From Acidobacteriota bacterium (lineage in GTDB: Bacteria > Acidobacteriota > Thermoanaerobaculia > Multivoradales > J023), in the NCBI GenBank assembly GCA_039194425.1, contig JBCCVZ010000005.1, positions 293,144 to 357,143 of the forward strand: DNA of 64,000 nucleotides. The letters run 5' to 3'. Positions 1 to 64,000 of this stretch are shown here, in pieces. Positions within the stretch are counted from its first letter, which is position 1. The number at the start of each line of letters is the position of its first letter. Under the pieces are notes generated by a model that saw nothing but the letters and a program-made list of their open reading frames with translations, was not told the DNA's origin and did not search any database. The position numbers were made by a program, and so were the translations under genes.

Positions 1-1
1 G

Positions 2-548
<547 letters not shown>

Positions 549-574
<26 letters not shown>

Positions 575-3002
575 TCTCGTCGCCTGGAGCATCGCCGGCC
601 TGATCGCGGTCGGCGTTCTGCTGTGGGCGACGCCACGGCTCCTGCCGCTGGCGCCGGAGCCGTGGACCATCTCGCGCCACGAGGCGCACTGGATCGCCCT
701 CGAGCGGCTGCGCGCCCTCGGGGAGCCGATCGCCGACGCCTACGTCGTCGAGCGCGTGCTCGGTGACATCGCCCTCGAGCGGCGGCTGCAGATCGATCTC
801 GGCGCCGGCGCGTCGGCCGAGCGGCTCGAGCGGTTCGCCGCGAGCCAGCTGGGCGATCGCCTGCTGGTCTGGGAAGTCGCCGTCTACGCGCCGGGGGCGC
901 AGGCCGGGGACTGGACCGACCGGGCCTGGATCAGCCTCGATGGCATGGTCACGATGCTGCGTCGTCGCGGACTGCCGGCCGACCCGCGCGCACCGAGTGA
1001 CGACGAGGCGCGCCGCCGCGCGCTGGAGCACCTGCGCGCTCAGGGCTTCGATCCGACATCCTTCACCGGCCAGCCGACGGTGCAGCGCGATCGATTGCCT
1101 GATCGCGAGCGGGTCTCGGTGCGCTTCGCGGTGCGCGAGCGGGTGCTCGACGAGCCGCGTCCTCACGGCTTCGAGGTTGTGTTCGAGGGCGCCGCGCTGC
1201 GCGGATTCCAGCCGTGGCTCGACGACCCGGCGATCACCGAGGTTCAGCGCGACGTCGCGCGCATGCAGATCGGCACCTACATTCGCTCCAGTCTCGGATT
1301 CTTTCTGCTGCCGCTGGTCGCGATTCCGTTCTTGCGCCGCTACCACGAGGGTCTGCTCGGCGTGCGGCGCGGCGTACAGATTTTCCTCGTCTGTTGTGGT
1401 TCGGGCGTCGTCTTCCTCGTCCTCTACGCCGAGGTCTTGTCGGCCGAGGGCGGCTTCGGCTTCGTCGAGCGCGAGCAGACGACCTGGTTGCTGGCGCTGC
1501 TGGTCTTCTCGCTGCAGCTGGTTCCCTATGCCGCCACCGGCATGATGGCGTGGTCGACCGGCGAGTCGTACGCCCGCGGCCTGTGGCCGCAGGATCTCGC
1601 CTCGGTCGACGCGCTGCTCGGCCTGCGCTGGAGCTCGGCGACGATGGCGCGGGCCGCTCTGCGCGGCGTCGCGGCCGGCCTCGTCGGCACCGCGGTGCTT
1701 TACGCCGGCGGCGTGATCGCGCGCCGCTTCGACGTCTGGCCGACCGCCGCCTACGTGTTCGGCAACAGTCTCGACGGACCGTGGCCCGGCGTGGTGCTGC
1801 TCACCGGCATCTTCGCCAGCGTCATCCCGCTACTGCTGGTCGCGTTCGTCTTTCTGCCGGCCTGGATAGCGTCGCATCTCGGCGGCCGACGCCTGGTCGC
1901 GGCGCTGGTCGCGTACGGCGCCCTGGTGGCGCTGATGCCGATGTTGATCGCGATGCCGCTCGGCGGCGGCTGGGTGCTGTGGGCGATCACCGCCGTTGTG
2001 CCGGTGCTGGCCTTCTACCGCGGCGATCTGCTCTCCGGGCTGCTCGCGTGTGTGACGATCCTCTGCGCGACGCAGGCGCTGCAGCTGGTCGCCGCCGAGG
2101 ACGTCGGCCTGCAGGTCCAGGGCTGGGCGGTGCTGCTGGCCGTCGGTGCGCCTCTTTGGGCCAGCCTGCGCAGCCTCGGTCGTGGCGCCGAGATCGAGTA
2201 CACCTGGGACGACGTGCCGCCGCACGTACGCCGTATCGCCGAGCGCGAGCGCCAGCGCGTCGAGCTCGAGACCGCGCGCGAGATTCAGAGCTCGATCCTG
2301 CCCGACGTGCCGCCACGGCTCGCCGGCGTCGAGCTGGCGCACTGCTATTTGCCGGCGTCGGAGGTCGGCGGTGACTTCTACGATGTCCAGGAGCTCGCCG
2401 ACGGCCGCCTGGCGGTGGCGATCGGCGACGTCGCCGGGCACGGGGTGTCGAGCGGCCTGGTGATGTCGATGGTGCGGGCGGCGCTGGCGGTCCAGCTACG
2501 GGTCGATCCGTCGGTCGACGCAGTGGTCGCGACTTTGAACCACATCGTCGTGCGCAGCGCGCGCCGTCGCCTGCTCTCGACTCTGCTCTACGCGGTTGTC
2601 GACCCGCACCGGGGGATCGTCACCTGGGCCAGCGCGGGGCACGTCTACCCCTATCGCCTCGCCGCGGAGGGCGGTGTCGAGGCGCTCGAATCGGCCGCCT
2701 ATCCGCTCGGCGTGCGCGATGCGCTCGAGCTGCCGGTGCGCGACGGTCGACTGGCGGCGGGGGACAGCCTCGTGCTCTACAGCGACGGTCTGGTCGAGGC
2801 GCGTGCCGAGGGGTCGGACGAGCTCTTCGGCTTCGAGCGCCTGGAGCGAACGCTACGCCGCGAAGGCGGTCGGGACCCGGCAGCTCTGCGCGACGCCGTG
2901 CTCGATGCGGTCGACGAGTTCACCCAGGGCGCGCCCCAGGAAGATGATCTCACCGTCCTGGTGCTTCGTCTCCCCGCGCCGCCGCACGCCGCGTCGCGCT
3001 GA
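549..3002 (+). CDS. Multi-TM membrane protein with C-terminal PP2C/SpoIIE (RsbU-like) phosphatase domain
   Basis: [37 protein letters not shown] and DDLTVLV motifs; many hydrophobic segments; start uncertain (26-bp overlap with icd). Confidence 0.88.
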
Positions 3003-3143
3003 TCCCGATCGAGCTAACTGCCGATCAAACAAAGGGCTCGGCGATCGGATGGACGTCGGGGGGATTGGAGTGCACGGCGCGACCTGATAGTCTTACCGCC
3101 TGCTTGCCGCCCCGTCCGCCCGCCGTGATCCACAGGAGACCCG

Positions 3144-4994
3144 ATGCCCAAGCAGGCCGTTCTCTACGACGAGAAAGCGATCCAAACGCTCGATCCGCTG
3201 ACCCATATCCGCAAGCGCACCGGCATGTACATCGGGCGTTTGGGCGACGGCACGGATCCCGACGACGGCATTTACGTGCTGCTCAAGGAGGTCGTCGACA
3301 ACGCCATCGACGAGTTCATCATGGGCAAGGGCAAGCGGATCGAGATCGAGCGCGACGGCGACACCGTGACCGTGCGCGATTTCGGACGCGGCATCCCGCT
3401 CGGCAAGGTGGTCGATTGCGTCTCGCGAATGCACACCGGCGGCAAGTACAACGACGACGTCTTTCAGTTCTCGGTCGGCCTCAACGGCGTCGGAACCAAG
3501 GCGGTGAACGCGCTGTCGACCGACTTCGAGGTCTGCTCGTGGCGCGAGGGCAAGTTCAAGCGCGCGCACTTCGTCCGCGGCAAGCTGCAGGCGGAGAAGG
3601 GCGGCAAGGAGACGACGGCGCGCGACGGCACGTTCGTGCGCTTCACGCCCGACCCCGAGATCTTCGGTGAGTACGGCTGGCGCGAAGAGCACATCGAGGA
3701 CCGTCTGCGCTACTACGCCTTCCTCAACACCGGGCTGACGCTGGTGTACAACGGTCGCGGCTTCGCGTCGAAGGGCGGCCTGCGCGACCTGCTCGCCGCG
3801 GAGCTCGGCGACGGTGAAGGCCACGGCGGCGGCGAAGGACGCGGCGACGTCGAGCCGCTCTACGACATCGTCCACACCAAAGAAGACAAGCTCGAGTTCG
3901 CCTTCACCCACACCAACAGCTACGGCGAGAAGTACTACAGCTTCGTCAACGGCCAGCACACGTCGGACGGCGGTACACACCAGAGCGCGTTCCGTGAGGG
4001 CCTGCTGCGTGGCATCAACGAGTTCGCCGGCAAGAGCTTCGCCGGCGCCGACGTGCGCGACGGCCTGATCGGCGCGGTGGCCGTGAAGATCCAGGAGCCG
4101 GTGTTCGAGAGCCAGACCAAGAACAAGCTCGGTTCGACCGACGTGCGGCCCTGGATCGTCGAAGCGACGCGCCAGTCGGTGATGGTGTGGCTGCACAAGA
4201 ACGCCGACGTCGCCGAGCGCGTGATGCGCAAGATCGAGCAGAACGAGAAACTGCGCAAAGAGCTGCACGCGGTGAAGAAGAAGGCGCGCGAGCGCGCCAA
4301 GGCGACGGCGATCCGCATCCCCAAGCTCACCGACTGCAAGATCCACTTCGACACCAAGAAGCCGCGCGCCGACGAAAGCACGATCTTCCTCACCGAGGGC
4401 GACTCGGCGGGCGGCTCGATGGTGCAGTCGCGCGATGTCGATACACAGGCGATCTTCTCGCTGCGCGGCAAGCCGCAGAACACCTACTCGCTCGACCGCG
4501 CCGCGCTCTACAAGAACGAAGAGCTGTACAATATCATGCGAGCTCTCGGCATCGAGGAGTCGGTCGACGACCTGCGCTACAACCGGGTCGTTCTCGCCAC
4601 CGACGCCGATGTCGACGGCATGCACATCCGCAATCTCTTGCTGACCTACTTCCTGCGTTACTTTGAAGAGCTCGTCCTGCGCGGCCATGTCTACATCTTC
4701 GAGACACCGCTCTTCCGTGTGCGCAACAAGAAGGAAACCGTCTACTGCTATAGCGAGGCCGAGCGCCGCGCCGCCACCGAGCGCCTGCGCGGCCCGGAGA
4801 CGACCCGCTTCAAGGGCCTGGGCGAGATCTCGCCGCACGAGATGAAGCGCCTCATGGGCGCCGACATCCGCCTGGTGCCGGTGCAGATCAAAAAGATGAG
4901 CGAAGTCACCCGCGCGCTCGAGTTCTACATGGGCAAGAACACCCCCAAGCGCAAGGACTTCATTGTCGAGAACCTGATCTCGGAGGCGGTGTGA
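3144..4994 (+). CDS. parE: DNA topoisomerase IV subunit B (type IIA, GyrB/ParE family)
   Basis: HIRKRTGMYIG, EVVDNAIDE, GLNGVG, TEGDSAGG, DADVDGMHI and RFKGLGE motifs; RBS AGGAG upstream; 616 aa. Confidence 0.9.
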   Translation: MPKQAVLYDEKAIQTLDPLTHIRKRTGMYIGRLGDGTDPDDGIYVLLKEVVDNAIDEFIMGKGKRIEIERDGDTVTVRDFGRGIPLGKVVDCVSRMHTGGKYNDDVFQFSVGLNGVGTKAVNALSTDFEVCSWREGKFKRAHFVRGKLQAEKGGKETTARDGTFVRFTPDPEIFGEYGWREEHIEDRLRYYAFLNTGLTLVYNGRGFASKGGLRDLLAAELGDGEGHGGGEGRGDVEPLYDIVHTKEDKLEFAFTHTNSYGEKYYSFVNGQHTSDGGTHQSAFREGLLRGINEFAGKSFAGADVRDGLIGAVAVKIQEPVFESQTKNKLGSTDVRPWIVEATRQSVMVWLHKNADVAERVMRKIEQNEKLRKELHAVKKKARERAKATAIRIPKLTDCKIHFDTKKPRADESTIFLTEGDSAGGSMVQSRDVDTQAIFSLRGKPQNTYSLDRAALYKNEELYNIMRALGIEESVDDLRYNRVVLATDADVDGMHIRNLLLTYFLRYFEELVLRGHVYIFETPLFRVRNKKETVYCYSEAERRAATERLRGPETTRFKGLGEISPHEMKRLMGADIRLVPVQIKKMSEVTRALEFYMGKNTPKRKDFIVENLISEAV

Positions 4995-5022
4995 GACGCA
5001 GACGCCACGAGAGGGCCATTGC

Positions 5023-5703
5023 ATGAGCTCGACCGTTCCGACCGAGCCTTTCGTCGCGGTGATCGGCGACCTCGTCGGCTCACGCCAGATCGAAGACCGT
5101 GCTGCGGCGCAAGAGCGGCTGGTCGAGGTGCTCGAGCTTCTGAACACGAAATACCGAGAGCACGTCGCCTCGCGCTTCGTGGTCACGTTGGGCGACGAGT
5201 TCCAGGGATTGCTCGCGATCGATGCGCCGGTCGACGGTCTCTGGTGGACCTACCAGCGTGAGATGCCCTACCCCACGCACTTCGGCTTCGGCTTCGGTAC
5301 CCTCGCCACTCCCCTCAAGGCCGAGGCGCTGGGCATGGATGGACCGTGCTGGTACGCGGCGCGGTCTGCCCTCGAGCTCGCTGAAGTCGAAGCTCGGAGG
5401 TTCACCGTCGAGATTGTCGGAGAACCAGCGACGTCGCGCCGACTCAACAAGATCATCTCGCTCATTGATCGAACGATGGAGCGCTGGACCCCGAAACAAC
5501 TCGATACTGTGCTCCTTCTCCAAGAGCTCGAGTCCCAGCTCGAGGTCGCCGAAAGTAGAGGTGTCAAGGCGCAAACGGTCAGTGGGTCGCTGGAAGCGAG
5601 TTTGGGACAAGACGTCCTGGACTCGATCAGCGGAGTGCTGGAATTGGCACAGTCCATCTCAAGAACCAGTCCATCTCAAGAACAACGAGTCGAAATCGGC
5701 TGA
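5023..5703 (+). CDS. SatD-family protein (nucleotide-cyclase-like palm domain plus C-terminal HTH)
   Basis: AVIGDLVGSR, TLGDEFQGLL and MDGPCWYAARSAL motifs; C-terminal WTPKQ...SQLEVAESRGVKAQTVS HTH-like segment. Confidence 0.8.
   Translation: MSSTVPTEPFVAVIGDLVGSRQIEDRAAAQERLVEVLELLNTKYREHVASRFVVTLGDEFQGLLAIDAPVDGLWWTYQREMPYPTHFGFGFGTLATPLKAEALGMDGPCWYAARSALELAEVEARRFTVEIVGEPATSRRLNKIISLIDRTMERWTPKQLDTVLLLQELESQLEVAESRGVKAQTVSGSLEASLGQDVLDSISGVLELAQSISRTSPSQEQRVEIG
5650..5683. repeat. Perfect 17-bp tandem duplication CAGTCCATCTCAAGAAC x2 near the satD 3' end
   Basis: Read directly from the sequence. Confidence 0.9.
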
Positions 5704-5848
5704 TCGAAAGTTAATCAGCCGAAATCGGCTGATCGAAAGTTAATCAGCCGAAATCGGCTGATCGAAAGTTAATCAGCCGAAATCGGCTGATGCGCCAAGA
5801 ATCAATCGAGCACGGCAGATTCAGTGAGATCGTCCGAATTCAGTTGGC
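5685..5848. repeat. Array of 20-bp palindromic units (ATCAGCCGA-AA-TCGGCTGAT) at 28-29 bp period; perfect 29-bp tandem core at 5691-5791
   Basis: Units start at 5685 (3 mismatches), 5714, 5743, 5772 (perfect), 5801 (14/20) and 5829 (13/20); spacers CGAAAGTTA x3, GCGCCAAGA, TCAGTGAG. Confidence 0.9.
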
Positions 5849-5878
5849 CCATCAACAACCTGCTGAAGACTTCGCCCG

Positions 5879-6679
5879 ATGAGCCCGCCATTGCCCACGA
5901 TCCTCCTCGTCGCTGCCTATGCCGTGACCGAGTATGGAGTTCCCCAGACTCCGGGACAACCGATCCGGCTCAAGGGGGCATTTTGGCGTGCCGGAGGATT
6001 CTTGGCGCTCGCCGGGGCTTTGATCGCGCCATGGCTGACGCCGGTGTCGATCGCGCTTCTCGGCGTCGTCGCGATCATCCGAGAGCTGTCTCGCTCTGGA
6101 GTCGCCTGGCTCGACAACCGGATCCCGAACCATCAGCTCTACTGGCAATCCGTCCTCCTCGGAATGCACCTTTTGCTTCTGCTGAGCTGGTTGAAGATCT
6201 GCGGCGAGCAGCTCGCACGCGACGCGCCGACAGGCTTCCGACGGGTTCTCGTCGAACCCCTTCTCGGATCGACGCTCCTCGAGTTGACGGGGCTCATCGT
6301 AGCCGTCGGGGGAGGGACCGTCTTCATCCGAACTCTGCTGAGCCAGATCGGGCGACCTCGGGAGGCCGACAGCCACAGTCAGCAAGCAAGCAGCTTTCCG
6401 GACGAGGAAGAGATCCGAATGGGCAGGATCATCGGCAACCTCGAGCGAGTTCTGATCTTCGTGCTAGCCCTGAACGGGCAGCTCGACGCCATCGGTCTCG
6501 TTCTCGCTGCGAAGTCCCTCGCCCGATTCAAAGAGCTCGAAGACAAGCGCTTTAGCGAGTACTACCTCCTCGGTACCTTGAGCAGCACGCTCTTCGCCCT
6601 GTTCGCGGCATGGTTGACCGCTGCGGCGACGGACGCGTTCTACCCCGGCGCACACGGAATTCTGACCTCCGTGCTGTAG
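5879..6679 (+). CDS. DUF3307-like integral membrane protein (usual SatD partner)
   Basis: Multiple TM helices; C-terminal GRIIGNLERVLI...AAKSLARFKEL...FSEYYLLGTLSS motif; lies directly after satD. Confidence 0.72.
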   Translation: MSPPLPTILLVAAYAVTEYGVPQTPGQPIRLKGAFWRAGGFLALAGALIAPWLTPVSIALLGVVAIIRELSRSGVAWLDNRIPNHQLYWQSVLLGMHLLLLLSWLKICGEQLARDAPTGFRRVLVEPLLGSTLLELTGLIVAVGGGTVFIRTLLSQIGRPREADSHSQQASSFPDEEEIRMGRIIGNLERVLIFVLALNGQLDAIGLVLAAKSLARFKELEDKRFSEYYLLGTLSSTLFALFAAWLTAAATDAFYPGAHGILTSVL

Positions 6680-6708
6680 CGGATGCCTACTCTCTCGAAA
6701 GGACTCGG

Positions 6709-8628
6709 ATGACCTACGTCGAGCCGCTGATGCGGCGCAATTTTCTCGAGTACGCGAGCTACGTGATCGTCGATCGGGCGATTCCGGATCTGCGCGACGG
6801 CTGCAAGCCGGTGCAGCGGCGGATCCTGTGGACGCTCTTTGAGATGGACGACGGGCGCTTCCACAAGGTGGCGAATGTGATCGGCGAGTCGATGAAGCTG
6901 CATCCGCACGGCGACGCGTCGATCGGCGACGCGCTGGTGGTGCTGGCGAACAAGGAGTACTTCATCGAGCGGCAGGGTAACTTCGGGAACATCCTGACGG
7001 GACACCCCGCGGCGGCCTCGCGCTACATCGAGTGTCGGCTCACCGACCTCGCCCGCGACACGCTCTTCCAGCCCAAGCTGACGCAGATGCAGGCGTCGTA
7101 CGACGGGCGCAAGGACGAGCCGGTCTTCCTGCCGGTGAAGCTGCCGGTGACGCTGATGCTCGGCATCGAAGGCATCGCCGTCGGTATGTCGACACGGGTG
7201 CTGCCGCACAACTTCGCCGAGCTGCTACAGGCTCAGATCGATCTGCTCGAGGGGCGTGGGGTCTCCCTGCTGCCGGACTTCCGGCAGGGCGGCCTGATGG
7301 ACGCGGAGGAGTACGACGAAGGACGCGGCAAGGTGCGGGTGCGTGCGCGGGTCGAGACGTCGAAGGATCGCAAGACGCTCACCATCCGCGAGATCCCGTA
7401 CTCGACGACCACCGAGAGTCTGATCGCGTCGATCGAGCAGGCGAGCCAGAAAGGCAAGATCAAGGTCGCCTCGATCGACGACCGCACCGCCGAGGACGTC
7501 GAGATCGTCGTCCACCTGCCGCGCGGAGTCTACGCCGACGAGGTCGAGCCGCGGCTCTACGCCTACACCCAATGCGAGGTCTCGATCACCTCGAACCTGA
7601 CGCTGATCTTCAACGACCGCCCGGCCGAGCTGTCGGTCACGGAGGTGCTCGAGGCGCTCACCACGCGCCTGCGCGACCAGATCCGCGCCGAGCTTCAGCT
7701 CGAGCTCGGCGAGCTCGAGGACCGCCAGCACTGGCTCACTCTCGAGCAGATCTTCATCGAGAACCGGGTCTACAAGCGCATCGAGACCGCCAAGACCGCC
7801 GACGCGGTACGCGCCGAGGTGTGGACGGGGATGAAGCCGTACGAGGAGTTCTTCGTCCGGCCGATGGTCGACGACGACGTCGACCGCCTGCTCAAGATCC
7901 CGATTCGGCGCATCTCGCTCTACGACATCGAGAAGTGGCGCAAAGAGATCGACGACATCGTCGCCCGCATCAAGACCACGCGTGGCAAGCTGAAGCGGCT
8001 GACGCGCACGACCATCACGTACCTCGAGGGCGTGCTGGAGAAATACGGCTCGCAGTGGCCGCGGCGGACGACCATCGAGAGCTTCGACGTGGTGTCGAAG
8101 AAGGAGGTAGCGCGGGCCAACCTCAAGCTCTCGTACGATCGCGAGACCGGCCTCTTCGGAACCGACGTCAAGGGGTCGGAGTTCGAGCTCACGCTCAGCG
8201 AGTACGGCAAGGCGCTCGTCGTGTCCAAAGACGAAGGCTGGTACAAGGTGGTCGGCGTCGAAGAGAAGGTCTTCGTCGGTCAGAAGGTGCTCGAGATCGT
8301 GCCGTTCGACGACGACCAAGGCGTCGTGCTCACCTACGTCTACCGCGACGCCGAGCGCAATGGCTGGGGCAAGCGCATCCACGTCACAGGGTTCATCCGC
8401 GACAAGGAGTACGACCTGGTGAAGGATCGTGACGGCAAGGTCGTGCGTTTGTGGGTCGGCGAGCCGGCGATCGAGGTGCACATGGCGTACGTGCCGAAGA
8501 AGCGCCAGCGAGTCAACGAGAGCACGTATGACCTGCGCGAGCTCCGGGTTGTCGGCCTGGCGGCGCGTGGCCAGCGGATGGCTCCGAAGCCGGTGCAACG
8601 CTTCAAGTTCCGCAAGGCCGGCGGCTGA
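6709..8628 (+). CDS. parC: DNA topoisomerase IV subunit A (GyrA/ParC family)
   Basis: EYASYVIVDRAIPDLRDGCKPVQRRIL, HPHGDASI, QGNFG and catalytic AASRYIE; start moved to ATG 6709 (AAAGGA upstream). Confidence 0.9.
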   Translation: MTYVEPLMRRNFLEYASYVIVDRAIPDLRDGCKPVQRRILWTLFEMDDGRFHKVANVIGESMKLHPHGDASIGDALVVLANKEYFIERQGNFGNILTGHPAAASRYIECRLTDLARDTLFQPKLTQMQASYDGRKDEPVFLPVKLPVTLMLGIEGIAVGMSTRVLPHNFAELLQAQIDLLEGRGVSLLPDFRQGGLMDAEEYDEGRGKVRVRARVETSKDRKTLTIREIPYSTTTESLIASIEQASQKGKIKVASIDDRTAEDVEIVVHLPRGVYADEVEPRLYAYTQCEVSITSNLTLIFNDRPAELSVTEVLEALTTRLRDQIRAELQLELGELEDRQHWLTLEQIFIENRVYKRIETAKTADAVRAEVWTGMKPYEEFFVRPMVDDDVDRLLKIPIRRISLYDIEKWRKEIDDIVARIKTTRGKLKRLTRTTITYLEGVLEKYGSQWPRRTTIESFDVVSKKEVARANLKLSYDRETGLFGTDVKGSEFELTLSEYGKALVVSKDEGWYKVVGVEEKVFVGQKVLEIVPFDDDQGVVLTYVYRDAERNGWGKRIHVTGFIRDKEYDLVKDRDGKVVRLWVGEPAIEVHMAYVPKKRQRVNESTYDLRELRVVGLAARGQRMAPKPVQRFKFRKAGG

Positions 8629-8644
8629 GGCAGGGCCCTGCCTC
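8627..8644. terminator. Perfect 18-bp palindrome GAGGCAGGGCCCTGCCTC at the parC stop (possible terminator hairpin)
   Basis: Self-complementary; no U-tract. Confidence 0.4.
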
Positions 8645-8681
8645 GCCAGGATCACCTGATAGACTCGCGGTTCGCCGCCTG

Positions 8682-9095
8682 ATGAATCCCGTTCCGATGG
8701 AGAGTTGCCCGCCGATGAGTGACGAGAGCTCCGCAGACCATGACTCCTCAGACCATGACTCCTCAGACCATGAAGAACGACGCAGCAGCCCGCGTGTCGA
8801 GAAGATCAACTTGGTGCAGGTGAGCCGCTTCGACGAAGAAGGGTTCCGCGCCGACCTGGCCGCCGGACGCACGGTGAACCTGTCGCGCGGCGGGGTTCGC
8901 ATCGAGCTTCACCATTCGCTGCCGCTCCGTTCCGAAGTGCGCATCGACGTCGCGGTCGGAGAGCAGGTGGTCGGCGTCGATGGCAAAGTCGTTCATCTGC
9001 AGGCGGTGGGCGAGGATCGCTGCGAGATCGGCATCGCGTTCGAGAATCTCGACGCCGAGACCGAGGCGCTGATCGCCGAGTACATCGACGACTGA
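8682..9095 (+). CDS. PilZ-domain protein (putative c-di-GMP receptor)
   Basis: ERRSSPR (RxxxR) and NLSRGG (D/NxSxxG) motifs; N-terminal DHDSS repeats from a 15-bp repeat at 8734-8773. Confidence 0.85.
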   Translation: MNPVPMESCPPMSDESSADHDSSDHDSSDHEERRSSPRVEKINLVQVSRFDEEGFRADLAAGRTVNLSRGGVRIELHHSLPLRSEVRIDVAVGEQVVGVDGKVVHLQAVGEDRCEIGIAFENLDAETEALIAEYIDD

Positions 9096-9101
9096 AGAAT
9101 C

Positions 9102-9133
9102 CGGCTGCGACGACCGGCCGATCGTCGCAGCCG
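9102..9133. terminator. 12-bp stem hairpin between convergent genes
   Basis: CGGCTGCGACGA / TCGTCGCAGCCG with an 8-nt loop. Confidence 0.6.
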
Positions 9134-9150
9134 ATCGGTCACCAGCTTGA

Positions 9151-9224
9151 AGGCACCCAGTCTCAAGGTGCTCAGCCTCAGGACACACAGCCTCAGGCCA
9201 CACAGCCGCAGGACACCCAGCTCA
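9151..9224. repeat. Degenerate 15-bp tandem repeat x5 (consensus about GGACACACAGCCTCA)
   Basis: Units at 9151, 9166, 9181, 9196 and 9211. Confidence 0.8.
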
Positions 9225-12200
9225 GGGCACGCGGCGCGTCAGCCACTCCTCGACGTAGCGCCGATGCTCCGGCGTCGTCGGGAACGCTTCGCCGTGTGCG
9301 TACGGGTAGGCGCTCATGGCGTGGAACGGCAGCGGCTCGACCTGCAGACCCTCTCCGGTGTTGCGATCGGCGTCTTTGTCCCAGCCGACGCTCTCGAGGA
9401 ACAGACTGCGTCGCCAGCCGTCGGCCGGCGGCGTCGCCGGTGCCTCGAAGACGAGATCGATCTCGTCGCCGGCGGCGAGGATCACGCTCAGGTCGTCGAC
9501 CGCGTCGAGCAGCGGACGGACGTCGCCGTAGCGCGTGTATGAGCCGGGGAAGGGGAGCCACGGCGACTCGCTGCGGGCACGGTGGTAATCGAACTCGTGC
9601 GGCGCGTTGGGCGCCCGGCGCACCGGCGCCGAGAAGCCGCGGAAGCGCAGGTCGGCGCGTGTTGGAGCCAGTCGTGCGACGACCTCGGGCGCATCGTCGT
9701 CCGGCTGGTCGGTCCAGGCGATGCGATCCCAGTGCAGCCAGAACGATGTCACCAGGCGCAGGCGATGCGCCACCGAACCGTCGGCAGAGCGCGGCAGCGG
9801 CGGCAGATCGACGACCATCGTCTTGGTCTTGCCGGCGGGGAAGCCGACGACGGCGTCGAGCATCCGCCAGGTGCCGTCGACCTCGACTTCGAGGCGCGGC
9901 GGCGTCCACGGGTAGTCGTCGCGCTGGGCGACCGCGAGGTTGAGGCTCGCGTCGGCGGGGAAGATCCAGCCGTCGAGATGGAGGCGGAGCGGCCGGTCGG
10001 CGCTCGCCTGCACCGCCGCGGCGCCGAGATCGATCGTGAAGGTCCACAGCGCGGCGACGCCCTGGTACGGCGACGGCGTGTAGCCGTCGGCGTAGACGTC
10101 GTCGCGTGTCCGCACGCGCTCCGTGACGTCGTGGCCTCGACCGTCGGCCGCATGCGCCACGGGGCGCAGCGCCCGGCTGCCGAGCACCGTCTCGGGGGTC
10201 GTCGCGCCGGGGACCACCTTGAGCGCGCTCGCCACCTCGACCTCGTCTGGATGATCGACCACCCACAGGCGGACGAAGTCGAAGAAGGCGGCCTCCCAGA
10301 GCTCTTCGGTGACGCGCAGGCGATACTGGCCGTCGTCGACGACCAGGTCGGGCAGAGCCACCAGCTCGCGCGGATCGGAATCGACCCAGACCCCCGGCGC
10401 GGCGGGGAGACCGATCGGCGACGCCCACAGCAGGTCGGTGCCGAAGGCGAAGCGCTCGCCGTCCCACACATAGACGAAGGGACAGCTGCCCTTGAGCAGC
10501 TGCTCCTCGACGATGCGCTGATTCCGCGCCACGTCGAGGCGATTCTGCGGCACACCGTTGGTCCAGACCACACGCAGCACGTCGGCGCTGGGCCGCTCGC
10601 CGAGGCCGAAGTGGACGACGTCGCCCCGCGCTTCGCGGAACTGGAACGCGCCGTCGTCGCGAATTTCGACCACGCTGCCGCGCCCCAGCACGTTGTTCTT
10701 CGAGTTGCCCTGGGCCAGGCCGCGCAGACGGACTGCGAGATGCCCGTAGGCGTTCTCGGCCTCTTCCATCAGCCGATTGGTCCAGCGCACCAGGCCGTCC
10801 GGGCCGGCAGCGACCAGGTCGAGATCGCCGTCGAGATCGAGATCGACGGCCTCGAGCACCGTCAGCCGGGGCGTGTCGCCTGCCTGCTCGACGGCCAGAG
10901 CGCGGAACGTGCCGTCGGCGGTCTGCTGCAGAATGCGCAAGCCGCCCGCCCCCACGACGGCGAGGTCGAGACGACCGTCGTTGTCGGCGTCGAAGGCGCG
11001 CACCGAGGCGACATCGCCCGCCGCAAGCTCCGCCGTCAACGGCCAGTCGACGAAGCGGCCGACATCGGTGATGCCGTGATTGTCGCCGGCGGCACTGTCG
11101 CGGGTCTCGTTGCGCCAGATCTGCAGGCCGTCCGGGCCGCCGGCGAGAATCTCGGGCAGGCCGTCGGCGTCGAGATCGGCGGTTTCAACGGCGCGCATCG
11201 CGGCGCCCGGGCGCAGGCCGGCGCGCGCCGTGCGGTCGTCGAATCGTCCCTGGCGCAGGTTGTCCAGCCACTGGACCCCGCGACGATGGGCGATCACCAG
11301 GTCGAGATCGCCGTCGCGGTCGAGATCGCTGGCACGGACGGCGTGCGCGTCGAGCCGCGGCAACGCAGGCAGACTGGCTGCGCCGACGGCGGTGAGCGGG
11401 CCGTCGAGGGCATTGCGATAGAGCTCGAGTGTGGCGACGCCGCCGGTCGCGTCGGGATCGCGGCGGCCGACGGCGACCAGGTCGAGATCGCCCTCGATGT
11501 CGAAGTCGACGGCTTCGAGTCCGCGAGCGCCGAGGTTTCCGAGGCCGAGGTCGTCGGGGGCGCGCACCAGCAGGTCGTCGCCGGCGCCGAGGTAGACCGC
11601 CCCGCCGCCCGGGAACGAGGCGATCACGTCGCGCCGGCCGTCGTTGTCGAGATCGATGGCGAGCAGTGTCGCGTCGTCGAGCGGCGGGGTCGTGTTCTCG
11701 TCCGTCGGCGTCGACGCGTCGGCGCTCAGCGGCAGCTCGACGGCGATCGCCCAGCCGGTGGCGGCGGTGCGCAGCTCGAGGCTGCCGTCGACGCGCAGGC
11801 GCGCGAGATCGGGCCGTTCATCGCCGTCGGCGTCGAGCACGGCCAGAGCCGTGCCGGCGGTCGGCCGATCGTCGAGCGACGCGGCGACGAAGCGCGGTGA
11901 GAGAGGCGGGCCGAAGGCCGTCGGCATCGTCTCGCCCTCGAACCGAAAAACCGGAATGCCCTGAATGCCGGTCTTCAGCTCGCGCAGGCTCTCGCGATAC
12001 ATCGGTGTCACTTTGAGCACATTTTCAAGGCGCACCGCGGGCACCCGAGCGGCGGCGAGGTCGTCGCCAGCGAGCGCCTCGACGACTCCGCCCATCGCGC
12101 GGACGGCCATCGCCTCGGCCTGCCAGAGCAGCTCGCCGATGCGCTGGTAGGCGGCCGTGGCGACGGCGCGGTCGTCGCGCGCGATCGCCTGCTGGCCGAG

Positions 12201-12743
12201 CTGCGACAGCACGACGACGTTCTCCGGCCGGCGCGCGGCGAGCCTCTGCAGCGTGCGCCAGGCGAGCGCGTCGCCGGCGTCGCCGCGCACGGTGGTGGCG
12301 AGCGAGTAGGCGGAGTAGAGAATCTCGAGATCGTCAGGCGCCGCGCGCGACGCCGCGTCGATCGTGGTGAGTGCCGTGTCGAGGTCGCCGCTCCACTGCT
12401 CGACCTCGGCGCGGATAGCGAGCAGGTCAGGGCGGTCGGGAGCGAGCTCGAGAGCCGTCTCGACGGCGCTGCGCGCGCCGTCGTAGTCCTGGCGCCGGAG
12501 CAGGGCGATGGCGAGGTTGGCGTGGCCGAGGGGCTCGTCCGGCCGAAGCGCGATTAGCTCGCGGTACACCGCCGCCGCCTCTTCGGGCGTTTCGTTCTCG
12601 AGCAGCGCCAAGCCACGATCGCGTAGCGCGTCGGCCTGCTGCGCGGAGTCGCGCGGGACCTCGGTCTGCGCCGAGCTGGGCGCCGCGACGATCGAACACA
12701 GTAAGACGGCGCCGAGGAGGTACGAGGCGGTGCGCGAAGACAT
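9222..12743 (-). CDS. Secreted TPR + FG-GAP/VCBS repeat + ASPIC/UnbV (CRTAC1-like) protein
   Basis: Signal peptide, N-terminal TPRs, repeated DxDxDGDLDL motifs, VHFGLG...VVWTNG and GSCPFVYVWDG; start set at ATG 12743. Confidence 0.85.
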   Translation of the reverse strand: MSSRTASYLLGAVLLCSIVAAPSSAQTEVPRDSAQQADALRDRGLALLENETPEEAAAVYRELIALRPDEPLGHANLAIALLRRQDYDGARSAVETALELAPDRPDLLAIRAEVEQWSGDLDTALTTIDAASRAAPDDLEILYSAYSLATTVRGDAGDALAWRTLQRLAARRPENVVVLSQLGQQAIARDDRAVATAAYQRIGELLWQAEAMAVRAMGGVVEALAGDDLAAARVPAVRLENVLKVTPMYRESLRELKTGIQGIPVFRFEGETMPTAFGPPLSPRFVAASLDDRPTAGTALAVLDADGDERPDLARLRVDGSLELRTAATGWAIAVELPLSADASTPTDENTTPPLDDATLLAIDLDNDGRRDVIASFPGGGAVYLGAGDDLLVRAPDDLGLGNLGARGLEAVDFDIEGDLDLVAVGRRDPDATGGVATLELYRNALDGPLTAVGAASLPALPRLDAHAVRASDLDRDGDLDLVIAHRRGVQWLDNLRQGRFDDRTARAGLRPGAAMRAVETADLDADGLPEILAGGPDGLQIWRNETRDSAAGDNHGITDVGRFVDWPLTAELAAGDVASVRAFDADNDGRLDLAVVGAGGLRILQQTADGTFRALAVEQAGDTPRLTVLEAVDLDLDGDLDLVAAGPDGLVRWTNRLMEEAENAYGHLAVRLRGLAQGNSKNNVLGRGSVVEIRDDGAFQFREARGDVVHFGLGERPSADVLRVVWTNGVPQNRLDVARNQRIVEEQLLKGSCPFVYVWDGERFAFGTDLLWASPIGLPAAPGVWVDSDPRELVALPDLVVDDGQYRLRVTEELWEAAFFDFVRLWVVDHPDEVEVASALKVVPGATTPETVLGSRALRPVAHAADGRGHDVTERVRTRDDVYADGYTPSPYQGVAALWTFTIDLGAAAVQASADRPLRLHLDGWIFPADASLNLAVAQRDDYPWTPPRLEVEVDGTWRMLDAVVGFPAGKTKTMVVDLPPLPRSADGSVAHRLRLVTSFWLHWDRIAWTDQPDDDAPEVVARLAPTRADLRFRGFSAPVRRAPNAPHEFDYHRARSESPWLPFPGSYTRYGDVRPLLDAVDDLSVILAAGDEIDLVFEAPATPPADGWRRSLFLESVGWDKDADRNTGEGLQVEPLPFHAMSAYPYAHGEAFPTTPEHRRYVEEWLTRRVP

Positions 12744-12751
12744 CGAAAGAC

Positions 12752-13282
12752 TCACCAGTTGACGAGAAAGGTGCACGAGGAGCCGCCGTCGCGCCGCGAC
12801 TCGGCCTGATGGTCGATGCGGACGTCGACCAGCGAGTCGGGCTCGAATCGCTCGACCAGGGCCTGGATCACGCCCTCGTCGAAATTGGGCGGGTACGGAG
12901 TGGTGGACACGATGGTGCAGCTGCGCTCGCCGGTCGCGATGTACGCGTAGTGACCGACGTCGCCACCCCGGTGCTCGCGCCGGTAGGCCTCGTCGAGAAC
13001 GTTGAACGCCTCTTCGAGATTGTGCACCTCGCTCGGCGCCGGGCCGGTGGCCGAGATGTGGCGGCCGATGGCGGTCACCGTGTTGGGACCGATGCGCTGC
13101 GCCACGGTGTCGAAGCAGCCGAGGAAGCGGTCGAGCGGATACCAGGACTCGGGCTGTGCTTCGCCGAGACCGTTGGCGCCGAGAATCTCGCGTGCCACCG
13201 TTTTGAAGGCGCCCATCACGCCGATGATCGAGAGCACGACACGTCCGCTGACTTCGGTCTTCGCATGGGCCTCGCTTGGCAC
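12752..13282 (-). CDS. Hypothetical protein, possible V4R/H-NOX-like ligand-binding fold
   Basis: Strong RBS (GGAGGAG) before GTG 13282; SWYPL, TPYP..FDEG and C-terminal SCTFLVNW pattern. Confidence 0.55.
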   Translation of the reverse strand: MPSEAHAKTEVSGRVVLSIIGVMGAFKTVAREILGANGLGEAQPESWYPLDRFLGCFDTVAQRIGPNTVTAIGRHISATGPAPSEVHNLEEAFNVLDEAYRREHRGGDVGHYAYIATGERSCTIVSTTPYPPNFDEGVIQALVERFEPDSLVDVRIDHQAESRRDGGSSCTFLVNW

Positions 13283-13506
13283 GAAATCTCCTCCCCTGGC
13301 TCGATTCGGCGGCGCCTCGCCGGCTCTCGCCGCGCTGCGCTCGATGGCTACACCGTGCAGCACCGCGCCCGATGTCGCCGCCAATCTAGCACGGAGATGG
13401 AGCCTTTTTCGGCCCCCGGCGAGAGCCCGGTGCGCGTGATATCTTGCGCCTGACACGCCCCACCTTGCCGCTCCCCGGCCCCAACGTTCCGCTGGAGAAT
13501 CCCCGC

Positions 13507-14592
13507 ATGTCCGAGCTCCAGACTCCGCTCCTCGACTGCCACCGCGACGCCGGCGCCAAGCTGGTCGAGTTCGCCGGCTGGACGATGCCTGTGCGCTATG
13601 CGTCCGAGACCGACGAGCACCATGCGGTGCGCGAGCGCGCGGGTCTCTTCGACGTCTCGCACATGGGGGAGTTGCACCTGCACGGTGCCGGCGCGGCCGA
13701 CTTCCTTCAGCGGCTGACGCCCAACGACGTCACCAAGCTCGCGCCCGGGCGCGCCCATTACAGCGCTCTGCTCACGCCCGAAGCGACGTACATCGACGAT
13801 CTCTTGGTGTATCAGCTGGGCGAGGACGATTACCTGCTGGTCGTGAATGCCGCAAACCGCGAGACGGATCTCGACTGGCTGCGTTCGCACCAGCCGCCGT
13901 GCGCTCTCGACGACGTCTCGGACGACTACGCACTGATCGCGCTCCAGGGTCCGGCGGCTCCGGGGATCCTGGCCGATCTCACCGAGGTCGATCTCGACGC
14001 CCTGCGCTACTACCACTTCGTGCCCGAGGCACGCGTCGCCGGCGTGCCCGTCCTGCTTTCGCGCACCGGCTACACCGGGGAAGACGGCTTCGAGCTCTAC
14101 CTCGCGCCGCAGCATGCGCCGGGAGTGTGGACCGCGCTGCTCGAGGTCGGCGCCGACGACTTGCTGCCCGCGGGCCTGGCGGCGCGCGATACGCTCCGTC
14201 TCGAAGCTGGGATGGCTCTCTACGGCCACGAGATCGACCGCACGACAACTCCCTACGAGGCCGGCCTCCGCTGGACCGTCAAGCTCAAGCAGGGCGAGTT
14301 CGTCGGCCGCGACGTGCTCGTCCGGCAGAAGGCAGAGGGGGTCGGGCGCAAGCTCGTCGGCCTCGAGGTGACCGGGCGCGGCATCGCGCGCCAAGGGCAT
14401 GCCGTGCTGGTCGACGGCGAAGAGGTCGGCAGCGTGTGCAGCGGCACGCGCAGCCCGACGCTCGAGAAAGTGATCGCTACCGCCTACGTGCCGACGGCGA
14501 GCGCTGAGGTCGGCACCGAGGTCGAACTCCAGGTGCGCTCGAGGCGCCTGCCGGCGGTCGTCGTGCCGCTCCCCTTCTACAAGCGAGCCTGA
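13507..14592 (+). CDS. gcvT: Glycine cleavage system aminomethyltransferase T
   Basis: FAGWTMPVRY, GLFDVSHMGE, SRTGYTGEDGFE and ARDTLRLEAG motifs. Confidence 0.96.
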   Translation: MSELQTPLLDCHRDAGAKLVEFAGWTMPVRYASETDEHHAVRERAGLFDVSHMGELHLHGAGAADFLQRLTPNDVTKLAPGRAHYSALLTPEATYIDDLLVYQLGEDDYLLVVNAANRETDLDWLRSHQPPCALDDVSDDYALIALQGPAAPGILADLTEVDLDALRYYHFVPEARVAGVPVLLSRTGYTGEDGFELYLAPQHAPGVWTALLEVGADDLLPAGLAARDTLRLEAGMALYGHEIDRTTTPYEAGLRWTVKLKQGEFVGRDVLVRQKAEGVGRKLVGLEVTGRGIARQGHAVLVDGEEVGSVCSGTRSPTLEKVIATAYVPTASAEVGTEVELQVRSRRLPAVVVPLPFYKRA

Positions 14593-14621
14593 GCTCGAGT
14601 ACAAGCGAGCCTGAGCTCGAG
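14578..14621. repeat. Perfect 22-bp tandem duplication spanning the gcvT stop codon
   Basis: TACAAGCGAGCCTGAGCTCGAG x2. Confidence 0.9.
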
Positions 14622-14663
14622 CCGGGCTCCGATCTGTTCAACAGCCACGCCCCAGGAGCGAGG

Positions 14664-15047
14664 ATGTACCCCGAAGAGTACCTGTACACGGAAGACCACG
14701 AGTGGATTCATGTCGAGGGCGAGATCGCGACTCTCGGCATCACCCAGCACGCCCAGAGCGAGCTGGGTGACATCGTCTTCGTCGAGCTCCCGGAGGTCGA
14801 CCAAGAGGTCGAGGCCGGTGATTCGATCGGCAACATCGACTCGTCGAAGACCTCGGCCGAGATTTTCACGCCGGTCTCGGGCGTCGTCGTCGAAGTGAAC
14901 GAGAGCCTCGACGAGGCGCCGGAGCAGGTGAACGAGAGCCCGCACGAGGCGGGTTGGATCGCCAAGATCCGCCTGAGCGCCGCGGACGAGCTCGAGGCCT
15001 TGATGAGCGTCGAGGCGTACGTGGAGTTCGCCGGCGACTCCGACTGA
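14664..15047 (+). CDS. gcvH: Glycine cleavage system H protein
   Basis: YTEDHEW, GITQHAQSELGDIVFVELP, lipoyl-Lys in SSKTS and GWIAKI. Confidence 0.95.
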   Translation: MYPEEYLYTEDHEWIHVEGEIATLGITQHAQSELGDIVFVELPEVDQEVEAGDSIGNIDSSKTSAEIFTPVSGVVVEVNESLDEAPEQVNESPHEAGWIAKIRLSAADELEALMSVEAYVEFAGDSD

Positions 15048-15058
15048 CGGCGCGCGCC

Positions 15059-15481
15059 GTGCAGCGCTTCGATCTTGTCGCTTCGGCGGCTTTCTCGATC
15101 CTCTGGTTGGTCACGCTCTGCGCCTACGCCGGCTGGCTGCCGGCAGGCGCCTTCTCGCTCGATCTCTACCGTCTCTTCAGCTTCGCCGGAGCTCTCGGCT
15201 GGCTGAGCGGCAACGTCTACATGGCGCGGCGCCGTCGCGTTCACCCCGCGCTGCGGTTCCAGCTGCTGCTCACCTACCTCACGGGTCCGCTGGCACTGCT
15301 CTTCCTGCTGCAGGCGCTGGCGTCCGATTCGCTGCAGCGCGAGGCACCGCTGGCGCCGGTGTACTCGGCGCTGATCTACTGGCTCTTCTTCCTGGTGCCC
15401 GTGACCCTGCGGCGGGTTCCCCTCGAGTCGCTGCGCTCGTCCGACGAGCGCGGGCGCGAGGGTGATTCGACAGGACAGTGA
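15059..15481 (+). CDS. Small hypothetical membrane protein (about 4 TM)
   Basis: Hydrophobic segments; follows gcvH; start GTG 15059 inferred. Confidence 0.6.
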   Translation: MQRFDLVASAAFSILWLVTLCAYAGWLPAGAFSLDLYRLFSFAGALGWLSGNVYMARRRRVHPALRFQLLLTYLTGPLALLFLLQALASDSLQREAPLAPVYSALIYWLFFLVPVTLRRVPLESLRSSDERGREGDSTGQ

Positions 15482-15526
15482 CTCGACGGGGCGGTGGCTC
15501 GAGCGGACAGTGACTCGAAGGGACAG
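15458..15526. repeat. Degenerate 16-bp tandem repeat x4+ (about GACAGTGACTCGAnGG) between convergent genes
   Basis: Units at 15458, 15474, 15490 and 15506. Confidence 0.7.
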
Positions 15527-15537
15527 GGCCGCGTCGC

Positions 15538-16581
15538 TCAGCGACGACCGGAGACGAGCATCGCGTCGCCGTAGGAGTAGAAGCGGTAGCCGCGCTCGAC
15601 CGCTTCGCCGTAGGCGGTGAGCACCCGCTCGCGCCCGGCGAGCGCGGAGACGAGCATCAGCAGAGTGGAGCGGGGCAGGTGAAAGTTGGTGAGAAGCAGG
15701 TCGACGACGAGGAAGTCGTCGCCCGGCTTGAGGAAGAGCTCGGTCCGTCCGGCGCCGGCGGCGACGCCCTCCCCGGAGGTGCCGCGTGCGGCGCGCGCGG
15801 CGGCTTCGAGCGTGCGCACGACCGTGGTGCCGACGGCGACGATCCGGCCACCGCGTCGCCGCGTCGCCTCGATCGCCGCCGCGGTTGCGGCCGGGACGTC
15901 GTAGCGCTCGGCGTCCATGCGATGTTCGGCGACCTCGTCGGCGGTCACCGGCCGAAAGGTCCCTGGGCCGACATGAAGCGTCACCGACGCGCGCTCGACG
16001 CCGGCCGCCGCGAGGCGCTCGAGCAAGACGTCGTCGAAGTGCAGTCCAGCGGTCGGTGCGGCGACGGCGCCGTCGTGGCGGGCGAACACGGTCTGGTAGG
16101 TCGTGCGATCGGCCGCATCGTCGGCGCGCTGAATGTATGGCGGCAGCGGCACGTGCCCGGCGGTGTCGAGATGTGGCTCGATCTCGACGTCGAAGCGCAG
16201 ACGCGTCATCTCACCGTCGCGGCCCAGGATCTCCGCCGTCGCCGGTGCGTCGTCGATTGTGACCCGCACACCCGGGCGGAGTCGCTTGGCGGGGCGCGCC
16301 AGGGCTTGCCACTCACGCGGCGCGGTTTTCTCGAGCAGCAGGAGCTCGGCTCGTCCGCCTCCCGGCCGACGGCCGAAGAGGCGCGCCGGGACCACCCGCG
16401 TGTCGTTGACCACCAGCAGGTCGCCCGCCCGCAGCAGCTCCGGCAGGTCGGCGACGCGGCGATGGCGCGCGGTGCTGTCGGGCGGCTCGTCGAGCACCAA
16501 CAGACGCGAGGTCCCGCGCGGCGCCGGCCGCTGGGCGATCGCGTCGTCGGGCAGCGAGTAGTCGAAATCGTCGGTCCGCAT
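15538..16581 (-). CDS. queA: S-adenosylmethionine:tRNA ribosyltransferase-isomerase
   Basis: PLPPYI, YQTVFA, AAPTAGLHF, TLHVGPGTF, TNFHLPRSTL and YRFYSYGDAM motifs. Confidence 0.97.
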   Translation of the reverse strand: MRTDDFDYSLPDDAIAQRPAPRGTSRLLVLDEPPDSTARHRRVADLPELLRAGDLLVVNDTRVVPARLFGRRPGGGRAELLLLEKTAPREWQALARPAKRLRPGVRVTIDDAPATAEILGRDGEMTRLRFDVEIEPHLDTAGHVPLPPYIQRADDAADRTTYQTVFARHDGAVAAPTAGLHFDDVLLERLAAAGVERASVTLHVGPGTFRPVTADEVAEHRMDAERYDVPAATAAAIEATRRRGGRIVAVGTTVVRTLEAAARAARGTSGEGVAAGAGRTELFLKPGDDFLVVDLLLTNFHLPRSTLLMLVSALAGRERVLTAYGEAVERGYRFYSYGDAMLVSGRR

Positions 16582-16603
16582 GAGGTGTCGGTCCGCATGA
16601 GGT
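16570..16603. repeat. Perfect 17-bp tandem duplication spanning the queA start codon and RBS
   Basis: GTCGGTCCGCATGAGGT x2. Confidence 0.9.
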
Positions 16604-16620
16604 GAGGTGCAGGGAGTGGC

Positions 16621-17604
16621 TCAGCCGGTTCGTGGGTCGAGCACGTCGCGCAGGCCGTCGGCGATCAGGTTGACGGCGACCACAGTGCCCACCAGGGCCG
16701 TCGCCGGAGCCGCGATCAACCACCACGAAGCGAGCGGATCATAGCGGGATTCGGCGATCATGCCGCCCCAGCTCGGGTCCGGCGCCGGCACGCCGAAGCC
16801 GAGGAACGAGAGCGACGCCTCGGCCAGGAGCAGGCCTGCGACCCGCAGAGTCGCCGCCACCGCCAGTGGCGTCGCGACATGCGGCAGGATGTGACGCGTG
16901 ACGACCCGCAGCGGCGCGACGCCGAGCCCGCGCGCGGCCTGCACGAACTCGCGCCGACGGAGGCCGGCGATCTCGGCGCGCGCCAGACGGGCGACACCGC
17001 CCCACGACGTGCAGCCGAGGAGCAGGACGAGGGTGAACGTCGCCGGCGGGAAGAGCGCGGCCAGCGCGATCAACAGCATGATCCACGGGAACGCGAGCAG
17101 CGCGTCGACGAGGCGCATCAGGATTGCGTCGACCCAGGCTCCGCCGAGCGCCGCCGCGGCGCCGACTCCGACGCCGACGGTGGTCGAGAGCAGCAGCGAG
17201 GCGAAGCCGATGATCAGCGACACGCGGGCGCCCCAGAGGCAGCGCGAGGCGACGTCGCGGCCGAGGCGGTCGGTGCCGAGCAGAAACCGCCGGGGGTCGA
17301 CGCTGCGCACGTCGGCCGCCGGCACGCTCTCGACGCGGCCCAGGCGATGCAGGAGCAGGCGGTCGCCATCGCGATCGATGCGCTCGGCGGCGCGGGTCTC
17401 GAAGGGCAGCTCCACGACGACTCGGGTGGCGCCCGGGGGCAGCAGGCGGGCCGCGACCGGGTCGATCTGGCGCACCGGGTCGAATGGTGAGAGCCACGGC
17501 GCGAGCACCGCCGCCACGGTGAGCGCGAGGAGCCAGGCGACGCCGGCGCGCACTTCGTAGGCGCCGCCGCGTCGGAGCTCGCGCTCGGCGCGGTCACCGG
17601 ACAC
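16621..17604 (-). CDS. Peptide/nickel ABC transporter permease (DppC/OppC-like)
   Basis: LLGTDRLGRD, EFVQAARGLG, EASLSFLGFG and DGLRDVLDPR motifs; start GTG 17604 inferred. Confidence 0.9.
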   Translation of the reverse strand: MSGDRAERELRRGGAYEVRAGVAWLLALTVAAVLAPWLSPFDPVRQIDPVAARLLPPGATRVVVELPFETRAAERIDRDGDRLLLHRLGRVESVPAADVRSVDPRRFLLGTDRLGRDVASRCLWGARVSLIIGFASLLLSTTVGVGVGAAAALGGAWVDAILMRLVDALLAFPWIMLLIALAALFPPATFTLVLLLGCTSWGGVARLARAEIAGLRRREFVQAARGLGVAPLRVVTRHILPHVATPLAVAATLRVAGLLLAEASLSFLGFGVPAPDPSWGGMIAESRYDPLASWWLIAAPATALVGTVVAVNLIADGLRDVLDPRTG

Positions 17605-18562
17605 GCTGGACTCGCGGGTCGATCCAGCCGTGGGCGAGGTCGGCGCCGAGGCCCCCGAGGATGACCAGCAGCGCCGAGAAACCGGTCGCCGCCAGCACCA
17701 GGGGAATGTCACGCTGCAGGATCGCCTGGTAGCCCAAGGTGCCGAGGCCGGGCCACGAGAACACCACCTCGAGCACCACGACGCCGCTGAGCAGCAGCGG
17801 CAGGCTGACGCCGAGGCGCTGGATCAACGGACCGAGCACGTTGGGCAGCGCGTGGCGCCAGAGCACGGCGCTCTCGCTCAGGCCGCGGGCGCGCGCCGCG
17901 ACGATGAAGTCTTGCTGCAGCACGTCGAGCAGACCGTTTCGTACGTGGCGCAGGACGCCGACGCAGCGGACCAGGGCGAGAGTCGCGGCGGGCAGCGCCA
18001 GGTGGTGGGCGAGATCGAGCAGGCGCGACCAGGGGCCGAGAAACGCGGCGTCGTCCGAGCTCATGTTGCCGGCGGGGAAGAGTGGCCAGCGCACCGCGAA
18101 GAGACCGAGCAGCACGAGGCCGACGAGAAACGCTGGCGTCGACGCCATGAGCAATGCGCCGGCGCGAAGCAGCCGATCGAATCCGCTGCCGGCGCGCCGC
18201 GCCGCCAGAAGACCAAGCGGCAGGCCAGCGAGGTGCTCGAGCACGAGCGCGCTGCCGACGAGCAGAATCGTCGGCCCGAGGCGCTCCAAGATCAGGTCGG
18301 CCACCGGTCGGCGCAGCGACAGAGAGCTCCCCCAGTCGCCGCGCAGCACGCCGCCGAGCCAACGCCCATACTGCACCAGGAGTGGCTGGTCGAAGCCGTA
18401 CAGCGCCTCGAGCGCCTGGCGCTGCTCCGGCCCCAGCTCGCGGTTCTCGAACAAGACCGCGGGCTCGCCGGGCGCCAGGTGGATGAGGAAAAACGTGCCG
18501 GTGAGAACCAGCCAGAGCAGCAGGAGCGACGCGCCGAGGCGGCGCAGGCCGTAGCCGAGCAC
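17594..18562 (-). CDS. Peptide/nickel ABC transporter permease (DppB/OppB-like)
   Basis: GDWGSSL, DFIVAARARGL and EVVFSWPGLG motifs. Confidence 0.92.
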   Translation of the reverse strand: MLGYGLRRLGASLLLLWLVLTGTFFLIHLAPGEPAVLFENRELGPEQRQALEALYGFDQPLLVQYGRWLGGVLRGDWGSSLSLRRPVADLILERLGPTILLVGSALVLEHLAGLPLGLLAARRAGSGFDRLLRAGALLMASTPAFLVGLVLLGLFAVRWPLFPAGNMSSDDAAFLGPWSRLLDLAHHLALPAATLALVRCVGVLRHVRNGLLDVLQQDFIVAARARGLSESAVLWRHALPNVLGPLIQRLGVSLPLLLSGVVVLEVVFSWPGLGTLGYQAILQRDIPLVLAATGFSALLVILGGLGADLAHGWIDPRVQRVR

Positions 18563-18584
18563 GATGCCCGCGGAGGCGCCGCGG

Positions 18585-20315
18585 CTACTCCGCGGCGCCG
18601 GAGGCCGGTTCGTTCGACGCGGAGTCGTCCGCGGCGAGTCGCCAGCGTGCCACGTGATGGAACGGGCTCACAGCGTCGGGCTCGACGTCGCGCAGCTCCC
18701 GGCGCGCGGCGAGCAGCCGCGGCGACGCGTAGATCAGGGTCTGAGGTTGGTCCTGGTGCAGGATCTCCTGCACCTCGCGGAAGAGCGGCAGGGTCTCGAC
18801 GACGTCCTCAGTCGCCGCGATCTCCTCGAGCAGTCGATCCATCTCGGGATTCGAGTAGCCGCCCCAGTTGAAGCCGTTCTCGCTCGCTCGCGTGTGGTAG
18901 TGAGGGCGCAGGTCGAAGTCGGTGCCGATCCCCAGAGCCTGCATCACGGCATCGAAGCGTTGGTTCTCCAACGGCTCGAGCAGGGCGTTGAACTCCATCG
19001 TCCGCGTCTCGACGGCGACGCCGATGCGCTCGAGCTGCGACTGCACCATAGTGATCACGTCGCGCCGAAGGTCGTTGTCGGCGTTGGTCATCAGCTCGAA
19101 GCGTAGCGGCTCGCCGTCGCGATCGAGCACGCCGTCTCCGTCGCTGTCGGTGAAGCCGCGCTCGGTGAGAATCTCCTGTGCCCGCTGCGGATCGTAGGGC
19201 CACGGCTCGAGCTCGTCGTGATGCACCCACGTGTCGGCGGCGAGCGGCGACGACGGCACGTCGGCATAGCCATAGAACAAGCTGTCGACGATCTGCTGCC
19301 GGTTGATGCCGAGGGTCAGCGCGCGGCGTACTGCCGGGTCGTCGAACGGTTCGCGCGTGGCGTTCCAGGCGATGAAGTAGTAGGCGCGCGGCAGGTACGA
19401 GAGAAGCTTCAGCTCCGGATCGTTCTCGATCGACTCGGCCTCGGCGGGACGGATGAAGTCGACGAAATGCACGCCGCCCGCGCGCAGCCGAGCGAGCTGG
19501 CTGGCGCGCTCGGGGATCACCTCGAAGACGACGCGCTCGGCCCCGGGCAGGCCGGGCTCGAAGTAGCGCTCGTTGCGGCGCAGCGTGATGCGCTGGGCCG
19601 GCTGCCAGGACTCGAGAGTGAACGGTCCGGACACCACCAGGTTGTCGACGAACCACTGCGACGATTCACGCCACTGCGAGAACGGCAGCTCGCCCCACAC
19701 GTGGCGCGGCAGAATCACGCCGAGGTTGAGGTCGAAGAGCTGGGTGGCGTACGCCTCGGTGAAGTGGAAGCGCACCGTCTTGGCGTCGACTACTTCGACG
19801 TCGCGGATCCGTGCCTTGACCTCGGCCGAGCTCCAGCCGACCTCGGGGCTGGTCTGTGCCTGCCAGGTGAAGTGCACGTCGTCGGCGGTGATCGGCGCGC
19901 CGTCGCTCCACACCGCTTCCTCGCGCAGAGTCACGGTCCAGCTGAGCCGATCCTCGGCCTGTTGCCACGACGCGGCGAGGAGTGGCACGAAGGTCGGGGG
20001 GCCGTCGCGGAAGTTCGTCTCTTCGTCGAACAGCGGGCGAAAGATCGAGAAATAGTGGATTGCCGAGTTGAGCTGGGTCGGCGGCGCGATCAGCTCGTTC
20101 ACGCCCTGCATGTCGACCCCGACGGCGATCACGATGGTGTCGTCCGTCGACGCCGCAGAGGTCTCCCCGTCCGGGGCCGTCTGCTCCGTCGGCGGGGTGC
20201 ACGCGGCACTGGCGCACAACAGAGCGAGGATGCACAGCGCGGCACACAAAGACTCGACGCGCTCGAGCAGGCGACGTGGCGAAGGCTTCTGGAGCATGTC
20301 TTGGGTTTTCACCAC
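18585..20315 (-). CDS. ABC transporter substrate-binding lipoprotein, family 5 (DppA/OppA-like)
   Basis: Lipobox-like SAAC; WSDGAPITADDV, SGPFTLESW and VRRALTLGINRQQIV motifs. Confidence 0.92.
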   Translation of the reverse strand: MVKTQDMLQKPSPRRLLERVESLCAALCILALLCASAACTPPTEQTAPDGETSAASTDDTIVIAVGVDMQGVNELIAPPTQLNSAIHYFSIFRPLFDEETNFRDGPPTFVPLLAASWQQAEDRLSWTVTLREEAVWSDGAPITADDVHFTWQAQTSPEVGWSSAEVKARIRDVEVVDAKTVRFHFTEAYATQLFDLNLGVILPRHVWGELPFSQWRESSQWFVDNLVVSGPFTLESWQPAQRITLRRNERYFEPGLPGAERVVFEVIPERASQLARLRAGGVHFVDFIRPAEAESIENDPELKLLSYLPRAYYFIAWNATREPFDDPAVRRALTLGINRQQIVDSLFYGYADVPSSPLAADTWVHHDELEPWPYDPQRAQEILTERGFTDSDGDGVLDRDGEPLRFELMTNADNDLRRDVITMVQSQLERIGVAVETRTMEFNALLEPLENQRFDAVMQALGIGTDFDLRPHYHTRASENGFNWGGYSNPEMDRLLEEIAATEDVVETLPLFREVQEILHQDQPQTLIYASPRLLAARRELRDVEPDAVSPFHHVARWRLAADDSASNEPASGAAE

Positions 20316-20396
20316 GCGACCCTATCGCCGCCCTCGGAGCGGGTCAACGCGGGCGCTGCTCGAGGCCTGCGTTCGGGTGCTGCTATTCTCCGCCCG

Positions 20397-21749
20397 ATGC
20401 CGATCTCGCGCTCCCCGGCGCCGTCGTCGAGCACCACCCGCCGGCTGGGCGTCGCGGCGGCGGTGTTCGGCCTCTTCGTCGTTTTCGACATTCTTCTCTT
20501 CGCCTTCCTCATTTTCGACTCGCTGTCGCAGCGCGAGCTCGAGAAGGTGCTGCTCGAAGCGCGCGAAGAAGCGCAGCCGATCGCCGCGGAGCTCGAAGCG
20601 CGCGCCGCCCAGCTCGGCGGCGACGATCTCTTCGTCGTCGTCAGCGTGGCGCAGGAGACGAAGACCTACATCGACTCGGTGCTCAGCCAGCGTCAGCTGG
20701 TGTCGAGCGTCGAGATCCGCGATCGCTCTGGGACGGTGGTCTACCAGCAGAGCGAAGAAGAGGATCTGCCGATCGAGCAGTCGCTGCCGCGCGTCGAAGT
20801 CGGACCTTCGGCCGATCTGCCGAACCTGCCGCCGGCGATTCAAGAAGAGGTCGAGGTGCCGATCGGTGATCTCGGCACGCTGGTGATCGGGCTCTCCGAT
20901 GAAGAGGTGCGGACCCGGATCGGTGTGTTGCGGCGCGATCTGATCCGGCAAACCTCGATCGTCGGCGGCGTGACGCTGCTTCTCTTGCTGGTCGCCATCG
21001 CCGGCTTCGTGCACCTGGTGAAGCGCTCACGGGCGCTCGAGGAACAGGCCGGGGAGTCCGAGCGCATGGCCTATGTCGGCACCCTGGCATCGGGCCTGGC
21101 GCACGAGATCCGCAGCCCGTTGAACTCGCTGAGCCTGAACATGCAGATGCTCGAAGAAGAGGCGCGGGAAGAGGGTGGTACGGCGGCGCAGCGGCGGCTC
21201 TTGGCGATCACGCGCGACGAGCTCGGTCGCCTCGAGCGCCTGGCCACCGACTTCCTCACCTACGCCCGCCCGCGGCCGACGGAGGTGGCGAACGAGCCGC
21301 TCGGCGATCTCCTCCGCCGCGCGGTCGGAGTGCTCGGTGGCGAGCTGGCGGCGCAAGGCGTCGACCTCGAGGCCGGCGACCTCACCGGCGGTGCGCTGGT
21401 GCAGGTCGACGGTGGCCAGATCGTGCAGCTGCTGCTCAACCTGGTGCAGAACGCGGCGGCGGCGACCGAGGAGCGCGAGGACCGCCGGGTCGAGCTCGAG
21501 GCGCGCATCGACGGCGGGCAGGCCGTGCTCGAGGTACGCGACAACGGCCGTGGCATCGCCGCCGAGGACCAGGAGCGAATCTTCGAGCTCTTCTACTCGA
21601 AGCGCAAGGGCGGCACGGGTCTGGGCCTGGCGATCGTGCAGCGCATCGCCGAAACGCACGGCGCCACGATCGAGCTCGAGTCCGCGCCGGGCGACGGCAC
21701 GAGCGTGCGCATCCGCTTTCCGCGCGAGGCGCTGGCCAGGGCACGCTGA
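20397..21749 (+). CDS. Membrane sensor histidine kinase
   Basis: Two TM helices; H-box LAHEIRSPL, N-box LNLVQNA, DNGRG and GGTGLGL; start set at ATG 20397. Confidence 0.92.
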   Translation: MPISRSPAPSSSTTRRLGVAAAVFGLFVVFDILLFAFLIFDSLSQRELEKVLLEAREEAQPIAAELEARAAQLGGDDLFVVVSVAQETKTYIDSVLSQRQLVSSVEIRDRSGTVVYQQSEEEDLPIEQSLPRVEVGPSADLPNLPPAIQEEVEVPIGDLGTLVIGLSDEEVRTRIGVLRRDLIRQTSIVGGVTLLLLLVAIAGFVHLVKRSRALEEQAGESERMAYVGTLASGLAHEIRSPLNSLSLNMQMLEEEAREEGGTAAQRRLLAITRDELGRLERLATDFLTYARPRPTEVANEPLGDLLRRAVGVLGGELAAQGVDLEAGDLTGGALVQVDGGQIVQLLLNLVQNAAAATEEREDRRVELEARIDGGQAVLEVRDNGRGIAAEDQERIFELFYSKRKGGTGLGLAIVQRIAETHGATIELESAPGDGTSVRIRFPREALARAR

Positions 21750-21780
21750 GGCGCGCGGCGAGCTGTGCCCTGCGGCCGAC

Positions 21781-21948
21781 TCAGTGCGCCGAGCCCATCA
21801 AGGCCTCGAAGTCGTCTTCCTTCAGGAAGGTGTCGACGTCCTCGTTGCCGCACATCAGGCACTGCGCCTCGGTCAGGTGGTCGTTCTCATACGTGAAGGT
21901 GTAGCACGGCGTCTCGCATTCGACGCAGACCAGGTATTCGGGCTCCAT
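21781..21948 (-). CDS. 55-aa zinc-ribbon-like small protein
   Basis: MEPEYLVCVECETPC...CLMCGNED: two CxxC pairs; acidic. Confidence 0.7.
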   Translation of the reverse strand: MEPEYLVCVECETPCYTFTYENDHLTEAQCLMCGNEDVDTFLKEDDFEALMGSAH

Positions 21949-22044
21949 CGGGTCCAGGCTCCATCGATCGTCTCGCGGGCGCAGGTCGAGCGCGCGCCGA
22001 CCTGTCGGGAGCATACCGCGCGGTGCGGACGCAGATCGGCCAGA

Positions 22045-22073
22045 TTGACGGAGCCGGCGAGTTTTTGTACTCT
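22045..22073 (+). promoter_or_regulatory. Sigma70-type promoter for the rplU-rpmA operon
   Basis: TTGACG-N17-TACTCT. Confidence 0.75.
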
Positions 22074-22340
22074 CTGCGTTCGCGCCGCCCGGCGTCGGTC
22101 GATCTCTGTCCGCCAGCACCGACCTCCGGGAGGTACCGACCCACGGCCTTGCGACGCCGGAGCGGTCTTGCCGGCGCGACCGCCGCAGCGCTCGGTCCTC
22201 AGCCAGAGGCCCGGAACCACAGCGGCTCCGACTTCCCGACCCGTCCACGAGACCAGCAGCAACGACCCAGACGCCGCGCGGTCGACCCGCGGGGTGTTTC
22301 GACGGCGCGCTCTCCGCGCCCGTCCGCAGGAGCAGGATTC

Positions 22341-22661
22341 ATGTTCGCGATCATCGAAACAGGTGGCAAGCAGTACCGCGTGGAGAAAGGCGACGTGCTC
22401 GACATCGAGCGTGTGGCCGGTGCCTCGGCCGACGCGCCGGAGATCGACTTCGATCGCGTTCTCCTGGTGTCGGACGGCGACGACGACGTGCGTGTCGGTG
22501 CGCCGGTCGTCGACGGTGCGAGCGTCAAGGGCGTTTGGCTCGACGACGTCCGCGGTCCCAAGCTCACTGTGTTCAAGTTCAAGCGGCGCAAGCAGTACCG
22601 TCGCAAGCGCGGTCACCGGCAGGACCTGCACCGCGTGCGCATCGAAGACATCCAGGCCTGA
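22341..22661 (+). CDS. rplU: 50S ribosomal protein L21
   Basis: MFAIIETGGKQYRV...FKFKRRKQYRRKRGHRQ. Confidence 0.97.
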   Translation: MFAIIETGGKQYRVEKGDVLDIERVAGASADAPEIDFDRVLLVSDGDDDVRVGAPVVDGASVKGVWLDDVRGPKLTVFKFKRRKQYRRKRGHRQDLHRVRIEDIQA

Positions 22662-22673
22662 GGGAGATTCACG

Positions 22674-22937
22674 ATGGCTCATAAGAAAGGTCAGGGCTCG
22701 AGCCGCAACGGTCGCGACTCGAATCCGAAGTTCCTCGGCGTGAAGCGCTACGGCGGCCAGGAGGTCACCGGCGGCACCATCATCGTTCGCCAGCGCGGTA
22801 CGCGGATCCGCCCTGGCGCGAACGTCGGTCGCGGCAAGGACGACACGCTCTTCGCTCTCGCCGATGGCACCGTCCGCTTCCAGGACCGGGGCCGGCGCGG
22901 CAAGTTCGTGCACATCGATCCGGCGCCGGCCGAGTGA
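22674..22937 (+). CDS. rpmA: 50S ribosomal protein L27
   Basis: [16 protein letters not shown]...IIVRQRGT...GKDDTLFAL. Confidence 0.98.
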
Positions 22938-24696
<1,759 letters not shown>

Positions 24697-24700
<4 letters not shown>

Positions 24701-25230
24701 ACCTTTTGGAGGATCAGACCATCCCCTCGACAGACCGCGTTTCAGAAGCCACCGAGTCGGTGTCCGCCACCGCGACCACGACGGTCGACGAGCCCACCGA
24801 CGACGCGCACCCCGAGGCCGCTCTCGCCGACGCCGAGCGCCGTCCGCGCACCCGCGCCGGGACGCTCGAGTCGATCGAGCAGGCGCGTTTGGCCGCAGAG
24901 GCAGCGCTCGACCGCCAGGCGGTCGACCTCAAGGTGCTGGAGCTCGCCGGGGTCAGCGACTTCACCGACTACTTCCTGATCTGTACCGGCAACAACGAGC
25001 GCCAGGTGCAGGCCATTGCCGACGCGATCGAGAAGAGCCTGCGAGATGCCAAGGTGAAGCCGCTCCACATCGAAGGCAAGAGCGGGGCACGGTGGGTCCT
25101 GCTGGACTACGGTGGTGACATGGTGGTCCACGTGTTCCGCGACGAAGCGCGCAGCTTCTACGACCTCGAGCGGTTGTGGTCCGACGCGCCGGATGTCACC
25201 GACCAGCTGGTCGAGGGCGCCGCCGGCTGA
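24697..25230 (+). CDS. rsfS: Ribosome silencing factor (Iojap)
   Basis: DYFLICTG, RQVQAIAD, WVLLDYG, VHVF and FYDLERLW motifs; low-complexity N-terminal extension. Confidence 0.93.
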
Positions 25231-26165
25231 GGCCAAGCCGGCAGGCGACGGAGACGCCGATCCCCAGCGCGCTCGAGGATCTGCTGCGCGACGCACCGGA
25301 CCTGCGTGCCGCGCTTCCGGGCATCGAGCGCGCCGCCGCCGTCGACGCGCCGGTGCTGCTGCTCGGCGAGCCCGGCAGCGGACGCACGACGCTCGCGCGC
25401 GCAGTACACCAGGCGAGCCGGAGAGCGAGCGGCCCGCTGGTCGAGGTCGATCCCGGCGTCGTGCCGGCCTCGCTCTTCGAGAGCGAGCTCTTCGGCCACC
25501 GTGCCGGCGCCTTCACCGGCGCGGCCGGTGACGTCGCCGGTCGCGTCGAGCGCGCCGAGCGCGGCAGCTTGGTCCTCGACCACGTCGAAGAGCTGCCGCT
25601 TTCCTTGCAACCCAAGCTGCTGCGCCTGCTCGCCGAGCACGCCTACACGCCGCTCGGCGGGCGCGAACGCCAGGCCGACGTGCGCTTCCTTGCCCTCGGC
25701 GCCGACGATCTCGAGCGCCGCGTTGAGCGCGGCACGTTCCGCGCCGATCTCTTCTATCGCCTCGAGGTCTTGGCCTTTTCCTTGCCGCCGCTGCGTCGTC
25801 GCCGGCGCGACCTCCCGGCGCTGATCGACCGCCTGCTCGCCGACCTCGCCGAGCGCTTCGGCCGCCCGCTGCCGCGCCTCGACACCGCCGACCGGCGCTG
25901 GATGCTCGAGCACCCCTGGCCCGGCAACCTGCGTCAGCTCCGTAACGTTCTCGAACGCGCCCTAGTGATCGCCGAGGGCGACGTCCTGGAGGTCGAACCG
26001 CCCACCGACTCCGACTCCGCCCCGCGCCCCCTCGCCGAGGTCGAGCGTGATGAGATCCGCCGCGCCCTCGCCCATACCCGCGGCCACCAGGGCCGCGCCG
26101 CCGCGCTCCTCGGTATCAGCCGCAAGGCCCTCTGGGAGAAGCGCAAGCGCTACGGTCTGCCGTGA
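25176..26165 (+). CDS. Sigma-54 enhancer-binding-type AAA+ regulator with Fis HTH, no N-terminal sensor domain
   Basis: ESELFGH, GAFTGA, FRADLFYRL and WPGNLRQL motifs; C-terminal HTH; start uncertain. Confidence 0.85.
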   Translation: MVRRAGCHRPAGRGRRRLRPSRQATETPIPSALEDLLRDAPDLRAALPGIERAAAVDAPVLLLGEPGSGRTTLARAVHQASRRASGPLVEVDPGVVPASLFESELFGHRAGAFTGAAGDVAGRVERAERGSLVLDHVEELPLSLQPKLLRLLAEHAYTPLGGRERQADVRFLALGADDLERRVERGTFRADLFYRLEVLAFSLPPLRRRRRDLPALIDRLLADLAERFGRPLPRLDTADRRWMLEHPWPGNLRQLRNVLERALVIAEGDVLEVEPPTDSDSAPRPLAEVERDEIRRALAHTRGHQGRAAALLGISRKALWEKRKRYGLP

Positions 26166-26272
26166 GATCATAGGGCTATTCGTGCCAACAGGAGTCGTTT
26201 CGCGTCAGTCTTCGAGAGAAGAAGACCGAGATCGTGGCGTCGGTTTGGGGGATTTGGTTGTCAGGAGGAGCA

Positions 26273-27574
26273 ATGGCCCAGTTTGCAGAGCGGAAGAACC
26301 CCCCAGACGTGCCGGGCGCGCTGCAGATCGACGAGGCTGCGCGCGACTGGCTGCAGTCGTGGACCGGCAGTCTCGGGCTCGACGGCGCTGGGCTCCGTCA
26401 TCGTTCGGGTGAGGCCAAGACCGGCGCTTCGTTTGTGCTCGAGCTCTTGCCCGACCCGCACGGCGCTTCGGGGGCGGCGGCTACTGGCGCGACGCCGGCG
26501 CATGAAGGACCGCTGCGGGTGACCTTCGAGGAAGAGGAGATTCTTCGACTGAGCGGCGACCTCTACGAGCGCCCGTCCCGCGATCGGTCTGGACGGGTCG
26601 GCGACCTCGCGGAGCCGCCCTGGTTCGCACGCTCGGCCTACCGCGTGTATCTGCGGGGTGTCGAGATTCGGGGTCGTGACACTGTCTTCAACTGCTTTCG
26701 GTGGCAGGATTCGGTGTGGGTCGTGTGCTCGGACCTCGTCTTGACGCAAACCAGCGTTCCGCCCTCGACCGAGTCGTTTCGAGACACGACCGCCGCTCTT
26801 CGAGGCGACTACATGCACGGTGCCGAGAGGGGAACGTTTTGCCTCGCTTGGACCGGTTCGGTCTTGCGGCGGGCTCTGGTCGAGATCGACAAGGTGACGG
26901 CGGTGGCCTGGCCCGACGCTCCGGATCCGGCGCGGACGATCGAGTCGGCTTTTCGCGCCGCCTCGTGGCGGGTCGAAGTCGAGCACAACTGCAGCTCGAT
27001 CGCTGACCCGCCGCACGGCGAGCTTGCGACGGACGAGTTCCTGAACGAGGCGGCCGATCGTTTCCGCAAGAAGCTCCCGGACACGGCCTGGCACTACTAC
27101 GTGCAGTGCCATCGCGGCCTGGCCGCGGCGCCTGACGGCTTCGGCCGATTGCTCAGCGACGGCGGTAGCGCGACCGAGCCCGCGCGCCAGGATGTCGTGG
27201 TCGCAGCCCATACTCGTTTGCCCCCGCCCCTGTCGGGACGCCTCCAAGATCAGCCGCTCTTGTACCTTCGTACCGTCGTCCACGAGCTCGGGCGCGCCGT
27301 GGGGTTCGATCGCAGCCCGGCGTCGGGCTGTACATTCATGCGCGATACGCGCCAACTGGTTAGCGCCTGCAAAACGGCCGAGTGGTCGTTTACCGAAGAG
27401 CAGATCCTGCTTCTGCAGCATCGACCCGACGCATGGATCCGACCGCATTTCCAGATGACGTCGGCCAAGGTTCCCCTGCCGACGAAGCTCGGGAAGTGCT
27501 TGCGGGGGTTGGTGGTGCGGTTGCGAAAGCGATGGCGCAAGCTGAAGCGCTTTGTGACGAGAGCCTCTCGATGA
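26273..27574 (+). CDS. Hypothetical protein with degenerate metzincin motif (pseudo-metalloprotease)
   Basis: RBS AGGAGG before ATG 26273; HELGRAVGFDR followed by a Met-turn-like TFM. Confidence 0.6.
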   Translation: MAQFAERKNPPDVPGALQIDEAARDWLQSWTGSLGLDGAGLRHRSGEAKTGASFVLELLPDPHGASGAAATGATPAHEGPLRVTFEEEEILRLSGDLYERPSRDRSGRVGDLAEPPWFARSAYRVYLRGVEIRGRDTVFNCFRWQDSVWVVCSDLVLTQTSVPPSTESFRDTTAALRGDYMHGAERGTFCLAWTGSVLRRALVEIDKVTAVAWPDAPDPARTIESAFRAASWRVEVEHNCSSIADPPHGELATDEFLNEAADRFRKKLPDTAWHYYVQCHRGLAAAPDGFGRLLSDGGSATEPARQDVVVAAHTRLPPPLSGRLQDQPLLYLRTVVHELGRAVGFDRSPASGCTFMRDTRQLVSACKTAEWSFTEEQILLLQHRPDAWIRPHFQMTSAKVPLPTKLGKCLRGLVVRLRKRWRKLKRFVTRASR

Positions 27575-30500
27575 AGCTCAGAGCACTCGCTGTCGTGCTC
27601 CTCGGCGCCACGTCGCTCGGTGCGCAGCCGAACGCGTTCAGCGCCGCTGAGATCGACCAAGCGATTGTCCGCCTGGCCGACGATGTCCGTTCCGACCGAG
27701 TGCTCGATCTCGAGTTTTGCCAACGTCTGCTCAAGCAGGTCGAAGTGCAGAACGGGAGGACGTCGAGCCGCTATGCACAGCTGCTCGAGCTGACCATCGA
27801 GGCGCGGATTCGGGACGGCGAGCGGCGCTCCGAGCAGCTCTTCGACATGGCGCTGGAGCTTGCTGAGCTCCGCGCGGTGACCAAGGACGAACAGCCGGAG
27901 TCCTACGCACGGGCACTGCATCTGCTCGGCCGCCTCGAGCAGCTCGGGGGTCGCTTCGACCACGCGCTTGAGTTTTACCAGGTGGCGCTCGACTTGCGGC
28001 GCACGCTCGACGGCTCGCCGCTTGAGATTGCGCGCACGTTCGAGAGCCTCGGCTCGGTACTCGACGATCTCGGCCGGCGCGCCGAAGCCCTGGAAATGCT
28101 CGAAGAGGCGCTCGAGATCCTCGACGCCGAGGGCGCGGGCGGCGAGGCTGCGCGGGTGCTCAACACGCTGGGCGGCACCCTGCATCGCCTCGGCGAGCAC
28201 GAAGAAGCCGCCGCGGCGTTCGCGCGCGCGATCGATGTCGGGCGCCAAGTGTTTGGCTCGCTACATCCGATCCAAGCGCGCAGCCATCACAACCTCGGCT
28301 ATGTTGCGCATGTCCTCGGCGACATCGAGCGCGCCGAGTCGAACCTGCGACAGGCGCTTGAGGTCCGAGTGCAGGTCCATGGCGAGGTCGACCCGGTGAC
28401 CGCCTCGAGCCAGGCGGCGCTAGGTGAGCTCGAGCACGACCGCGGGTTCTTGCACAAGGCACGAGAACATCTCGAGGCGGCCTGGGCGGCCCAGCGCGTG
28501 GGCCTCGGTGATGAGCATCCGCGCACCGTCGCCACCCTGTCGCGTCTGGGCGCTTTGCTCGCCGACCTCGGCCTCGGCGAAGAGGCCTTGGAGGCGCAGC
28601 TCGAGGCGCTGACGGTGTCGCGTCGGGTCTACCCGGGTGGCGATGTCTCTACCGCCGAGATCTTGCTCCGCTTGGCCGCTGTCGAGCGCGATCGCGGTGG
28701 GCTCGCGCCGGCGCGCCGGTATCTCCTCGAAGCTCAGGAGATCTATCGCCGAGGCACCAAGGATCGTCATGTCGGCGCAGCGCGCGTCGAGTGCCGGCTC
28801 GCCGCGCTCGACGAGGTAGCCGGCGACTCGGTCAAGGCGGCGCACGGCTTCGCCCTCTGTGACGCCCTACTCGCTCGACGAGACCTGGAGCACCCCGGGC
28901 GGATCGACTCTCTGCGGGGTCTATCGCGCACCGCACGTGAACTCGGGACGGCCAGCCGCTACCTCCAGCGTGCCGAGATCCTGGCTCGCTCGCTGGTCGG
29001 GGAGATCCACCCGCTGCGGAGCGAAATTCAGGTCGAGAAAGCAGTCTTGCTGGCGCGAGGCGGCGAGGTGACGGCGGCACTCGCCGAAGCGCTGACGGCG
29101 AGCGCGCGCGCGCGCCAGTGGGTGAGGATCGGCGTTGCCGGCCTGTCGCACCGGGAAGCGGACCGTTTCGAGCGCCTGGGGCGTCGCCCACTCGACCTCG
29201 TGGTCTCGCTCGCGAGGCGACACCCCGAGGTGTCCGTCGGGGCAGTTTGGGGCGAGGTGATCGCGGCGCGGAGCCTGGTGCTCGACACTCAGGTCTTTCG
29301 CGCGCGTCTAGGGCGGGAGTGCGCCGGTACCGCGCGTCGCGCCAAGCTCGAAGAGCTCGATCGGTCGACGCAGCGACTTGGTGCCCTCTGGCATCGCGGC
29401 TCGGGTGTCCTCCCGGAGGACTCGCGTGCTCGCCTCGCCACGAGTCTGCGGCGGCGCGCCGAATCACTCGAGCGTGATCTCGCCGCCGATCCCGACTGCC
29501 CCATGCCGGAGCTGCAGGAACCGAGCCTCGACGCCGTGCGCGAGCGTCTGCAGCAGGTTGGGGACGCGGCGATTCTCTTGGCGACCGCGCGCTATACCGA
29601 TCTGCTCGCGGACAGTGGCGCCGAGCGCGATCGCTACGCCGCCTGGATCGCGACGCCGGGCGCGATGCCGCTGTTCCTCGACCTTGGACCGGCCGCGGCG
29701 CTCGAGGAATCTATCGACACCTGGCGCAAAGTGATGTTGGGAGCGCTCGAAGGACGCGTCGACGAGGCCGAGGTCGAGGCCGCACGCGATGGTCTCAGCG
29801 CCCTGCTGTGGCGTCCCTTGGCACCGCATCTTGAGAGCCTGACTGCTGAACGAGCGAACGATCCCATCGAGCCCGCCGAGCGGCTGCTCTGGGTGCCCGA
29901 CGGCGCCTTGCGGGGCGTGGCGCTTCCCGCGCTACGCGATGAGCGAGGCCGAGATCTTCTCGACGTGTTACCTCCAGTCGTGCGCCTGGCGAGTGAGCGT
30001 GATCTCGTCGCCACGGTCTCACCCAAAGCCCACGGGCGAGGTCTGTTGGCTGTCGGTGCACCTCTCGCAGCGCCCATGGAGGTTGACACAGGCGCTGAGC
30101 TCGTCGATCCCGAAGCGCCGAGGCTACCCACGCTCGAGGGTGCCGAGGCCGAGGTGCATGCCATCGTACGGTTGTGGAACGAGAGCACTACGAACAGCGC
30201 CTCGGTCGCCGCTGTTCTCCTTGGCCCGACCGCGACCGAGGAAGCTGTACGGCGGCATGCGGTTGGCGCCGAGGTCTTGCATTTCGCCACCCACGTCACC
30301 CGAGTCGAGGTCGACGATCTACTGCTCGGCTCGGCTCTCGTGCTCACCGGCTTCGGCAGCTTCGATCGCTCCGGCCAGCCCGGAGACGACGGCTACTTGA
30401 GCGCCGCGGAAGTCGCCCGCCTCGATCTCGGCGCGACTTCTTGGGTGGTGCTCTCGGGCTGTGAGAGCTTCGGCGCGTTGCAGCGCGCCTTCCGTTTCGC

Positions 30501-30741
30501 CGGTGCGCGCGGACTGGTCACCAGCCTGTGGCCAGTCGGTGATCGCTGGGCGATGCAGTCGATGCGAGCGCTCTACCAGAGCTTCGTGCGTCATGGTGAC
30601 ATGCCGCTCGCAATCCGCGACGCAGCTCTCGAGGTGCGGGCGGAGTCTCTGCGCACGAGTGGTCGGAGTCTCCCGGAACGCTGGGCTGCGTTCGTTGCCG
30701 AGGTCGGAGATCCCGTGGTCAACCTGAGGAGGACACGATGA
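27571..30741 (+). CDS. Secreted TPR-repeat + CHAT (caspase-like) protease
   Basis: Signal peptide MKLRALAVVLLGA; TPR repeats (HPIQARSHHNLG, HPRTVATLSRLG); VPDGAL, HFATH, LSGC and SLWPV motifs. Confidence 0.88.
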   Translation: MKLRALAVVLLGATSLGAQPNAFSAAEIDQAIVRLADDVRSDRVLDLEFCQRLLKQVEVQNGRTSSRYAQLLELTIEARIRDGERRSEQLFDMALELAELRAVTKDEQPESYARALHLLGRLEQLGGRFDHALEFYQVALDLRRTLDGSPLEIARTFESLGSVLDDLGRRAEALEMLEEALEILDAEGAGGEAARVLNTLGGTLHRLGEHEEAAAAFARAIDVGRQVFGSLHPIQARSHHNLGYVAHVLGDIERAESNLRQALEVRVQVHGEVDPVTASSQAALGELEHDRGFLHKAREHLEAAWAAQRVGLGDEHPRTVATLSRLGALLADLGLGEEALEAQLEALTVSRRVYPGGDVSTAEILLRLAAVERDRGGLAPARRYLLEAQEIYRRGTKDRHVGAARVECRLAALDEVAGDSVKAAHGFALCDALLARRDLEHPGRIDSLRGLSRTARELGTASRYLQRAEILARSLVGEIHPLRSEIQVEKAVLLARGGEVTAALAEALTASARARQWVRIGVAGLSHREADRFERLGRRPLDLVVSLARRHPEVSVGAVWGEVIAARSLVLDTQVFRARLGRECAGTARRAKLEELDRSTQRLGALWHRGSGVLPEDSRARLATSLRRRAESLERDLAADPDCPMPELQEPSLDAVRERLQQVGDAAILLATARYTDLLADSGAERDRYAAWIATPGAMPLFLDLGPAAALEESIDTWRKVMLGALEGRVDEAEVEAARDGLSALLWRPLAPHLESLTAERANDPIEPAERLLWVPDGALRGVALPALRDERGRDLLDVLPPVVRLASERDLVATVSPKAHGRGLLAVGAPLAAPMEVDTGAELVDPEAPRLPTLEGAEAEVHAIVRLWNESTTNSASVAAVLLGPTATEEAVRRHAVGAEVLHFATHVTRVEVDDLLLGSALVLTGFGSFDRSGQPGDDGYLSAAEVARLDLGATSWVVLSGCESFGALQRAFRFAGARGLVTSLWPVGDRWAMQSMRALYQSFVRHGDMPLAIRDAALEVRAESLRTSGRSLPERWAAFVAEVGDPVVNLRRTR

Positions 30742-31109
30742 AGAAGGAAGAGGACAGACAAGGCGCAGGAACGCTGGCCAACCAGGAGGCGGCGGCTCCC
30801 GAGGCGTCGGTTTCCGAGACGAGAGAGACGCCCGCGATGTCGTTCGGGGCGCGGCAGCTGCGCAGCGAGAAAGGGCCGAGGAGCGTTCGCGTCGTTCACG
30901 CCGGCGATGGCAGGGCGACCCTGCTCATGCCCCGCGAGATGGTCGAGGCGTTGGTGGTGGGGTTGCAGGGCAAGGACTTGTCGGACCCCGGAAGCCTGCC
31001 TCCCGGCGTGTCTCTCGACGCCGAAGGCAACCTGGCTTTCTCGATGGGCGAGAGAAGTGTCACCTCGATGATCTCGTGGGCGCGGATCGACGACGTCTGC
31101 TTCCCCTGA
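30738..31109 (+). CDS. 123-aa small protein, candidate RiPP precursor
   Basis: RBS GAGGAGG; ATGA overlap with the CHAT gene; 8 bp upstream of the rSAM gene; C-terminus SWARIDDVCFP. Confidence 0.6.
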   Translation: MKKEEDRQGAGTLANQEAAAPEASVSETRETPAMSFGARQLRSEKGPRSVRVVHAGDGRATLLMPREMVEALVVGLQGKDLSDPGSLPPGVSLDAEGNLAFSMGERSVTSMISWARIDDVCFP

Positions 31110-31117
31110 GCCGGACG

Positions 31118-32149
31118 ATGACCACCGCGACCAGCCTCGATCCAGTCGCGTGGGACGATCGCTTGCCGTACCTGGCGAACGACGTTCTGCGCCTGATCGT
31201 GATGCCTACCGAGCAGTGCAACCTGCGCTGCGTCTACTGCTATGAGTCGTTCGAGATCGGCCGGATGGGCGACGATACCGCCCAGGGCATTCGGCGTCTG
31301 CTGACGCGGCGAGCGCCGGGCTTGAGCCGGCTGCGGCTCGACTGGTTCGGCGGCGAGCCGCTGCTCGCCGCCGACCGTATCGAGGAGATCCAGGAGCATG
31401 CGAGCGCGCTCGCGGCGCGCCACGGCTTCACGCTCGAGGCCGAGGCGACCACCAATGCCGTGATGCTCGACGCCGAGAGGCTGCACCGCTTCGCCGCGCG
31501 GGGGCTGCGCCGCTACCAGATCTCGCTCGACGGCCCGCCCGAGGAGCACGACCGCAAGCGCACCGGCGCCGGTGGTCGAGCGACCTTCGCGACCATCTGG
31601 CGCAACGTGCGGACGGCGCTCGAGAGCGATCTCGAGCTCGAGATCCTGCTGCGTGTGCATGTCGACCGCGACAACGCGGCGTCGATCCCGCGCCTGCTGG
31701 CGATGTGCCGCGACGAGCTGCCGTGGGACGAGCGGATTCGGCTCTTCCTGCGTCCGCTGTCGCGCCTCGGAGGGCCGAACGACGCGCGGCTGCGCATACT
31801 GGGGGCCGAGAAGGACCAAGTCCTCGCCGACCTGCGCGAGCAGGCGCGGCGGCTCGGCCTCGGCGCCGGCTACGCCGGGCCCGAGGGCGTCGCGGTGTGC
31901 TACGCGGCGGCGGCCAACGCCTTCGTCGTGCGTGCCGACGGCGGCGTGTCGCGCTGCACCGTGGCGCTGGACGACCCGCGCAATCGCATCGGTCGGCTCA
32001 CTCCCGAGGGCAGGCTCGAGCTCGACACCATGGCGCAGGAGCCGTGGCTGCGCGGGCTGCTCGACGGCGACGCGCGTGCTCTGACGTGTCCGCTGAAGGC
32101 CCTGCGCTCCGACACGGCCGGCGCTTCGCCGCTGCGCGTCGTGGCGTGA
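31118..32149 (+). CDS. Radical SAM enzyme with reduced SPASM/twitch-like C-terminus (putative peptide maturase)
   Basis: PTEQCNLRCVYCYE (CxxxCxxC), WFGGEPLL, TTNA and ISLDG motifs; C-terminal CYA...RCTV...CP. Confidence 0.9.
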   Translation: MTTATSLDPVAWDDRLPYLANDVLRLIVMPTEQCNLRCVYCYESFEIGRMGDDTAQGIRRLLTRRAPGLSRLRLDWFGGEPLLAADRIEEIQEHASALAARHGFTLEAEATTNAVMLDAERLHRFAARGLRRYQISLDGPPEEHDRKRTGAGGRATFATIWRNVRTALESDLELEILLRVHVDRDNAASIPRLLAMCRDELPWDERIRLFLRPLSRLGGPNDARLRILGAEKDQVLADLREQARRLGLGAGYAGPEGVAVCYAAAANAFVVRADGGVSRCTVALDDPRNRIGRLTPEGRLELDTMAQEPWLRGLLDGDARALTCPLKALRSDTAGASPLRVVA

Positions 32150-32161
32150 GCCCGAGCTCCG

Positions 32162-34423
32162 TCAGCGGGCCTGCCCGGGCGCCTCCGCGGGCGCGTCGGC
32201 CGGCGGCGGCAAGCAGTCGGCGAGGGCGCGCCAGGCGCGGCGGCGGCGGAGCGGGGCGAACGCCGGCTCGACCATGGCGAAGCTGAGCGCTTCGGCGGGC
32301 TCGTCGACGCAGGCGCGCTCGAGCAGTGCCTGGGCGGCGGTGCGGTCGCCGGCGAGCGCCGCCCAGAGGGCTTGCTCGGCGGCCACCGGGTGGCCGGCGT
32401 CGGCGGCGGCGCGCCACGCCTCACGCTGACGCGCGAGGGCCTCGGTGAGGCTCACCGGCGGCGGCTGGCCGTGCACCGAGAACGCGACTCCGAGGTGCTG
32501 CAGGGCCTCGTCGTCACGTCCCTCGGCGAGCAGGGCACGCACCAAGAGATCGTGGGCGGTGCGATGGTACGGGTAGAGCTCGAGAGTGTCGCGTGCGTGC
32601 TCGATCGCCTCGCTCGATCGGCCGGCGAAGTAGTCGAGCGCGATGTCGAGCGCCCGCGTTTCTGGCCCGAGGGGGTCGAGGCGGCGCGCCTGCTCGAGAT
32701 CGCGTCGCGCCGCCTCGTGCTGGCCGCGCGACGATGCGAGCGCGGCGCGCGCGAGTAGCGGCGGATGCCAGCCGGGTGCGAGCTCGACCGCGCGCTGCGC
32801 CTCGCGCGCGGCGGTTTCCCAGTCGTGGTGGAGCAGGCGGGCGACTCGGCACAGCGCCAGGTGCGCCGAGGCGAGCTCGGCGTCGAGCTCGAGGGCATGG
32901 CGCGCGGCCGCTTCCACCGCCGGCAAGGCGGCGTGCGGCGTTTCGCCACGCAGGCGCCAGTGTGCCTCGGCCAGAGCGGCGTGGGCGAAAGCGTGCGACG
33001 GCAGCCGGGCGGCCAGGGTCTCGAGCTCACGAAGCGCGCGTCGAGACGCCGCGATCTCGCCCTGGTAGAGGCGGCCGTAGGCGATGAGCAGGGCGACCCG
33101 GTCTTCCGCCGGCAGAGGATCGAGCGTCGCGGCGGACGGGGGCGGAACCGTCTGGGTCTGCAGCGCCTGAGCGACATGATTCGCAACCTCGTCGTACCAG
33201 GCCGGCAACTCGTCGAGCCGGGGCTCGAACGTTCCGGCCCACAGGTGCCGCGAGATCGCCGTGGGCTCGAGGCGTAGCGTGAGATGCAGGCGATCGCCGT
33301 GGCGTGCGAGGCGCGCACGCAGTACGTAGTCGGCACCGAGCGCCGGCCACGAGGCGTCCGATGCGACGGAGCGGCGGACGGTCGACGAGGCGAGAACGGT
33401 CGGCGCACCGCCGAGCCGCGCCGCCAGGCGCCGAGTCAGCAACTCGTGGACCGCGACGCCGAGAGGCTCGGTGTCAGTGTCGACTCCGACGATCTCGAAC
33501 GGCGCGATCGCGAGCATCGCTTCGGTCACCGTCGGCGCGGCAGGCGGCGACTCGTTGGGGCGCGCCAGCGCCCAGGTGACGATCAGGGCCGCGAACAAGG
33601 CGCCGACGGTGGGCACCAGGCGGTTCCACCGCCGAGCCCGCAAGGAGGCATCGATCGAGCCGAAGAGTCCGGTCGGCGTGAACGCGCCGTCGGCGCGGTC
33701 GGTCAGTGCCTCGGTTCCACGGTCTCGCGTGTCGGTCAGGCGTGGGGCGGGCACTCTGGGGCTCGAGCTGGTCGCGAGACCTTGTGGGCCGACGCCAGAT
33801 GGCGTGACGTCCGGAGGGTTGGCCGGGCGTGGGGCTACGATCCGTAGGTCTTCATCTCGAGAGTCTGCATCTCGAGAGTCGGCGGCTCGAAGATCGGCGG
33901 TCTGGCGATCGCCTCCGCGCGCGTCGGCGCTCGGTGGGTCCGCGGCTTGTCGGCTGTCGACCGCAACTGCGACTGCGTGCTTGGCGGTCGAAGACCCCAC
34001 GGGTGTGTCGAGCCCCTCGGAGCGGTCTGGCAAGAGCCTTTCGACTGCTTTCGGCGAGCTCGCTTGGACGCCGGCACGGGTGACCGGGGACAGAAAGCGG
34101 TAGCCGACCCGCGGCACAGTCTCGACGAAACGCGGCGCGCCCGCGTCGTCGTCGAGAGCCATGCGGATCTTGCGGATCGCGAAGTTGATGCCCTGGTCGT
34201 GGTCGAGATAGCTCTCACCACCCCAAATGTGCTCCTTCAGCTGCTCACGGCTGACGACGCGCCCGGCATTCTGCAACAGCAGCTCGAGCGCCCGAGCCGG
34301 CTGTGGCTGCAGCGCCACTGCCGCGCCGCGCGCCAGCAGGCGAGTCGGCCGGGTGTGCAACTCGAACTCGTCGAATCGGTAGATCGGCGGAGCGAAGTCG
34401 GTGGGCCTTCGGGTCGGAGCCAC
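32162..34423 (-). CDS. CadC/OmpR-type winged-helix regulator with TM, TolB-like and TPR domains
   Basis: YRFDEFEL, VVSREQL...IW, AIRKIRMAL and ETVPRVGYRF motifs; TM segment; TPRs; pentapeptide low-complexity linker. Confidence 0.88.
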   Translation of the reverse strand: MAPTRRPTDFAPPIYRFDEFELHTRPTRLLARGAAVALQPQPARALELLLQNAGRVVSREQLKEHIWGGESYLDHDQGINFAIRKIRMALDDDAGAPRFVETVPRVGYRFLSPVTRAGVQASSPKAVERLLPDRSEGLDTPVGSSTAKHAVAVAVDSRQAADPPSADARGGDRQTADLRAADSRDADSRDEDLRIVAPRPANPPDVTPSGVGPQGLATSSSPRVPAPRLTDTRDRGTEALTDRADGAFTPTGLFGSIDASLRARRWNRLVPTVGALFAALIVTWALARPNESPPAAPTVTEAMLAIAPFEIVGVDTDTEPLGVAVHELLTRRLAARLGGAPTVLASSTVRRSVASDASWPALGADYVLRARLARHGDRLHLTLRLEPTAISRHLWAGTFEPRLDELPAWYDEVANHVAQALQTQTVPPPSAATLDPLPAEDRVALLIAYGRLYQGEIAASRRALRELETLAARLPSHAFAHAALAEAHWRLRGETPHAALPAVEAAARHALELDAELASAHLALCRVARLLHHDWETAAREAQRAVELAPGWHPPLLARAALASSRGQHEAARRDLEQARRLDPLGPETRALDIALDYFAGRSSEAIEHARDTLELYPYHRTAHDLLVRALLAEGRDDEALQHLGVAFSVHGQPPPVSLTEALARQREAWRAAADAGHPVAAEQALWAALAGDRTAAQALLERACVDEPAEALSFAMVEPAFAPLRRRRAWRALADCLPPPADAPAEAPGQAR

Positions 34424-34647
34424 GTGTCTGCCTCCAGCGCGGTCCGGGTCGGGGCCCGGACCCAGCGGTCGACGAGAAGCACCGGTGGCGGTTGCGGCAC
34501 CCTCGTGTAGAGAAATAGCAATGTATCAAAATCTAAGGTCTCACATCGAGACCGAGCCGGGCAGAGCGGGTTTGTCGTCCTTTCGTGTACGATGAAGCCC
34601 GGTCTTTGTTGCACGAAAACTCTATCCCTGCTCGTATTATCCCTCTG

Positions 34648-35061
34648 ATGAGCAATTCACTCAACCGGGAGCTTCGTCCGCTCCTCGAGCCGGCCCACCG
34701 GCGACGCTTGATCCTCGAGGGGATCGAGCTGTTCAACACCGGCCGGTACTACGAGTGCCATGAAGCGTGGGAGACGGTCTGGCGTTCGACCACACCGGAG
34801 CCGAGAGATCTCTTCCAGGGGCTGATCCAGGTCGGTGTCGGCCTGTACCATCACCACGACCGCGGGCGTCCCGACGTCGCGCATCGCGTGCTGGGCAAGG
34901 GACAGCGCCGGCTCGAGACTCTCGCGAGCCCCTGTCTTGGGCTCGATCTGGAGCACTTGCTACGTCACGTGGTGGCCTGGCGACGCTGGCTGGCGTCACC
35001 CGACGGTGACCCGCCGCCGGCTCCGCGCGTGCGCGTCGTGCACCCGCGGGCGCTCTGTTGA
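34648..35061 (+). CDS. DUF309 domain protein
   Basis: GIELFNTGRYYECHEAWETVW...FQGLIQVGVGLYH. Confidence 0.85.
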   Translation: MSNSLNRELRPLLEPAHRRRLILEGIELFNTGRYYECHEAWETVWRSTTPEPRDLFQGLIQVGVGLYHHHDRGRPDVAHRVLGKGQRRLETLASPCLGLDLEHLLRHVVAWRRWLASPDGDPPPAPRVRVVHPRALC

Positions 35062-35116
35062 CGCCCGCCGTGGGGGCGGCGAAGCGAACGGGTGCTGCTG
35101 AGATATTCTGCGGCCG

Positions 35117-38100
35117 ATGGGATCTTTCGTCGTGACTTGGAGCTTCCGTGGCAGCAGGCGTGGGCCCGTGGAGGGGTTCGGTGGGGTCTGGGGCCTGGCC
35201 TGGAGCATGCTTTGCGCAATCCACCTGGTGGTGGTTTCCGCCGCCGCGCAGCAGCTCGACTTGCGACACTACGATCAGGCGGACGGCTTGCCGCAAAGTC
35301 AGATTCTGACCCTGGAGCGCGACCAGCTCGGCTACTTGTGGCTCGGCACGTTCTCGGGTCTGACGCGGTACGACGGTGCCGACTTCGATACCTGGACCAC
35401 CGACGACGGCCTGCGGGCTAACACAGTCTTTCAGCTCACGGTGGCCCCGGACGGTCGTGTGATCGTCCACTCGGCGGACTCTGTGTGCGTCGTCGACCCC
35501 GGGCGGCTCGACGTGATGCCGTCGGGCTCGGCCGGGGGCGACGCCATCGCGTGCCATCCGTTCGACCTGGGGTCGGTGCGCGGTCTGGCGATCGACCCCG
35601 ACGGAACGATTTGGGCTCCGACCGACCGTGGTCTCTTCGCGCTCGAGGTGCCGGGGCCGTCCGGCGGCGAAGCCAGCGAGCGTCTCTACGGTCTCGCCGA
35701 CGGACTGCCGAGCCTCGACCTGCGCGATGCCACGGTCGACGCCGACGGGACGGTGTGGATCGGCACAGCGGGTGGGCTCGTCCGCCTCGCCGCCGGTCGG
35801 TTCGAGACGGCCGACGGCGCCCTCGGCACGGCGGCGATCACGTTCGTCGCTCACGGACCGCCCGGTATCGTCGTCGGCACCGAGGACGCGGGGGTCTTCG
35901 TGCGCCGCGGCTCGGAGACCACCGCGGTGCCCCTGCCGGCCGTGGTCGAGGACACAGCCTTCTTCGACGCCGCGTTCGACCATTTCGAGCGCCTGTGGAT
36001 CGCCACCGGCCGCGGCGTCGTGCGTGTCGACGGGAACGACTCGCGTCTCTTCGGCCGGCAGAGTGGCCTGCCTTCGTCGTTGGTGCGCGAGATCGAGTTC
36101 GACGGTGAGCAGGTGCTCTGGTTGGGCACGGACGACGGTCTCGACAAGTTGGTGCCAGGGCCGTTCGCCACCTACGCGATGTCGGAGGGGCTGCCCAACC
36201 CGATGGTGCGGACGCTGGCCGTGGGGCCGCAGGGCCGACTGTGGGTCGGCACGCGCGACGGTGTCGCCGTCGGCGGAGTCGAGGGCTTCGACGAGATCCC
36301 GCTGCGCGGCATCGACGACCATCGGGTGTATGGCCTGGCGGCGGCGGAGGCCGGCATGCTGATCGGCACCCGCGACGGTCTTCTGTGGTGGCGCGGAGGC
36401 GAGATCGAGCGCCGCTGGCGCCGCGGCGACGACGGCTTGCAGAGCGACTTCGTGACCTCGCTCTTCGCCGACGGAGAGCGTGTCTGGGTCGGCACCGATC
36501 GCGGCATGGGGTGGTGGCACGAGGGGCGCTACGAGTTCCTCGACCGCCCTGAGCTGGCCGACTCGTTCGTGATGAAGATCCGGCGGGATCGTCGCGGTCG
36601 GCTGTGGGTCGCGACGACCTCGGGCGCCTTCGTCCTCGAAGCCCCCGAGCGCGGTGCCGACTCGCCGCTGCGCCGCCTGGGCGAGGCCGACGGGCTCACC
36701 CGGCAAGCGATCTGGGATCTCGATGTCGACGCCGAGGGCGGAGTTTGGCTGGCGACCAACGGCGACGGGGTGTTCCACGTCACCGCCGAGGAGGACATCG
36801 CACACTACGCGGTGGCCGATGGGCTCACCGACCCCTTCGTTTGGCAGAGCCTGGTCGACACCGACGGAGCGGTGTGGCTCTACACCAACCGTGGGCTCCA
36901 TCGCTTCGCCGGCGGCGAGTTCACGCATTTCGGCCCGGGCGAAGGCCTGAGCGTGCTCGAGGGAAGCGCCACGGCCTCGCTCGTCGGACCGGATGGGGCG
37001 CTGTGGTTCGGCACGCCGCGCGGCGTGGTGCGCTACGAGCGCGACCTCGCTCCGCCGCCGCTCGAGCCGCCGAGGGTGGTGATTCAGAGCGCTCACTCAG
37101 AGCGCCTCGGGCGGCTCGAGTCTGGGGCCTCGGTGCCCTGGAGCTTCGGCGGGTTCACGCTCCATTTCGCCGGTCTCTCGCTGCGCGACGAGGCGTCGGT
37201 GCGCTACCGCTGGCGCATTGTCGGCGGGGAGTGGTCGGAGGGTGCGTGGTCGGCGCCGGTGGTCGAACGCAGCCTGCGATTCGCCTCGCTCGCGCCGGGG
37301 CTCCATCGAATCGAGGTCGATGCGGCCAACGATGCCGGCTGGAGCGACGCACCGGCGCGTTTCGAGCTGCGCGTGACCCCGGCGCCGTGGCAGACCGTGC
37401 CGTTCCGGGTCGGCCTCGCGCTGGTGGCGGTAGGCATTGTGCTCGGCGCGGTCCGCCTCCGCATGCGCCGACTCGAGAACGAGCGCAGCCGCCTGGAGAC
37501 GCTGGTCGCCGAGCGCACCGCCGAGCTCGAGGCGAAGACTCGCTCGCTCGAGCGCGAGATCGGCGAGCGGACCGAGGCCGAGCGGGCGCGCCGGAGCCTC
37601 GAGGAACGCCTGCGCCAGTCCGAGAAGATGGAGGCGGTCGGCCGACTGGCCGGCGGTGTGGCGCACGACTTCAACAACTTGCTGACGTCAATCTACGGCT
37701 ACACCGAGCTTTTGCTCGCGGAGACCGAACCTGAGTCTCCCCAGCAGGTCGATCTCGAGGAGGTCCGGCGCGCCACCGAACGCGCGACCAAGCTCACCCA
37801 GCAGCTGCTCGCCTTCAGCCGTCGCCAGGTCATCGAGCCGGTGGTCCTGCACCTCGATCCGGTGGTGCTCGACTTGGTGCGCATGCTCGAACGGCTGCTC
37901 GGCGAGGACATCGATCTCGAGACCCGGCTCGAGGCCGATCCAGACCTGGTGCGGGTCGATCGCAACCAGCTCGAGCAGGTGTTGGTGAACCTGGCCGTCA
38001 ACGCCCGCGACTCGATGCCGCGCGGCGGCCGACTCGAGATCGGCACGCGCTTCGAGCCGGAGGCGCGCGGCGACTTCGACGGCGCGCCCGGTCCCGCCGT

Positions 38101-38740
38101 CGTGCTCGAAGTTCGCGACAGCGGAGAAGGGATCGAGGGGGAGCTGCTCGAGCACATTTTCGAGCCGTTCTTCACTACCAAGGAGCGCGGCCGGGGCACC
38201 GGCCTTGGCTTGGCGACGGTCTACGGCATCGTGCGGCAGAACGGTGGTGCGGTCGACGTCGACAGCACGCCCGGGCGCGGCACGACCTTCCGCGTCGTCT
38301 TGCCGGCCGCGGTCGGCGAGGTGGCCGAGCCGTGGAGCCGGCCTCGTCCGTCGGTCGAGATCGGGGGCGGTGAGGGGCTCTGCGTGTTGGTGGTCGAAGA
38401 CGAGCGGTCGGTGCGGACCTTGCTCGACAACCTCCTCGGCCGAGCCGGTTACCGTGTGACCACGGCGGCCGACTGCGCCGAGGCGTTGGCTAGTCTCGAG
38501 TCGATCGAGGAGCCCTTGAGCCTGCTGATCGCCGATCTCGTGATGCCCGGAGTCAACGGCCGCGAGGTCGCCGAACGGGTCGTCGCTCGCCGACCCGAGG
38601 CGCGGGTGCTCTTCATGTCCGGCTACCCGGCGAAGGTCCTCGGCCAGCGCGGCATTCTGCCCGCCGGCGCCGAGTTCCTGCCCAAGCCGTTCACTCCCCA
38701 GATGCTCTTCGATGCCGTGCAGGAGACTCTCGCGCGATGA
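35117..38740 (+). CDS. Hybrid sensor histidine kinase (beta-propeller Reg_prop repeats, Y_Y_Y, HisKA, HATPase, REC)
   Basis: Repeated GL..D..G.LW.GT motifs; LAGGVAHDFNNLL, NLAVNARD, PFFTTK, GTGLGL; REC motifs DLVMP and KPF; start may be downstream. Confidence 0.93.
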   Translation: MGSFVVTWSFRGSRRGPVEGFGGVWGLAWSMLCAIHLVVVSAAAQQLDLRHYDQADGLPQSQILTLERDQLGYLWLGTFSGLTRYDGADFDTWTTDDGLRANTVFQLTVAPDGRVIVHSADSVCVVDPGRLDVMPSGSAGGDAIACHPFDLGSVRGLAIDPDGTIWAPTDRGLFALEVPGPSGGEASERLYGLADGLPSLDLRDATVDADGTVWIGTAGGLVRLAAGRFETADGALGTAAITFVAHGPPGIVVGTEDAGVFVRRGSETTAVPLPAVVEDTAFFDAAFDHFERLWIATGRGVVRVDGNDSRLFGRQSGLPSSLVREIEFDGEQVLWLGTDDGLDKLVPGPFATYAMSEGLPNPMVRTLAVGPQGRLWVGTRDGVAVGGVEGFDEIPLRGIDDHRVYGLAAAEAGMLIGTRDGLLWWRGGEIERRWRRGDDGLQSDFVTSLFADGERVWVGTDRGMGWWHEGRYEFLDRPELADSFVMKIRRDRRGRLWVATTSGAFVLEAPERGADSPLRRLGEADGLTRQAIWDLDVDAEGGVWLATNGDGVFHVTAEEDIAHYAVADGLTDPFVWQSLVDTDGAVWLYTNRGLHRFAGGEFTHFGPGEGLSVLEGSATASLVGPDGALWFGTPRGVVRYERDLAPPPLEPPRVVIQSAHSERLGRLESGASVPWSFGGFTLHFAGLSLRDEASVRYRWRIVGGEWSEGAWSAPVVERSLRFASLAPGLHRIEVDAANDAGWSDAPARFELRVTPAPWQTVPFRVGLALVAVGIVLGAVRLRMRRLENERSRLETLVAERTAELEAKTRSLEREIGERTEAERARRSLEERLRQSEKMEAVGRLAGGVAHDFNNLLTSIYGYTELLLAETEPESPQQVDLEEVRRATERATKLTQQLLAFSRRQVIEPVVLHLDPVVLDLVRMLERLLGEDIDLETRLEADPDLVRVDRNQLEQVLVNLAVNARDSMPRGGRLEIGTRFEPEARGDFDGAPGPAVVLEVRDSGEGIEGELLEHIFEPFFTTKERGRGTGLGLATVYGIVRQNGGAVDVDSTPGRGTTFRVVLPAAVGEVAEPWSRPRPSVEIGGGEGLCVLVVEDERSVRTLLDNLLGRAGYRVTTAADCAEALASLESIEEPLSLLIADLVMPGVNGREVAERVVARRPEARVLFMSGYPAKVLGQRGILPAGAEFLPKPFTPQMLFDAVQETLAR

Positions 38741-39351
38741 CGCTGACGACGATCGAGCGCGCCCCGGGTCGCGCCGAGGCGCTGGTCCGTCGCTGGTACC
38801 AGCCGGTCCGCGGCTACTTCCGCGGCCTCGGCCTCTCGCTCGACGAGGCCAAGGACCTCACTCAGGAGACATTCTTGCGCGCCACTCGCGCCGCCGACGA
38901 CTATCGCGGCGGCCTCGACGAGGCGAGCTGGATCTTCACGATTGCCGACAACGTGTGGAAGAACGAGCTGCGGCGCCGCGGCGCGCAGAAACGTGCCGCG
39001 GACACGGTGTCGCTCGAGAGCAGCGCGCCGGGTGACTATGACGAGGGCGAAGCGTGGCTCGACCCACCGGCACCGGCCGCCGGGCCGCTCGATCGGGCGC
39101 TCGATCGGGAGCGTCGGGAGCGTCTCGAGAGCGCCATCGCCACCTTGCCGCCGCGGATGCGCCGCTGTTTCGAGCTGCGGTTCGTGGAGCAGATGAAGTA
39201 TCGTGAGATCGCCGCGCTCGAGCAAGTGAGCGAGAGCACGGTGAAAACGCAGATGTTCCAGGCGCGCCGCAGGCTGCGCGAGCTGCTCGACGACGACAGC
39301 GCGTTCGCCACGGCGGCCGACTCCCGCGACGACTTCGAGGAGGCGATGTGA
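38737..39351 (+). CDS. ECF-type RNA polymerase sigma factor
   Basis: DLTQETFL, WIFTIADN, LPPRMRRCFELR, YREIA and TVKTQMFQARRRL motifs. Confidence 0.93.
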   Translation: MTLTTIERAPGRAEALVRRWYQPVRGYFRGLGLSLDEAKDLTQETFLRATRAADDYRGGLDEASWIFTIADNVWKNELRRRGAQKRAADTVSLESSAPGDYDEGEAWLDPPAPAAGPLDRALDRERRERLESAIATLPPRMRRCFELRFVEQMKYREIAALEQVSESTVKTQMFQARRRLRELLDDDSAFATAADSRDDFEEAM

Positions 39352-40091
39352 GCACACCCTCCGAGCCTTGGCGTGACGCCTTGTCCGCCGTGTCCCGCGA
39401 ACGCGCCGCGCGTGCGCCCGAGGTCACGGTCGCCGAGCTCGTCGCCTACCGTCGCGGCCGGCTCGCCGAGGACGACGCCAATCGGGTGCGCGAGGCGCTC
39501 GCCGCGCAGGCGTCTCTGCGCGCGCTCTACGCCGCGGTGCCGGCGGACGACCCCGAGCCGGTAGTCGACGATCCCGAGGTCGACGCGGCGGTCGCGTGGC
39601 TCCGAGAGCAGTCGGAGGGCGCGGACCGGGTCGTCGCGATCGACACGCGGCGCAGCGGCACGCCTTGGCGCACGGTCCTGGCGACGGCCGCGCTCGCTCT
39701 GGTCGCGGTGGCGACGGTCTTCGTCTTCGGTCCAGGGGCCGAGAATCCGCGTTTTGAGTTGGTCTTCGGTGTGCAGGATGAGGGCGTCCGCGGAGGCGGG
39801 CCGACGGTAAAGACGATCGAGGTGGAGCCGACGCGACCGTTCGTTCTCGTCGTGCCGGACGACCTGCTCGACGACGGGTCGTGGCAGGTCAAGCTGTGCG
39901 GTCCGATCCAGCATGTGCCGAACCGCCCGGACTGCGACGATCCGATCCTCAAGCACCCGGTCGACGCCGAGCATCGGGAGGTCGAGGTCGGACCGCTCGA
40001 TGCCGGGTACTACGTCGTCTTGGTCGAGGAGACCGAGGGCGCGAAGTTCCATTCCATGGTTCTCGAGGTGGTCCTCGACGACGACCGATGA
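39348..40091 (+). CDS. Putative membrane anti-sigma factor
   Basis: Coupled to the sigma gene (GTGA overlap); ASD-like ELVAYRRGRL; single TM; C-terminal extracytoplasmic domain. Confidence 0.7.
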   Translation: MSTPSEPWRDALSAVSRERAARAPEVTVAELVAYRRGRLAEDDANRVREALAAQASLRALYAAVPADDPEPVVDDPEVDAAVAWLREQSEGADRVVAIDTRRSGTPWRTVLATAALALVAVATVFVFGPGAENPRFELVFGVQDEGVRGGGPTVKTIEVEPTRPFVLVVPDDLLDDGSWQVKLCGPIQHVPNRPDCDDPILKHPVDAEHREVEVGPLDAGYYVVLVEETEGAKFHSMVLEVVLDDDR

Positions 40092-43000
40092 TCGCGGACT
40101 GGCCTCGAGCAGGGCAGCACGCACTCCGCCGGGACCTCATGCGCCTGCTTGCCGGCCTCGGGCTCGTCGGCCTGGCTGCTGCTCTTGTCTGTGGTTCCGA
40201 GGAGCCGGGCGTGGGGCTCGAGCTCGGTCAGCGGGAGTCGACCCAGGCGCTAACGGCCGGCCAGCAGCGCGAGCATCTGGTGGATCAGAGTTCGGACCGA
40301 GACGAGTCGGTCGTCTGCTTTGTCCAGTCGTGGCGACCGCATCGCGTGGACGCGGCGAGTGTGCGCCGCGTCGGTGGGCTGACGCTGCTGGTGACGACGA
40401 GCTCGATTCTTCGCGTCGACGCGCTGGGCGACGCCGGCACGGGGGGCGAAGTCGATCTCCTGTGCTCCGCTGCCACGCTCGCCGCCGCGCGCCGGGTCGA
40501 GGCGCTCGGCGAGCTCCTCGACATCGCCGAACGCCTGCGCGCCATGCCTGTGTCGAACGTCGCGGCGGCGGACTGGATCGATCAGACCTACGAGGCCGTC
40601 GCGCACGGTTTGAATGGCCTCACCGACGCCGACGATTCCCGATGGTGGCGACAGGCGGCGGGGGAGGTGACGCTGCGGCGGGCTCGCTGGCGCGCCGTGC
40701 GCGGTCACGCCAAGCTCGCTGACGCGCTCTTCCGGCGCGCCGCCGACAAGCTGGCGGCGGGCGGCGCCGTCGAGCAGGGGCATGCGGCGCTCCTGGTGGG
40801 AGTCAGCGACTTGCGGCGTCTCGGTCGCCTCGAATTGGCCTGGAAGCTCGCGACGACCGCGGTCGAGCGCGCCGAGGCCCTGGCAGACGACCGCGACGTC
40901 GACCCCGACCTCGCGCTCGAGCTACAGGCTGCTGCGTACGATCGCCTGGCGCGAGTCGAGCTCGACCTGCGCGCGCTGCAGTCTGCCCTGGGGCACTACC
41001 GGCGTGCTCTGGCGCTCGACCAGCAGCGGATCAAGCGGCTGCTCGAGGAGCCGGACGGGTCTCACGCCGGGGCGTCGACGTCCTCTCGCCGTCGCTGTGG
41101 TGTTCCCGGAGCTCAGCTGCCACTTGAAACCGTGATGTACGAGGAGGCGTGCGCTTTCGACCTCGCGCCGGCCGCCTTCACGTCCGGAAAGGGCGGCGTG
41201 CCGGGGTCCGTCGACCTGGCGCGCCGCCATCGGCGGGTTGGCGTGGCGCACCTCCAGCTCGGAGACTTCGACGACGCCATCCACTCCTTCCAGTGTGCCC
41301 TGCACTGGCGGACCGCCGACACGCGGTGGAACACGGTCGCTGGCGCCTGCCAGGGACTTGCTGATGCAATGCGAGAGCGCGAGGAACTCAATACGGCGCA
41401 GCAGATTCTCGAGGTCCTGGTCGAGCAGCCGGGCTCGTCGGCCGACCTCGCCGATCGGGAGAGGCAGCTCGGCCTGCTCGCCTGCAATGACGCCGAGCGC
41501 TCACCGACGCAGCGCCTCGAGGCTGCGCGCGCGCATCTGGCGCGCTCGCTCGCTCACGCCGATCACGAAGCGCTGGGCGGTTTGCGGGTCGACCTGCAGA
41601 TGGAACGCGCCGAGCTCGAGCTGTCGTCGCCCTGCGCCGATCCGCGCGAGGGTGACCTCAAGAGCGCCGCACGGGCTCTAGCCGACGTGGCGTCGGCGCC
41701 GGAGTCCGTGCTGACGCCGGCCCGTCGTGCGCACCTCGACTTCCTCCAGGGACACCTCGCCGAGGCGCGAGGGGACCTCGAGACCGCGGCCGCTGGCTTT
41801 GCTGCTGCGGCCCGGCGCCTCGATCGACTGCTGTCCGCTCCCGACACGTCGCTCCACCGCGCCATCGCCTCGATGCACCGTGCCGCGCGGGGACGGGACG
41901 AGAGAGTCGATCTCGCGGCGCGTGCGCGGGTATACCGGGAGGCGGAGATCCGTCTGCGATTGCGGCGGGGTACCGCTGAGAGCTCCGAGGTGTCGGCGGC
42001 CCTGGCCGAAGAGACGGCCGCAATGGCGCTCGGCTGGATCGGGCGCTCGGAGCTCTGGTGGCAGGCACGCCGCGCAGCCCGGGGCGCAAACGAGTCGAGG
42101 GGGCATGCGGCGCTCTCCGCCGATCTCGCAGGGGACGAGCTCGCGGCGTGCGGCACCAAATCTGTCACCAAGGCCGACCACGCAACCGGGGGCGACGACC
42201 GCGCCTGCCTCGACGCACTGCGTGCGCGCCTGCCAGACGACACCACCGCGTTGGTCTACTGGTACGGCGAGTCGATCGTCTACGCCTGGGCGCTGCGCCG
42301 CGAGCGCGTGCACTTTGCCTCGCTCGAACGCTTGCCCCTCGACAAGGCTCTGGGCAAGCTGCAGAAGGCGATGCAACCAGGCGCCGAGGAGGACGAGTTC
42401 GATGAACCGCTCGACGCCCTCTCGGCACAGCTCCTGGAGCCCTTCTCTGACTCGATCGACGCCTCCGAGCGCCTACTCGTCGTCCTCGACGGACCGTTGC
42501 ACGGCGTCCCCGTCTGTGCCCTCCGGCGCACCTGGCGCGACGCGGACCCACCCCTCGGGGGTGAGCCCGCGCCGCCGCTGATCGCGAGTCACCGCGTCGA
42601 GCGCACCGCGTCGCTGCCGGTGCACCTGGCGGCGCCGCAGCGTCTGCACGAGGCTCCTGGCGCGGAACGCACCGCGCTCCTCGTCGCACCGTTCTACGAC
42701 GGCTCGAACCACTGGCGGCCCCTCGACGGGCCAGAGCGCGAGGTGGCGGAGCTGGCGCTGCGCCTCGAGCCGGCGGCCGAGGTCGAGGTCTTGCGTGGCG
42801 ACGCGGCGACCAAGTCCGCGTTCCTCGACGCGCTGCCGTCGGCGAGGTGGGTCCATTTCGCCGGCCACGCCGACGGTTCGCTGCGCCACGCCGACGACGC
42901 CGTGCTCGCCCTGTCGCCGGGCCCCGCGGGTGACCGCGAGCTCCGCGCGGCGGAGATCGCCTCGCTCGAGCTGAGCGCCGAGCTGGTGGTGCTCGCCGCC

Positions 43001-43300
43001 TGCCGCAGCGGCCTCGGCGAGGAGCTCGACGGCGAAGGACTCTTCGGCGTCGCGCGCGCCATGCGCCGCGCAGGCGCACGGGCCGTCGTCTCGACTCTTT
43101 GGCAGATCGACGACGAGGCGACCGTTCCCTTCGTCCTCGACCTCTATGACCGTCTGCTCTCCGGCGCGTCGCCGTCGTCGGCGCTGCGTCAGACGCAGAT
43201 CGAGGCCGCGCGGCGAGGCATGGCGACTTCGGTGTGGGCGGCGTTCGTGCTCGAGGGCGACGGAGCGCCGCCGCTGGTCTCCGACCCGTCGGGTTCCTGA
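40088..43300 (+). CDS. Exported TPR + CHAT (caspase-like) protease
   Basis: Hydrophobic N-terminus ending ALVC; helical repeats; LDGPLHGVP, HFAGH, LAACRSGLG...GEG, STLWQI and WAAF motifs. Confidence 0.9.
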   Translation: MIADWPRAGQHALRRDLMRLLAGLGLVGLAAALVCGSEEPGVGLELGQRESTQALTAGQQREHLVDQSSDRDESVVCFVQSWRPHRVDAASVRRVGGLTLLVTTSSILRVDALGDAGTGGEVDLLCSAATLAAARRVEALGELLDIAERLRAMPVSNVAAADWIDQTYEAVAHGLNGLTDADDSRWWRQAAGEVTLRRARWRAVRGHAKLADALFRRAADKLAAGGAVEQGHAALLVGVSDLRRLGRLELAWKLATTAVERAEALADDRDVDPDLALELQAAAYDRLARVELDLRALQSALGHYRRALALDQQRIKRLLEEPDGSHAGASTSSRRRCGVPGAQLPLETVMYEEACAFDLAPAAFTSGKGGVPGSVDLARRHRRVGVAHLQLGDFDDAIHSFQCALHWRTADTRWNTVAGACQGLADAMREREELNTAQQILEVLVEQPGSSADLADRERQLGLLACNDAERSPTQRLEAARAHLARSLAHADHEALGGLRVDLQMERAELELSSPCADPREGDLKSAARALADVASAPESVLTPARRAHLDFLQGHLAEARGDLETAAAGFAAAARRLDRLLSAPDTSLHRAIASMHRAARGRDERVDLAARARVYREAEIRLRLRRGTAESSEVSAALAEETAAMALGWIGRSELWWQARRAARGANESRGHAALSADLAGDELAACGTKSVTKADHATGGDDRACLDALRARLPDDTTALVYWYGESIVYAWALRRERVHFASLERLPLDKALGKLQKAMQPGAEEDEFDEPLDALSAQLLEPFSDSIDASERLLVVLDGPLHGVPVCALRRTWRDADPPLGGEPAPPLIASHRVERTASLPVHLAAPQRLHEAPGAERTALLVAPFYDGSNHWRPLDGPEREVAELALRLEPAAEVEVLRGDAATKSAFLDALPSARWVHFAGHADGSLRHADDAVLALSPGPAGDRELRAAEIASLELSAELVVLAACRSGLGEELDGEGLFGVARAMRRAGARAVVSTLWQIDDEATVPFVLDLYDRLLSGASPSSALRQTQIEAARRGMATSVWAAFVLEGDGAPPLVSDPSGS

Positions 43301-43310
43301 GGGGCCTCTC

Positions 43311-43334
43311 AACCTTTTTCTGGCGCCGGGGTCT
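43311..43334 (+). promoter_or_regulatory. Possible ECF-sigma promoter upstream of the 49-aa peptide gene
   Basis: AAC-N17-GTCT, a generic ECF -35/-10 layout; short motif, weak evidence. Confidence 0.35.
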
Positions 43335-43397
43335 CCGCCCCTGTGCGCCATCGAATCATGCCGCCCGGCGCCGCGGCACGACGGAAGGAGACCTCTC

Positions 43398-43547
43398 ATG
43401 CAGTGGAACCATGCGCAGACCTCGATGCTCGACCTCGCGGCCCCGTTCTTCGGTGATCCGCCCGACGATCCGCCTCCCGGTGGCGGCAAGCAGGGCATCG
43501 ACGGCGAAGCCGAAGAGTCTCCGGGCTCGAGCTCGAGCCCGGGCTGA
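43398..43547 (+). CDS. 49-aa acidic Pro/Gly/Ser-rich peptide
   Basis: Strong RBS GGAAGGAG 7 nt before ATG; MQWNHAQTSMLDLAAPFFGDPPDDPPPGGGKQGIDGEAEESPGSSSSPG. Confidence 0.65.
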   Translation: MQWNHAQTSMLDLAAPFFGDPPDDPPPGGGKQGIDGEAEESPGSSSSPG

Positions 43548-43614
43548 GCACGGACGATGAACGCACGCGGCGGCCCGCCTCGGCGCGCCGCCGCGTTCTT
43601 GGGGACCGGATTCG

Positions 43615-44994
43615 ATGAAGAGCCCTGCACGGGACCTGCCGACAGGACGCTGCCTCGCCGTCGACGCCGAGAGCGGCGACTATGCCTTCGCGCCGATGAC
43701 GGCGTCGGCGCTGGCGCGCCGCATCGCCGGTCGTCCGCTGTCCCGCCGGCCCGTGGCCTATGGCATCGCCGCCGGCGATCTCGCGGAGGCCGGATGGGGC
43801 ATGATCGTGCCCCACGACCTCGACCCCCACATCGACGAGGCCCTGGCGCCGCTCGTGGGTCGGCGCCGCGAGGAGACCGGCGACGCGCTCTATCGCCGCC
43901 TGGTTCACATCCCGGGGCGCCGAGCCGGCGACCTGTTGGCCTCCCTGCGCGCCGGACCCGGCCGCGTCGACCCCCGGCGCTTGCCGTACTACCTGTTGTT
44001 CGTCGGTGATCCGGAGTCGGTGCCCTACGGCCTTCAGCACGACCTCGCGATGCAGCATGCGGTCGGTCGGCTCGATCTCGCGACGCCCGACGAGTACGCG
44101 GCCTACGCCTCGACCGTGCTCGCCGCCGAGGACGCCGCGATCCGGCGCATCGACGAGCGCTCGATGGCCGTCTTCGCGCCGCGCCACGGCGACGACCCGG
44201 TGTCGCGCGTGTGCCGCGACGATCTCGCGCGGCCGCTGGCCGACGCGCTGCGCCCCCGTCTCGGCGATCGTCTCGAGGCCATCGTCGGCGACCCCGCTGA
44301 CCGTGATTGCTTCGATCGCCTGCTCGGCGCCGAGGGACCGTCGTTGTTGGTGGGTGTCGGGCATGCGCTCACCCTGCGCCTCGGCCGCCCCGGCAGGAGT
44401 GAGCGCCAGGGCGCGGTGATCGGAGCCGGCTGGGGTGGGCAGCAGGCCGGGCCGGTGCCGCGGGCGCTCTGCTTCGAGGCCGAGGACGTCGGCGCGCGGC
44501 GGCTCGAGGGGCAGATCGTCGTCCTGGTCGGCTGCTTTACCGCCGGCACGCCGCGCGGCGACTCCTACGCGGCGCCGGAGGCGGCGGAGAGCTTCGGCGA
44601 CGAGGCGACGCAGGGCGTGCGCGCGCTCGGCGAGGGTGCAGTGCTCGATCCGCCCTTCGTCGCCGCGCTGCCACGGCGCTTGCTCGCCGCCGGCGCGCTC
44701 GGCGTCATCGGCCATGTCGATACCGCGTTCGAGCACGGTTTTCGCTGGCCGGAGGGAGAGCCGCAGATCGGTGCCTTCCGCGAGCTCGCCGAGGCGCTGC
44801 TCGACGGTCGCCGGACGGGCCTCGCGATGGAGGCCTTCGGACAGCGCGCGCTGCACCTCGGCCAGCAGCTGCTCGAAGCGACGATCGGCCGCGGCGATCG
44901 AGCGGTCGACGAAATCTACCGCTGGATCGCGTACCACGACGCGCGTTCCTACGTGCTGCTCGGCGATCCGGCGGCGCGCTGGCCGCGCGGCTGA
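43615..44994 (+). CDS. Gingipain/peptidase C25-like (clan CD) cysteine protease
   Basis: PYYLLFVGDP and AVGRL motifs; putative dyad GVGHA / LVGCFTAG; terminal YVLLGDPA. Confidence 0.72.
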   Translation: MKSPARDLPTGRCLAVDAESGDYAFAPMTASALARRIAGRPLSRRPVAYGIAAGDLAEAGWGMIVPHDLDPHIDEALAPLVGRRREETGDALYRRLVHIPGRRAGDLLASLRAGPGRVDPRRLPYYLLFVGDPESVPYGLQHDLAMQHAVGRLDLATPDEYAAYASTVLAAEDAAIRRIDERSMAVFAPRHGDDPVSRVCRDDLARPLADALRPRLGDRLEAIVGDPADRDCFDRLLGAEGPSLLVGVGHALTLRLGRPGRSERQGAVIGAGWGGQQAGPVPRALCFEAEDVGARRLEGQIVVLVGCFTAGTPRGDSYAAPEAAESFGDEATQGVRALGEGAVLDPPFVAALPRRLLAAGALGVIGHVDTAFEHGFRWPEGEPQIGAFRELAEALLDGRRTGLAMEAFGQRALHLGQQLLEATIGRGDRAVDEIYRWIAYHDARSYVLLGDPAARWPRG

Positions 44995-45009
44995 TTTGGA
45001 CACCGCGCC

Positions 45010-47184
45010 GTGAGAGGTCGTCGCCCAGCCCCTCGACATCAGGGACCGAGCCGGCATGCCCTGCTCGTCGGCGTCGAACGATACCCGGGCTTCGACGACT
45101 CGGTGACCCTGCGTGGCTGCCGCAACGACGTCGCGCTCGTCGCCTCGGTGCTGCGTGAGCGCTTCGGATTCGACGACGGACCGCACGCGGGACGCTTCGA
45201 CGTTCTGCTCGACGAAGAGGCGACGCGCGATGCGGTGGTCGCGGCGCTCGGACGGCTCTTGCAGGCCATCGCGCCGGGCGATGTCGCCGTCGTCTACTTC
45301 AGCGGCCACGGCTCGCAGGTCACCGACCTCGAGGGCGACGAGGGCGATGGGCTCGACGAGACGCTGGTGCCCTTCGACGGCACGCGGCGGGGGCCCCATC
45401 GCGAGATCACCGACGACGAGATCCACGCCTGGCTCGCCGTCGCCGCCGCGAAGACCCACTTCGTCACCACGATCTTCGACTGTTGCCATGCCGGCAGCCT
45501 GTGGCGCCACCGCGGTCCGATGCGCATCCGCCGGGTCGCGCCCGATCGGCGCTCGGCGGTGGCGCTGCGGAGACCGCCGCGTCCTTCGTGGGCGCGCAGG
45601 ATGAGAAGGAGCCGAGCGGACGGAGAGATCGCGCCGGTCCTCGACCACGTCCATCTCGCCGCGTGCCGCGACGACGAGCTGGCCGGCGAGTTGATGGCGT
45701 CGCAGACCGGCTGCGGAGTCCACGGCGCCTTCACCTTCCACCTCTGCCGGGCGCTGCTCGATGCCCGGGGAGACGCCACCTGGCGCGACGTGATCGAATG
45801 CGTGCGCGGCACGATCGTCGCCCACCACCCCGCGCAGACTCCGGAGGTCGAAGGCGCGCGCGATCGCCTGCTCTTCGGCGTCGGCGACCTGCCGCCGCGG
45901 AAGCATGTCTTGGTGAGCGCCCGTCGCGAGCCGACACGAGCGAATTCGGCCGGCGCGTCGCCGAGGGTCGAGCTGGCGGCGGGTGCGGCTCTCGGTCTCA
46001 CCGCCGGCTCGCTCTGGCGGCTGACAGCTCCGGGATCGCGCGATGCCTCGACTCCGGTCGGACGGCTGCGCCTCGACACGGTCGGTGCCGCGCGCGCCGC
46101 CGGACCGCTGCTCGAGGAGAGGTCCGCGGGCCTTGTCGCTGCCGGCTGCCGCGCCTTCGAGGAGGCACACCACCACGGCGACCCGGTGCTCACGGTCGGC
46201 GTCGCCCGCCGCGGCGTGACGCGCCGCGAACTGCCCGCGTCGTCGCTGCGGGCGCTGGAGCGAAGCCTCGACGCGGCGCCGCTGCTGCAACGCGTCACGC
46301 TCGACGAGGCCGAGGTCCAGGTCTGGGCGCTCGGCCGTCGAGGCGGCGCGGCGGCGGACGATCCGGTGCCGCAGCTCGGCGCTCTCGGCGAGCCGGTGTG
46401 GGCGTTGGTCGACGCCGGTGGACGCCTGCTCGAGACGCCGCGTCCAGTCGTGGGCGATGCCGACGCGCAGCGGCTCGGCGTCATCTCGAGACTCGTCACG
46501 CGCCTGGTGCGCCAGGCGCGCTGGCGTCGCGCCTTGGCGCTCGAGAACCCCGATCCGTCGAGTCGCCTGCGCGGCCGCGTCGGCTTCGAGCTGCTGCGGT
46601 GCTCGGAGGACGGCTCGTGGGGTGTGTGGCCAGCGGGGGAGGATCCGTTCTACGACGAGGGTGGACGTTTGGCGTTCGCGCTCGAGAACCGCTCGGCCGA
46701 GCCCGTGTACCCGTACGTCGTCGATTTCGGGTTCACCGGCGGCATCGATCTGCTCTACCCGCCGCGCGGAGGCCACGAGCTGCTCGAGCCGGGTCTCGCG
46801 CTGAGTACCGGGGTTGCCTCGACGATCGCCGATCGCTCGATCCGGCTCGGCTTTCCGCGCGACTGGCCGCGCTCGGACGATCCGGCGACCGGCCGGCCGA
46901 CTCCCGGGCCTGGCGTACTCAAGCTCTTCGCCACCACGACGCCGGTCGATGTCGAGCTGCTGACCCAGCCCGTGCCGTGGCGTACGCGCCCCGGTGAGCT
47001 GGCGGGAACGGGCCGACGCGATCATCCCCTGGCCCGGCTGCTGGCGCTCGACGATGGGCTACAGCGCCTGCGCGGTTTCGAGCTCGCCGAGGATTCGGCG
47101 CGCGATGGCGGTGCGTGGGCCGACGACTGGACGACCGAGATTCGTCGCTACCTGCTCGTCCCGTGGGACGAATCAGCACGCTGA
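45010..47184 (+). CDS. Metacaspase (peptidase C14) with C-terminal DUF4384-like domain
   Basis: ALLVGV, LRGCRNDV, YFSGHGSQ, DETLVP, IFDCCHAG, HGAFT and QTP motifs. Confidence 0.92.
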   Translation: MRGRRPAPRHQGPSRHALLVGVERYPGFDDSVTLRGCRNDVALVASVLRERFGFDDGPHAGRFDVLLDEEATRDAVVAALGRLLQAIAPGDVAVVYFSGHGSQVTDLEGDEGDGLDETLVPFDGTRRGPHREITDDEIHAWLAVAAAKTHFVTTIFDCCHAGSLWRHRGPMRIRRVAPDRRSAVALRRPPRPSWARRMRRSRADGEIAPVLDHVHLAACRDDELAGELMASQTGCGVHGAFTFHLCRALLDARGDATWRDVIECVRGTIVAHHPAQTPEVEGARDRLLFGVGDLPPRKHVLVSARREPTRANSAGASPRVELAAGAALGLTAGSLWRLTAPGSRDASTPVGRLRLDTVGAARAAGPLLEERSAGLVAAGCRAFEEAHHHGDPVLTVGVARRGVTRRELPASSLRALERSLDAAPLLQRVTLDEAEVQVWALGRRGGAAADDPVPQLGALGEPVWALVDAGGRLLETPRPVVGDADAQRLGVISRLVTRLVRQARWRRALALENPDPSSRLRGRVGFELLRCSEDGSWGVWPAGEDPFYDEGGRLAFALENRSAEPVYPYVVDFGFTGGIDLLYPPRGGHELLEPGLALSTGVASTIADRSIRLGFPRDWPRSDDPATGRPTPGPGVLKLFATTTPVDVELLTQPVPWRTRPGELAGTGRRDHPLARLLALDDGLQRLRGFELAEDSARDGGAWADDWTTEIRRYLLVPWDESAR

Positions 47185-47207
47185 CCGCTCACAACCTCGG
47201 AGACGAC

Positions 47208-49184
47208 ATGAACAGTCCAGATGCGACGCGACAGGAACCAACATTCGCTGCGGCTCTCGAGCGCTACGCCACGTTCGACCTCTTCGTCACGCTCGAGCCC
47301 GAAGGATCGCGCTGGCGCGTGTCACACATCGACGACGGTCGGCTCGTCGAGACGCGCGTCGCTGCGCCGTTCGAGCCCGGCGAGCTCGACGACCTGCTGG
47401 AGCGTCTCGGCTGGTCGCGCAGTCGTGACGCCCGGCGCGAGGAGGCCGAGCCGCGCGCCGCCGCGATCGAGATCGGCGAACGCCTCTACCGCGCTCTCTT
47501 CGCCGCCGAGGTCGGCCGCTGTTGGCGCGCGGCTCGTCGACGTGCGCGGGAGGAGGCGAGTGGGCTGCGCCTGCAGCTGCACGGGCCCGAGCTCGACGCG
47601 CTGCCCTGGGAGCTGCTGTGCGACCCCGAGAGCCGAACGCTCCTTGCCGCGTCGGTCGAGACGCCGCTGTCGCGCGTGCCCGGCAAGCGCGCGGAGCGGC
47701 GGCTTCAGATCCTGGTCGAACCGCTGCGCGTTCTGGTCGTGGTCGCCGCGGGCGACCTCGATGTCGATGCAGAGATCGAGCGCATCGACGATGCACTGAA
47801 GCCCATGGTGGCACGGCGCCGCGTCGTGCTCGAGGTTCTGCGCCGACCGTCCGCGGACGCGCTGCGGGCGCGGCTGCGCGACAGCGAGAGCCCGGTGCAC
47901 GTGCTGCACTTCATCGGTCATGGCCGCTACGATCCGGACCAAGGCGAAGGCTGGCTGAGGCTGGCGGACGGCGCGGTCGACACGGAGGGCGTCGCGGCGG
48001 AGCCCGAGGAGGTCGACGCCGGGCGTCTTGCCCGCTGGATCGACGGCAGCGCCATTCGCTTCGTCGTGCTCAACGCCTGCGAGAGCGCCCGTCACGCCGG
48101 CAGCACGGCGCTGCGCGGCGTGTCGGAGGCGTTGGTGCAGCAGCGCGTGCCGGCGGTGCTGGCGATGAAGGCACGCATCGCCGACGATGTCGCCATCGGG
48201 TTCGCCGCGGCCCTCTACCGCGCTCTCGCCGCCGAGGCTCCGGTTGACGTCGCGGTCGCTGCCGCCCGCTCGCATGTTCTCGACCAGTGGACGACGAACG
48301 AATGGGCGCTGCCCGCGCTCTACCTCCACAGCGAGAATGCGCAGCTCTTCAGTCTCACCCCCCGCCGGCGTCGGCGGTGGGAGCTCTTCCCGGCCGGCGC
48401 CGTGGTCGGCGGACTCGTTGCTGCCTTAGTCGCCTGGTGGTTCTGGCCGCCTCCGGCGTCGGATCCGCGCTGCCCGTCGCCGCGCGGAATCCACCTTCCC
48501 ATGGTTTTCGTGGCCGCCGATGCCTTCTACATGGGGTCGGACGAGCGGTCCGACGAGAGGCCGATTCATCTTCAGACAGTCGAGCAGGATTTCTGCATCG
48601 GCCAGTACGAGGTGACCCGGGAGCAGTGGGGGCATTTCATGGGTGACGACGTGCCGGAGTTCCGGGAGGATGGTGCTGCGAACGAGCCCGTGCGATTTGT
48701 CTCGTGGAATCGGGCCAACAAGTTCATCGAGGCGCTGAACCGCGCTTCGAGTGGGGATCCATTCGATCTCCCGACGGAAGTGCAGTGGGAGTACGCTGCA
48801 CGTGCTGGCTCCGAGGATCTCTTCTTCTTCGGTGACGACCCGGAGCTCCTGCACTACTTTGGCAACTGCCGCAATCCTGTCAGCGACGACTATGAGGATG
48901 CCGTGGCACCGGTCGGCAGCTTCAACCGCAACGACTGGCATCTCTACGACGTCCACGGCAACGTCTCGGAGCTCACGAAGACCATCTATCGGCCCTACGC
49001 CGAGGGCCCGCCCAAGCCCGAGGAGCTCGAGGAAATCCGCTATGTCCGGAGGGGAGGAAGCTTCGACGTGATCCCGGACAGCTGCCGGCTCGCGCGTCGC
49101 TTCACCATCGACTCGGAATGGGTTCAGCGTGATGTCGGTCTTCGCATCGTCCGGACGGCGCTCGAACTCGACGACATCGAATAG
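47208..49184 (+). CDS. CHAT protease + TM + FGE-sulfatase (SUMF1/CLec) domain protein
   Basis: LPWELL, LHFIGHG and VLNACES motifs; RRRRR then TM; FYMGS, YEVT, LPTEVQWEYAARAG, DVHGNVSE and RGGSF motifs. Confidence 0.9.
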   Translation: MNSPDATRQEPTFAAALERYATFDLFVTLEPEGSRWRVSHIDDGRLVETRVAAPFEPGELDDLLERLGWSRSRDARREEAEPRAAAIEIGERLYRALFAAEVGRCWRAARRRAREEASGLRLQLHGPELDALPWELLCDPESRTLLAASVETPLSRVPGKRAERRLQILVEPLRVLVVVAAGDLDVDAEIERIDDALKPMVARRRVVLEVLRRPSADALRARLRDSESPVHVLHFIGHGRYDPDQGEGWLRLADGAVDTEGVAAEPEEVDAGRLARWIDGSAIRFVVLNACESARHAGSTALRGVSEALVQQRVPAVLAMKARIADDVAIGFAAALYRALAAEAPVDVAVAAARSHVLDQWTTNEWALPALYLHSENAQLFSLTPRRRRRWELFPAGAVVGGLVAALVAWWFWPPPASDPRCPSPRGIHLPMVFVAADAFYMGSDERSDERPIHLQTVEQDFCIGQYEVTREQWGHFMGDDVPEFREDGAANEPVRFVSWNRANKFIEALNRASSGDPFDLPTEVQWEYAARAGSEDLFFFGDDPELLHYFGNCRNPVSDDYEDAVAPVGSFNRNDWHLYDVHGNVSELTKTIYRPYAEGPPKPEELEEIRYVRRGGSFDVIPDSCRLARRFTIDSEWVQRDVGLRIVRTALELDDIE

Positions 49185-49247
49185 CCCTCGCGCGCTTGTC
49201 GTATGCTCGGGGTTCCGATCCCGATCCGCCAACCGTGGAGGCCCGCG

Positions 49248-50084
49248 ATGTTCCAGAGACTCTCCAACAGCTGGGAGCTGGTGAAGGCCAGCGCTCAAGT
49301 TCTCAAGGCCGACAAGGAGCTGATGGTTTTTCCGCTCCTCTCGTTCCTCGGCCTGGTCGTCACCTGTGTCCTCTTCTTCGTGCCGGCCTCCGCCTTCGCC
49401 TTTGGCGGCGAGGCCAGCCAGGCGATGGAAATCGTCGCCTACGTCGCGCTCTTCGTCTTCTATGTCGCTTCCACCTTCGTCGTCGTCTTCTTCAACTCGG
49501 CGCTGGTCGGCGCCGCGCTGATTCGGCTCGACGGCGGCGACCCGACGGTTGCCGATGGTCTTCGCATCGCACGCCAGCACCTCGGCTCGATCTTCGCGTG
49601 GTCGGTGCTCGCGGCCACCGTCGGCATGATTCTGCGCGCCGCGCGCGAGCGCTCGGGTGGCCTCGGCCGCATCGTCATCGGCATGGTCGGCCTGGCCTGG
49701 AACCTCGCTACGTTCCTCGTCGTGCCGGTGCTGGTGAACCGGGGCCTCGGTCCGATCGACGCGTTGAAGGAAAGCGCCACCCTGCTCAAGCGCACCTGGG
49801 GCGAGCAGATTGCGGGCAACCTCGGCATCGGTGCCGTGTTCTGGGTGATCGGCATCGTCTACACCATCATCGCCGTACCGATCGTGATCCTCGCCGTCGG
49901 CACCGGCTCGATGGCGGTGATCGGCGTCGCCGTCGCCCTGATCGGACTCGGCTACGCCCTGATCACCCTGGTCTCGGCGACCCTCAGCGGCATCTACTCG
50001 GCGGCTCTCTACCGTTTCGCCACCGAGGGTGAAGTCGCCTACCTCGACCGTCGCCTGCTCGAGAACGCCTTCGTCGCCAAGTGA
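49248..50084 (+). CDS. Conserved integral membrane protein (DUF6159-like)
   Basis: SWELVKAS..VL..DKEL, ATFLVVPVL, LKRTWGEQ and AALYRFA motifs; multiple TMs. Confidence 0.65.
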   Translation: MFQRLSNSWELVKASAQVLKADKELMVFPLLSFLGLVVTCVLFFVPASAFAFGGEASQAMEIVAYVALFVFYVASTFVVVFFNSALVGAALIRLDGGDPTVADGLRIARQHLGSIFAWSVLAATVGMILRAARERSGGLGRIVIGMVGLAWNLATFLVVPVLVNRGLGPIDALKESATLLKRTWGEQIAGNLGIGAVFWVIGIVYTIIAVPIVILAVGTGSMAVIGVAVALIGLGYALITLVSATLSGIYSAALYRFATEGEVAYLDRRLLENAFVAK

Positions 50085-50318
50085 GGGCGACCGGGTCTGG
50101 TGGGCCCCGAGTCTCTGCCCTGGCGACTCGGGCGTCGCGGCCCCTGGCGATCGGTCACGTCGCTGTCGACGGGTCGGGTGAATCGATATGGTGAGCGTCG
50201 GTCCCGGGGCGCATCGCGGGCGGTGTTCGGTCGAGAGAAATGACTTTCATCATGCGCTAAGCTACGGAGAGCGTGGTGCCTCGGACCGCCCACGACCGTC
50301 CTGTGTTCTTCGAGGGAG

Positions 50319-51026
50319 ATGCCCACCAGACCTTCGCAGCGCGCCGCTGCAGTCGTTCGCGTCCTGCTGGTCGACGATCACTCGATCGTCCGCCAGGGTT
50401 TGGCCTCGCTGCTGCTCGATGCGGAAGGCATCGAGGTCGTCGGCGAGGCGAGCGACGGCGACGACGCGGTCCAGGCCACGCGCCTGTTGCGTCCCGATGT
50501 CATCTTGATGGACTTGGTGATGCCTGGTCTCGACGGCGTCGCCGCGACCGCCGAGATTCGCGCACGTCACCCGAGCGCGCGGATCCTGGTCTTGAGTGGC
50601 TCGTCGGTGCGAGAGCGAATCCTCGCCGCCGTGCGCGCCGGCGCGGCAGGCTACATTTCGAAGACCGCGCCGAAACAAGAGCTCGTCGACGCGATTCGGC
50701 GAGTGCATCGAGGGCAGCGATCGATGCCGGCGGCGCTCACCGCCAGCCTGCTCGAGCGCTATCCGCCGGCGCAGCTGCAGGTCGAGCCCCTGACCCGTCG
50801 CGAGCGCGAGATCTTGGTCTTGGTGGCCAAAGGCTTGAGCAACCGAGACGTCGCCGATCACGCCGGGATCAGCGAAGCGACGACCCGCACCCACGTCGGC
50901 CGGATCTTCGGCAAGCTGGGCGTCAACAACCGGGTCGAGGCGACCCTCTGCGCTTTGCGCGACGGCTTGACGACACTCGACGAGTGCCTGGGGCTCGAGC
51001 GGTCCGAGCTCGACCGCGACGCCTGA
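50319..51026 (+). CDS. NarL/LuxR-family response regulator
   Basis: LLVDDH, DLVMP, LTRREREIL...GLSN and HVGRIFGKL motifs. Confidence 0.93.
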   Translation: MPTRPSQRAAAVVRVLLVDDHSIVRQGLASLLLDAEGIEVVGEASDGDDAVQATRLLRPDVILMDLVMPGLDGVAATAEIRARHPSARILVLSGSSVRERILAAVRAGAAGYISKTAPKQELVDAIRRVHRGQRSMPAALTASLLERYPPAQLQVEPLTRREREILVLVAKGLSNRDVADHAGISEATTRTHVGRIFGKLGVNNRVEATLCALRDGLTTLDECLGLERSELDRDA

Positions 51027-51084
51027 GCCGGCAGCCCGATCGCTCGCCGGCCGAGTCGTCGAGCACGCTGCTCCTCGACTCGCG

Positions 51085-53691
<2,607 letters not shown>

Positions 53692-53784
53692 GGCCTCCCG
53701 GGCGCCTGAGTTGATCGAGCATGGTACCAGGCCATCGGCCGACGGGACGGCCCGCCCGCCCCGCGACGCCGTACTTCGTCCCGC

Positions 53785-54387
53785 TCAGGCGGCGATGCGC
53801 AGCAGGTGGTAGCGCTGGTCGCGCTGCTCGACGACGAACAGGCCTTCGGAGTCGAGGCCGGGCATCGACTCCGGTGCCTGGACGCGCAGAGCCAGGCGCC
53901 GGTCGCCGCGCTCGGCCGACGCGTCCGGCAGGTGGCCGGGCGCGGCGCGTAGCGCGTCGAGCAGCATGAAGGCCAGGCGGAGGCACAGTTGACCCGCGGC
54001 CGACTCGGTCCCGATGCGCCCGGCCTCGGCGAGCAGCAGAACGAGGCAGCGCTCGAGATTGCGGCGATGGCGGCGCAGCGCCAGACGCCCTCGCGGGCCG
54101 CTGCCGACCAGGCGCTGCCAGGCGATCCGCTGGGCTTCCACGAGGCACAGCAGCCGTTCGATCTCGACCGCCTCGCGGCGTCGGCGCAAGGCATCCCAGT
54201 AGAGGCCGAGGAAGCGCAGCAAGCGCTCCGGCTCGAGCCGCTCGGCGGCGCCCGGCAGCAGCTCGGCGAACTGCTCGACGGCGCGCGCCACGTCGCCTGT
54301 GTGTGCCATGCGCCGCGCCTGGACGGCGCGGCGCTCGAAGGTGTGTTCGGAATGCGTCGATGGGCCGTAAGTCGAGCTCGATGTCAT
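53785..54387 (-). CDS. Hypothetical protein (200 aa)
   Basis: RBS GAGAGGA before ATG 54387; follows the crotonase operon; no recognised motif. Confidence 0.55.
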   Translation of the reverse strand: MTSSSTYGPSTHSEHTFERRAVQARRMAHTGDVARAVEQFAELLPGAAERLEPERLLRFLGLYWDALRRRREAVEIERLLCLVEAQRIAWQRLVGSGPRGRLALRRHRRNLERCLVLLLAEAGRIGTESAAGQLCLRLAFMLLDALRAAPGHLPDASAERGDRRLALRVQAPESMPGLDSEGLFVVEQRDQRYHLLRIAA

Positions 54388-54469
54388 GTCCGTTCCTCTC
54401 CGGAGTCGCGTTCCTGCTGTACAGAGAACGCGTAAACGGACGCTCGATGGGCTCACGGACGCCGTCGGA

Positions 54470-55249
54470 TCAGCGGCCCTTCCACTCCGGATTGCGCTTG
54501 GCGAGGAAGGCGTCGACGCCTTCCTGCTTGTCCTCGGTGGAGAAGCAGAGGCAGAAGAGATCGCGCTCGTAGAGGATGCCTTCCTCGATCGCCAGGCGCT
54601 CGCTGGCGCGCAGCGCTTCCTTGGCGACCCGCAGGGTGAGCGGGCTCTGCGCGGCGATCGACGCGGCGAGCTCGAGGGTCTTGGCGCGCAGCTCGTCGTG
54701 CGACACGACCACGTCGACCAGGCCGATCGACTGGGCTTCCTGGGCACCGATCATGTCGCCGGTGAGGGTCAGGCGCATCGCGTGGCCCATGCCGACCAGC
54801 CGAGGCAGGCGCTGGGTGCCGCCGCCGCCGGGAATCAGGCCGAGCTTGATCTCGGGCTGACCGAGGCGTGCCTTGTCGGAGGCGATGCGCATGTCGCACG
54901 ACATCGCCATCTCGCAGCCGCCGCCGAGGCAGAAGCCGTTGATCATCGCCAGCACCGGCTTGGGGAACGAGGCCATGACGTCGAAGACGCGCGGGAAGCG
55001 CATCGCCTCGCGCTGGTCGAACGGCGAGCGGCCCTCGAACTCCTTGATGTCGGCGCCGGCGACGAAACTCTTCTCGCCCGCGCCGGTGATCACCACGGCG
55101 CCGATCGAGTCGTCGCTTTGGACTGCTTCGAGATGCTCAAGCATCTCGTCGCGGACCTGCTGGTTGAGGGCGTTGAGCTTGTCGGGACGATTGATGGTGA
55201 GAACCGCGACGCGGCCCTCGTCTTCACGCAGGACGACGGGTTCGGTCAT
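54470..55249 (-). CDS. Enoyl-CoA hydratase/isomerase (crotonase)
   Basis: NRPDKLNAL, AGADI, GGGCE and GQPEIKLGLIPGGGGTQRL motifs. Confidence 0.93.
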   Translation of the reverse strand: MTEPVVLREDEGRVAVLTINRPDKLNALNQQVRDEMLEHLEAVQSDDSIGAVVITGAGEKSFVAGADIKEFEGRSPFDQREAMRFPRVFDVMASFPKPVLAMINGFCLGGGCEMAMSCDMRIASDKARLGQPEIKLGLIPGGGGTQRLPRLVGMGHAMRLTLTGDMIGAQEAQSIGLVDVVVSHDELRAKTLELAASIAAQSPLTLRVAKEALRASERLAIEEGILYERDLFCLCFSTEDKQEGVDAFLAKRNPEWKGR

Positions 55250-55282
55250 GGAGAGTCCTCCGAGTTGGTGGTCAACGAGGTG

Positions 55283-56104
55283 TCAACGATGGCGCCAGTC
55301 TGCCGGGCGCTTGTCGAGAAAGGCGGCGACGCCTTCGCGCAGATCGTCGGTGGCGGCGAGGTCTTCGCGGTAGATGCGCTCGCTCGCGGTGAGGGCGTCC
55401 TCGAGCGCCTTGCGCCGCGGGTCGGCGACGCGCAGTGCGCGCTTGGCGCAGGCGAGGACGGCAGCGCTCGAACGCCGCAGATGCTCGAGCAGGCGTTCGA
55501 GCTCGAGCTCGAGGTCGTCGTTGGCGAGCCGGTCGACGAAGCCGAGGCGCCAAGCCTCGTCGGCGTCGAGGGTGCGGCCGGTGAGCACCAGGTCGGCGGC
55601 GGCGCCGGGACCAATGCGGTGGGGTAGCACGACGGCGGCGAAGGGGGGAAAGCAGCCGAGCTTGATCTCAGGCTGGCCGAAGGTGCTCTTGCCGGTAGCG
55701 ACGACGAAATCGCAGCTCGCGGCGAGCTCCATGCCGCCGCCCAGGCAGTGGCCGTCGACGGCGGCGATGGTGGCGACGTCGAGCGCCAGCAGGCGACGGA
55801 GCGCGCGGTGAAAGATGCCGAGCATGGCGTCGATCTTCGACGGATCGTGGTCTTCGACGGCGACGCCGGCGGAGAAGGCGTGGCCGCCGGCGCCGCGCAC
55901 CACCAGCGCCTGCAGCCCTGCCGGGTCGAGGGCGTCGAGGGCAGCGTCGAGCCGCTCGAGCAGGTCGAGATCGAGCACGTTGAGCGGCGGCCGATCGATG
56001 ATCAGCGTCGCGATCCGGTCGTCGACGACGAGGTGCAGCGACGCGTCGTCGCCGGTGGGCACGTCGGGCGACGTCGGCTCGTCGGCTGTCGGACGGTCGG
56101 TCAC
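55283..56104 (-). CDS. Enoyl-CoA hydratase family protein (dienoyl-CoA hydratase-like)
   Basis: PPLNVL, FSAGV, CLGGGMEL and GQPEIKLGCFPP motifs; start GTG 56104 inferred. Confidence 0.85.
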   Translation of the reverse strand: MTDRPTADEPTSPDVPTGDDASLHLVVDDRIATLIIDRPPLNVLDLDLLERLDAALDALDPAGLQALVVRGAGGHAFSAGVAVEDHDPSKIDAMLGIFHRALRRLLALDVATIAAVDGHCLGGGMELAASCDFVVATGKSTFGQPEIKLGCFPPFAAVVLPHRIGPGAAADLVLTGRTLDADEAWRLGFVDRLANDDLELELERLLEHLRRSSAAVLACAKRALRVADPRRKALEDALTASERIYREDLAATDDLREGVAAFLDKRPADWRHR

Positions 56105-56117
56105 GAGGGTGCGGGGG

Positions 56118-57335
56118 TCACGCGTCGAGGCGCTCGACCAGCGCCGCCAGGCCGAGGCCGCCGGATACGCACAGCGTCGCCAGGCCGAGCCGCCCCTGGC
56201 GCTCGTCGAGGCCGTGAAGGAGGGTGACCAGGATGCGCGCGCCGGTGGCGCCGATCGGGTGTCCGAGGGAGATCGCACCGCCGTCGGGGTTGACGCGGGC
56301 CGGGTCGAACGGCAGATCGTGCAGGCAGGCGAGCACCTGGCAGGCGAACGCCTCGTTGAGCTCGACCTCGTCGATGGCGTCGGCCTCGAGGCCCTGACGC
56401 TCGAGCAGCTGGCGCACGGCGGGGACTGGGCCGATGCCCATGATGCGCGGCTCGACGCCGACCGTGGCGGTGTCGACCAGCCGGGCGACGACGCGCAGGC
56501 CGAGCGCATGCGCGGCCTCCGACGAGGCGACGAGCAGGGCGGCGGCGCCGTCGGTGATCCCGGAGGCGTTGCCGGCGGTGACCCGGCCGCCATCGCGGAA
56601 CACCGGCTTGAGCTTGGCCAGTGCCGCACGGTCGACGCCGTCCCGCGGATGCTCGTCGTGCGCGACGACGGTTGGCTCGTCGCGTCGCCGACCGGGCACC
56701 GTCACCGGCACGATCTCGCGCGCGAAGCGGCCGCGTGCGCGCGCTGTCTCACAGCGGTTCTGGCTGCCCACCGCCCAGACGTCCGAGGCGTCGCGGTCGA
56801 TGCCGTACTTCTCGGCGAGCTCCTCGGCGGTTTCGCCCATCACCAGGCCCGACAGCGGGTCGTTGAAGCCGTCGCGGTACATGCCGTCGACGATCTGGTC
56901 GTGGCCGAGACGCTGGCCCCAGCGCGCGCGCGGCAGGAGGTACGGCGTGTTCGACATGCTCTCGGTGCCGCCCGCGAGCACCACCCGCGCTTCGCCGAGG
57001 CGGATGGCGCGGGCGGCCGCGAAGACACTCTGCAGACCCGAGCCGCAGGCCTGGTTGAGCGTGAAGGCCGGGCGGTCGACCGGCACGCCGGTACGCGCCG
57101 CCACCTGGCGGGCCGTGTTCGGCCCGCCGCCGGCCTGGCGCGCGTGGCCGAAGATCACCTGGTCGACCGCGTCGGCGTCGAGCGCGCCGGCGTCACCGCG
57201 CGCCACCGCCAGGCAGCCGGCGGCGGCGGCCGACCCGAGGTCGGCGGCGGAGAGCGGCGCCAAGACGCCGCCGAATTTGCCGATCGGCGTGCGCACCGGC
57301 GCCGCCAGGACGATCTCGGGATCGTAGGCCTTCAT
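56118..57335 (-). CDS. Acetyl-CoA C-acyltransferase (thiolase)
   Basis: NQACGSG, NEAFA, GHPIGATG and LCVSGG motifs. Confidence 0.95.
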   Translation of the reverse strand: MKAYDPEIVLAAPVRTPIGKFGGVLAPLSAADLGSAAAAGCLAVARGDAGALDADAVDQVIFGHARQAGGGPNTARQVAARTGVPVDRPAFTLNQACGSGLQSVFAAARAIRLGEARVVLAGGTESMSNTPYLLPRARWGQRLGHDQIVDGMYRDGFNDPLSGLVMGETAEELAEKYGIDRDASDVWAVGSQNRCETARARGRFAREIVPVTVPGRRRDEPTVVAHDEHPRDGVDRAALAKLKPVFRDGGRVTAGNASGITDGAAALLVASSEAAHALGLRVVARLVDTATVGVEPRIMGIGPVPAVRQLLERQGLEADAIDEVELNEAFACQVLACLHDLPFDPARVNPDGGAISLGHPIGATGARILVTLLHGLDERQGRLGLATLCVSGGLGLAALVERLDA

Positions 57336-57372
57336 CGTTCGCGTTCCTACTGGCTTGCTGACCTGGCCTGGC

Positions 57373-58179
57373 CTACTTGGCCTGGAATTGCGGCTTGCGC
57401 TTCTCGACGTAGGCGGCGAGGCCTTCGCGCGCGTCCTGGCTCTCGAAGAGCTGCTGCTGCAGCTCGCGCTCGATCGCGAGGGCCGACTCGAAGGGCACTT
57501 CCCAGCCGCTCTGCACCGAGCGCTTGATGCGGCCGGCGGCCTTCGCCGCCTTGTTCGGCGGGCAGAACTGCGTCGCGTACTCGTGAACCTGGGTGTGGAA
57601 GTCGTCGAGCGACTCGGAGGCGAAGACCTGGTTCACCAGGCCGAGCTCTTGGCCGGCCTCGAAGTCGAGCAGATCGCCGGTCAGCATCAACTCGATCGAG
57701 CGGCTCTTGCCGAGCATGCGCGACAGACGCTGCGTGCCGCCGGTGCCCGGGAGCACGCCGAGATTGATCTCGGGTAGGCCGAGCTTGCCGGCGCCCTGAC
57801 GCGCGATGCGCAGGTCGGCGGCCATGGCGATCTCGAGGCCACCACCGACGGTGTGGCCGTTGAGCGCCGCGATCACCAGCTTCGGCGTCTGCTCGAGGCG
57901 ATTCAGCGTTTCGTTGGCGTGGAGGCAGAAGAAGTATTTGAAGGTCGGATCCGACTGCTGCAGCATGGCGATGTTGGCGCCGGCGCAGAAGAACTTTTCG
58001 CCGTTGCCGCGCAGCACGATCACGTGCACGTCGTTGTCGAACCGCGCCTTGAGGATGCCGGCGTCGAGATCGGCCATCATCTCGTGGGTGTAGGTGTTGG
58101 CCGGTGGATCGTCGAGGGTGAGGTAGGCGACGCCATCCTTGGTTTCGTAGTGCACGAGGGTCTTGCGCTCGTCGCTCAT
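57373..58179 (-). CDS. Enoyl-CoA hydratase/isomerase family protein
   Basis: FCAGANI, GGGLEIA and GLPEINLGVLPGTGGTQRL motifs; RBS AGGAG before ATG 58179. Confidence 0.92.
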   Translation of the reverse strand: MSDERKTLVHYETKDGVAYLTLDDPPANTYTHEMMADLDAGILKARFDNDVHVIVLRGNGEKFFCAGANIAMLQQSDPTFKYFFCLHANETLNRLEQTPKLVIAALNGHTVGGGLEIAMAADLRIARQGAGKLGLPEINLGVLPGTGGTQRLSRMLGKSRSIELMLTGDLLDFEAGQELGLVNQVFASESLDDFHTQVHEYATQFCPPNKAAKAAGRIKRSVQSGWEVPFESALAIERELQQQLFESQDAREGLAAYVEKRKPQFQAK

Positions 58180-58211
58180 GGGAGCTCCTTCGAGGTCGGT
58201 CGATTCGATGC

Positions 58212-58295
58212 GGACCAAAGTCTGTCGGGACCACAGTCTGTCGGGGACCAGAGTCTGCTGGGACCACAGTCTGCCGGGACTACAGTCTGCCGGGA
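58212..58295. repeat. 16-bp tandem repeat x5 (GGACCACAGTCTGYCG) upstream of the crotonase operon
   Basis: Units at 58212, 58228, 58245, 58261 and 58277. Confidence 0.88.
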
Positions 58296-58421
58296 GGGTC
58301 GGGCGAGAACCGCGCGGACGGAGTCGCGAGGATGCGAGGTCCGGAGGGTGGGAGCGGTCGGGCTGGATCTTCTCATACCGCCCGAGGCGCGTCGAGGCAC
58401 AGGCACTCCTTCCAAACGCAG

Positions 58422-58449
58422 CGAGGCCACCGCCTCAGCGGTGGCCTCG
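58422..58449 (-). terminator. 12-bp stem hairpin downstream of the IPTL-CTERM gene
   Basis: CGAGGCCACCGC-CTCA-GCGGTGGCCTCG. Confidence 0.6.
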
Positions 58450-58490
58450 AAGACACAGCGGTCAGCGCGTTCAGTCGGGCGCGTCGTCGA

Positions 58491-59360
58491 TCAGGCGCGT
58501 CGCCGGACCATGAAGAGAGCGGCCGCAGCGAGCAGAAGCGCCAGCGCGGTGAGGCCTCCCTGGCCGAGCGTCGGCACCTCGAGCGGGTTGGGCGGCGGGC
58601 CGCCGAGGTCACCGTCGGCGCAGTCGAGGATGGTGAAGTCGTCGATCAGCATCTGATCGGTGGTCGAGCTGCCGGCGAAGGAACCATTGAAGACGACCTG
58701 TTCGACCGTGCCGGCGAATCCGGGGCCACTGAAGAACTCCGTGCCGTTCAGGAAGAGCCGGAAGTCGAACGTCGTGCGGTCGACCGAGATGCCGAACTCG
58801 TTGTACTGGTCGAAGACCCAGGAGGTGCCCGTGGGCACGAACTGACCGCCGCCGATGTTGACGCCCGCGTCGATGGTGCCGTCCGGGTTGATCCGAACGC
58901 GCGTGTTGATGAAGCCGGCGGTGAAGCTCTGCGGGACGACCTCCCACGTCGAGTCGGTGCTCGTCCGGTTGAGGAAGATGTTCATCGTCGAGCACGAGAA
59001 GGGCTCGACACCGCCCACCAGGCCGGTGGAGAAGAGCTGGAGGTCGCCGTCGCCGGAGGCTAGGCCGAGCACATGCTGGGCGCCGGTCAGCGGCTGAGTG
59101 GTGTCGATGAACCACTCGTCCTCGAAATCGGCCCAGTTGTCCTGGCCGACGATCAGTCCTGTCGTGAACACGGGCGGCTCGAAGCTGGTCTCGTAGAGCG
59201 TAGTGCCGGCGATCTGGGCTGGATTGGCGATCGCCTTCGAGAAGTCCGTCGCCGAGAGCTCGGCAGGAGTGGCGCCGAGGGTCGCCGCGATCGAGAGGCC
59301 GATCACCAGGAAGAGCGCCAGGCCGAGCCGGCTGATACGAGCGTCGCGCTGAAAGTGCAT
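58491..59360 (-). CDS. Secreted surface protein with IPTL-CTERM sorting signal
   Basis: Signal peptide; C-terminal EVPTL + TM + RRR; beta-rich, Thr/Phe-rich body. Confidence 0.85.
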   Translation of the reverse strand: MHFQRDARISRLGLALFLVIGLSIAATLGATPAELSATDFSKAIANPAQIAGTTLYETSFEPPVFTTGLIVGQDNWADFEDEWFIDTTQPLTGAQHVLGLASGDGDLQLFSTGLVGGVEPFSCSTMNIFLNRTSTDSTWEVVPQSFTAGFINTRVRINPDGTIDAGVNIGGGQFVPTGTSWVFDQYNEFGISVDRTTFDFRLFLNGTEFFSGPGFAGTVEQVVFNGSFAGSSTTDQMLIDDFTILDCADGDLGGPPPNPLEVPTLGQGGLTALALLLAAAALFMVRRRA

Positions 59361-59496
59361 TCAAATCTCCTCGTGAGGAATGAAACGGTACTCGCGCAAC
59401 GTAGCGTCGACGGAGGGGGCTGACTTCTCCGTTCCTGCTCACTTTCGAGATGAGGAACCGTGTGGGCGACCGCGGAGGTGCGGTATCGTCCCGCCG

Positions 59497-61326
<1,830 letters not shown>

Positions 61327-61338
61327 GCGCAGGCCGGC

Positions 61339-62298
61339 TCAGGTTGGCAGGGGCAGCTCGAGCTGACGGACCGCGAGCTCGAGACTGGCCGGAAAGCGCA
61401 CGTTCCGGTCGTACCAGGCGCGCGCGGCGCCTGAGACGGCGGTGAGTGACGACGGATCGTGCCGCGCGGTCTCGAGCCGTGCAGCGAGCTCCGAGGCGAC
61501 CTCGTCGGGCGAGGACTTCTCGACATCGATCGCGACCGCCAGGTAGTGCACGTCGGGCTCGAGGGGATCGGCGAGCTGGTTCACCGGTCGGGGCATCAGC
61601 ACCGGGGTGCCGACGCCGAAGGCTTCGATCTCGCGGTGGCAGAGGACGCCGAAACCGGGCAGGCAGAGCGCGATCGGCGCCGCGGCGAGCTCGTCGAGGT
61701 AGCTGTCGTAGGGCACGGTGGTTTCGAAGTCCGGCCTCACGAGCCCGCGTGCGGCCAGCGCCTGGAGGATCGGGCGCCGATTCGCCCACGACGCGTTGCC
61801 TCGAAAATAGAGCGGTGACCTTGGGGCATCTCCGACCAGAGCGCCCGCTGCGTCGCGCGCGTCTCGTCGCCTGCGCAGCTCCCCGAGGCGCTGCTGGAAG
61901 GCGGTGGCGTGGGTCTCGAAGTAGGTCCACGGCACGACCTTCTCGCGCCCGCTGCCGGGGCCGAAGTGGCGCCGCTCCCACTGGCATTTCAAGACTCGGC
62001 GGCAGCGGCGGTCGGCGGCGAAGGCGTCGAGGTGGTTGGTGAAGGGGAGGGTCCAGTCGGTGCCGTCGAGCACCCAATAGTCCCGCGTCTGCCCGCCGCG
62101 CGGCCGGTCGAGGATCGCCAGGCAGTGGCTGAGCTCGATCGGGTGACGCCGCCCGAGCCTCCCGCGTGCGGCGAATCGGGGAGAGGAGCGGGCCTCGACG
62201 CGGGCGCCGCGGGTCTCGAGGTGCGCGGCAAAACGGTGGAAGATCTCGCGCTCCCAGACACCCGGGGTGTCGTCGTCGACGAAAAGGCGGAAGTGCAT
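61339..62298 (-). CDS. Putative glycosyltransferase (exostosin/GT47-like C-terminal domain)
   Basis: LYFRG, YLDEL...ALCLPG...CHREIEAFGVGTPVL pattern; start ATG 62298. Confidence 0.6.
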   Translation of the reverse strand: MHFRLFVDDDTPGVWEREIFHRFAAHLETRGARVEARSSPRFAARGRLGRRHPIELSHCLAILDRPRGGQTRDYWVLDGTDWTLPFTNHLDAFAADRRCRRVLKCQWERRHFGPGSGREKVVPWTYFETHATAFQQRLGELRRRRDARDAAGALVGDAPRSPLYFRGNASWANRRPILQALAARGLVRPDFETTVPYDSYLDELAAAPIALCLPGFGVLCHREIEAFGVGTPVLMPRPVNQLADPLEPDVHYLAVAIDVEKSSPDEVASELAARLETARHDPSSLTAVSGAARAWYDRNVRFPASLELAVRQLELPLPT

Positions 62299-62318
62299 AC
62301 GCTGTCGTCGCTCGAGAC

Positions 62319-63836
62319 TCAGCCGGCGTTCAGCCGCGGCAGGTGGTATTCGCCGAGATCGTCTTCGATCGCGACGCGGATGCCGTCGGTCCAGCGAATC
62401 CGTCGACGCGGCATGCTCTCCGGGTCCGCGGCCCGACGCAGGTCGTCGGCCGCCGCGTCGGCGTTCGGATAGGTTAGTGCCCAAAGGCGCAGCCAGCGGG
62501 TCGAGGTCTCGGCGGACCGGACGGCGACGAGCAGCAGATAGTGGCCGATGCCGGGCGGACGGTCCGGGTGGATCTCCGGGTCGCTCACGCGCACGCGCAG
62601 CGCGCGCCGGCGGACGATGTCGATCGCCGCGGGTGGACGCTCGAGCCGGGAGGCGAGCGCGGAGCGCAGCGCGCCGAGGTCGAACCCGAGGATGTCGACC
62701 GCGGCGTCGGTCGCGCGCGGCTCTCGCGGCAAGGCCTCGAACGCGTCGAGCACCTGAGGGACCGCGTCGATCGGCACCCCCTGCGAGTCGTCGGCCTCGG
62801 CGCCGACGCGCAGCAGTCGACGCGCCGCGGCGACCACCTCCGGCGTGGCGGTCGCCTCGTCGGTGGCATACAGCACGCGTCGGCTGGCGGCGGGTAGAAA
62901 CTCGGCCCAGCGCGGGCCGGCGTGGAAGGTCGCGAGCGCCGGCGTACCGAGGCTGAGGCACTCGGCGACCTGCATGAAGCCGTACTTCACCACGGCCAGG
63001 TCGGCGACGGCGAGCAGGCCGAGCAAGGTCGCCTCGTCGGGCGGCTCGAGGACTGCGACCGGGCCGTCGGGGGCGAGCGGCACGTGGGCCTCGAGCAGCT
63101 GATGGCGGCATGCGTCCGGGTCGCGTGCGCAGAACACGAAGCGGATCGTGGAGCGGTTTTCAGAGTCGGCCGGCTCGAGCAGCTGCACCGCCAGCGAGCG
63201 TGCGAGGGCCTCGACCTTGGCGTCGTAGGCGAGAACCACGATCAGCGGCGCGTCTCCAGCGTCCGCCTCGCGAGGCCCGAAGAGCTCGTCGACCCGGCGC
63301 TGAGCCGCCACCCGATCGCAGCGACCGAAGGGGGGCACCTGCAGCAGTCGATCGGACACGTCGCTCGAGGCGTGGTGTGCGCTCGGTCCCATCAGCACCA
63401 TGCCGTCGAGCATCGGGCCGAGCTCGCGCCACAAAGCCGCGTTGATCGCTGGCGCATAGGCGTTGTCGAGAACGACGACCGGAATCTCCGCCTCGACCGC
63501 GCACAGCGTCGCCTCGAGCAGCGCGCCGGCGAGCGGCGCCTCGCCGATCACGACGAGATCGGTGTCGAGCGAGCCCAGCAGTGCCAGGAAGGTGCGCCGA
63601 TTGTCTTCGATCGCAGCGCCCTCGGCGACGGTGAACGGCACGTCGACGAAGTGCAGCCGCCGCTCGGCCTCGCGCGTCGTCGCGTCGGCGTAGGCCTCGC
63701 GGCCGGTGCACAGCACCGCGACCTCGTGACCGCGATCCCGCGCGGCGAGCGCCAGGCGCAGGCAGCGCTTGTAGACGCCGATCAGGGCCTGGCCCTCGCG
63801 GGCACCGAAGCAGTAGGCGACGAAGAGGAGATTCAC
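62319..63836 (-). CDS. Putative GT-B fold glycosyltransferase-like protein
   Basis: LALAARDRGHEV, DLVVIGE, IPVVVLD and ADLAVVKYG...ECLSLGTP motifs. Confidence 0.55.
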   Translation of the reverse strand: MNLLFVAYCFGAREGQALIGVYKRCLRLALAARDRGHEVAVLCTGREAYADATTREAERRLHFVDVPFTVAEGAAIEDNRRTFLALLGSLDTDLVVIGEAPLAGALLEATLCAVEAEIPVVVLDNAYAPAINAALWRELGPMLDGMVLMGPSAHHASSDVSDRLLQVPPFGRCDRVAAQRRVDELFGPREADAGDAPLIVVLAYDAKVEALARSLAVQLLEPADSENRSTIRFVFCARDPDACRHQLLEAHVPLAPDGPVAVLEPPDEATLLGLLAVADLAVVKYGFMQVAECLSLGTPALATFHAGPRWAEFLPAASRRVLYATDEATATPEVVAAARRLLRVGAEADDSQGVPIDAVPQVLDAFEALPREPRATDAAVDILGFDLGALRSALASRLERPPAAIDIVRRRALRVRVSDPEIHPDRPPGIGHYLLLVAVRSAETSTRWLRLWALTYPNADAAADDLRRAADPESMPRRRIRWTDGIRVAIEDDLGEYHLPRLNAG

Positions 63837-64000
63837 TCGACGATTCTCGCAGATCCTTTGCACGGATCGCCTGGGACGCGGGTGGCGCGAGATGGACAGG
63901 CATTTGCCCCGGGGATCCGGAGGTTTGCGCAGCGGCGCGGCGAGCTCGCGGCGGCTGCGGCTCGCGTACGATTTGTTTTATTGCCTCTCTGACCATGGCT

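Follow-up and report, generated by a model that had tools for sequence, protein, structure and literature searches.

A SatD-SatE gene pair with a 29-bp-phased palindromic box array at the parE-parC junction of an Acidobacteriota bacterium

The two genes between parE and parC in the window (the whole 64,000-nucleotide stretch of DNA analysed here) are a member of the widespread SatD-SatE two-gene cassette, long resident at the parE-parC junction of this Acidobacteriota family. We favour, with slightly better than even confidence, a reading in which SatD binds DNA as a dimer, carries a palm domain that binds a nucleotide, and controls satE through an array of palindromic boxes, with SatE as the output, probably harmful when unrestrained. 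A DNA-binding regulator of satE is the most likely role for SatD because 29-bp-phased palindromic boxes are a hallmark of its family, and the same phasing points to the helix-turn-helix (HTH) as the working part of the protein in that role. With a cyclase fold that looks catalytic, an HTH, an array held strictly to a 29-bp phase and a membrane protein as its obligate second member, the pair would represent a new type of regulatory or guard module. In the literature searched the names SatD and SatE are merely mentioned, with no published function for the family, and no paper ties bacterial SatD to cyclases. An initial annotation had described the pair as a SatD-DUF3307 cassette and a candidate nucleotide-signalling defence system; its observations on the locus were confirmed and its interpretation is partly supported.

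The locus and its box array

Both ORFs lie on the + strand between the two topoisomerase genes, as annotated (Table 1). The satD start is 28 nt past the parE stop, satD and satE are separated by a spacer of 175 nt, and parC starts 29 nt past the satE stop; the true parC start is placed at about 6709 because the NF007209 alignment begins at residue 34 of the long ORF opening at 6610. The parE-like gene, whose NCBIfam scores all fall under the curated cut-offs, is 73-81% identical to its orthologues in the family. The excess of A/T-ending codons seen in the initial annotation was borne out, with a GC3 of 0.73 in satD and 0.77 in satE versus 0.91 in parE and 0.92 in parC; the contrast is real, not extreme, because a neighbouring PilZ gene also has a GC3 of 0.78. 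A scan of the + strand from parE to parC, made with the sigma-70 consensus only, found no sigma-70-like promoter, no terminator and no separate promoter for parC.

Table 1. Features of the parE-parC region, in coordinates of the window.
Feature	Position	Strand	Basis and description
parE-like gene (topoisomerase IV/gyrase B-type subunit)	3144..4994	+	Pfam DNA_gyraseB 3.2e-34, Toprim, HATPase_c, DNA_gyraseB_C
satD	5023..5703	+	226 aa; PF16264 E 7.5e-25, 88.3 bits vs cut-off 29, residues 10-186
17-nt tandem duplication, perfect	5650..5683	+	TRF, 2.0 copies, 100%; within disordered 3' tail of satD
Operator-like array, four 20-bp palindromic boxes ATCAGCCG-AAAT-CGGCTGAT, 29-bp period	5685..5791	.	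TRF, inverted-repeat arms
satE-like membrane gene	5879..6679	+	266 aa; homologues with PF11750, alignments, AF2 model, hydropathy
parC (topoisomerase IV subunit A)	6709..8628	+	NF007209 1.7e-240, 800 bits vs cut-off 644; Pfam DNA_topoisoIV 1.3e-100

Three boxes of the array are perfect (5714-5733, 5743-5762 and 5772-5791); the first, at 5685-5704, shares sequence with the satD stop codon and is an imperfect palindrome. The underlying repeat (5691-5791, period 29, 3.5 copies, 100% matches) has, at 202, the highest TRF score in the 64-kb window, and it is unique in the genome: a search allowing up to 3 mismatches returned 3 matches, every one of them here. The initial annotation had overlooked this 29-nt x 3.5 repeat between satD and satE.

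The spacing recurs across the family. Of 77 loci compared upstream of satD, 29 repeat exact 8-mers at 29 bp and 16 do so at 58 bp. Each of the remaining spacings between 10 and 60 bp occurs in 0-3 loci, and control stretches showed the 29-bp spacing in 0 of 64 cases. When 10-mers with one mismatch were used, 38 of the 77 loci had a spacing of 28-30 bp upstream of satD and 39 had no such repeat by the same measure. Arrays can also follow satD: one relative (G004) carries a perfect palindromic array of 29 nt there that differs from the present one, three loci (G001, G003, L025) have 2-3 GTCAGGC-N6-GCCTGAC boxes at 29-30 bp, and in three more (L051, L071, L080) the array likewise occupies the satD-satE spacer, while no clear boxes were seen in G018. 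Judged by these sequence comparisons, the 29-bp phasing of palindromic boxes is a hallmark of the SatD family.

It is very unlikely that the repeat acts instead as a stack of RNA stem-loops that processes, stabilises or attenuates the transcript. The array lies within a probable single transcript and its RNA fold is strong (-54.4 kcal/mol, z -8.5, with 0 of 200 shuffles as stable), but there is no U-tract terminator, and an Rfam scan gave no family, its few rows being miRNA matches by chance at E 0.15-0.22, well short of the gathering score. Moreover, the family keeps the 29-bp period and not the sequence, and the array mostly lies upstream of satD, a combination that fits protein-DNA geometry better than a conserved RNA.

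The 17-nt duplication in the satD tail alters the reading frame of the final codons, and in one contig of a related strain (run X2, depth 3.1) one of its copies is missing. Among the coded runs compared (X1-X4), near-identical satD and satE pieces occur in contigs of three other runs, and the contigs of runs X1-X4 break within the 29-nt array. Contig joints that skip from 4825 to about 6800 were dismissed as other organisms or paralogues, their sides being just 20-23 letters long with 85% likeness.

The two proteins

The satD translation contains VIGDLVGSR and TLGDEFQG, i.e. the GDLVGS and GDEFQ motifs of the initial annotation, and both its assignment to SatD and its HTH are upheld, by PF16264 and by profile matches, respectively. 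The AF2 model (pLDDT 95.5, pTM 0.90) has an N-terminal palm domain at residues ~4-150 (nt ~5032-5472), with the motifs IGD16...S20, G57-D58-E59-F60-Q61, D106-G107 and A113-R114, and a C-terminal helical HTH part at residues ~150-205. All 50 listed rows of an all-against-all structure search are cyclase, GGDEF, Cas10, mCpol or GTP cyclohydrolase III palms (Z 8.6-11.3), and Foldseek on the same model agrees with the palm superfamily (probability 1.00), its top match being 9f80, a GGDEF-like-plus-HTH fragment of the regulator Rv2242 (E 2.4e-4). The earlier palm-domain claim is thereby supported: residues ~4-150 are predicted to adopt a class III cyclase/GGDEF/Cas10/mCpol-type fold.

D16, D106, G107, A113 and R114 are kept in 82 of 82 SatDs, and D58-E59 is invariant across the 35 sequences of alignment A1; invariance of GDEFQ over the 80 loci studied below would be circular, because these were fetched by the pattern T[LV]GDEFQ[GA][LV]. 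D16 ends strand 1 and D58-E59 sits in the hairpin of strands 2 and 3, positions that refer to secondary structure and not to a residue-level superposition. At the profile level the similarity is weak. Hhalign sets the SatD LGDEFQ onto GGDEF (probability 11%, E 0.0027), a comparison with three cyclase domains of the same genome was not significant (probability 1%), and Pfam GGDEF and Guanylate_cyc gave no match to SatD even at E 10.

Regarding the C-terminal part, when SatD relatives are combined in a profile, residues ~118-205 match HTH chains of the LuxR/GerE/MarR type (E ~1e-3), and 4 of 35 SatD homologues carry a precomputed GerE or Sigma70_r4_2 match. The palm profile recovers 3,296 cluster representatives at E <=0.001 and 2,145 at E <=1e-10; among its best 150 matches are six tandem SatD-SatD proteins (410-428 aa, two palm matches each), which we count as support for a SatD dimer. 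A complex prediction of SatD with SatE scored 0.00 and has no weight either way.

The partner is a multi-TM protein, as annotated, with at least five hydrophobic 19-residue stretches by hydropathy and an all-helical AF2 model (pLDDT 86). Its naming as DUF3307 holds at the level of homologues and predicted structure and fails at the level of the Pfam model: PF11750 does not match SatE even at E 10, and searching all six frames of the genome with it (E up to 1) gave no match either, but phmmer aligns SatE with 15 PF11750-bearing proteins (E 4e-15 to 3e-6) and its predicted structure matches an Atlas cluster composed 100% of DUF3307 proteins with a TM of 0.76. Only through these homologues and this predicted-structure match is SatE tied to the family, the PF11750 model itself spanning just residues ~10-120 of canonical partners. 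In the N-terminal half, H97 is the sole survivor of eight polar columns (His/Gln/Lys/Asp) that are conserved in 55-59 of 68 partners, and going by this alignment the His-rich, DUF3307-type half has degenerated. The C-terminal half keeps the residues conserved across partners (G182, G186, E189, R190, K212, R216, Y228, G232 and S236); since the His-rich half has been lost here, the conserved C-terminal module would be the part that matters. Pfam, the all-helical model and a solved-fold search revealed no recognised soluble or nucleotide-sensing domain, and the best Foldseek match of the SatE model in the PDB had an E of just 0.89.

Seven of those eight polar residues are gone, satD has its frame-changing duplication and one relative (G005) has deleted the cassette, all of which would suit a decaying passenger lacking present function in this lineage. 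We nevertheless consider decay highly improbable: both ORFs are intact, all invariant residues of SatD and of the SatE C-terminal half are retained, both models are confident, and the pieces in the other three runs are near-identical.

Linkage, junction and possible function

A SatE-like ORF lies just downstream of satD on the same strand in 75 of 80 SatD loci from many phyla (two of the five loci without it end <350 bp past satD), and in most loci the satD stop and the satE start overlap. The 142 immediate neighbours of the pair in these 80 loci are mostly housekeeping or miscellaneous genes; some six are mobile or defence-like (integrase, resolvase, BrxL, RhuM/Fic, WYL, DUF4143). Lineage-specific housekeeping junctions host the cassette stably, i.e. 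parE|parC here and birA|coaX in another clade. SatD is found in 9 of 41 related genomes and in 3 of 7 other genomes of the genus, and between relatives it is 42-47% identical where ParE is 75-81%.

The junction was surveyed in 24 genomes of the Acidobacteriota family, the set given alike by a search for relatives and by one across the family. It holds SatDE in five, the scar of a satE deletion in one (G005) and an AAA_21 ATPase pair with AriA/AbiLi-like PADLOC matches in three (G002, G006, G019); in eight there is nothing between parE and parC. Vertical conservation at the site, which the initial annotation had set against its own reading, is found in one respect, the parE|parC SatD copies forming one clade that spans two genera, and is lacking in another, the junction being empty, scarred or otherwise filled in 12 of the 24 genomes. 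A transposon- or integron-like origin was dropped in view of the lack of an integrase, terminal repeats or target duplication at the junction, and the overlap of satD with the parE stop in G003 and G018 was also counted against it. The scar and the alternative ATPase pair found there document gain and loss of cassettes within an essential operon.

In the favoured model, SatD would be a fusion of two parts, a palm of the class III cyclase/GGDEF type that keeps the metal and NTP-binding residues and an HTH resembling those of LuxR and sigma-4, and SatD dimers would occupy the four 20-bp boxes between satD and satE. Box occupancy would set satE transcription and whatever reads through towards parC, while satD itself would have no operator of its own in this clade and would be made together with parE. 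The palm domain may bind, and perhaps convert, a nucleotide and in this way set DNA occupancy. SatE, probably a membrane protein of 6-7 helices, would be the output via its conserved C-terminal module, and a harmful effect when unrestrained would give the pair a toxin-antitoxin-like logic. The pair with its tight linkage across phyla, the palm fold, the invariant acidic residues, the HTH, the array here and in relatives and the variable junction are observations; we infer that SatD binds the boxes and thereby represses satE, that it binds or makes a nucleotide and that SatE is harmful. One consequence counts against this model, as SatD blocking read-through would also lower the essential parC. 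The loci with no 28-30-bp repeat, the strong RNA fold of the array and the weak profile similarity to GGDEF count against it as well. The operator having moved between the two genes here, regulator and target would be uncoupled, which makes the window a clean natural experiment on operator placement and on the two halves of SatE.

A restraining role receives some support from outside the phylum. In Streptococcus pyogenes, satD is reported as the single "essential accessory" gene: 178 of 249 genomes have it, and by Tn-seq it is essential in emm1, emm28 and emm49 (PMC11323703). A gene that holds a harmful partner in check would be expected to behave in this way; the essentiality could have other causes, and the analogy assumes a satE neighbour in S. 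pyogenes.

The initial annotation had proposed CBASS/Pycsar-type anti-phage signalling with SatD as nucleotide-signal synthase and SatE as the membrane effector reading the signal; in a variant of the Panoptes type the signal would be constitutive and would keep the effector inactive. We rate such a system as unlikely. The palm with its intact acidic motifs matches the mCpol OptS (9mnr, Z 9.3; 9pd0_C, TM 0.58 by target length), but no better than it matches ordinary GGDEF and cyclase domains. The two-gene unit with a membrane protein is obligate, SatD is patchily distributed and diverges fast compared to ParE, and the AriA/AbiLi-like pair sits at the same junction; but neither SatD nor SatE has a PADLOC match at E up to 1, no phage copy was found, just 2 of 72,556 plasmids gave a hit, no soluble or nucleotide-binding domain was recognised in SatE and its model matches no solved fold, and the cassette is stable at housekeeping junctions with only the ~6 of 142 mobile or defence-like neighbours. 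To our knowledge, the synthases of the CBASS/Pycsar/Panoptes kind have neither an HTH nor an operator array, and SatD, which has both, is unlike them. Precedent and essentiality speak for signalling: in the published Panoptes system, a minimal palm synthase keeps a membrane effector under constitutive restraint (PMC12657218), and the satD of S. pyogenes is an essential accessory gene (PMC11323703). The signalling claim as annotated did not find support, and an anti-phage role of the pair is possible.

A purely housekeeping function seems similarly improbable. SatD would then be a ligand-sensing repressor of the PucR/CdaR type whose GGDEF-like domain is dead, SatE would serve in membrane stress or in the envelope, and no conflict or toxin logic would be involved. 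The top Foldseek matches do include the PucR-type regulators 9f80 and 3onq, the pair is surrounded by housekeeping genes and keeps its place vertically inside each clade, and the sat names come from the "secretion and acid tolerance" operon of S. mutans. In contrast, the acidic residues of SatD are invariant, unlike those of a degenerate domain, the cassette has been lost, scarred or replaced in close relatives, proteins and operator sequences diverge very fast inside one genus, and an essential accessory gene would be odd for a stress regulator.

Distinctly unlikely, though compatible with the observations, is a DNA-templated nucleotide cyclase, in which SatD dimers on the 20-bp boxes, packed every 29 bp, would bring the palms of neighbouring dimers head to tail, so that active sites would form nowhere but on the array. 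SatE would be held off by the product or by the occupancy itself. If SatD were stripped from the DNA or the nucleotide drained, SatE would be freed and growth would stop; phage takeover, DNA damage or supercoiling changes beside topoisomerase IV might be the triggers. If true, SatD would be a Panoptes-like guard that senses through a chromosomal operator array.

Comparison with known systems

The pair shares with the family of SatD (PF16264) and DUF3307-type SatE the passed Pfam threshold for SatD, the gene order and the 29-bp phasing. It departs from most SatD-SatE loci in that the array lies between satD and satE and not upstream of satD, that a 175-nt spacer replaces the overlap of the two genes, and that the DUF3307 half of the partner no longer matches Pfam as it does in canonical SatE.

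With class III cyclases and GGDEF proteins (5mbg, 3et6, 5euh, 1ybu) SatD has in common the palm (Z up to 11.3 over 138 residues), the Asp at the end of strand 1 and the GDEF turn between strands 2 and 3; it differs from them in the missing Pfam match, the weak profile similarity and the possession of an HTH and an operator array. The PucR/CdaR regulators (Rv2242/MabR C-terminal fragment 9f80; BAD_0249, 3onq) have the same order of a GGDEF-like domain and a C-terminal HTH. These two structures are rows 1 and 8 of the Foldseek search and align over the whole length of SatD, with a TM of just 0.27-0.34 and an rmsd of ~14 A, and the PucR/CdaR Pfam models do not match SatD at E up to 10. Compared to these regulators SatD is shorter, its acidic residues are invariant and it always has a membrane partner.

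Type II toxin-antitoxin systems resemble the cassette as small two-gene units whose translation is coupled, whose operators are palindromic and whose distribution is patchy and evolves fast, and the regulator SatD is likewise reported to be essential where present. They differ from it in that SatD carries an enzyme-like domain, in that a multi-box array phased at 29 bp is not typical of them, and in that SatDE is not enriched on plasmids or phages.

Panoptes (OptS mCpol plus OptE) shares the two-gene layout of a small palm protein followed by a membrane protein, and SatD matches OptS structurally. Unlike OptE, which has a soluble nucleotide-binding beta-barrel (PMC12657218), SatE is predicted to be all-helical with no such barrel, and SatD has the HTH that OptS lacks. 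The Panoptes logic as published, a synthase restraining a toxic effector, would nevertheless explain an essential accessory satD (PMC12657218).

Layout of the cassette and its repeat array

In the window, parE, satD, the satE-like membrane-protein gene and parC lie head to tail on the plus strand (see table), and neither a sigma-70-type promoter nor an intrinsic terminator was found on this strand from parE to parC. The initial annotation had described the two inserted genes as richer in A/T-ending codons than their neighbors, which agrees with the GC3 values (0.73 for satD and 0.77 for satE versus 0.91 for parE and 0.92 for parC); the contrast is real, but only moderate because the nearby PilZ gene also stands at 0.78. 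Because its length is not divisible by three, the 17-nt duplication in the satD tail alters the final codons and the stop of the gene; one copy is missing in one low-depth contig of the coded sequencing run X2.

Location of features in the window and in related loci (L, fetched locus; G, related genome)
Feature	Position	Strand	Remarks
Large membrane-protein gene	549-3002		flanking; C-terminal SpoIIE phosphatase domain
ParE/GyrB-type gene	3144-4994	+	
satD	5023-5703	+	Pfam SatD PF16264, E 7.5e-25
17-nt tandem duplication	5650-5683		perfect; satD 3' tail
29-nt repeat array	5691-5791		perfect; 3.5 copies; between satD and satE
Membrane-protein gene (satE-like)	5879-6679	+	
parC	~6709 (true start)-8628	+	
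PilZ protein gene	8682-9095		flanking
15-nt repeat, three copies	8729-8773		N-terminus of PilZ protein
1184-aa protein gene	9222-12776	minus	flanking
29-nt repeat of G004	L023:3045-3152		directly 3' of satD, up to contig end
satE C-terminus remnant of G005	L016: about 1968-2066	minus	23-33 residues
ATPase cassette of G002	L011:1917-3742		
ATPase cassette of G006	L012:2086-3911	minus	
ATPase cassette of G019	L124:277-2090	minus	

Overlooked at first was the 29-nt repeat between the two genes, which is the top-scoring tandem repeat of the window and unique in the genome. Read as DNA, it comprises four palindromic boxes of 20 bp each with 9 bp between them, the first being imperfect and overlapping the satD stop codon. 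Read as RNA, the array would fold very stably, and an action at the RNA level is an unlikely alternative to a row of protein binding sites.

The same period was found across the family. The 200 nt preceding satD were available for 77 loci: exact 8-mers are repeated at a distance of exactly 29 bp in 29 of them and of 58 bp in 16, while all remaining spacings from 10 to 60 occur in 0-3 loci each; using 10-mers with one mismatch, a spacing of 28-30 bp is present in 38/77. The 29-bp spacing was absent from all 64 control stretches, which lie 1.6 kb upstream, and from all stretches after the cassette. The repeated words keep a fixed register and are found on either strand, giving boxes of 20-23 bp. 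In the window's clade the array is located 3' of satD rather than upstream. Here G004 carries another perfect palindromic 29-nt tandem repeat (AAGTTGCA-N8-TGCAACTT plus 5 nt), which is unrelated to that of the window and probably caused the assembly break at this point; G001, G003 and L025 show two to three boxes GTCAGGC-N6-GCCTGAC, 29-30 bp apart, after satD, and G018 has no recognisable boxes there. Where the spacer between satD and satE measures at least 30 nt (11 loci), the period is present in the spacer of L025, L026, L051, L071 and L080. The period is kept while the box sequence varies, even inside one genus, which is the pattern expected of a DNA-binding dimer with co-evolving specificity.

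SatD and its membrane partner

The GDLVGS and GDEFQ motifs previously reported for SatD are present in the translation, and both the palm domain and the HTH proposed for it were recovered. In an alignment of 35 homologues (A1) the invariant columns are I14, D16, S20, R26, Q30, T55, G57-D58-E59-F60, G90, G92, D106-G107 and A113-R114. The AlphaFold2 model built from A1 (pLDDT 95.5, pTM 0.90) starts with a beta-alpha-beta-beta-alpha-beta-alpha-beta N-domain and continues with helices; strand 1 ends at D16, and G57-F60 make the turn linking strands 2 and 3. Among the PDB matches of this model in Foldseek were GGDEF domains, class III cyclases, Cas10 and the Panoptes mCpol OptS, rows 1 and 8 being the GGDEF-like-plus-HTH regulators 9f80 and 3onq; in a Foldseek-independent structure search all 50 rows listed, with Z 8.6-11.3, belong to the same palm superfamily. 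LuxR/GerE/MarR-type HTH chains were matched by the C-terminal part, with E about 1e-3. By sequence, the tie to GGDEF domains and cyclases is weak: Pfam gave no GGDEF or cyclase match at E 10, hhalign placed LGDEFQ on GGDEF with a probability of 11% against 12 GGDEF domains (11 of the window's genome and one of locus L069), and three cyclase domains of the window's genome gave nothing significant.

A palm-only SatD profile retrieved 3,296 cluster representatives (E up to 0.001). The best 150 of these are mostly 210-235 aa long and include six tandem SatD-SatD proteins, each matching the palm profile twice (P0079, P0090, P0103, P0120, P0154 and P0202; 410-428 aa, two palm-plus-HTH units), four proteins with TPR repeats C-terminal to SatD (P0152, P0164, P0175 and P0203; 326-511 aa) and no fusion to SatE.

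The window SatE has no Pfam match itself, PF11750 (DUF3307) is found on 15 of the 19 other homologues that it matches, and its Atlas model resembles a DUF3307 cluster (TM 0.76). The protein is modeled as all-helical (pLDDT 86), has at least five strongly hydrophobic stretches and yielded no match among solved structures. In canonical SatD partners (judged on P0005, P0007, P0014, L034, L035 and L051) the PF11750 model spans only residues ~10-120, i.e. the N-terminal ~110. Eight polar columns of this half (H, Q, K, H, H, D, Q, H) are kept in 55-59 of 68 aligned partners; the window SatE retains H97 alone. All seven C-half residues invariant in 68/68 partners are kept in the window (G182, G186, E189, K212, Y228, G232 and S236). 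The most conserved part of the partners is this C-terminal GxxxGxxER...AAKSxARF...EYYLxGTLxS module, for which Pfam has no model.

The parE-parC junction and the pair elsewhere

The family comprises 24 genomes including the window's own (G000). SatDE lies between parE and parC in G000, G003 and G018, and satD follows parE directly up to a contig end in G001 and G004. In G005, a 133-bp gap retains a piece of the satE C-terminus from the conserved segment EYY-LGTLSS (tblastn E 0.001), which marks the gap as the deletion scar of a cassette once present. G002, G006 and G019 carry another two-gene cassette, encoding a 383-aa AAA_21 ATPase (PF13304 2.2e-19; PADLOC AriA 1.7e-20, AbiLi 1.7e-13) and a 225-aa protein that resembles DUF4276 weakly (E 0.007, below cut-off). 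Between G019 and G002, the two proteins share 39% and 34.5% identity, respectively. Adjacent parE and parC, about which the initial annotation had asked, were found 7-71 bp apart in eight genomes (G007, G008, G011, G013, G014, G017, G020 and G022). The two genes lie apart in G010, G015 and G016, and the state is not assignable in G009, G012, G021 and G023.

In a quick maximum-likelihood SatD tree (n=103) the five parE-linked copies, L025 and three metagenome proteins form one clade (SH-aLRT 98; L026 and P0025 left out as duplicates of rows present) with long tips (0.56-0.81), and other same-order SatDs, those of G008, G036, G035 and G024, are placed outside. Between genomes with 75-81% ParE identity, SatD reaches 42-47% and SatE 38-40%. 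The cassette has therefore long been at this site, evolves fast and has repeatedly been lost or replaced.

Scanning one genome per species gave at least 565 relatives; 80 of these loci were retained for analysis. A same-strand SatE-like ORF directly follows satD in 75 of them, mostly with 3-10 nt overlap; two of the remaining five end less than 350 bp past satD. A separate SatD clade (L027, L032, L033, L035, L036, L038, L079 and L103; several records labelled Eisenbacteria) has the pair between birA, present in 6 loci, and coaX, also in 6 (both in 4), which is, like parE-parC, a junction of two housekeeping genes.

Regulation or signalling

The initial annotation proposed a CBASS/Pycsar-type defence system in which SatD makes a nucleotide signal read by a membrane effector. 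The palm fold, the membrane partner, the ATPase cassette found in this junction and the Panoptes precedent (PMC12657218) speak for it. Against it, no sensor domain was recognised in SatE, PADLOC has no defence model for SatD or SatE, and a defence-island or mobile-element context is absent. The immediate neighbors of the pair (n=142, 80 loci) are highly mixed, with ~6/142 mobile or defence-like (integrase, resolvase, BrxL, RhuM/Fic, WYL, DUF4143); a relative is encoded by none of the phage records and by 2 of 72,556 plasmids. The SatD HTH and its operator array also argue against signalling defence, which we regard as unlikely.

We lean, with some reservation, towards SatD as a regulator of satE that acts through the phased boxes and has a nucleotide-responsive palm. 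SatD dimers would bind the boxes and control satE; in the window's clade, satD would be made together with parE, leaving satE alone behind the operator. The intact palm would bind or convert a nucleotide and thereby set DNA binding, and SatE would act through its conserved C-half. Unrestrained SatE is probably harmful, a point based on one published observation: satD of S. pyogenes is the sole accessory gene scored essential (PMC11323703).

The SatD family is already in Pfam; the literature searched gave neither a function for it nor a link with cyclases, and PMC10326533 and PMC8504454 contain no more than the family names. Two features make the cassette of the window a variant: its putative operator has moved to a place between satD and satE, and its DUF3307 half is degenerate. 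It sits in a junction that takes other cassettes too.

Follow-up and report, generated by a model that had tools for sequence, protein, structure and literature searches.

One question raised by the satD locus of this Acidobacteriota genome is what reads the array of six 20-bp mirror-image sites, set at a pitch of 29 bp (5685..5848), that separates satD from the membrane-partner gene. The earlier note on this DNA had proposed either a cooperative operator for SatD or a structured RNA. The window examined here is the whole stretch of 64,000 nt that was analysed. Comparative data support the first proposal, 29-bp phased palindromes being found beside satD in two sets of loci, and we consider it likely that the array serves SatD as a cooperative operator and that it grew recently as whole units were duplicated, with SatD predicted to bind it. 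The features of the locus are collected in Table 1.

Array, neighbouring genes and strain variation

Table 1. Coordinates of the genes and repeats at the satD locus (positions in the window).
Feature	Position	Strand	Description
parE/gyrB-like type IIA topoisomerase subunit B	3144..4994	+	Pfam DNA_gyraseB, Toprim, HATPase_c, DNA_gyraseB_C; NCBIfam
satD	5023..5703	+	226 aa; PF16264 E 7.5e-25; stop codon within array unit 1
17-bp perfect tandem duplication	5650..5683		3′ end of satD; TRF; polymorphic between strains
Array unit 1	5685..5704		17/20; left arm decayed, right arm perfect; overlaps satD stop codon
Array core	5691..5791		perfect 29-bp tandem, 3.5 copies; TRF; apparently recently duplicated
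Array unit 2	5714..5733		perfect 20-bp palindrome
Array unit 3	5743..5762		perfect 20-bp palindrome
Array unit 4	5772..5791		perfect 20-bp palindrome
Array unit 5	5801..5820		decayed, 14/20; in phase (+29); 5/8 arm pairs remain
Array unit 6	5829..5848		decayed, 13/20; spacing 28; 3/8 arm pairs remain
Partner gene	5879..6679	+	266 aa, all-helical membrane protein; AF2 pLDDT 87.4
parC-like type IIA topoisomerase subunit A	6709..8628	+	PF00521; NF007209; start inferred

The repeated unit is the 20-mer ATCAGCCGAAATCGGCTGAT, which consists of 8-nt arms about a 4-nt centre and is found without mismatch at 5714, 5743 and 5772, exactly where perfect palindromes had been claimed, and with three mismatches at 5685. 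The centres are spaced by 29, 29, 29, 29 and 28 bp, and the spacers, given previously as 8-9 nt, measure 9, 9, 9, 9 and 8 nt, three of them being identical. The copies at 5685, 5801 and 5829 had been described as decayed and in register; they are real and in phase, but those at 5801 and 5829 are no longer palindromes, retaining 5 and 3 Watson-Crick pairs of 8. TRF reports 5691-5791 as a tandem of period 29 with 3.5 copies, 100% matches and a score of 202, the highest among its 90 rows for the window. None of 100 shuffles of the window contained a match to the 20-mer; outside the array a 14/20 match occurs at only 2 of ~63,975 window positions, and a 13/20 match at 13. A 15/20 match at 6323 was discarded, as it falls in a conserved coding part of the partner gene and is not palindromic. 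Elsewhere in the 8.1-Mb genome a search allowing up to three mismatches returned a single 3-mismatch match, a 17/20 near-palindrome inside a long ORF on contig 4, which was set aside as chance; with matches confined to the locus and this one intragenic site, a dispersed repeat (REP, BIME or MITE) was rejected. A CRISPR array was likewise rejected, the spacers being only 8-9 nt long, with three identical, and no cas-like family being present among the scanned neighbours.

The contigs of the source run break inside the array, as they might if it had been misassembled, a possibility that the earlier note had said would undo its reading. Against this, a 286-nt contig from run X2, which belongs to another study, spans 5690-5975 with no gaps and 4 substitutions, two of which lie inside the array. 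The related strain that it represents carries a number of units equal to the window's, and the array is therefore not an assembly artefact. The 3.5 central units are identical even in their spacers, and the flanking units have diverged, which bears out the suggestion of recent growth by 29-bp duplication: the core appears to have been enlarged recently, whole unit by whole unit, beside older, diverged sites. Whole-unit amplification is also seen in G004 and in the KSB1 locus L042, where the sequences are unrelated to the window's. The locus would illustrate the growth of such arrays, in which entire 29-bp units are duplicated and the phase is kept. The 3′ end of satD varies between strains as well. 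A contig from run X3 is without one 17-bp copy of the 5650..5683 tandem; beyond residue 209 the disordered tail of SatD is then read in another frame, and the one-copy allele gives a SatD of 224 residues with its stop at 5712-5714.

The gene upstream, parE, ends 28 bp before satD, which leaves no room for a separate satD promoter region, and the partner stop codon is followed after 30 bp by parC. The start of parC at 6709 was chosen because the NF007209 match begins at residue 34 of the longest ORF; orthologues with this start are 72-75% identical. In satD-less congeners parE and parC are adjacent, and the satD-partner cassette occupies a variable slot between them. On the plus strand from 4900 to 6700 neither a sigma-70-like promoter nor a terminator was found; one terminator-like site lies on the minus strand inside satD. 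A hexamer promoter scan of the array regions of the window and of locus L015 gave nothing with a score of 7.5 or more. Intrinsic terminators were rejected as an identity for the repeats, there being no terminator site in the array, where the stems are followed by CGAAAG and no T-run. A search of Rfam with 5000-6700 at E values up to 10 yielded only sub-threshold microRNA-type matches, the best of which (23.8 bits against a gathering score of 95) was rejected as a microRNA model that fits any run of hairpins. Transcription probably reads through the array here. Given the tight linkage of partner and parC, and the adjacency of parE and parC in satD-less congeners, a tight block at the array would also cut parC expression.

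The partner protein has no match in Pfam, NCBIfam or PADLOC, and none to DUF3307 (PF11750) at E values up to 10, although all nine partners tested from outside the acidobacterial-type group reach that model. Its earlier label of DUF3307 is correct in that profile comparison reveals full-length homology with SatD partners of the DUF3307 type (hhalign probability 99.9, E 3.1e-34), but it does not extend to the Pfam model itself. Twelve DUF3307 partners share the invariant residues H18, D22, Q26, H44, H75, D79, D104 and H108 in the N-terminal half; these His/Asp/Gln columns are unconserved in seven acidobacterial-type partners, including that of the window. Fold searches with the partner gave a best Foldseek E value of 0.92 and a best Z of 8.4 in a wide VIA-align search, the latter to generic helical bundles and hence uninformative for a helical protein.

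Phased palindromes at other satD loci

Two surveys were made, covering 80 genome satD loci and 72 distinct metagenome loci. Scanning the metagenomes with the single SatD protein returned no relatives, and with a five-sequence alignment 80 loci, none closer than 42% identity, so that the window's clade gained no members; the tree is that of a quick IQ-TREE search. A strong palindrome lies between -300 and +30 relative to the start of satD in 68 of the 80 genome loci; among control regions of equal size 25-31 have one. Similarity to this palindrome is highest at -29 (0.426), +29 (0.400) and +58 (0.348), the background being 0.290 (sd 0.022), and the control regions have no 29-bp peak. The metagenome loci behave similarly, with a palindrome in 57 of 69 upstream regions and peaks at +29 (0.543), -29 (0.504), +58 (0.393) and -58 (0.362) over a background of 0.271 (sd 0.033). 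Periodic palindromes at other satD loci, the absence of which was to have counted against the original proposal, are thus present in two independent locus sets.

In-phase partner sites were identified in 41 of 82 loci, at exactly 29 bp in 36, at 28 bp in five and at 30 bp in none; the remaining 41 loci have no array as we define it, nor do 46 of 102 coupled satD-partner pairs. Strict chains of at least three sites occur at six loci and at no other place in 464,012 bases; all lie upstream of satD, and 12 of their 13 spacings are 29.0. In the window's clade, which comprises the window, G003, G004, G001 and G018, the first three of these relatives carry 29-bp phased palindromes of other sequences between satD and the partner gene, while the clade member L007 has, by eye, only two or three weak sites ~30 bp apart.

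The usual layout is an array overlapping the promoter upstream of a coupled satD-partner operon. At AT-rich loci the arrays overlap or abut sigma-70-like promoters, although our count of promoter positions is biased towards proximity, since the search covered only the region downstream of the array start. The upstream arrays resemble that of the window in having a PF16264 regulator, 20-bp palindromes (8-nt arms, 4-6-nt centre), an exact 29-bp period, 3-6 units and locus-specific half-sites. The window differs from them in that its array follows satD and precedes the partner, away from the satD promoter, that satD is attached to parE, and that three of the units are very recent, perfect duplicates. 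The window array is satD-adjacent and has at least three palindromes at 29 bp, and it does not overlap a satD promoter. Placement between the two genes, as in the window and three other lineages (it is seen in G001, G003, G004, L042, L114/L120/L128 and L132), is a new architectural variant; in L042 a partner promoter, TTGACT-16-TATAAT, comes directly after the array. Since the array lies either upstream of satD or between satD and its partner, the partner is always downstream of it. The two-gene unit ranges from Bacillota to Acidobacteriota and Halobacteriales, and the arrays follow satD across phyla, into archaeal-type lineages and through the change of position. In the literature we found no description of satD-flanking arrays and nothing on DNA binding by SatD.

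SatD as the candidate binding protein

The naming of satD was confirmed by the Pfam match. The AF2 model of the protein (pLDDT 95.7) reveals a GGDEF/class III cyclase-like palm domain at about residues 10-131, and a confident tri-helical helix-turn-helix (HTH) at the C-terminus (helices 157-169, 172-179 and 183-193); there is also a weak sigma-70 region-4-like match. Foldseek matches comprise GGDEF, cyclase, Cas10 and mCpol structures (among them 5euh, E 8.2e-5; 1ybu, E 4.0e-4; 9pd0, E 1.1e-3) and the C-terminal fragment of Rv2242. Across 82 sequences the palm possesses 16 invariant residues, including D16 and the turn G57-D58-E59-F60, which sits at the position of the GGDEF hairpin. Acidic residues are thus placed at the first strand and at the hairpin turn of the palm fold, as in GGDEF and class III cyclase-like palm proteins, catalysis being only putative.

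The half-sites vary from locus to locus and loosely follow the recognition helix of SatD. Of 10 loci with TGCAT half-sites, 9 have Arg at window position 188; all 7 loci with GAATAAT-type half-sites have Lys there, and congeners with different SatD helices have different half-sites. Loci L007 and L042 share both the helix RQSVRD and the half-site GTAAGG, though their palm domains are only 44% identical. In Mantel tests the operator correlates with the recognition helix (r 0.47, p 2e-4), also with the palm partialled out (partial r 0.23, p 2e-4). Shared descent confounds this signal: with the HTH partialled out, palm and operator are correlated as well (partial r 0.25, p 0.001). The restriction of the motif to the satD locus, in an 8.1-Mb genome with a single SatD, also counts in favour of a SatD operator.

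We propose that each 20-bp palindrome would accept one SatD dimer through its two C-terminal HTH motifs, and that the fixed 29-bp centre-to-centre spacing would allow neighbouring dimers to touch, so that occupancy would become cooperative and switch-like. As satD lies within 28 bp of parE and the array stands ahead of the partner, SatD would here control not its own gene but, presumably by repression, the partner and perhaps also the parC gene that follows.

Several known systems come close to such an arrangement. In E. coli, HipB binds the hipBA operators, a case of multi-operator autoregulation with cooperative control of a growth-arresting partner gene. The resemblance lies in evenly spaced palindromes within one control region, each presumed to serve a dimer of an HTH protein; SatD differs in its unrelated fold (palm plus HTH), its 29-bp period and its membrane-protein partner. 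Regulators of the Lrp/AsnC type, which wrap DNA, act as oligomers of dimers on arrays of palindromes set at regular intervals of about three helical turns, but SatD possesses no Lrp/AsnC domain and the spacing in the window is exact rather than approximate. The PucR/CdaR-like proteins, whose GGDEF-like domain is regarded in PucR-like regulators as a ligand sensor, resemble SatD in carrying a C-terminal HTH behind a palm-like sensor domain, and Foldseek aligns 228 and 242 columns, nearly the whole SatD model, with 9f80 (the Rv2242 fragment) and 3onq (E 2.4e-4 and 2.3e-3). TM-scores of 0.30-0.34 and 13-15% identity set them apart, as do a separate Pfam family and the much shorter length and membrane-protein pairing of SatD. 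The sat operon of Streptococcus mutans (ylxM-ffh-satC-satD-satE), the source of the family name, likewise has satD behind an essential housekeeping gene (ffh there, parE in the window) and a SatD family member adjoining a membrane partner.

Panoptes, an mCpol cyclase with a membrane effector, also pairs a minimal palm-domain protein with a membrane protein, and the mCpol structures 9pd0 and 9mnr are among the fold matches of SatD. Genetic data recall guard modules of the toxin-antitoxin kind: the passages on satD in a study of S. pyogenes (PMC11323703) describe an accessory gene, present in 178 of 249 genomes, essential by Tn-seq in emm1, emm28 and emm49 strains, the sole accessory gene to be essential wherever present; of the S. 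mutans sat operon they give a link to acid tolerance and note little study elsewhere. Such essentiality when present is compatible with SatD repressing a harmful neighbour or acting as its antidote. Unlike Panoptes and guard modules, SatD has an HTH and a DNA array, no PADLOC match, and a rarity on plasmids (2 of 72,556 records, both haloarchaeal) and, with the query used, no match in 50,697 phage records.

Alternative explanations and implications

The fold of SatD suggests that the array might act as a DNA scaffold, the 29-bp pitch assembling a SatD filament in which palm domains meet and a nucleotide signal governs the partner, with transcriptional control secondary. The invariant palm residues, the matches to GGDEF and class III cyclases, Cas10 and the Panoptes mCpol, and a period that from Bacillota to Acidobacteriota is exact (29, never 30), suggesting a protein-protein lattice rather than loose helical phasing, are consistent with this, and essentiality in S. 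pyogenes would fit the loss of an inhibitory signal. We nevertheless regard it as unlikely, since SatD catalysis and oligomers are purely putative, arrays at promoters are explained by a plain operator, the GGDEF-like plus HTH architecture resembles that of PucR-like regulators, and PADLOC recognizes neither protein. Its extension to a guard module, in which DNA-bound SatD would make or sense a nucleotide that silences a harmful membrane effector, akin to Panoptes or toxin-antitoxin systems, is doubtful to the same degree. Were the scaffold a reality, the switching threshold would be set by the number of units, which whole-unit duplication has changed at this locus as well as in G004 and L042. 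An element acting at the RNA level, with hairpins in a parE-satD-partner-parC message serving in intercistronic processing, stabilising or attenuation, appears quite improbable. Read-through is plausible, as no terminator or promoter was found around the array, and the folding energy as RNA is -12.2 kcal/mol (z -5.1) for a perfect unit and -80.5 kcal/mol (z -4.5) for the 241-nt region; the alternative hairpin register across the 9-nt spacer, pointed out in the earlier note, is also present (-10.6 kcal/mol). In most family members, however, the array overlaps or precedes a promoter; changes in 121 units from 41 loci are one-sided in 160 cases and compensatory in 21; and G-T mismatches on the sense strand are not enriched over A-C (52 vs 36). 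The decayed units 5 and 6 keep 13-14 of 20 bases in phase, yet their folding energies (-0.2 and -1.4 kcal/mol) do not surpass those of shuffled sequences; no Rfam family reaches threshold and no T-run follows the stems. The structured-RNA proposal is accordingly disfavoured.

That another factor, such as a global regulator or nucleoid protein, binds the sites and the linkage to satD is incidental seems to us very improbable. SatD binding is admittedly a prediction, and phylogeny confounds the covariation of half-site and HTH, but from a global factor one would expect conserved sites and numerous targets, whereas the half-sites differ between congeners with different SatD helices, within this genome the motif belongs to the satD locus alone, and the array follows satD across phyla, archaeal-type lineages and a change of position. 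There is equally little to commend the view that the core is non-functional, slippage-prone DNA, a neutral expansion of a decaying relic if not the misassembly considered above. The polymorphic 17-bp x 2 perfect tandem, 8 bp upstream, does mark the region as prone to slippage, and the module could be degenerating, the partner having lost the DUF3307 signature residues. Yet duplication kept the exact 29-bp phase of the family, G004 and L042 have amplified whole units of unrelated sequence, and the ORFs of satD and the partner are intact, with confidently predicted folds.

As a SatD operator array, the relocated repeats of this locus would tell apart two roles that the usual operon leaves entangled: the gene that is always behind the array is that of the membrane partner, and not satD. 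The strictly conserved 29-bp lattice would predict, from sequence alone, the binding site of every member of the SatD family, and may provide a concrete experimental handle on a two-gene unit that is mechanistically unstudied.

The array and its integrity

The array belongs to a + strand gene order of parE-like gene, satD, array, membrane-protein gene (the SatD partner) and parC-like gene. Its core is the 20-mer ATCAGCCGAAATCGGCTGAT, with 8-nt arms and a 4-nt centre, for which the earlier note had described three exact copies and three decayed ones in register, with 8-9 nt spacers. Sequence matching and TRF bear this out: 5691-5791 is a tandem repeat with a period of 29 bp, 3.5 copies and 100% matches, and the spacers between the six units are 9, 9, 9, 9 and 8 nt. 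Among the roughly 63,975 window positions outside the array, a score of 14/20 is reached at only two and 13/20 at 13, and zero matches to ATCAGCCGAAATCGGCTGAT were found in shuffled versions of the window. Elsewhere in the 8.1-Mb genome of the window, G000, the motif has a single near-match, at 17/20, on contig 4 (219126-219145; 1501-1520 of locus L004). This site has a perfect left arm, lies in a long ORF that runs to 878 codons or more and was not counted as a second SatD target. A further match, within the partner's conserved coding region (6323), lies downstream of the unit at 5772 by exactly 19 x 29 bp and is probably due to chance.

Features of the window in and around the array
Feature	Position	Strand	Remark
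parE-like gene	3144-4994	+	B subunit, 616 aa
satD	5023-5703	+	PF16264, E 7.5e-25
Perfect 17-bp tandem duplication	5650-5683		3' end of satD
Array unit, decayed	5685		17/20 (three mismatches)
Array units, exact	5714, 5743, 5772		ATCAGCCGAAATCGGCTGAT
Array unit, decayed	5801		14/20, in phase
Array unit, decayed	5829		13/20, in phase, spacing 28
Partner gene	5879-6679	+	266-aa membrane protein
Single unit match	6323-6342		15/20, non-palindromic
parC-like gene	6709-8628	+	A subunit, ~639 aa; start placed at residue 34 of longest ORF, where family match begins
Tandem repeat	8729-8773		15 bp x 3, start of PilZ-domain ORF
Tandem repeat	14578-14621		22 bp x 2, perfect
Tandem repeat	16570-16604		17 bp x 2, perfect
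Tandem repeat	58212-58295		16 bp x 5.2

Contigs of four public sequencing runs were aligned on 5300-6300 as a check for an assembly artefact, a possibility raised in the earlier note. Short-word contigs of X1, the probable source run, end within the array, as expected because its repeats are perfect. In X2, a run from a separate study, a single 286-nt contig spans 5690-5975 gap-free with four substitutions, which excludes an artefact; it therefore represents a related strain with an equal number of units that are not all identical any more, the substitutions at 5733 and 5748 being inside units and both one-sided. A contig of run X3 is missing one copy of the 17-bp tandem, so the duplication is polymorphic between strains. 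It alters the frame of the SatD tail past residue 209, giving 226 aa as assembled and 224 aa with a single copy (stop at 5712-5714); this disordered tail is the sole low-confidence part of the SatD model.

Periodic palindromes at other satD loci and their probable ligand

Relatives show this geometry built on different sequences. Genomes G001 and G003 possess four and three units, respectively, on GTCAGGCC, with every spacing in G001 being 29 bp, and G004 (locus L016) has at least 3.7 perfect 29-bp units, its contig ending inside the array. In G036, from another family, three units spaced by 28 bp lie across the satD start. Across 80 genomic satD loci drawn from many phyla, the region from -300 to +30 of the satD start contains a strong palindrome in 68, versus 25 and 31 in equal-sized control regions; similarity to that palindrome peaked at -29 (0.426), +29 (0.400) and +58 (0.348), the background being 0.290 (sd 0.022), with flat controls. 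Six loci, in every case upstream of satD, had strict chains of at least three sites (29.0 bp exactly for 12 of the 13 spacings), and none turned up elsewhere in 464,012 bases, in a scan that omitted the last ~240 bases of each locus and so missed the G004 array. A relaxed criterion gave in-phase partner sites at 41 of 82 loci; their distance was exactly 29 bp in 36, 28 bp in five and 30 bp in none. The periodicity is confirmed by a second, independent survey of 80 metagenome loci, 72 with distinct satD DNA, where a palindrome is found in 57 of 69 upstream regions and the peaks are +29 (0.543), -29 (0.504), +58 (0.393) and -58 (0.362) against a background of 0.271 (sd 0.033), again with flat controls. 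Similar periodic palindromes, to which the earlier note had looked as a check, are thus found at other satD loci, with a 29-bp phase in two independent sets. Both the G004 array and a duplication at L042, a KSB1 locus (3640-3706), contain perfect 29-bp units unrelated in sequence to the window array, so whole-unit amplification recurs; together with the 3.5 identical copies in the window this upholds the proposed recent expansion by 29-bp duplication.

The proposal that the array is a SatD operator gains support from this cross-locus comparison; SatD would bind it cooperatively, as dimers. The half-sites are locus-specific, as expected of a dedicated regulator. Operator distance correlates with recognition-helix distance (r 0.47, p 2e-4; partial r given the palm domain 0.23, p 2e-4); the converse partial correlation, of palm domain with operator, reaches significance as well (0.25, p 0.001), and part of the relationship is therefore due to shared descent. 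Two pairings are suggestive: TGCAT half-sites with Arg at window position 188 (9/10 loci), and GAATAAT-type half-sites with Lys at the same position (7/7). L007, from the window's family, and L042 have in common the helix RQSVRD and the half-site GTAAGG, their palm domains being only 44% identical; closer relatives of L007 have other helices and other half-sites. In the SatD model (pLDDT 95.7) a tri-helical HTH comes after a palm domain; all of the 82 sequences compared retain D16 and the G57-D58-E59-F60 turn unchanged. Foldseek matches include GGDEF domains, class III cyclases, Cas10 and Panoptes mCpol, while the regulators 9f80 and 3onq, which combine a GGDEF-like domain with an HTH, match across nearly the whole length. 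On a less likely reading, the 29-bp lattice would be a scaffold for palm-domain pairing rather than a mere operator.

A structured RNA had been offered as the alternative, and the two hairpin registers described in the earlier note are real (-10.6 kcal/mol for pairing across the spacers vs -12.2 for the 20-mer); such a second register is unavoidable for any array of identical palindromes. Four lines of evidence point to a DNA-level site rather than an RNA hairpin. Arrays in AT-rich loci adjoin or overlap clear -35/-10 pairs, and the centre of the proximal site is the first base of the -35 hexamer in 9 of 31 loci with a good promoter, a count biased towards proximity by scanning only downstream of the array start. 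Comparing 121 units from 41 loci with the best unit of each locus, a reference that somewhat inflates the one-sided class, gave 160 one-sided changes, against 21 double changes that are compensatory and 16 that are not. G-T mismatches (52) show no significant excess over A-C mismatches (36). The decayed window units retain 13-14 of 20 bases and their phase while folding no better than shuffles, and the two X2 substitutions inside units are one-sided. The RNA reading is accordingly disfavoured.

Relocated layout and the slot between parE and parC

Where the gap between satD and the partner gene is at most 20 bp (102 loci), an array was detected in 56, upstream of satD; where it exceeds 60 bp (eight loci), the array lies within the gap in three and upstream in none. 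No surveyed locus has both. Whatever the layout, then, the array stands ahead of the partner gene. The between-gene form is found in the window's clade (five SatD sequences, 99% SH-aLRT), in loci L114, L120 and L128, where satD begins 12 bp past the upstream gene and three sites lie ahead of the partner, in L132, and in L042, where a TTGACT-16-TATAAT promoter, serving a bona fide DUF3307 partner, comes directly after two perfect 29-bp units. A quick tree requires four changes of layout, only one of which is forced by well-supported branches. Autoregulation of satD would seem dispensable where another operon, here that of parE, feeds it. In this GC-rich clade, scans of the array and its surroundings picked out neither a sigma-70-like promoter nor a terminator. 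The partner gene is closely coupled to parC, and relatives have parE next to parC, so transcription probably runs through the array. Array-bound SatD would then be a roadblock, or act at an internal promoter that the scans did not recognise, and a tight block would affect parC as well.

SatD was detected with the window query in eight of 40 relatives, including congeners G001, G003 and G004 and the sister-genus G018; the order parE-satD-partner-parC is seen in G003 and G018, where the contig extends far enough. Congeners without satD are unlike each other in this gap. In G007 parE lies ~65 bp from parC. The 130-bp gap of G005 retains coding sequence for 22 residues of the C-terminal motif of the partner (L098, 3453-3518; 59% identity, E 3.5e-4), and is evidently a deletion scar of a cassette formerly present. 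G002 (L100, 4117-5942) and G006 (L101) carry a different gene pair. One encodes a 383-aa AAA_21 ATPase, with AriA and AbiLi models as its best PADLOC matches, and the other a 225-aa protein that weakly matches DUF4276. The gap is thus a swapping site with a defence-like alternative occupant, and since its contents vary among congeners the topoisomerase neighbourhood of the satD cassette is probably incidental. The topoisomerase pair is itself short: the A subunit matches NF007209 (635 positions) end to end, the family models for gyrA (~800 aa) and parC (~735 aa) being much longer.

The partner protein and the significance of satD

The partner has no match in Pfam, NCBIfam or PADLOC, and acidobacterial-type SatD partners are wholly missed by Pfam. 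The DUF3307 label of the earlier note consequently fails Pfam's own test; the kinship it implied stands, a profile of seven such partners matching one of twelve DUF3307-type SatD partners over the full length (probability 99.9, E 3.1e-34), with the likeness greatest in the C-terminal half. The invariant His, Asp and Gln of the DUF3307 half are not kept in the acidobacterial-type partners (window, L015, L007, L039, L065, L073 and L089). The model is an all-helical membrane protein with no clear solved relative. Given the loss of these signature residues, the activity that the module first had may have been altered or may be gone.

Although accessory in S. pyogenes (178/249 genomes), satD scored as essential when emm1, emm28 and emm49 strains were screened with transposons, and is reported as the single accessory gene essential in every strain tested (PMC11323703); the authors describe satD as unstudied outside S. 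mutans. Neither SatD DNA binding nor 29-bp arrays were found in the searched literature on SatD, DUF3307 and the sat operon. Essentiality only where the gene is present would fit a product that represses a harmful neighbour or serves as its antidote, and on the published screens is a phenotype awaiting a mechanism. The present locus contributes the relocated layout of the array, an example of whole-unit amplification in progress, and a position in a swapping slot where the alternative cargo is defence-like in looks.

Follow-up and report, generated by a model that had tools for sequence, protein, structure and literature searches.

The rSAM enzyme NxxcB joins the Asn Cβ to the Cys sulfur within an NxxC motif and is described as tolerating Asp as the acceptor (PMC9389541, PMC8326336), and PapB joins Cys to Asp (PMC9413430). 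Proteins of the TPR-CHAT type have been described in other settings. DdvA is presented as an anti-sigma factor with a periplasmic TPR-CHAT part and an incomplete active site, for which signal-induced cleavage is proposed (PMC11506125). Csx29, the caspase-like TPR-CHAT protein of the type III-E CRISPR 'Craspase', is reported to cut one dedicated partner protein (PMC10028731). As for the large rSAM-RiPP datasets, PMC10288494 describes one as built on RRE association and the other on a neighbouring ABC transporter.

In this work, we present the analysis of a locus from an Acidobacteriota bacterium (GCA_039194425.1, contig JBCCVZ010000005.1), located in a stretch of 64,000 nucleotides that is referred to below as the window. 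The initial annotation had read four of its genes as a candidate RiPP cluster; it had also named outcomes that would speak against that reading, and none of the named tests that were run went against it, so that the reading is now supported.

Results

Gene order and island boundaries

Four co-oriented, coupled genes on the + strand (26273-32149) encode a dead metzincin (P1), a TPR-CHAT protease, an ORF of 123 aa and an rSAM enzyme, and a regulator gene converges on them (Table 1). The ORF coordinates bear out the earlier description of two ATGA overlaps (27571, 30738) and of a gap of 8 bases (31110-31117) ahead of the rSAM gene. The Pfam scan assigned TPR_12 and CHAT to the second gene and Radical_SAM to the fourth, and matched no domain in P1 or the 123-aa ORF. 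All five ORFs are unbroken and show GC3 of the coding type. Pfam and NCBIfam scans of the five genes found no transporter domain, as had been claimed for the locus.

Table 1. Positions of the genes and sequence features in the window
Feature	Position	Strand	Basis
P1, metzincin-fold pseudo-protease, 433 aa	26273..27574	+	ATG start after AGGAGG
P1 degenerate zinc-binding motif	27281..27313	+	H-E retained; Arg at second and third His positions
TPR-CHAT caspase-like protease, 1056 aa	27571..30741	+	Pfam TPR_12 and CHAT
CHAT signal-peptide-like N-terminus	27571..27639	+	basic start, then hydrophobic run of ~14 residues
CHAT putative catalytic His908 codon	30292..30294	+	10-sequence alignment
CHAT putative catalytic Cys964 codon	30460..30462	+	10-sequence alignment
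Candidate precursor peptide, 123 aa, single Cys	30738..31109	+	position between CHAT and rSAM
Proposed core motif D-D-V-C, Asp118 to Cys121	31089..31100	+	two residues from C-terminus
Compact rSAM enzyme, 343 aa, RRE-less	31118..32149	+	Pfam PF04055
CxxxCxxC radical SAM cluster motif, Cys34, 38, 41	31217..31240	+	invariant in 18 family members
Auxiliary-cluster candidates Cys261-x13-Gly275-x4-Cys280, then Cys324	31898..32089	+	family alignment
ToxR/CadC-like regulator, 753 aa, convergent to the other four genes	32162..34423	-	Pfam Trans_reg_C

Three of the five same-genus genomes examined do not have the five-gene island at the same backbone site. There, a histidine kinase (G006, G002) or DUF309 (G001) directly follows the sigma-54 activator, and none of the five island genes was found at the site in these three genomes. 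The stretch 26166-34584 appears to be an accessory island of five genes, among them the wHTH-TPR regulator, and the neighbouring sigma-54 activator is a backbone gene outside it. A sigma-54 promoter was sought upstream of P1, with no match in 26166-26272. In the whole window the promoter pattern, with up to two mismatches allowed, matched 36 times against 46 expected, and control by the neighbouring activator is therefore unsupported.

The rSAM enzyme and its family

The SPASM motif contains seven Cys in the arrangement CX9-15GX4C ... CX2CX5CX3C ... C and can hold two auxiliary clusters; the twitch domain, also C-terminal, is shorter and has a single auxiliary cluster, formed by CX9-15GX4C and a later Cys. 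The island enzyme belongs to the radical SAM superfamily (PF04055, 59.7 bits, cut-off 29.5) and contains seven Cys at positions 34, 38, 41, 197, 261, 280 and 324. Cys197 is poorly conserved; C261, G275 and C280 do not vary among 18 family members, and C324 is found in at least 90% of them. The CX2CX5CX3C block is missing in all 18, leaving no seven-Cys SPASM motif, and the C-terminal sequence fits the twitch pattern, with the three Cys as putative cluster ligands. The four best NCBIfam models (TIGR04463, geopeptide, CefB, Clo7bot) align only from profile positions 79-86, corresponding to rSAM residues 20-24, so the N-terminal part of these models has no counterpart here. The AF2 model (pLDDT 88) places a single short helix ahead of the first core strand, and no PqqD/RRE Pfam match was obtained in any island protein. 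The earlier description of a compact enzyme with no N-terminal RRE and three C-terminal Cys was thus accurate.

All of the top NCBIfam models describe maturases of Cys-rich peptides (TIGR04463, Clo7bot, geopeptide, CefB, PapB), and the scores remain well under their cut-offs: 116 bits against 525 for the best match, TIGR04463, 86 against 340 for PapB and 50 against 425 for SCIFF. None of the 18 family members reached an NCBIfam cut-off (best E 2.6e-44, well short of equivalog level). Among solved structures that of CteB is closest, by sequence (E 5e-25, residues 26-198) as well as by fold (TMq 0.67), with anSME as the second fold match, and ChlB and SkfB also among the top folds. Grouping with non-peptide enzymes would have spoken against a RiPP pathway; the enzyme groups with the Cys-rich-peptide maturases. 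ChlB, considered as a member of the same family, was ruled out, since PMC12912966 describes it as a cyclophane synthase that carries a fused alphaKG-HExxH domain.

A word search returned 676 relatives, the best 120 of which share 42-52% identity and are all named just 'radical SAM protein'; at least 591 genome loci with relatives were confirmed. The taxa include Streptomyces, cyanobacteria, Pseudoalteromonas, Acidobacteriota and archaea. Judged by these comparisons, the family is large and named by no curated model. No published description of it was found in the openly available literature searched; its PCAT-linked members may already appear in the membership list of the ABC-transporter-based dataset.

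Precursors and exporters across the family

A same-strand small ORF with a shared leader motif stands beside the rSAM gene in 37 of 80 related loci (E<=0.01), and the leader profile gave no match on the minus strand at the same threshold. Of the 122 Cys residues downstream of the leader, 48 are preceded at -3 by Asn (background 5.6%) and 13 by Asp (background 4.9%); at the next-best offset from Cys, Asn reaches 16%. Homologous enzymes therefore do have a similar upstream ORF, the lack of which had been named as evidence against a RiPP cluster, and its core bears an NxxC signature. Many of the leader-bearing ORFs contain Gly-Gly sites. An ORF cluster with C39 and ABC domains, of which one representative was scanned, occurs in 29 of the 80 loci, and HlyD-type ORFs fall in further clusters.

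The 123-aa ORF of the island looks coding, since each of its halves has a GC3 of 0.84 and the overlapping alternative frames have 0.62 and 0.67. Besides the ATGA overlap with the CHAT stop it has a strong Shine-Dalgarno site, and it contains no hydrophobic segment. Its only Cys has an acceptor-type residue at -3, Asp118-x-x-Cys121, as expected by sequence for an NxxC/ranthipeptide precursor. There is no Gly-Gly site, and Pfam found neither C39 nor ABC domains in the island, so it is not a double-glycine/PCAT system. The ORF is single-copy in the genome, and a word search for homologues returned nothing beyond the query. It is the best of 139 window ORFs against the leader profile, through two short, weak pieces in the wrong order. 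A match is circular when the profile seed includes this ORF, and the value that counts is the one obtained with it left out (E 0.81, not significant). The enzyme and the small ORF are probably an enzyme-substrate pair, and for the product we lean slightly towards an [N/D]xxC thioether.

Within the same cluster, the enzyme could act on the C-terminal Cys/Asp region by a different chemistry, such as an alpha-carbon (sactionine-type) link or Cys oxidation of the anSME kind. CteB and anSME, the first and second fold matches, both act at or near Cys, and QmpB is reported to join Asn-Cα to Cys-S (PMC11851443). The enzyme also has a single auxiliary-cluster motif where NxxcB has two, so its mechanism need not match that of NxxcB. 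The strong -3 spacing of Asn or Asp to Cys is, on the other hand, the spacing of the one characterised NxxC enzyme. A product other than a Cβ thioether is improbable in our view, although the sequence data fit alpha and beta linkage equally.

The CHAT-linked clade

A check of co-occurrence with CHAT genes, which the initial annotation had called for, found CHAT adjoining the rSAM gene in 8 of the 80 loci and in one further relative (G015), all within one rSAM clade. In the tree, the nine CHAT-linked rows (the eight loci and the window) fall inside a single 16-row group (SH-aLRT 91), and the CHAT label needs 4 changes against a shuffled mean of 8.7, with none of 500 shuffles as low. The order CHAT, small ORF, rSAM is found in 9 of 10 CHAT-type loci, the window included. 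It recurs in records labelled Acidobacteriota, Myxococcota, Planctomycetota, Omnitrophota and Eisenbacteria, and the grouping is therefore not due to chance.

An [N/D]xxC motif with the Cys in the last 15 residues is present in 9 of 11 small ORFs of the CHAT loci and in 24 of 585 control ORFs. The small ORFs of this clade have no Gly-Gly sites, and neither the window nor the clade has a C39-ABC gene. BLASTP found no match between the small ORFs of the window and of G015, and their similarity is limited to the last few residues. In each, the only Cys lies at the very C-terminus, with Asp three positions before it and an aromatic residue after it.

The TPR-CHAT protein

TPR_12 and TPR_10 matches lie in residues 86-531 and the CHAT domain in 742-1043 (PF12770, 125 bits, cut-off 24). 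His904, His908 and Cys964 are invariant in an alignment of 10 CHAT proteins of the same locus type, and His908-Cys964 is a conserved putative catalytic dyad. Compared with the aligned proteins, 10 residues are deleted just after the Cys and roughly 40 after the His. Because these deletions lie beside both catalytic residues, the window protein may be inactive or regulatory.

The N-terminal segment contains the 19-mer with the highest hydropathy in the protein (KD 1.29 at residue 5), and no 19-mer reaches the membrane-helix threshold of KD 1.6. Most of the 10 aligned proteins have a similar segment, and the signal-like N-terminus fits the earlier 'secreted' label. The CHAT protein looks exported, and the rSAM enzyme and the precursor look cytoplasmic. 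Complex prediction with CHAT residues 190-1056 and the 123-aa ORF gave a score of 0.00, which in a run that had no controls weighs neither way.

P1, a dead metzincin

A full HMMER search of 1.84 billion representatives returned 143 relatives of P1 at E<=1e-3, where a word search had given nothing but the query itself. HExxH is present in 25 of 25 aligned relatives and the third His in 24 of 25; P1 does not retain the metzincin zinc site HExxHxxGxxH. Pfam Matrixin is weakly matched by 20 of 26 family members and not by P1, whose AF2 model (pLDDT 78) resembles adamalysin, ADAM and archaemetzincin folds. With a metzincin-like fold and two of the three zinc ligands lost, P1 is therefore a pseudo-enzyme, and 'pseudo-protease' was a fitting label. 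It is cytoplasmic by hydropathy and shorter than its relatives of 650-730 aa, with the C-terminal ~270 aa missing.

In two sister loci the metzincin is intact. The family occurs in 7 of 301 same-phylum genomes (E<=1e-8, three candidates scored per genome). A general tie between this family and CHAT is unsupported: the only strong full-length match in the 301 genomes (G255) is intact and has neither CHAT nor rSAM nearby by tblastn.

P1 and the TPR-CHAT protein might be bystanders from another system that came to lie next to a RiPP unit of two genes; alternatively, the island might be decaying and make no product. The dead, shortened P1 would fit this, as would its intact relative standing apart from CHAT and rSAM, the active-site deletions of the CHAT protein and its rank (24th of 39 CHAT-domain matches in the source genome by strength). 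The overlap of the CHAT stop with the precursor start, the gene order conserved across phyla and the five unbroken ORFs with coding-type GC3 all argue against it, and we consider it very improbable.

Regulator and signalling context

The 753-aa protein has a Trans_reg_C domain (residues 34-110), a weak TPR_19 match and a membrane helix at residues ~268-288 (33560-33622, KD 2.09 at residue 269). By sequence it is a ToxR/CadC-like membrane one-component regulator with a TPR part predicted to be periplasmic. No orthologue of this wHTH-TPR protein was found in the genus, just paralogues of 33-34% identity. Similar wHTH proteins adjoin precursors in three related loci (L052, L055, L073).

Of the 39 CHAT matches of the source genome, 17 have a Sigma70_r2 match no more than 6 kb away, against 2.7 expected under random placement (maximum 8 in 500 trials). 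This proximity to ECF sigma genes suggests signalling roles for the paralogous CHATs. Ser/Thr kinases are near 6 of the 39 CHAT genes against 6.2 expected, which is no enrichment. The island CHAT has no Sigma70_r2 match within 6 kb; the nearest one, at a distance of 8,988 bases, belongs to the next CHAT gene. The window also contains, at 38737-43300, a row of ECF sigma, 247-aa ORF and TPR-CHAT genes. In clade relatives, ECF sigma, anti-sigma or Ser/Thr kinase genes adjoin the rSAM gene: a sigma factor directly follows it in L034, L048 and L013, and a Pkinase gene is present in L021, L027, L034 and L088, fused to DUF4384 in the first three.

Such neighbours would suit a circuit in which the rSAM-modified peptide is a signal and not an antibiotic. 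The periplasmic TPR-CHAT would then be a peptide-activated sensor or regulatory protease, with output via the wHTH-TPR regulator here and via ECF sigma, anti-sigma or Ser/Thr kinases in the sister loci. Apart from the sigma-rich surroundings of the paralogues, the row elsewhere in the window and the sister loci, the island's own ToxR-like regulator with its periplasmic TPR part agrees with this, and DdvA offers a precedent (PMC11506125), the window protein likewise having deletions beside its dyad. We nevertheless regard the circuit as unlikely. The island CHAT has no ECF sigma gene within 6 kb, no anti-sigma domain and no membrane helix; the loss of C39 and Gly-Gly in exactly the CHAT clade is simpler as a change of leader protease; and regulators are common beside biosynthetic clusters without necessarily being what the product acts on.

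Discussion

We consider it an even question whether the island 26166-34584 is a RiPP pathway of an undescribed sub-type that makes a thioether peptide and matures it by CHAT. In the mechanism that we propose, the cytoplasmic rSAM enzyme would bind its substrate, the 123-aa product, directly, since it has no RRE. The open iron of the only auxiliary Fe-S cluster, with C261, C280 and C324 as ligands, would hold the sole Cys, C121. Abstraction of a hydrogen from Asp118 would then close a four-residue thioether ring to Cys121 (-2 Da), a ring chemistry like that of NxxcB with another enzyme architecture. For most family members, a C39-ABC exporter would cut the Gly-Gly leader; the CHAT clade would have lost exporter and site, and the exported TPR-CHAT, translationally coupled to the precursor, would serve as the leader protease outside the cytoplasm. 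P1 would be a catalytically dead remnant of a metzincin and the membrane-anchored wHTH-TPR protein the island's regulator.

Several observations weigh against this maturation pathway. The leader match of the window ORF is not significant once the ORF is left out of the profile, and the acceptor is Asp where the family's usual one is Asn. The CHAT protein looks exported, the enzyme and precursor cytoplasmic, and the island has no exporter. The deletions flank both catalytic residues, CHAT genes are very common in the source genome, many of them near ECF sigma genes, and the clade relatives keep regulatory genes beside the rSAM. That the CHAT protein is a maturation protease rather than a sensor is a tentative assignment, a little short of even. 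More speculative still, and rather doubtful, is the broader picture of a caspase-like protease recruited to peptide natural-product biology, in which a secreted TPR-CHAT matures, or is switched on by, a thioether-bridged peptide from a new RRE-less, single-auxiliary-cluster rSAM family, and the ToxR-like regulator closes an extracytoplasmic peptide-signalling loop.

The rSAM family is taxonomically broad and unmined, with a clear precursor signature of shared leader and NxxC cores. The clade of the window has neither RRE nor ABC transporter and would therefore slip through both mining filters. The coupling of TPR-CHAT and precursor offers a candidate substrate or ligand for a protease class with mostly unknown bacterial targets. 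If the broader picture is true, it would tie CHAT proteases functionally to RiPPs for the first time, and would provide a natural class of ligands or substrates for the many orphan periplasmic TPR-CHATs tied to ECF sigma factors. Should a single three-Cys auxiliary site suffice for thioether closure, the picture of sacti- and ranthi-synthases would become simpler.

Comparison with known systems

The openly available literature searched contained no description of radical SAM, CHAT domain and RiPP together, and the replacement of the usual peptide exporter by a secreted caspase-like protease beside a compact rSAM enzyme is apparently undescribed. The system of NxxcB and NxxcA, a RaS-RiPP of Streptococcus orisratti, shares the N-x-x-C spacing with the present family, represented in the window by D-x-x-C. 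NxxcB is described in PMC11851443 as having a SPASM domain that accommodates two auxiliary clusters, whereas the window enzyme, with just CX13GX4C and one more Cys and no N-terminus of RRE length, is set apart from it by that description; hosts, leaders and partner genes also differ.

CteB, the SCIFF/thermocellin maturase (PDB 5WGG/5WHY), is the best match among solved structures in both sequence and fold, and together with PapB, the freyrasin enzyme, it represents thioether-forming enzymes acting on Cys-containing peptides. The match to CteB, however, covers the radical SAM core alone, and CteB has 453 aa, with extra N- and C-terminal parts missing from the 343-aa enzyme, which moreover scores far below the family cut-offs for PapB and SCIFF. 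Most of the wider rSAM family resembles the double-glycine systems with a C39-ABC exporter (PCAT), having Gly-Gly leader, C39-ABC and HlyD, while the window and its clade have neither C39-ABC nor Gly-Gly and carry a TPR-CHAT gene directly before the precursor.

Csx29 has the identical TPR-CHAT domain order but is cytoplasmic and RNA-activated through Cas7-11, and the five island genes contain no Cas domain. DdvA, as described in PMC11506125, shares with the window CHAT the TPR-CHAT build, a His-Cys dyad, a shortening around the active site and a place, predicted for the window protein, outside the cytoplasm. The window protein is not of the DdvA type, as it has no zinc-binding anti-sigma domain, membrane helix or adjacent ECF sigma gene, and, unlike DdvA, it is coupled to the genes of a peptide and an rSAM enzyme.

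A five-gene accessory island

Four co-oriented, tightly coupled genes had been described in the initial annotation, and this was confirmed, as were both ATGA overlaps and the gap of 8 bases before the gene of the radical SAM (rSAM) enzyme. All four plus-strand genes, as well as both halves of the small ORF lying between the CHAT and rSAM genes, have coding-like GC3 values of 0.79–0.90; those of the alternative frames overlapping the small ORF are 0.62 and 0.67.

Features of the island and of the sigma-linked row in the window
Feature	Position	Strand	Remarks
P1 gene	26273–27574	+	433 aa; strong Shine-Dalgarno sequence ahead; no Pfam match
TPR-CHAT gene of the island	27571–30741	+	1056 aa; Pfam TPR_12/TPR_10 and CHAT
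Small ORF	30738–31109	+	123 aa; strong Shine-Dalgarno sequence ahead; no Pfam match
rSAM gene	31118–32149	+	343 aa; Pfam Radical_SAM
wHTH-TPR gene	32162–34423	convergent with the other four	753 aa; N-terminal winged helix, TPR similarity C-terminally
ECF sigma gene	38737–39351		
247-aa ORF	39348–40091		overlaps ECF sigma stop; no Pfam match
TPR-CHAT gene of the row	39881–43300		

The backbone obg-nadD-rsfS-sigma-54-activator was compared in five same-genus genomes (G001, G002, G005, G006 and G007). The activator is directly followed by a large histidine kinase in G006 and G002 (the window counterpart starts at 35117) and by a DUF309 gene (34585 in the window) in G001; the G007 contig stops after the activator, and G005 has a different arrangement of the region. 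Since P1, CHAT, the small ORF, rSAM and the 753-aa gene have no match in these five backbone stretches, positions 26166–34584 are accessory DNA, the 753-aa gene included, and the unit is a five-gene island. The sigma-54 activator is not an island member, being part of the backbone in the same-genus genomes; no sigma-54 promoter-like site was found ahead of P1. A search of seven same-genus genomes gave no strong rSAM match (best E 3.9e-16). None of the island genes codes for an exporter, in agreement with the earlier remark that the locus has no transporter.

Hydropathy gives the 753-aa protein one clear membrane helix (residues ~268–288), and its predicted layout is ToxR/CadC-like. Three Pseudoalteromonas loci of rSAM relatives (L052, L055 and L073) carry a divergent winged-helix regulator of ~690 aa, similar to the N-terminus of the 753-aa protein; each of them also carries precursors of two distinct families upstream of rSAM.

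The rSAM enzyme and the precursors of its family

Judged from its sequence, the rSAM is a member of a large, well-conserved family of proteins of 310–370 aa. At E ≤ 0.001 a word search returned 676 proteins; the top 120, at 42–52% identity, match PF04055 alone and, where named, are merely called 'radical SAM protein'. In a genome scan with one genome per prokaryotic species at least 600 stretches matched, with at least 591 confirmed. Of these loci the best 80 were kept, and they belong to Actinomycetota, Cyanobacteriota, Pseudomonadota, Bacillota, Planctomycetota, Acidobacteriota, Bdellovibrionota, Chloroflexota and several archaeal lineages.

The enzyme had been characterized as compact, without N-terminal RRE and with three C-terminal cysteines, and as to the cysteines an alignment of 18 members agrees: CxxxCxxC, Cys261, Gly275 and Cys280 do not vary, and Cys324 hardly does. 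The C-terminal pattern is Cys-x13-Gly-x4-Cys with one later Cys, the CX2CX5CX3C block being absent, and we read it as a SPASM motif reduced to its first half, i.e. twitch-like. The top NCBIfam models (TIGR04463, geopeptide, CefB, Clo7bot, PapB, nif11-type and CcpM) are all maturases of Cys-rich peptides. None of the NCBIfam cut-offs is approached (best score 116 vs 525), and alignment to the four best models begins only at model positions 79–86, which leaves the N-terminal recognition domain of those maturases without a counterpart in the rSAM. The confident AlphaFold model (pLDDT 88) has CteB, a thioether synthase, anSME, ChlB and SkfB as best structural matches; CteB is the best sequence match too, across the core only. 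Placement of the rSAM, suggested earlier as a check, thus came out among peptide maturases.

ORFs within 6 kb of rSAM were clustered across the best 80 of at least 591 loci. One cluster occurs in 29 of these 80 loci, its sole scanned representative being a C39 peptidase-ABC exporter; three smaller ones are HlyD-type proteins, and several consist of small ORFs immediately upstream of rSAM. The family small ORFs have a common leader segment (profile consensus roughly '..IDEDGRIVIKDPELA..'), often followed by a Gly-Gly site. At E ≤ 0.01 the second-round leader profile matches a same-strand ORF adjoining rSAM in 37 of the 80 best loci and nothing on their minus strand, so homologous rSAMs do have a similar upstream ORF, as had been anticipated. 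The cores downstream of the leader were examined for 46 ORFs in 38 loci; among these is the window, with its one Cys. Residue −3 of Cys (n = 122 with a residue there) is Asn in 48 cases and Asp in 13, against backgrounds of 5.6% and 4.9%; at every other offset Asn stays at or below 16%, and NxxC is present in 32 of the 46 cores.

Several loci of the family deserve separate mention. Precursors of three archaeal loci (L020, L035 and L051; Marsarchaeota and Thermoplasmata labels) are ~35–55 aa long and have, by eye, the same leader core and NxxC, with an MFS transporter instead of the ABC exporter. Upstream of rSAM in L060 (8937–9863, +; Rubrivivax label) an ORF with one leader and about ten tandem short repeats ending in Asn-x-x-Cys-Cys looks like a multi-core precursor, and the long precursor-like ORF of L053 (8814–9938, +; Acidobacteria label) combines the leader motif with a poly-Gly run and numerous repeats of a Cys-rich unit. 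A Flavoprotein-family (PF02441) gene follows rSAM in L067, L079 (11398–12069) and L096; peptidyl-Cys decarboxylases belong to this family, a hint that a C-terminal Cys may be tailored further.

CHAT-linked loci and the candidate precursor

With the window CHAT as tblastn query, a homologue was found adjoining rSAM in 8 of the best 80 of at least 591 loci; P1 and the small ORF gave no matches in the same 80. G015, a relative from the window's own family, adds one more CHAT-rSAM locus, which makes ten with the window and shows the co-occurrence named earlier as a check. In the rSAM tree of 81 rows all nine CHAT-linked rows (the eight loci and the window) fall within one 16-row group, whose SH-aLRT of 91 is below the 95 mark, and the CHAT label needs 4 changes vs a shuffled mean of 8.7. 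The remaining rows belong to a fragment at a contig end, to a Planctomycetaceae locus that has an S49 peptidase, and to a sub-group of one Terriglobia and four archaeal loci; three of the archaeal ones have an MFS transporter.

The order CHAT, small ORF, rSAM is found in nine of the ten CHAT-type loci; in G015 an intact 703-aa metzincin stands between CHAT and the small ORF, and L034 reads small ORF, rSAM, ECF sigma, kinase, CHAT. Partners are a metzincin (window, L018, G015), an S41 (G015), S8 (L027) or S49 peptidase (L031), a second rSAM (L025), a Ser/Thr kinase with DUF4384 (L021, L027, L034) and a sigma factor (L034, L048, and in addition L013, whose short contig carries the rSAM locus and shows no CHAT gene). 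The second rSAM gene of L025 (4198–5193, +; 331 aa; Eisenbacteria label) overlaps the CHAT start, giving that locus two rSAM enzymes. In L031 (7168–9605; Planctomycetota label) the CHAT gene is split into two overlapping ORFs, TPR (7168–7986) and CHAT (7824–9605), for which a frameshift or an assembly fault may be responsible.

Small ORFs of the CHAT-type loci are long (93–172 aa) and without Gly-Gly sites. An [N/D]xxC with Cys in the last 15 residues occurs in 9 of 11 of them vs 24 of 585 control ORFs (60–250 aa, from the window and the eight tblastn loci). In the G015 ORF, 142 residues long, the only Cys is that of D-I-P-C, one residue short of the end; the 123-residue ORF of the window has a single Cys, that of D-D-V-C, two residues short of the end. 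A leader-profile match of the window ORF was discounted as circular, as the ORF had been in the seed. With a profile built without the window it is the best of 139 window ORFs at a non-significant E of 0.81, its two short matching pieces being in the wrong order; BLASTP detected no similarity to the G015 ORF, and a word search found no relatives. Homology to the family leaders is thus not demonstrable at sequence level, and we regard the ORF as a candidate precursor by its position, coupling, coding signal and C-terminal motif. The recurrent layout, shared leader and NxxC signature across loci are comparative evidence that supports the original proposal of a candidate new RiPP cluster.

P1 is a pseudo-metzincin

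A word search with P1 found nothing but P1, and a full HMMER search over 1.84 billion representatives gave 143 relatives at E ≤ 1e-3 (33 at ≤ 1e-10), mostly of 650–730 aa. In a 26-row alignment HExxH is present in 25/25 relatives and the third His of HExxHxxGxxH in 24/25; in P1 Arg replaces the second and third His, and the protein ends about 270 residues early. Pfam Matrixin matches 20 of the 26 family members weakly and P1 not at all, and the P1 model (pLDDT 78) matches the catalytic domains of adamalysin/ADAM and archaemetzincin. Loss of zinc-motif His, truncation and fold together identify P1 as a pseudo-metzincin, which makes the former label of pseudo-protease more specific. In L018, the intact protein of 739 aa encoded upstream of CHAT aligns with P1 (E 8e-8). 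Members of this metzincin family are few in the phylum sample, turning up in 7 of 301 genomes when three candidates per genome were scored, and they do not always adjoin CHAT.

Location and role of the CHAT protein

His904, His908 and Cys964 are invariant across ten aligned CHAT proteins; in the island protein 10 residues are deleted right after the Cys and ~40 after the His. A basic and then a hydrophobic stretch opens most of the ten. In the island protein this segment is its most hydrophobic (KD 1.29) and signal-peptide-like rather than a membrane helix, as the earlier term 'secreted' implied; no hydrophobic segment was found in P1, the small ORF or rSAM. Because of this N-terminus the CHAT protease probably acts outside the cytoplasm, and the modification would take place inside, two compartments that no exporter gene of the island connects.

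A serious rival to a leader protease is a sensing or regulatory role of the island CHAT. The source genome (8.1 Mb) has a very large signalling and protease repertoire, with 39 CHAT, 118 Pkinase and 48 Sigma70_r2 matches. Seventeen of the 39 CHAT matches lie within 6 kb of a Sigma70_r2 match, a count in which some neighbour each other and are non-independent; 500 random placements gave 2.7 on average and never more than 8. Ser/Thr kinases show no enrichment near CHAT matches of this genome (6/39 vs 6.2 expected). The window itself has an ECF sigma gene, the 247-aa ORF, possibly an anti-sigma factor, and a TPR-CHAT gene in a row, which is the sigma-linked arrangement of those 17 matches. A precedent is the anti-sigma factor DdvA, presented in the relevant portion of PMC11506125 as a periplasmic TPR-CHAT protein with a trimmed active site and proposed signal-induced self-cleavage. 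Clustering, row and precedent make the sensing role a serious one. Positions 45010–50084 of the window hold a 724-aa Peptidase_C14 caspase, then an unusual CHAT-FGE-sulfatase fusion of 689 aa and a DUF6159 protein.

The most likely course of events, with either role of CHAT, would be thioether closure between Asp118 and Cys121 in the cytoplasm by the RRE-less, single-auxiliary-cluster rSAM, after which the exported TPR-CHAT protease would process or sense the peptide.

Comparison with known systems

Of two published rSAM-RiPP datasets, one was selected by RRE association and the other by a neighbouring ABC transporter, according to a part of PMC10288494; the CHAT clade has neither feature. In the literature searched (supplements and subscription papers apart) neither the rSAM family nor a link between CHAT and RiPPs was found described. 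In NxxcA/NxxcB, as outlined in sections of PMC9389541 and PMC8326336, the rSAM joins Cys-S to Asn-Cβ and Asp is tolerated as acceptor, and an extract of PMC11851443 gives NxxcB a two-cluster SPASM domain. The N-x-x-C spacing is the same in both systems, whereas the present family has, in place of that domain, the single Cys-x13-Gly-x4-Cys and one Cys. Given the same spacing and the different domain, the rSAM family probably resembles NxxcB in what it does, while not being a member of the NxxcB family.

Follow-up and report, generated by a model that had tools for sequence, protein, structure and literature searches.

We describe a small gene that lies between a TPR-CHAT protease gene and a radical SAM (rSAM) enzyme gene in 64,000 nucleotides of Acidobacteriota DNA (hereafter 'the window'), together with the rSAM family to which its neighbor belongs, a widespread and apparently undescribed family that is unnamed in the curated NCBIfam collection and whose precursor peptides have as their hallmark a C-terminal Cys, not a Trp. 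The reading that we prefer, and for which we regard the case as evenly poised, is that the 123-residue (or 90-residue) product of the small gene is the substrate of the adjacent enzyme, that a thioether would join Cys121 to Asp118, and that the CHAT protease would act on the peptide. Radical SAM peptide maturases are a main source of new peptide chemistry, and this family is unusual in being RRE-less, in having a single putative three-Cys auxiliary site, and in having targets with a C-terminal Cys motif that recalls the streptococcal NxxC peptides. If real, the fixed TPR-CHAT coupling seen in one clade of the family joins the fields of RiPP chemistry and of CHAT/caspase-like proteases. A literature search returned no description of this rSAM family, nothing joining radical SAM, CHAT domain and RiPP, and no case of CHAT coupling of rSAM peptides; subscription journals and bioRxiv supplements lay outside the search, and an earlier published description is possible.

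The putative precursor gene occupies positions 30738-31109 of the plus strand and encodes 123 amino acids, or 90 if translation starts at an alternative internal ATG (M34, nucleotide 30837), both starts being possible. The longer product ends in WARIDDVCFP (nucleotides 31077-31106), followed by a TGA stop at 31107-31109. An earlier note on this DNA had remarked that the only Trp and the only Cys fall within this terminal decapeptide, and translation bears this out, with W114 (TGG, 31077-31079) and C121 (TGC, 31098-31100); by chance both would fall in the last 10 of 123 residues with a post hoc probability of (10/123)^2 = 0.0066. A Shine-Dalgarno-like GAGGAGG, read from the sequence on the plus strand at 30726-30732, ends 5 nt before the ATG, which itself overlaps the stop codon of the TPR-CHAT gene (ATGA). 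GC content at codon positions 1/2/3 is 0.64/0.52/0.84, against 0.74/0.51/0.90 in the rSAM gene and 0.79/0.49/0.78 in the CHAT gene, and the slot between CHAT stop and rSAM start measures 377 nt in the window and 289-392 nt in homologous loci. The Shine-Dalgarno-like site, the ATGA overlap, the third-position GC content (GC3) and the conserved slot size give the ORF the look of a genuine gene. A different frame contains a 54-aa ORF rich in Cys and Trp (30907-31071), which was rejected as an artefact of a GC-rich frame, the high GC3 belonging to the 123-aa frame. A scan for promoters and terminators found nothing exceeding shuffled sequence. The long leader may, as the earlier note suggested, serve as a built-in recognition domain; the ESM Atlas model of the peptide has a pLDDT of 0.40, and the leader motif of the family goes undetected in the ORF.

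The rSAM gene (31118-32149, plus strand; alternative GTG start at 31076) encodes a 343-aa enzyme with a Radical_SAM domain and a twitch-like C-terminus, and belongs to the superfamily by its Pfam match (PF04055, 59.6 bits against a cut-off of 29.5). Its relatives number 669 proteins at E<=1e-5, the best non-self matches showing 44-52% identity over 85-100% of the query, and by full-length similarity and a six-Cys pattern it is a member of an unnamed family of proteins of ~340 aa, with at least 573 loci in species-representative genomes and 560 or more in metagenome records; samples of 79 genome loci and 80 metagenome loci were analyzed. Across 24 aligned rows the CX3CX2C cluster cysteines (C34, C38 and C41) are invariant in all 24, and the motif begins at residue 27-41 in every row, which leaves no room for an N-terminal RRE domain; an AF2 model (pLDDT 89.8) places the first barrel strand at residues 23-28. 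Exactly three C-terminal cysteines are conserved in the same rows, C261, C280 and C324, each invariant or nearly so. A twitch domain is defined by a C-x(9-15)-G-x4-C hairpin plus one or more further Cys ligands, without a CX2CX5CX3C block. The window enzyme shows C261-x13-G275-x4-C280 together with C324 and lacks that block, a pattern that points to one putative three-Cys, twitch-like auxiliary cluster site, and a site with three conserved cysteines would have room for a substrate thiolate as its fourth ligand.

Comparison with known maturases places the enzyme near those that act on Cys and outside the families named in NCBIfam. It passes no NCBIfam model's cut-off, and 9 of its 10 best neighbors there, all sub-cut-off, are Cys- or thioether-type peptide maturases. 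Among solved structures its closest relative, on both sequence profile and fold, is the thioether-forming SCIFF maturase CteB (hmmsearch E 1.2e-25; Foldseek E 1.5e-14, TM 0.67). Ranthipeptide/SCIFF maturases combine an N-terminal RRE with a full seven-Cys SPASM domain; the window enzyme has no room for the former, conserves only three C-terminal cysteines and lacks the distal SPASM cysteines of CteB and PapB, and thus falls outside that class. Matches to the PapB model (86 bits, cut-off 340, among the best neighbors) and to the SCIFF maturase model (49.8 bits, cut-off 425) start only at about model position 79-104, leaving their N-terminal RRE region unmatched. SkfB, the thioether-forming enzyme of the sporulation killing factor, has a twitch domain with a single auxiliary cluster and neighbors the window enzyme in sequence and fold (profile E 2.6e-08; Foldseek E 1.5e-10), but it is distant, at 412 aa with an N-terminal extension, and its precursor and operon are unrelated to those of the window. 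Since anSME chains (Cys oxidation; Foldseek ranks 4-7 and 9-10, profile E 4e-14) and the synthase ChlB (ranks 8 and 11) are also among the neighbors, the fold leaves the chemistry unfixed.

A functional link between peptide and enzyme is supported by gene order. The succession TPR-CHAT gene, small ORF, rSAM gene recurs on one strand in 25/79 genome loci and 7/80 metagenome loci, and the ORF studied here occupies the precursor slot of this conserved cassette, in support of the precursor role that had been proposed for it from the sequence. A quick tree groups the window enzyme, with 99% support, among 31 rows that include every one of the 24 CHAT-linked rows. The TPR-CHAT (caspase-like) gene of the window runs from a likely ATG at 27571 to 30741 on the plus strand (1056 aa; an alternative GTG at 27382 would give 1119 aa), and its product is a CHAT peptidase by Pfam (CHAT, PF12770, 125.1 bits against a cut-off of 24; TPR_12, 130.6 bits) and by the columns of the His/Cys dyad, which are invariant in 21/21 rows. 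Translation from the ATG gives a signal-peptide-like N-terminus, similar termini are seen by eye in most full-length CHAT homologues, and the protease is thus probably exported. No conserved extra genes lie downstream in the CHAT clade, and Ser/Thr kinase genes are limited to 8 loci. Elsewhere a C39-peptidase ABC exporter follows the rSAM gene in 13/79 loci; the window itself holds no exporter gene.

Small ORFs lie just upstream of family rSAM genes, and iterative hidden Markov model (HMM) searches collected one precursor family from this position in 56/79 genome loci and 25/80 metagenome loci. Among 74 precursors picked by their leader motif alone, 71 carry a Cys in the last 30 residues, and Cys makes up 8.0% of cores against 0.8% of leaders. 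Trp, by comparison, is present in the last 30 residues of only 12 of the 74 and is not enriched there (0.7%, against 0.6% in leaders). The motif (N/D)-x-x-C occurs in 43/69 precursors, a set in which 12 were hand-picked and known beforehand to end in Cys, against a shuffle mean of 16.6 (sd 3.4, maximum 28 of 500 shuffles), and was replicated on metagenome loci (20/27 against 8.4, sd 2.1, maximum 15); such shuffle controls overstate significance, because related sequences are not independent. Neither precursor set shows enrichment of Asn or Asp at -1, -2 or -4 or in the reverse orientation around Cys, and enrichment at -3 alone argues that Cys has one defined partner, the residue at that position. 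The motif is not universal, being absent from 26/69 precursors, and in the largest actinobacterial group Asn stands at -1/-2, not at -3. The three precursors from the clade nearest to the window (loci L011, L013 and L021) all have D-x-x-C near the C-terminus, matching D118-D119-V120-C121 of the window peptide (31089-31100, plus strand), the proposed core, in which Asp stands at -3 of Cys. The possible Cys/Asp cross-link mentioned in the earlier note agrees with this family-wide pattern, and Cys is, from these comparisons, the probable site of modification, not Trp.

The core had earlier been read as initiated by Trp, with a carbon cross-link of the dynobactin, darobactin or triceptide kind, and this we now consider very improbable. 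W114 (31077-31079, plus strand), 7 residues before the Cys, opens one aromatic-x-x triplet (W-A-R116). Motifs of this kind are reported to be cross-linked from Trp to Arg by WprB (PMC11851443), and ChlB, noted above as a fold neighbor, is described as a cyclophane synthase (PMC12912966). The triplet is confined to the window peptide, however: W114 is not conserved, its position being filled by F, H and G in L011, L013 and L021, and the scarcity of Trp in family cores beside the near-constant Cys tells against it more generally, daropeptides of the DynA/DarE type having a Trp-containing core where the precursors of this family are Cys-based. On the side of the enzyme, the suggested DynA-type layout holds in so far as the protein is short and leaves no space for an RRE, features shared with DynA and AmcB (profile lengths 356 and 362); similarity to DynA itself does not extend further, since the DynA model (NF041298, cut-off 450) gives 57.8 bits and matches residues 41-204 only. 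Models for AmcB (57.0 bits, cut-off 425), YhhB (43.6, cut-off 445) and DarW (41.3, cut-off 650) likewise match the rSAM core only, which sets the enzyme apart from triceptide maturases, and the best 25 of 59 NCBIfam families, the lowest of which scores 41 bits, hold no DarE model; the comparison with DynA and DarE thus fails to place the enzyme with either.

The spacing within the proposed core finds its closest precedent in the streptococcal NxxC RaS-RiPP system (NxxcA/NxxcB), where acceptor and Cys are spaced as in the D-x-x-C of the window, with the acceptor three residues upstream. NxxcB is longer, an rSAM/SPASM enzyme encoded in a streptococcal Rgg/SHP quorum-sensing operon, whereas the window enzyme, compared by description only, has 343 aa, no RRE, three C-terminal cysteines and a TPR-CHAT partner. 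NxxcB is reported to form a beta-thioether between Cys and the Asn of N-x-x-C and to tolerate Asp as acceptor (PMC9389541), and D118-x-x-C121 has just this spacing. The PapB motif places Cys first and Asp later, the reverse of the Asp-then-Cys order of the window. Cys-Asp thioethers as such are also made by PapB in freyrasin (PMC9413430).

By analogy with the open-site auxiliary-cluster mechanism known from the CteB literature, the thiolate of Cys121 would bind the open iron of the auxiliary cluster, and a 5'-deoxyadenosyl radical generated at the CX3CX2C cluster would take a hydrogen from Asp118, most likely from the beta-carbon. Capture of the resulting carbon radical by sulfur would close a four-residue thioether ring from D118 to C121 near the C-terminus, and the co-transcribed TPR-CHAT protease, probably after export, would then act on the peptide, by leader removal or another proteolytic step. 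This substrate reading draws its support from the CHAT/small ORF/rSAM synteny, from the exporter and the precursor family found at related loci, from the Cys hallmark, from D-x-x-C, from the CteB-like enzyme and from the NxxcB precedent.

A somewhat unlikely variant keeps Cys121 as the target and changes the chemistry, to a sactionine-type alpha-carbon thioether with some other residue, an anSME-like oxidation, or a link to the aromatic residue at -7, a position that is W, F or H in all but one of the four precursors of the nearest clade. It gains from the anSME matches and from the proximity of SkfB, itself a twitch-type thioether synthase, as well as from the departure of actinobacterial cores from N-x-x-C. 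Enzymes of the anSME type have a full SPASM domain with two auxiliary clusters, and the conservation of only three C-terminal cysteines speaks against that option, while the restriction of enrichment to the -3 spacing favors the defined partner residue of the thioether that we prefer.

The window peptide is itself remote from the precursors on which the family pattern is based. A protein search of 5.8 billion proteins returned only the peptide itself, a search for relatives gave four chance-level matches (18-20 bits) inside long open frames, and tblastn found it in 0/79 genome loci and 0/80 metagenome loci. The precursor-family HMM, built from 57 upstream ORFs, scores the ORF at about 0 bits, a leader-only HMM ranks it 10th among the 900 six-frame ORFs of the window, a leader-motif HMM for the CHAT clade gives -1.6 bits, and pairwise Smith-Waterman alignments with family precursors reach z <= 2.96 against shuffles. 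The ORF thus falls outside the HMM-defined precursor family, with its leader motif and Cys core, and since no homologue is detectable among precursors, its role as substrate is argued from its position and its four-residue motif. Complex prediction for the enzyme with peptide residues 34-123 gave scattered run scores of 0.69, 0.02 and 0.02, against a mark of 0.32. By eye, residues 50-75 resemble a degenerate form of the strand-helix leader motif of the family, a likeness that we do not claim. Separately, residues 42-120 are weakly like the MBG-type repeat units of large surface proteins: one further homologue search returned only multi-repeat proteins, single stretches score 6-11.5 bits, and Pfam has no match to this region even at E<=10.

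This missing homology, with the weak repeat-like character and an unusually long leader, could mean that the ORF is no substrate at all, being instead an accessory or partner of the CHAT protease (an inhibitor or adaptor) or a decayed remnant, while the rSAM enzyme acts elsewhere. We judge this quite improbable, given that slot, strand, spacing and translational coupling match those of the 25 CHAT-linked loci with Cys-motif small ORFs, that the interval from the CHAT gene to the rSAM gene contains no other ORF whose GC3 is coding-like, and that L011, L013 and L021 are likewise missed by the HMM and yet keep D-x-x-C.

An unlikely reading, though one with wider implications, takes the peptide (~100 aa) as the dedicated partner of the exported CHAT protease, whether activator, inhibitor or sole substrate, in a hitherto unrecognized module for protease control or signaling, not as a product of the antibiotic type. 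The radical-made thioether ring would then be a recognition element, and the module may have spread horizontally among Planctomycetota, Acidobacteriota, Myxococcota, Eisenbacteria, Bacteroidota, Omnitrophota and others. TPR-CHAT proteases include Csx29 of the type III-E CRISPR 'Craspase'. By description, Csx29 shares the domain order of the window protein, in which the TPR repeats precede a CHAT domain whose His/Cys dyad is intact; the window protein differs in the missing CRISPR context, the signal-peptide-like N-terminus and the rSAM-peptide pair as fixed neighbors. PADLOC found no defence-system model in the window beyond generic TPR and viperin-core matches.

Upstream of the cassette, a 446-aa ORF (26234-27574, plus strand) is possibly the first gene of the operon, its stop overlapping the likely CHAT start (ATGA, 27571-27574). 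It has no Pfam or NCBIfam match, and being present in 0/79 related loci it lies outside the conserved core. Its nearest ESM Atlas cluster scores 0.97 and has Peptidase_M10 on 21% of its members; a metzincin-like character is noted as a lead only, the HExxH-like site being degenerate.

Four genes are tightly spaced on the forward strand: a 446-aa ORF (26234-27574), a TPR-CHAT protease gene, a small ORF of 123 codons (30738-31109) and, eight bases after it, a 343-aa radical SAM enzyme (rSAM, 31118-32149). The small open frame behaves like a genuine gene: a Shine-Dalgarno-like GAGGAGG lies five bases 5' of its ATG, which shares bases with the stop of the gene before it (ATGA), and GC content at codon positions 1, 2 and 3 (0.64/0.52/0.84) resembles that of the neighboring genes. 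Either this start or a second ATG at M34, giving 90 aa, is possible. Another frame contains a Cys/Trp-rich ORF of 54 aa, which was dismissed as a GC-rich artefact. The earlier note took the product for a putative precursor ending in a Trp-initiated decapeptide, WARIDDVCFP, with a Trp-carbon and possibly a Cys/Asp cross-link made by the rSAM, by comparison with dynobactin and darobactin. W114 and C121 are indeed the sole Trp and Cys, both within the last ten of 123 residues, for which the chance is (10/123)^2 = 0.0066, calculated post hoc and given one of each. Of these proposals, a precursor role and a link between Cys and Asp survive our analysis, and the Trp/dynobactin interpretation is not supported; the best-supported reading is that the small ORF encodes the rSAM substrate, with Cys121 as the reactive residue.

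Comparison of the rSAM with NCBIfam matched 59 families, all below threshold, led by TIGR04463 (116 bits, cut-off 525), with geopeptide, CefB, Clo7bot, PapB (86, cut-off 340), nif11, QhpD, FlmE/OhkG and CcpM next; these leading matches are maturases of the Cys-peptide or thioether type. The enzyme is not DynA-like, DynA ranking only tenth (57.8 bits, cut-off 450), and a DarE-like reading is rejected by the same comparison, with DarW at 41.3 bits against 650. The AmcB model gave 57.0 bits (cut-off 425). The rSAM family comprises at least 669 proteins at E<=1e-5 (8000 scored); the 120 best matches listed are 309-417 aa long, and the 119 non-self ones among them share 42-52% identity with the window enzyme. 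Across 24 aligned members the CX3CX2C motif begins at residue 27-41, leaving no space for an RRE domain, and only three Cys are conserved beyond this triad (C-x13-G-x4-C and one later Cys), a layout that, judged from the alignment, is twitch-like with a single auxiliary site. A seventh Cys, Cys197 (31706-31708), is common to nine of the 24, mostly relatives in the CHAT clade (the rSAM subclade with a TPR-CHAT gene directly upstream of the small ORF), and may serve as a fourth ligand specific to that clade. AlphaFold models the enzyme with confidence (pLDDT 89.8). The enzyme's top solved relative is CteB (profile E 1.2e-25; Foldseek E 1.5e-14, TM 0.67), followed by anSME, the cyclophane synthase ChlB (PMC12912966) and SkfB. 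Because all four are neighbors, the predicted fold points to a peptide-modifying enzyme with SPASM/twitch kinship but fixes no chemistry.

Small ORFs are located just upstream of family rSAM genes. Starting from ten actinobacterial examples, an iterated HMM gathers 57 such ORFs (56 of 79 loci from species-representative genomes), which have a strand-helix leader motif at the N-terminus in common and C-termini rich in Cys. Because counting Cys would otherwise be circular, precursors were reselected by the leader motif only, in these loci and in 80 metagenome loci, yielding 74 of 340 candidate ORFs (72 loci). Cys is present in the last 30 residues of 71 of the 74 (8.0% Cys, vs 0.8% in leaders), Trp in only 12 (0.7% vs 0.6%). 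Asn or Asp stands at -3 of a Cys in 43 of 69 precursors (57 collected by HMM and 12 by hand), compared with a mean of 16.6 in 500 shuffles (sd 3.4, max 28), and at -1, -2, -4 and in reversed orders at shuffle level only. The 80 independent metagenome loci replicate this spacing: the HMM selects 27 ORFs in 25 loci, 20 of which carry (N/D)-x-x-C (shuffle mean 8.4, sd 2.1, max 15), although both shuffle controls overstate significance because the precursors are related rather than independent. The largest actinobacterial group departs from the -3 spacing, with Asn at -1/-2. Precursors of the three nearest-clade loci (L011, L013 and L021) were missed by the HMM, yet each has D-x-x-C near the C-terminus and a small residue at -6, in agreement with D118-D-V-C121 of the window peptide. 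At position -7 these four have W, F, H and G, so the Trp is not conserved, and with C-terminal Trp so infrequent in the wider set the Trp-centered core of the earlier note is not supported. None of thirteen family precursors scored above cut-off in NCBIfam.

By analogy with NxxcB and CteB-type enzymes, the rSAM would join Cys121 to Asp118 through a thioether, the Cys121 thiolate presumably coordinating the iron left open in the three-Cys auxiliary cluster. According to PMC9389541, NxxcB joins the Cys of N-x-x-C to the Asn beta-carbon, accepts Asp at the acceptor position and requires Cys. The window system would operate like thioether-type rSAM RiPP systems (NxxC, ranthipeptides, SkfB), and its enzyme reached the cut-off of none of the named rSAM families tested. 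The cassette was not recognized by PADLOC, and no report combining radical SAM, CHAT domain and RiPP was found in the openly accessible literature searched.

The TPR-CHAT gene (Pfam CHAT, 125 bits) likely starts at ATG 27571, overlapping the stop of the 446-aa ORF (ATGA), and from there its product begins with a signal-peptide-like N-terminus, judged by eye. Such N-termini, short and basic and then hydrophobic, are usual in cassette CHAT proteins (L010-L086 and window 27571-27640, again by eye), which suggests that the TPR-CHAT proteins are exported; the L086 protein looks lipoprotein-like. The CHAT His/Cys dyad is intact in 21 of 21 rows, and the peptide is probably processed, or handled in some other way, by this protease. 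A peptide modified in the cytoplasm would have to reach an exported protease, yet no conserved exporter was found in the CHAT clade; the window holds no transporter genes. The 446-aa ORF matched no Pfam or NCBIfam family. Its closest cluster in the ESM Atlas (score 0.97) has Peptidase_M10 on 21% of members. Arg replaces the second His of the ORF's HExxH-like site, so the product is possibly an inactive protein of metzincin-like kind, a kinship we treat as a lead only. Convergent with the rSAM gene, 13 nt from its stop, a 753-aa regulator (32162-34423, reverse strand) combines an OmpR/PhoB-type winged-helix DNA-binding domain (Trans_reg_C, 62 bits) with C-terminal TPR repeats. Just upstream of the operon, the ORF at 25176-26165 (forward strand) encodes a sigma-54 activator-type AAA+ core with a GAFTGA-like motif.

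No homologue of the window peptide was detected. It was its own only match among 5.8 billion proteins, gave only chance-level matches in relatives, and was found by tblastn in 0/79 genome and 0/80 metagenome loci. It scored about 0 bits against the family precursor HMM and -1.6 bits against the CHAT-clade leader HMM, ranked 10 of 900 against the leader HMM, reached pairwise z-scores <= 2.96, and matched nothing in Pfam even at E<=10; its ESM Atlas model has low confidence (pLDDT 0.40). An exhaustive HMMER search retrieved 13 long repeat proteins with 3-10 matched stretches each, and five of seven scanned carry MBG_3 repeats; single MBG-type stretches score 6-11.5 bits, and sums across repeat copies 38-94 bits. 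Residues 42-120 (30861-31097) show a weak, order-specific likeness to ~1.5 MBG_3-type units of giant surface proteins, and the two halves of the small ORF are loosely alike. The leader appears to bear a weak likeness to beta-hairpin repeat units.

A scan of species-representative genomes found at least 573 stretches encoding rSAM relatives (among 600 listed) and returned the 79 loci. Of these, 25 have a same-strand TPR-CHAT homologue directly upstream; the 446-aa protein, the 753-aa regulator and the window's small ORF each occur in none. In a quick maximum-likelihood tree of 79 rows, excluding one locus with a truncated rSAM, the window enzyme falls within a 99%-supported set of 31 that includes all 24 CHAT-linked rows, closest to L011, L021 and L013. 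The family was found in 8 of 60 relatives of this genome (best identity 48%) and 0 of 7 of the same genus, so the cassette is distributed patchily and, on an evolutionary time scale, is probably mobile. A C39-peptidase ABC exporter follows the rSAM in 13 of 79 loci, the classical bacteriocin/RiPP arrangement. These loci are cyanobacterial and gammaproteobacterial (including L040, L048, L062, L065, L066, L078, L083 and L087), some also with HlyD, and their precursors have double-glycine-type leaders. Three archaeal loci (L019, L045 and L079; Marsarchaeota, Micrarchaeota) cluster next to the window's subclade, and the L079 peptide carries four tandem N-x-G-C units with Asn at -3 of every Cys. 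Eight of the 79 loci (e.g. L036, 8530-10311) have Ser/Thr protein kinase genes with DUF4384 close to the cassette. A large actinobacterial clade (L014-L088 range; Streptomyces, Kitasatospora, Nonomuraea), with members also in Nannocystis and an Entotheonellaceae genome, has precursors of about 65-80 aa with a near-invariant, Asn/Gly-rich core of three Cys.
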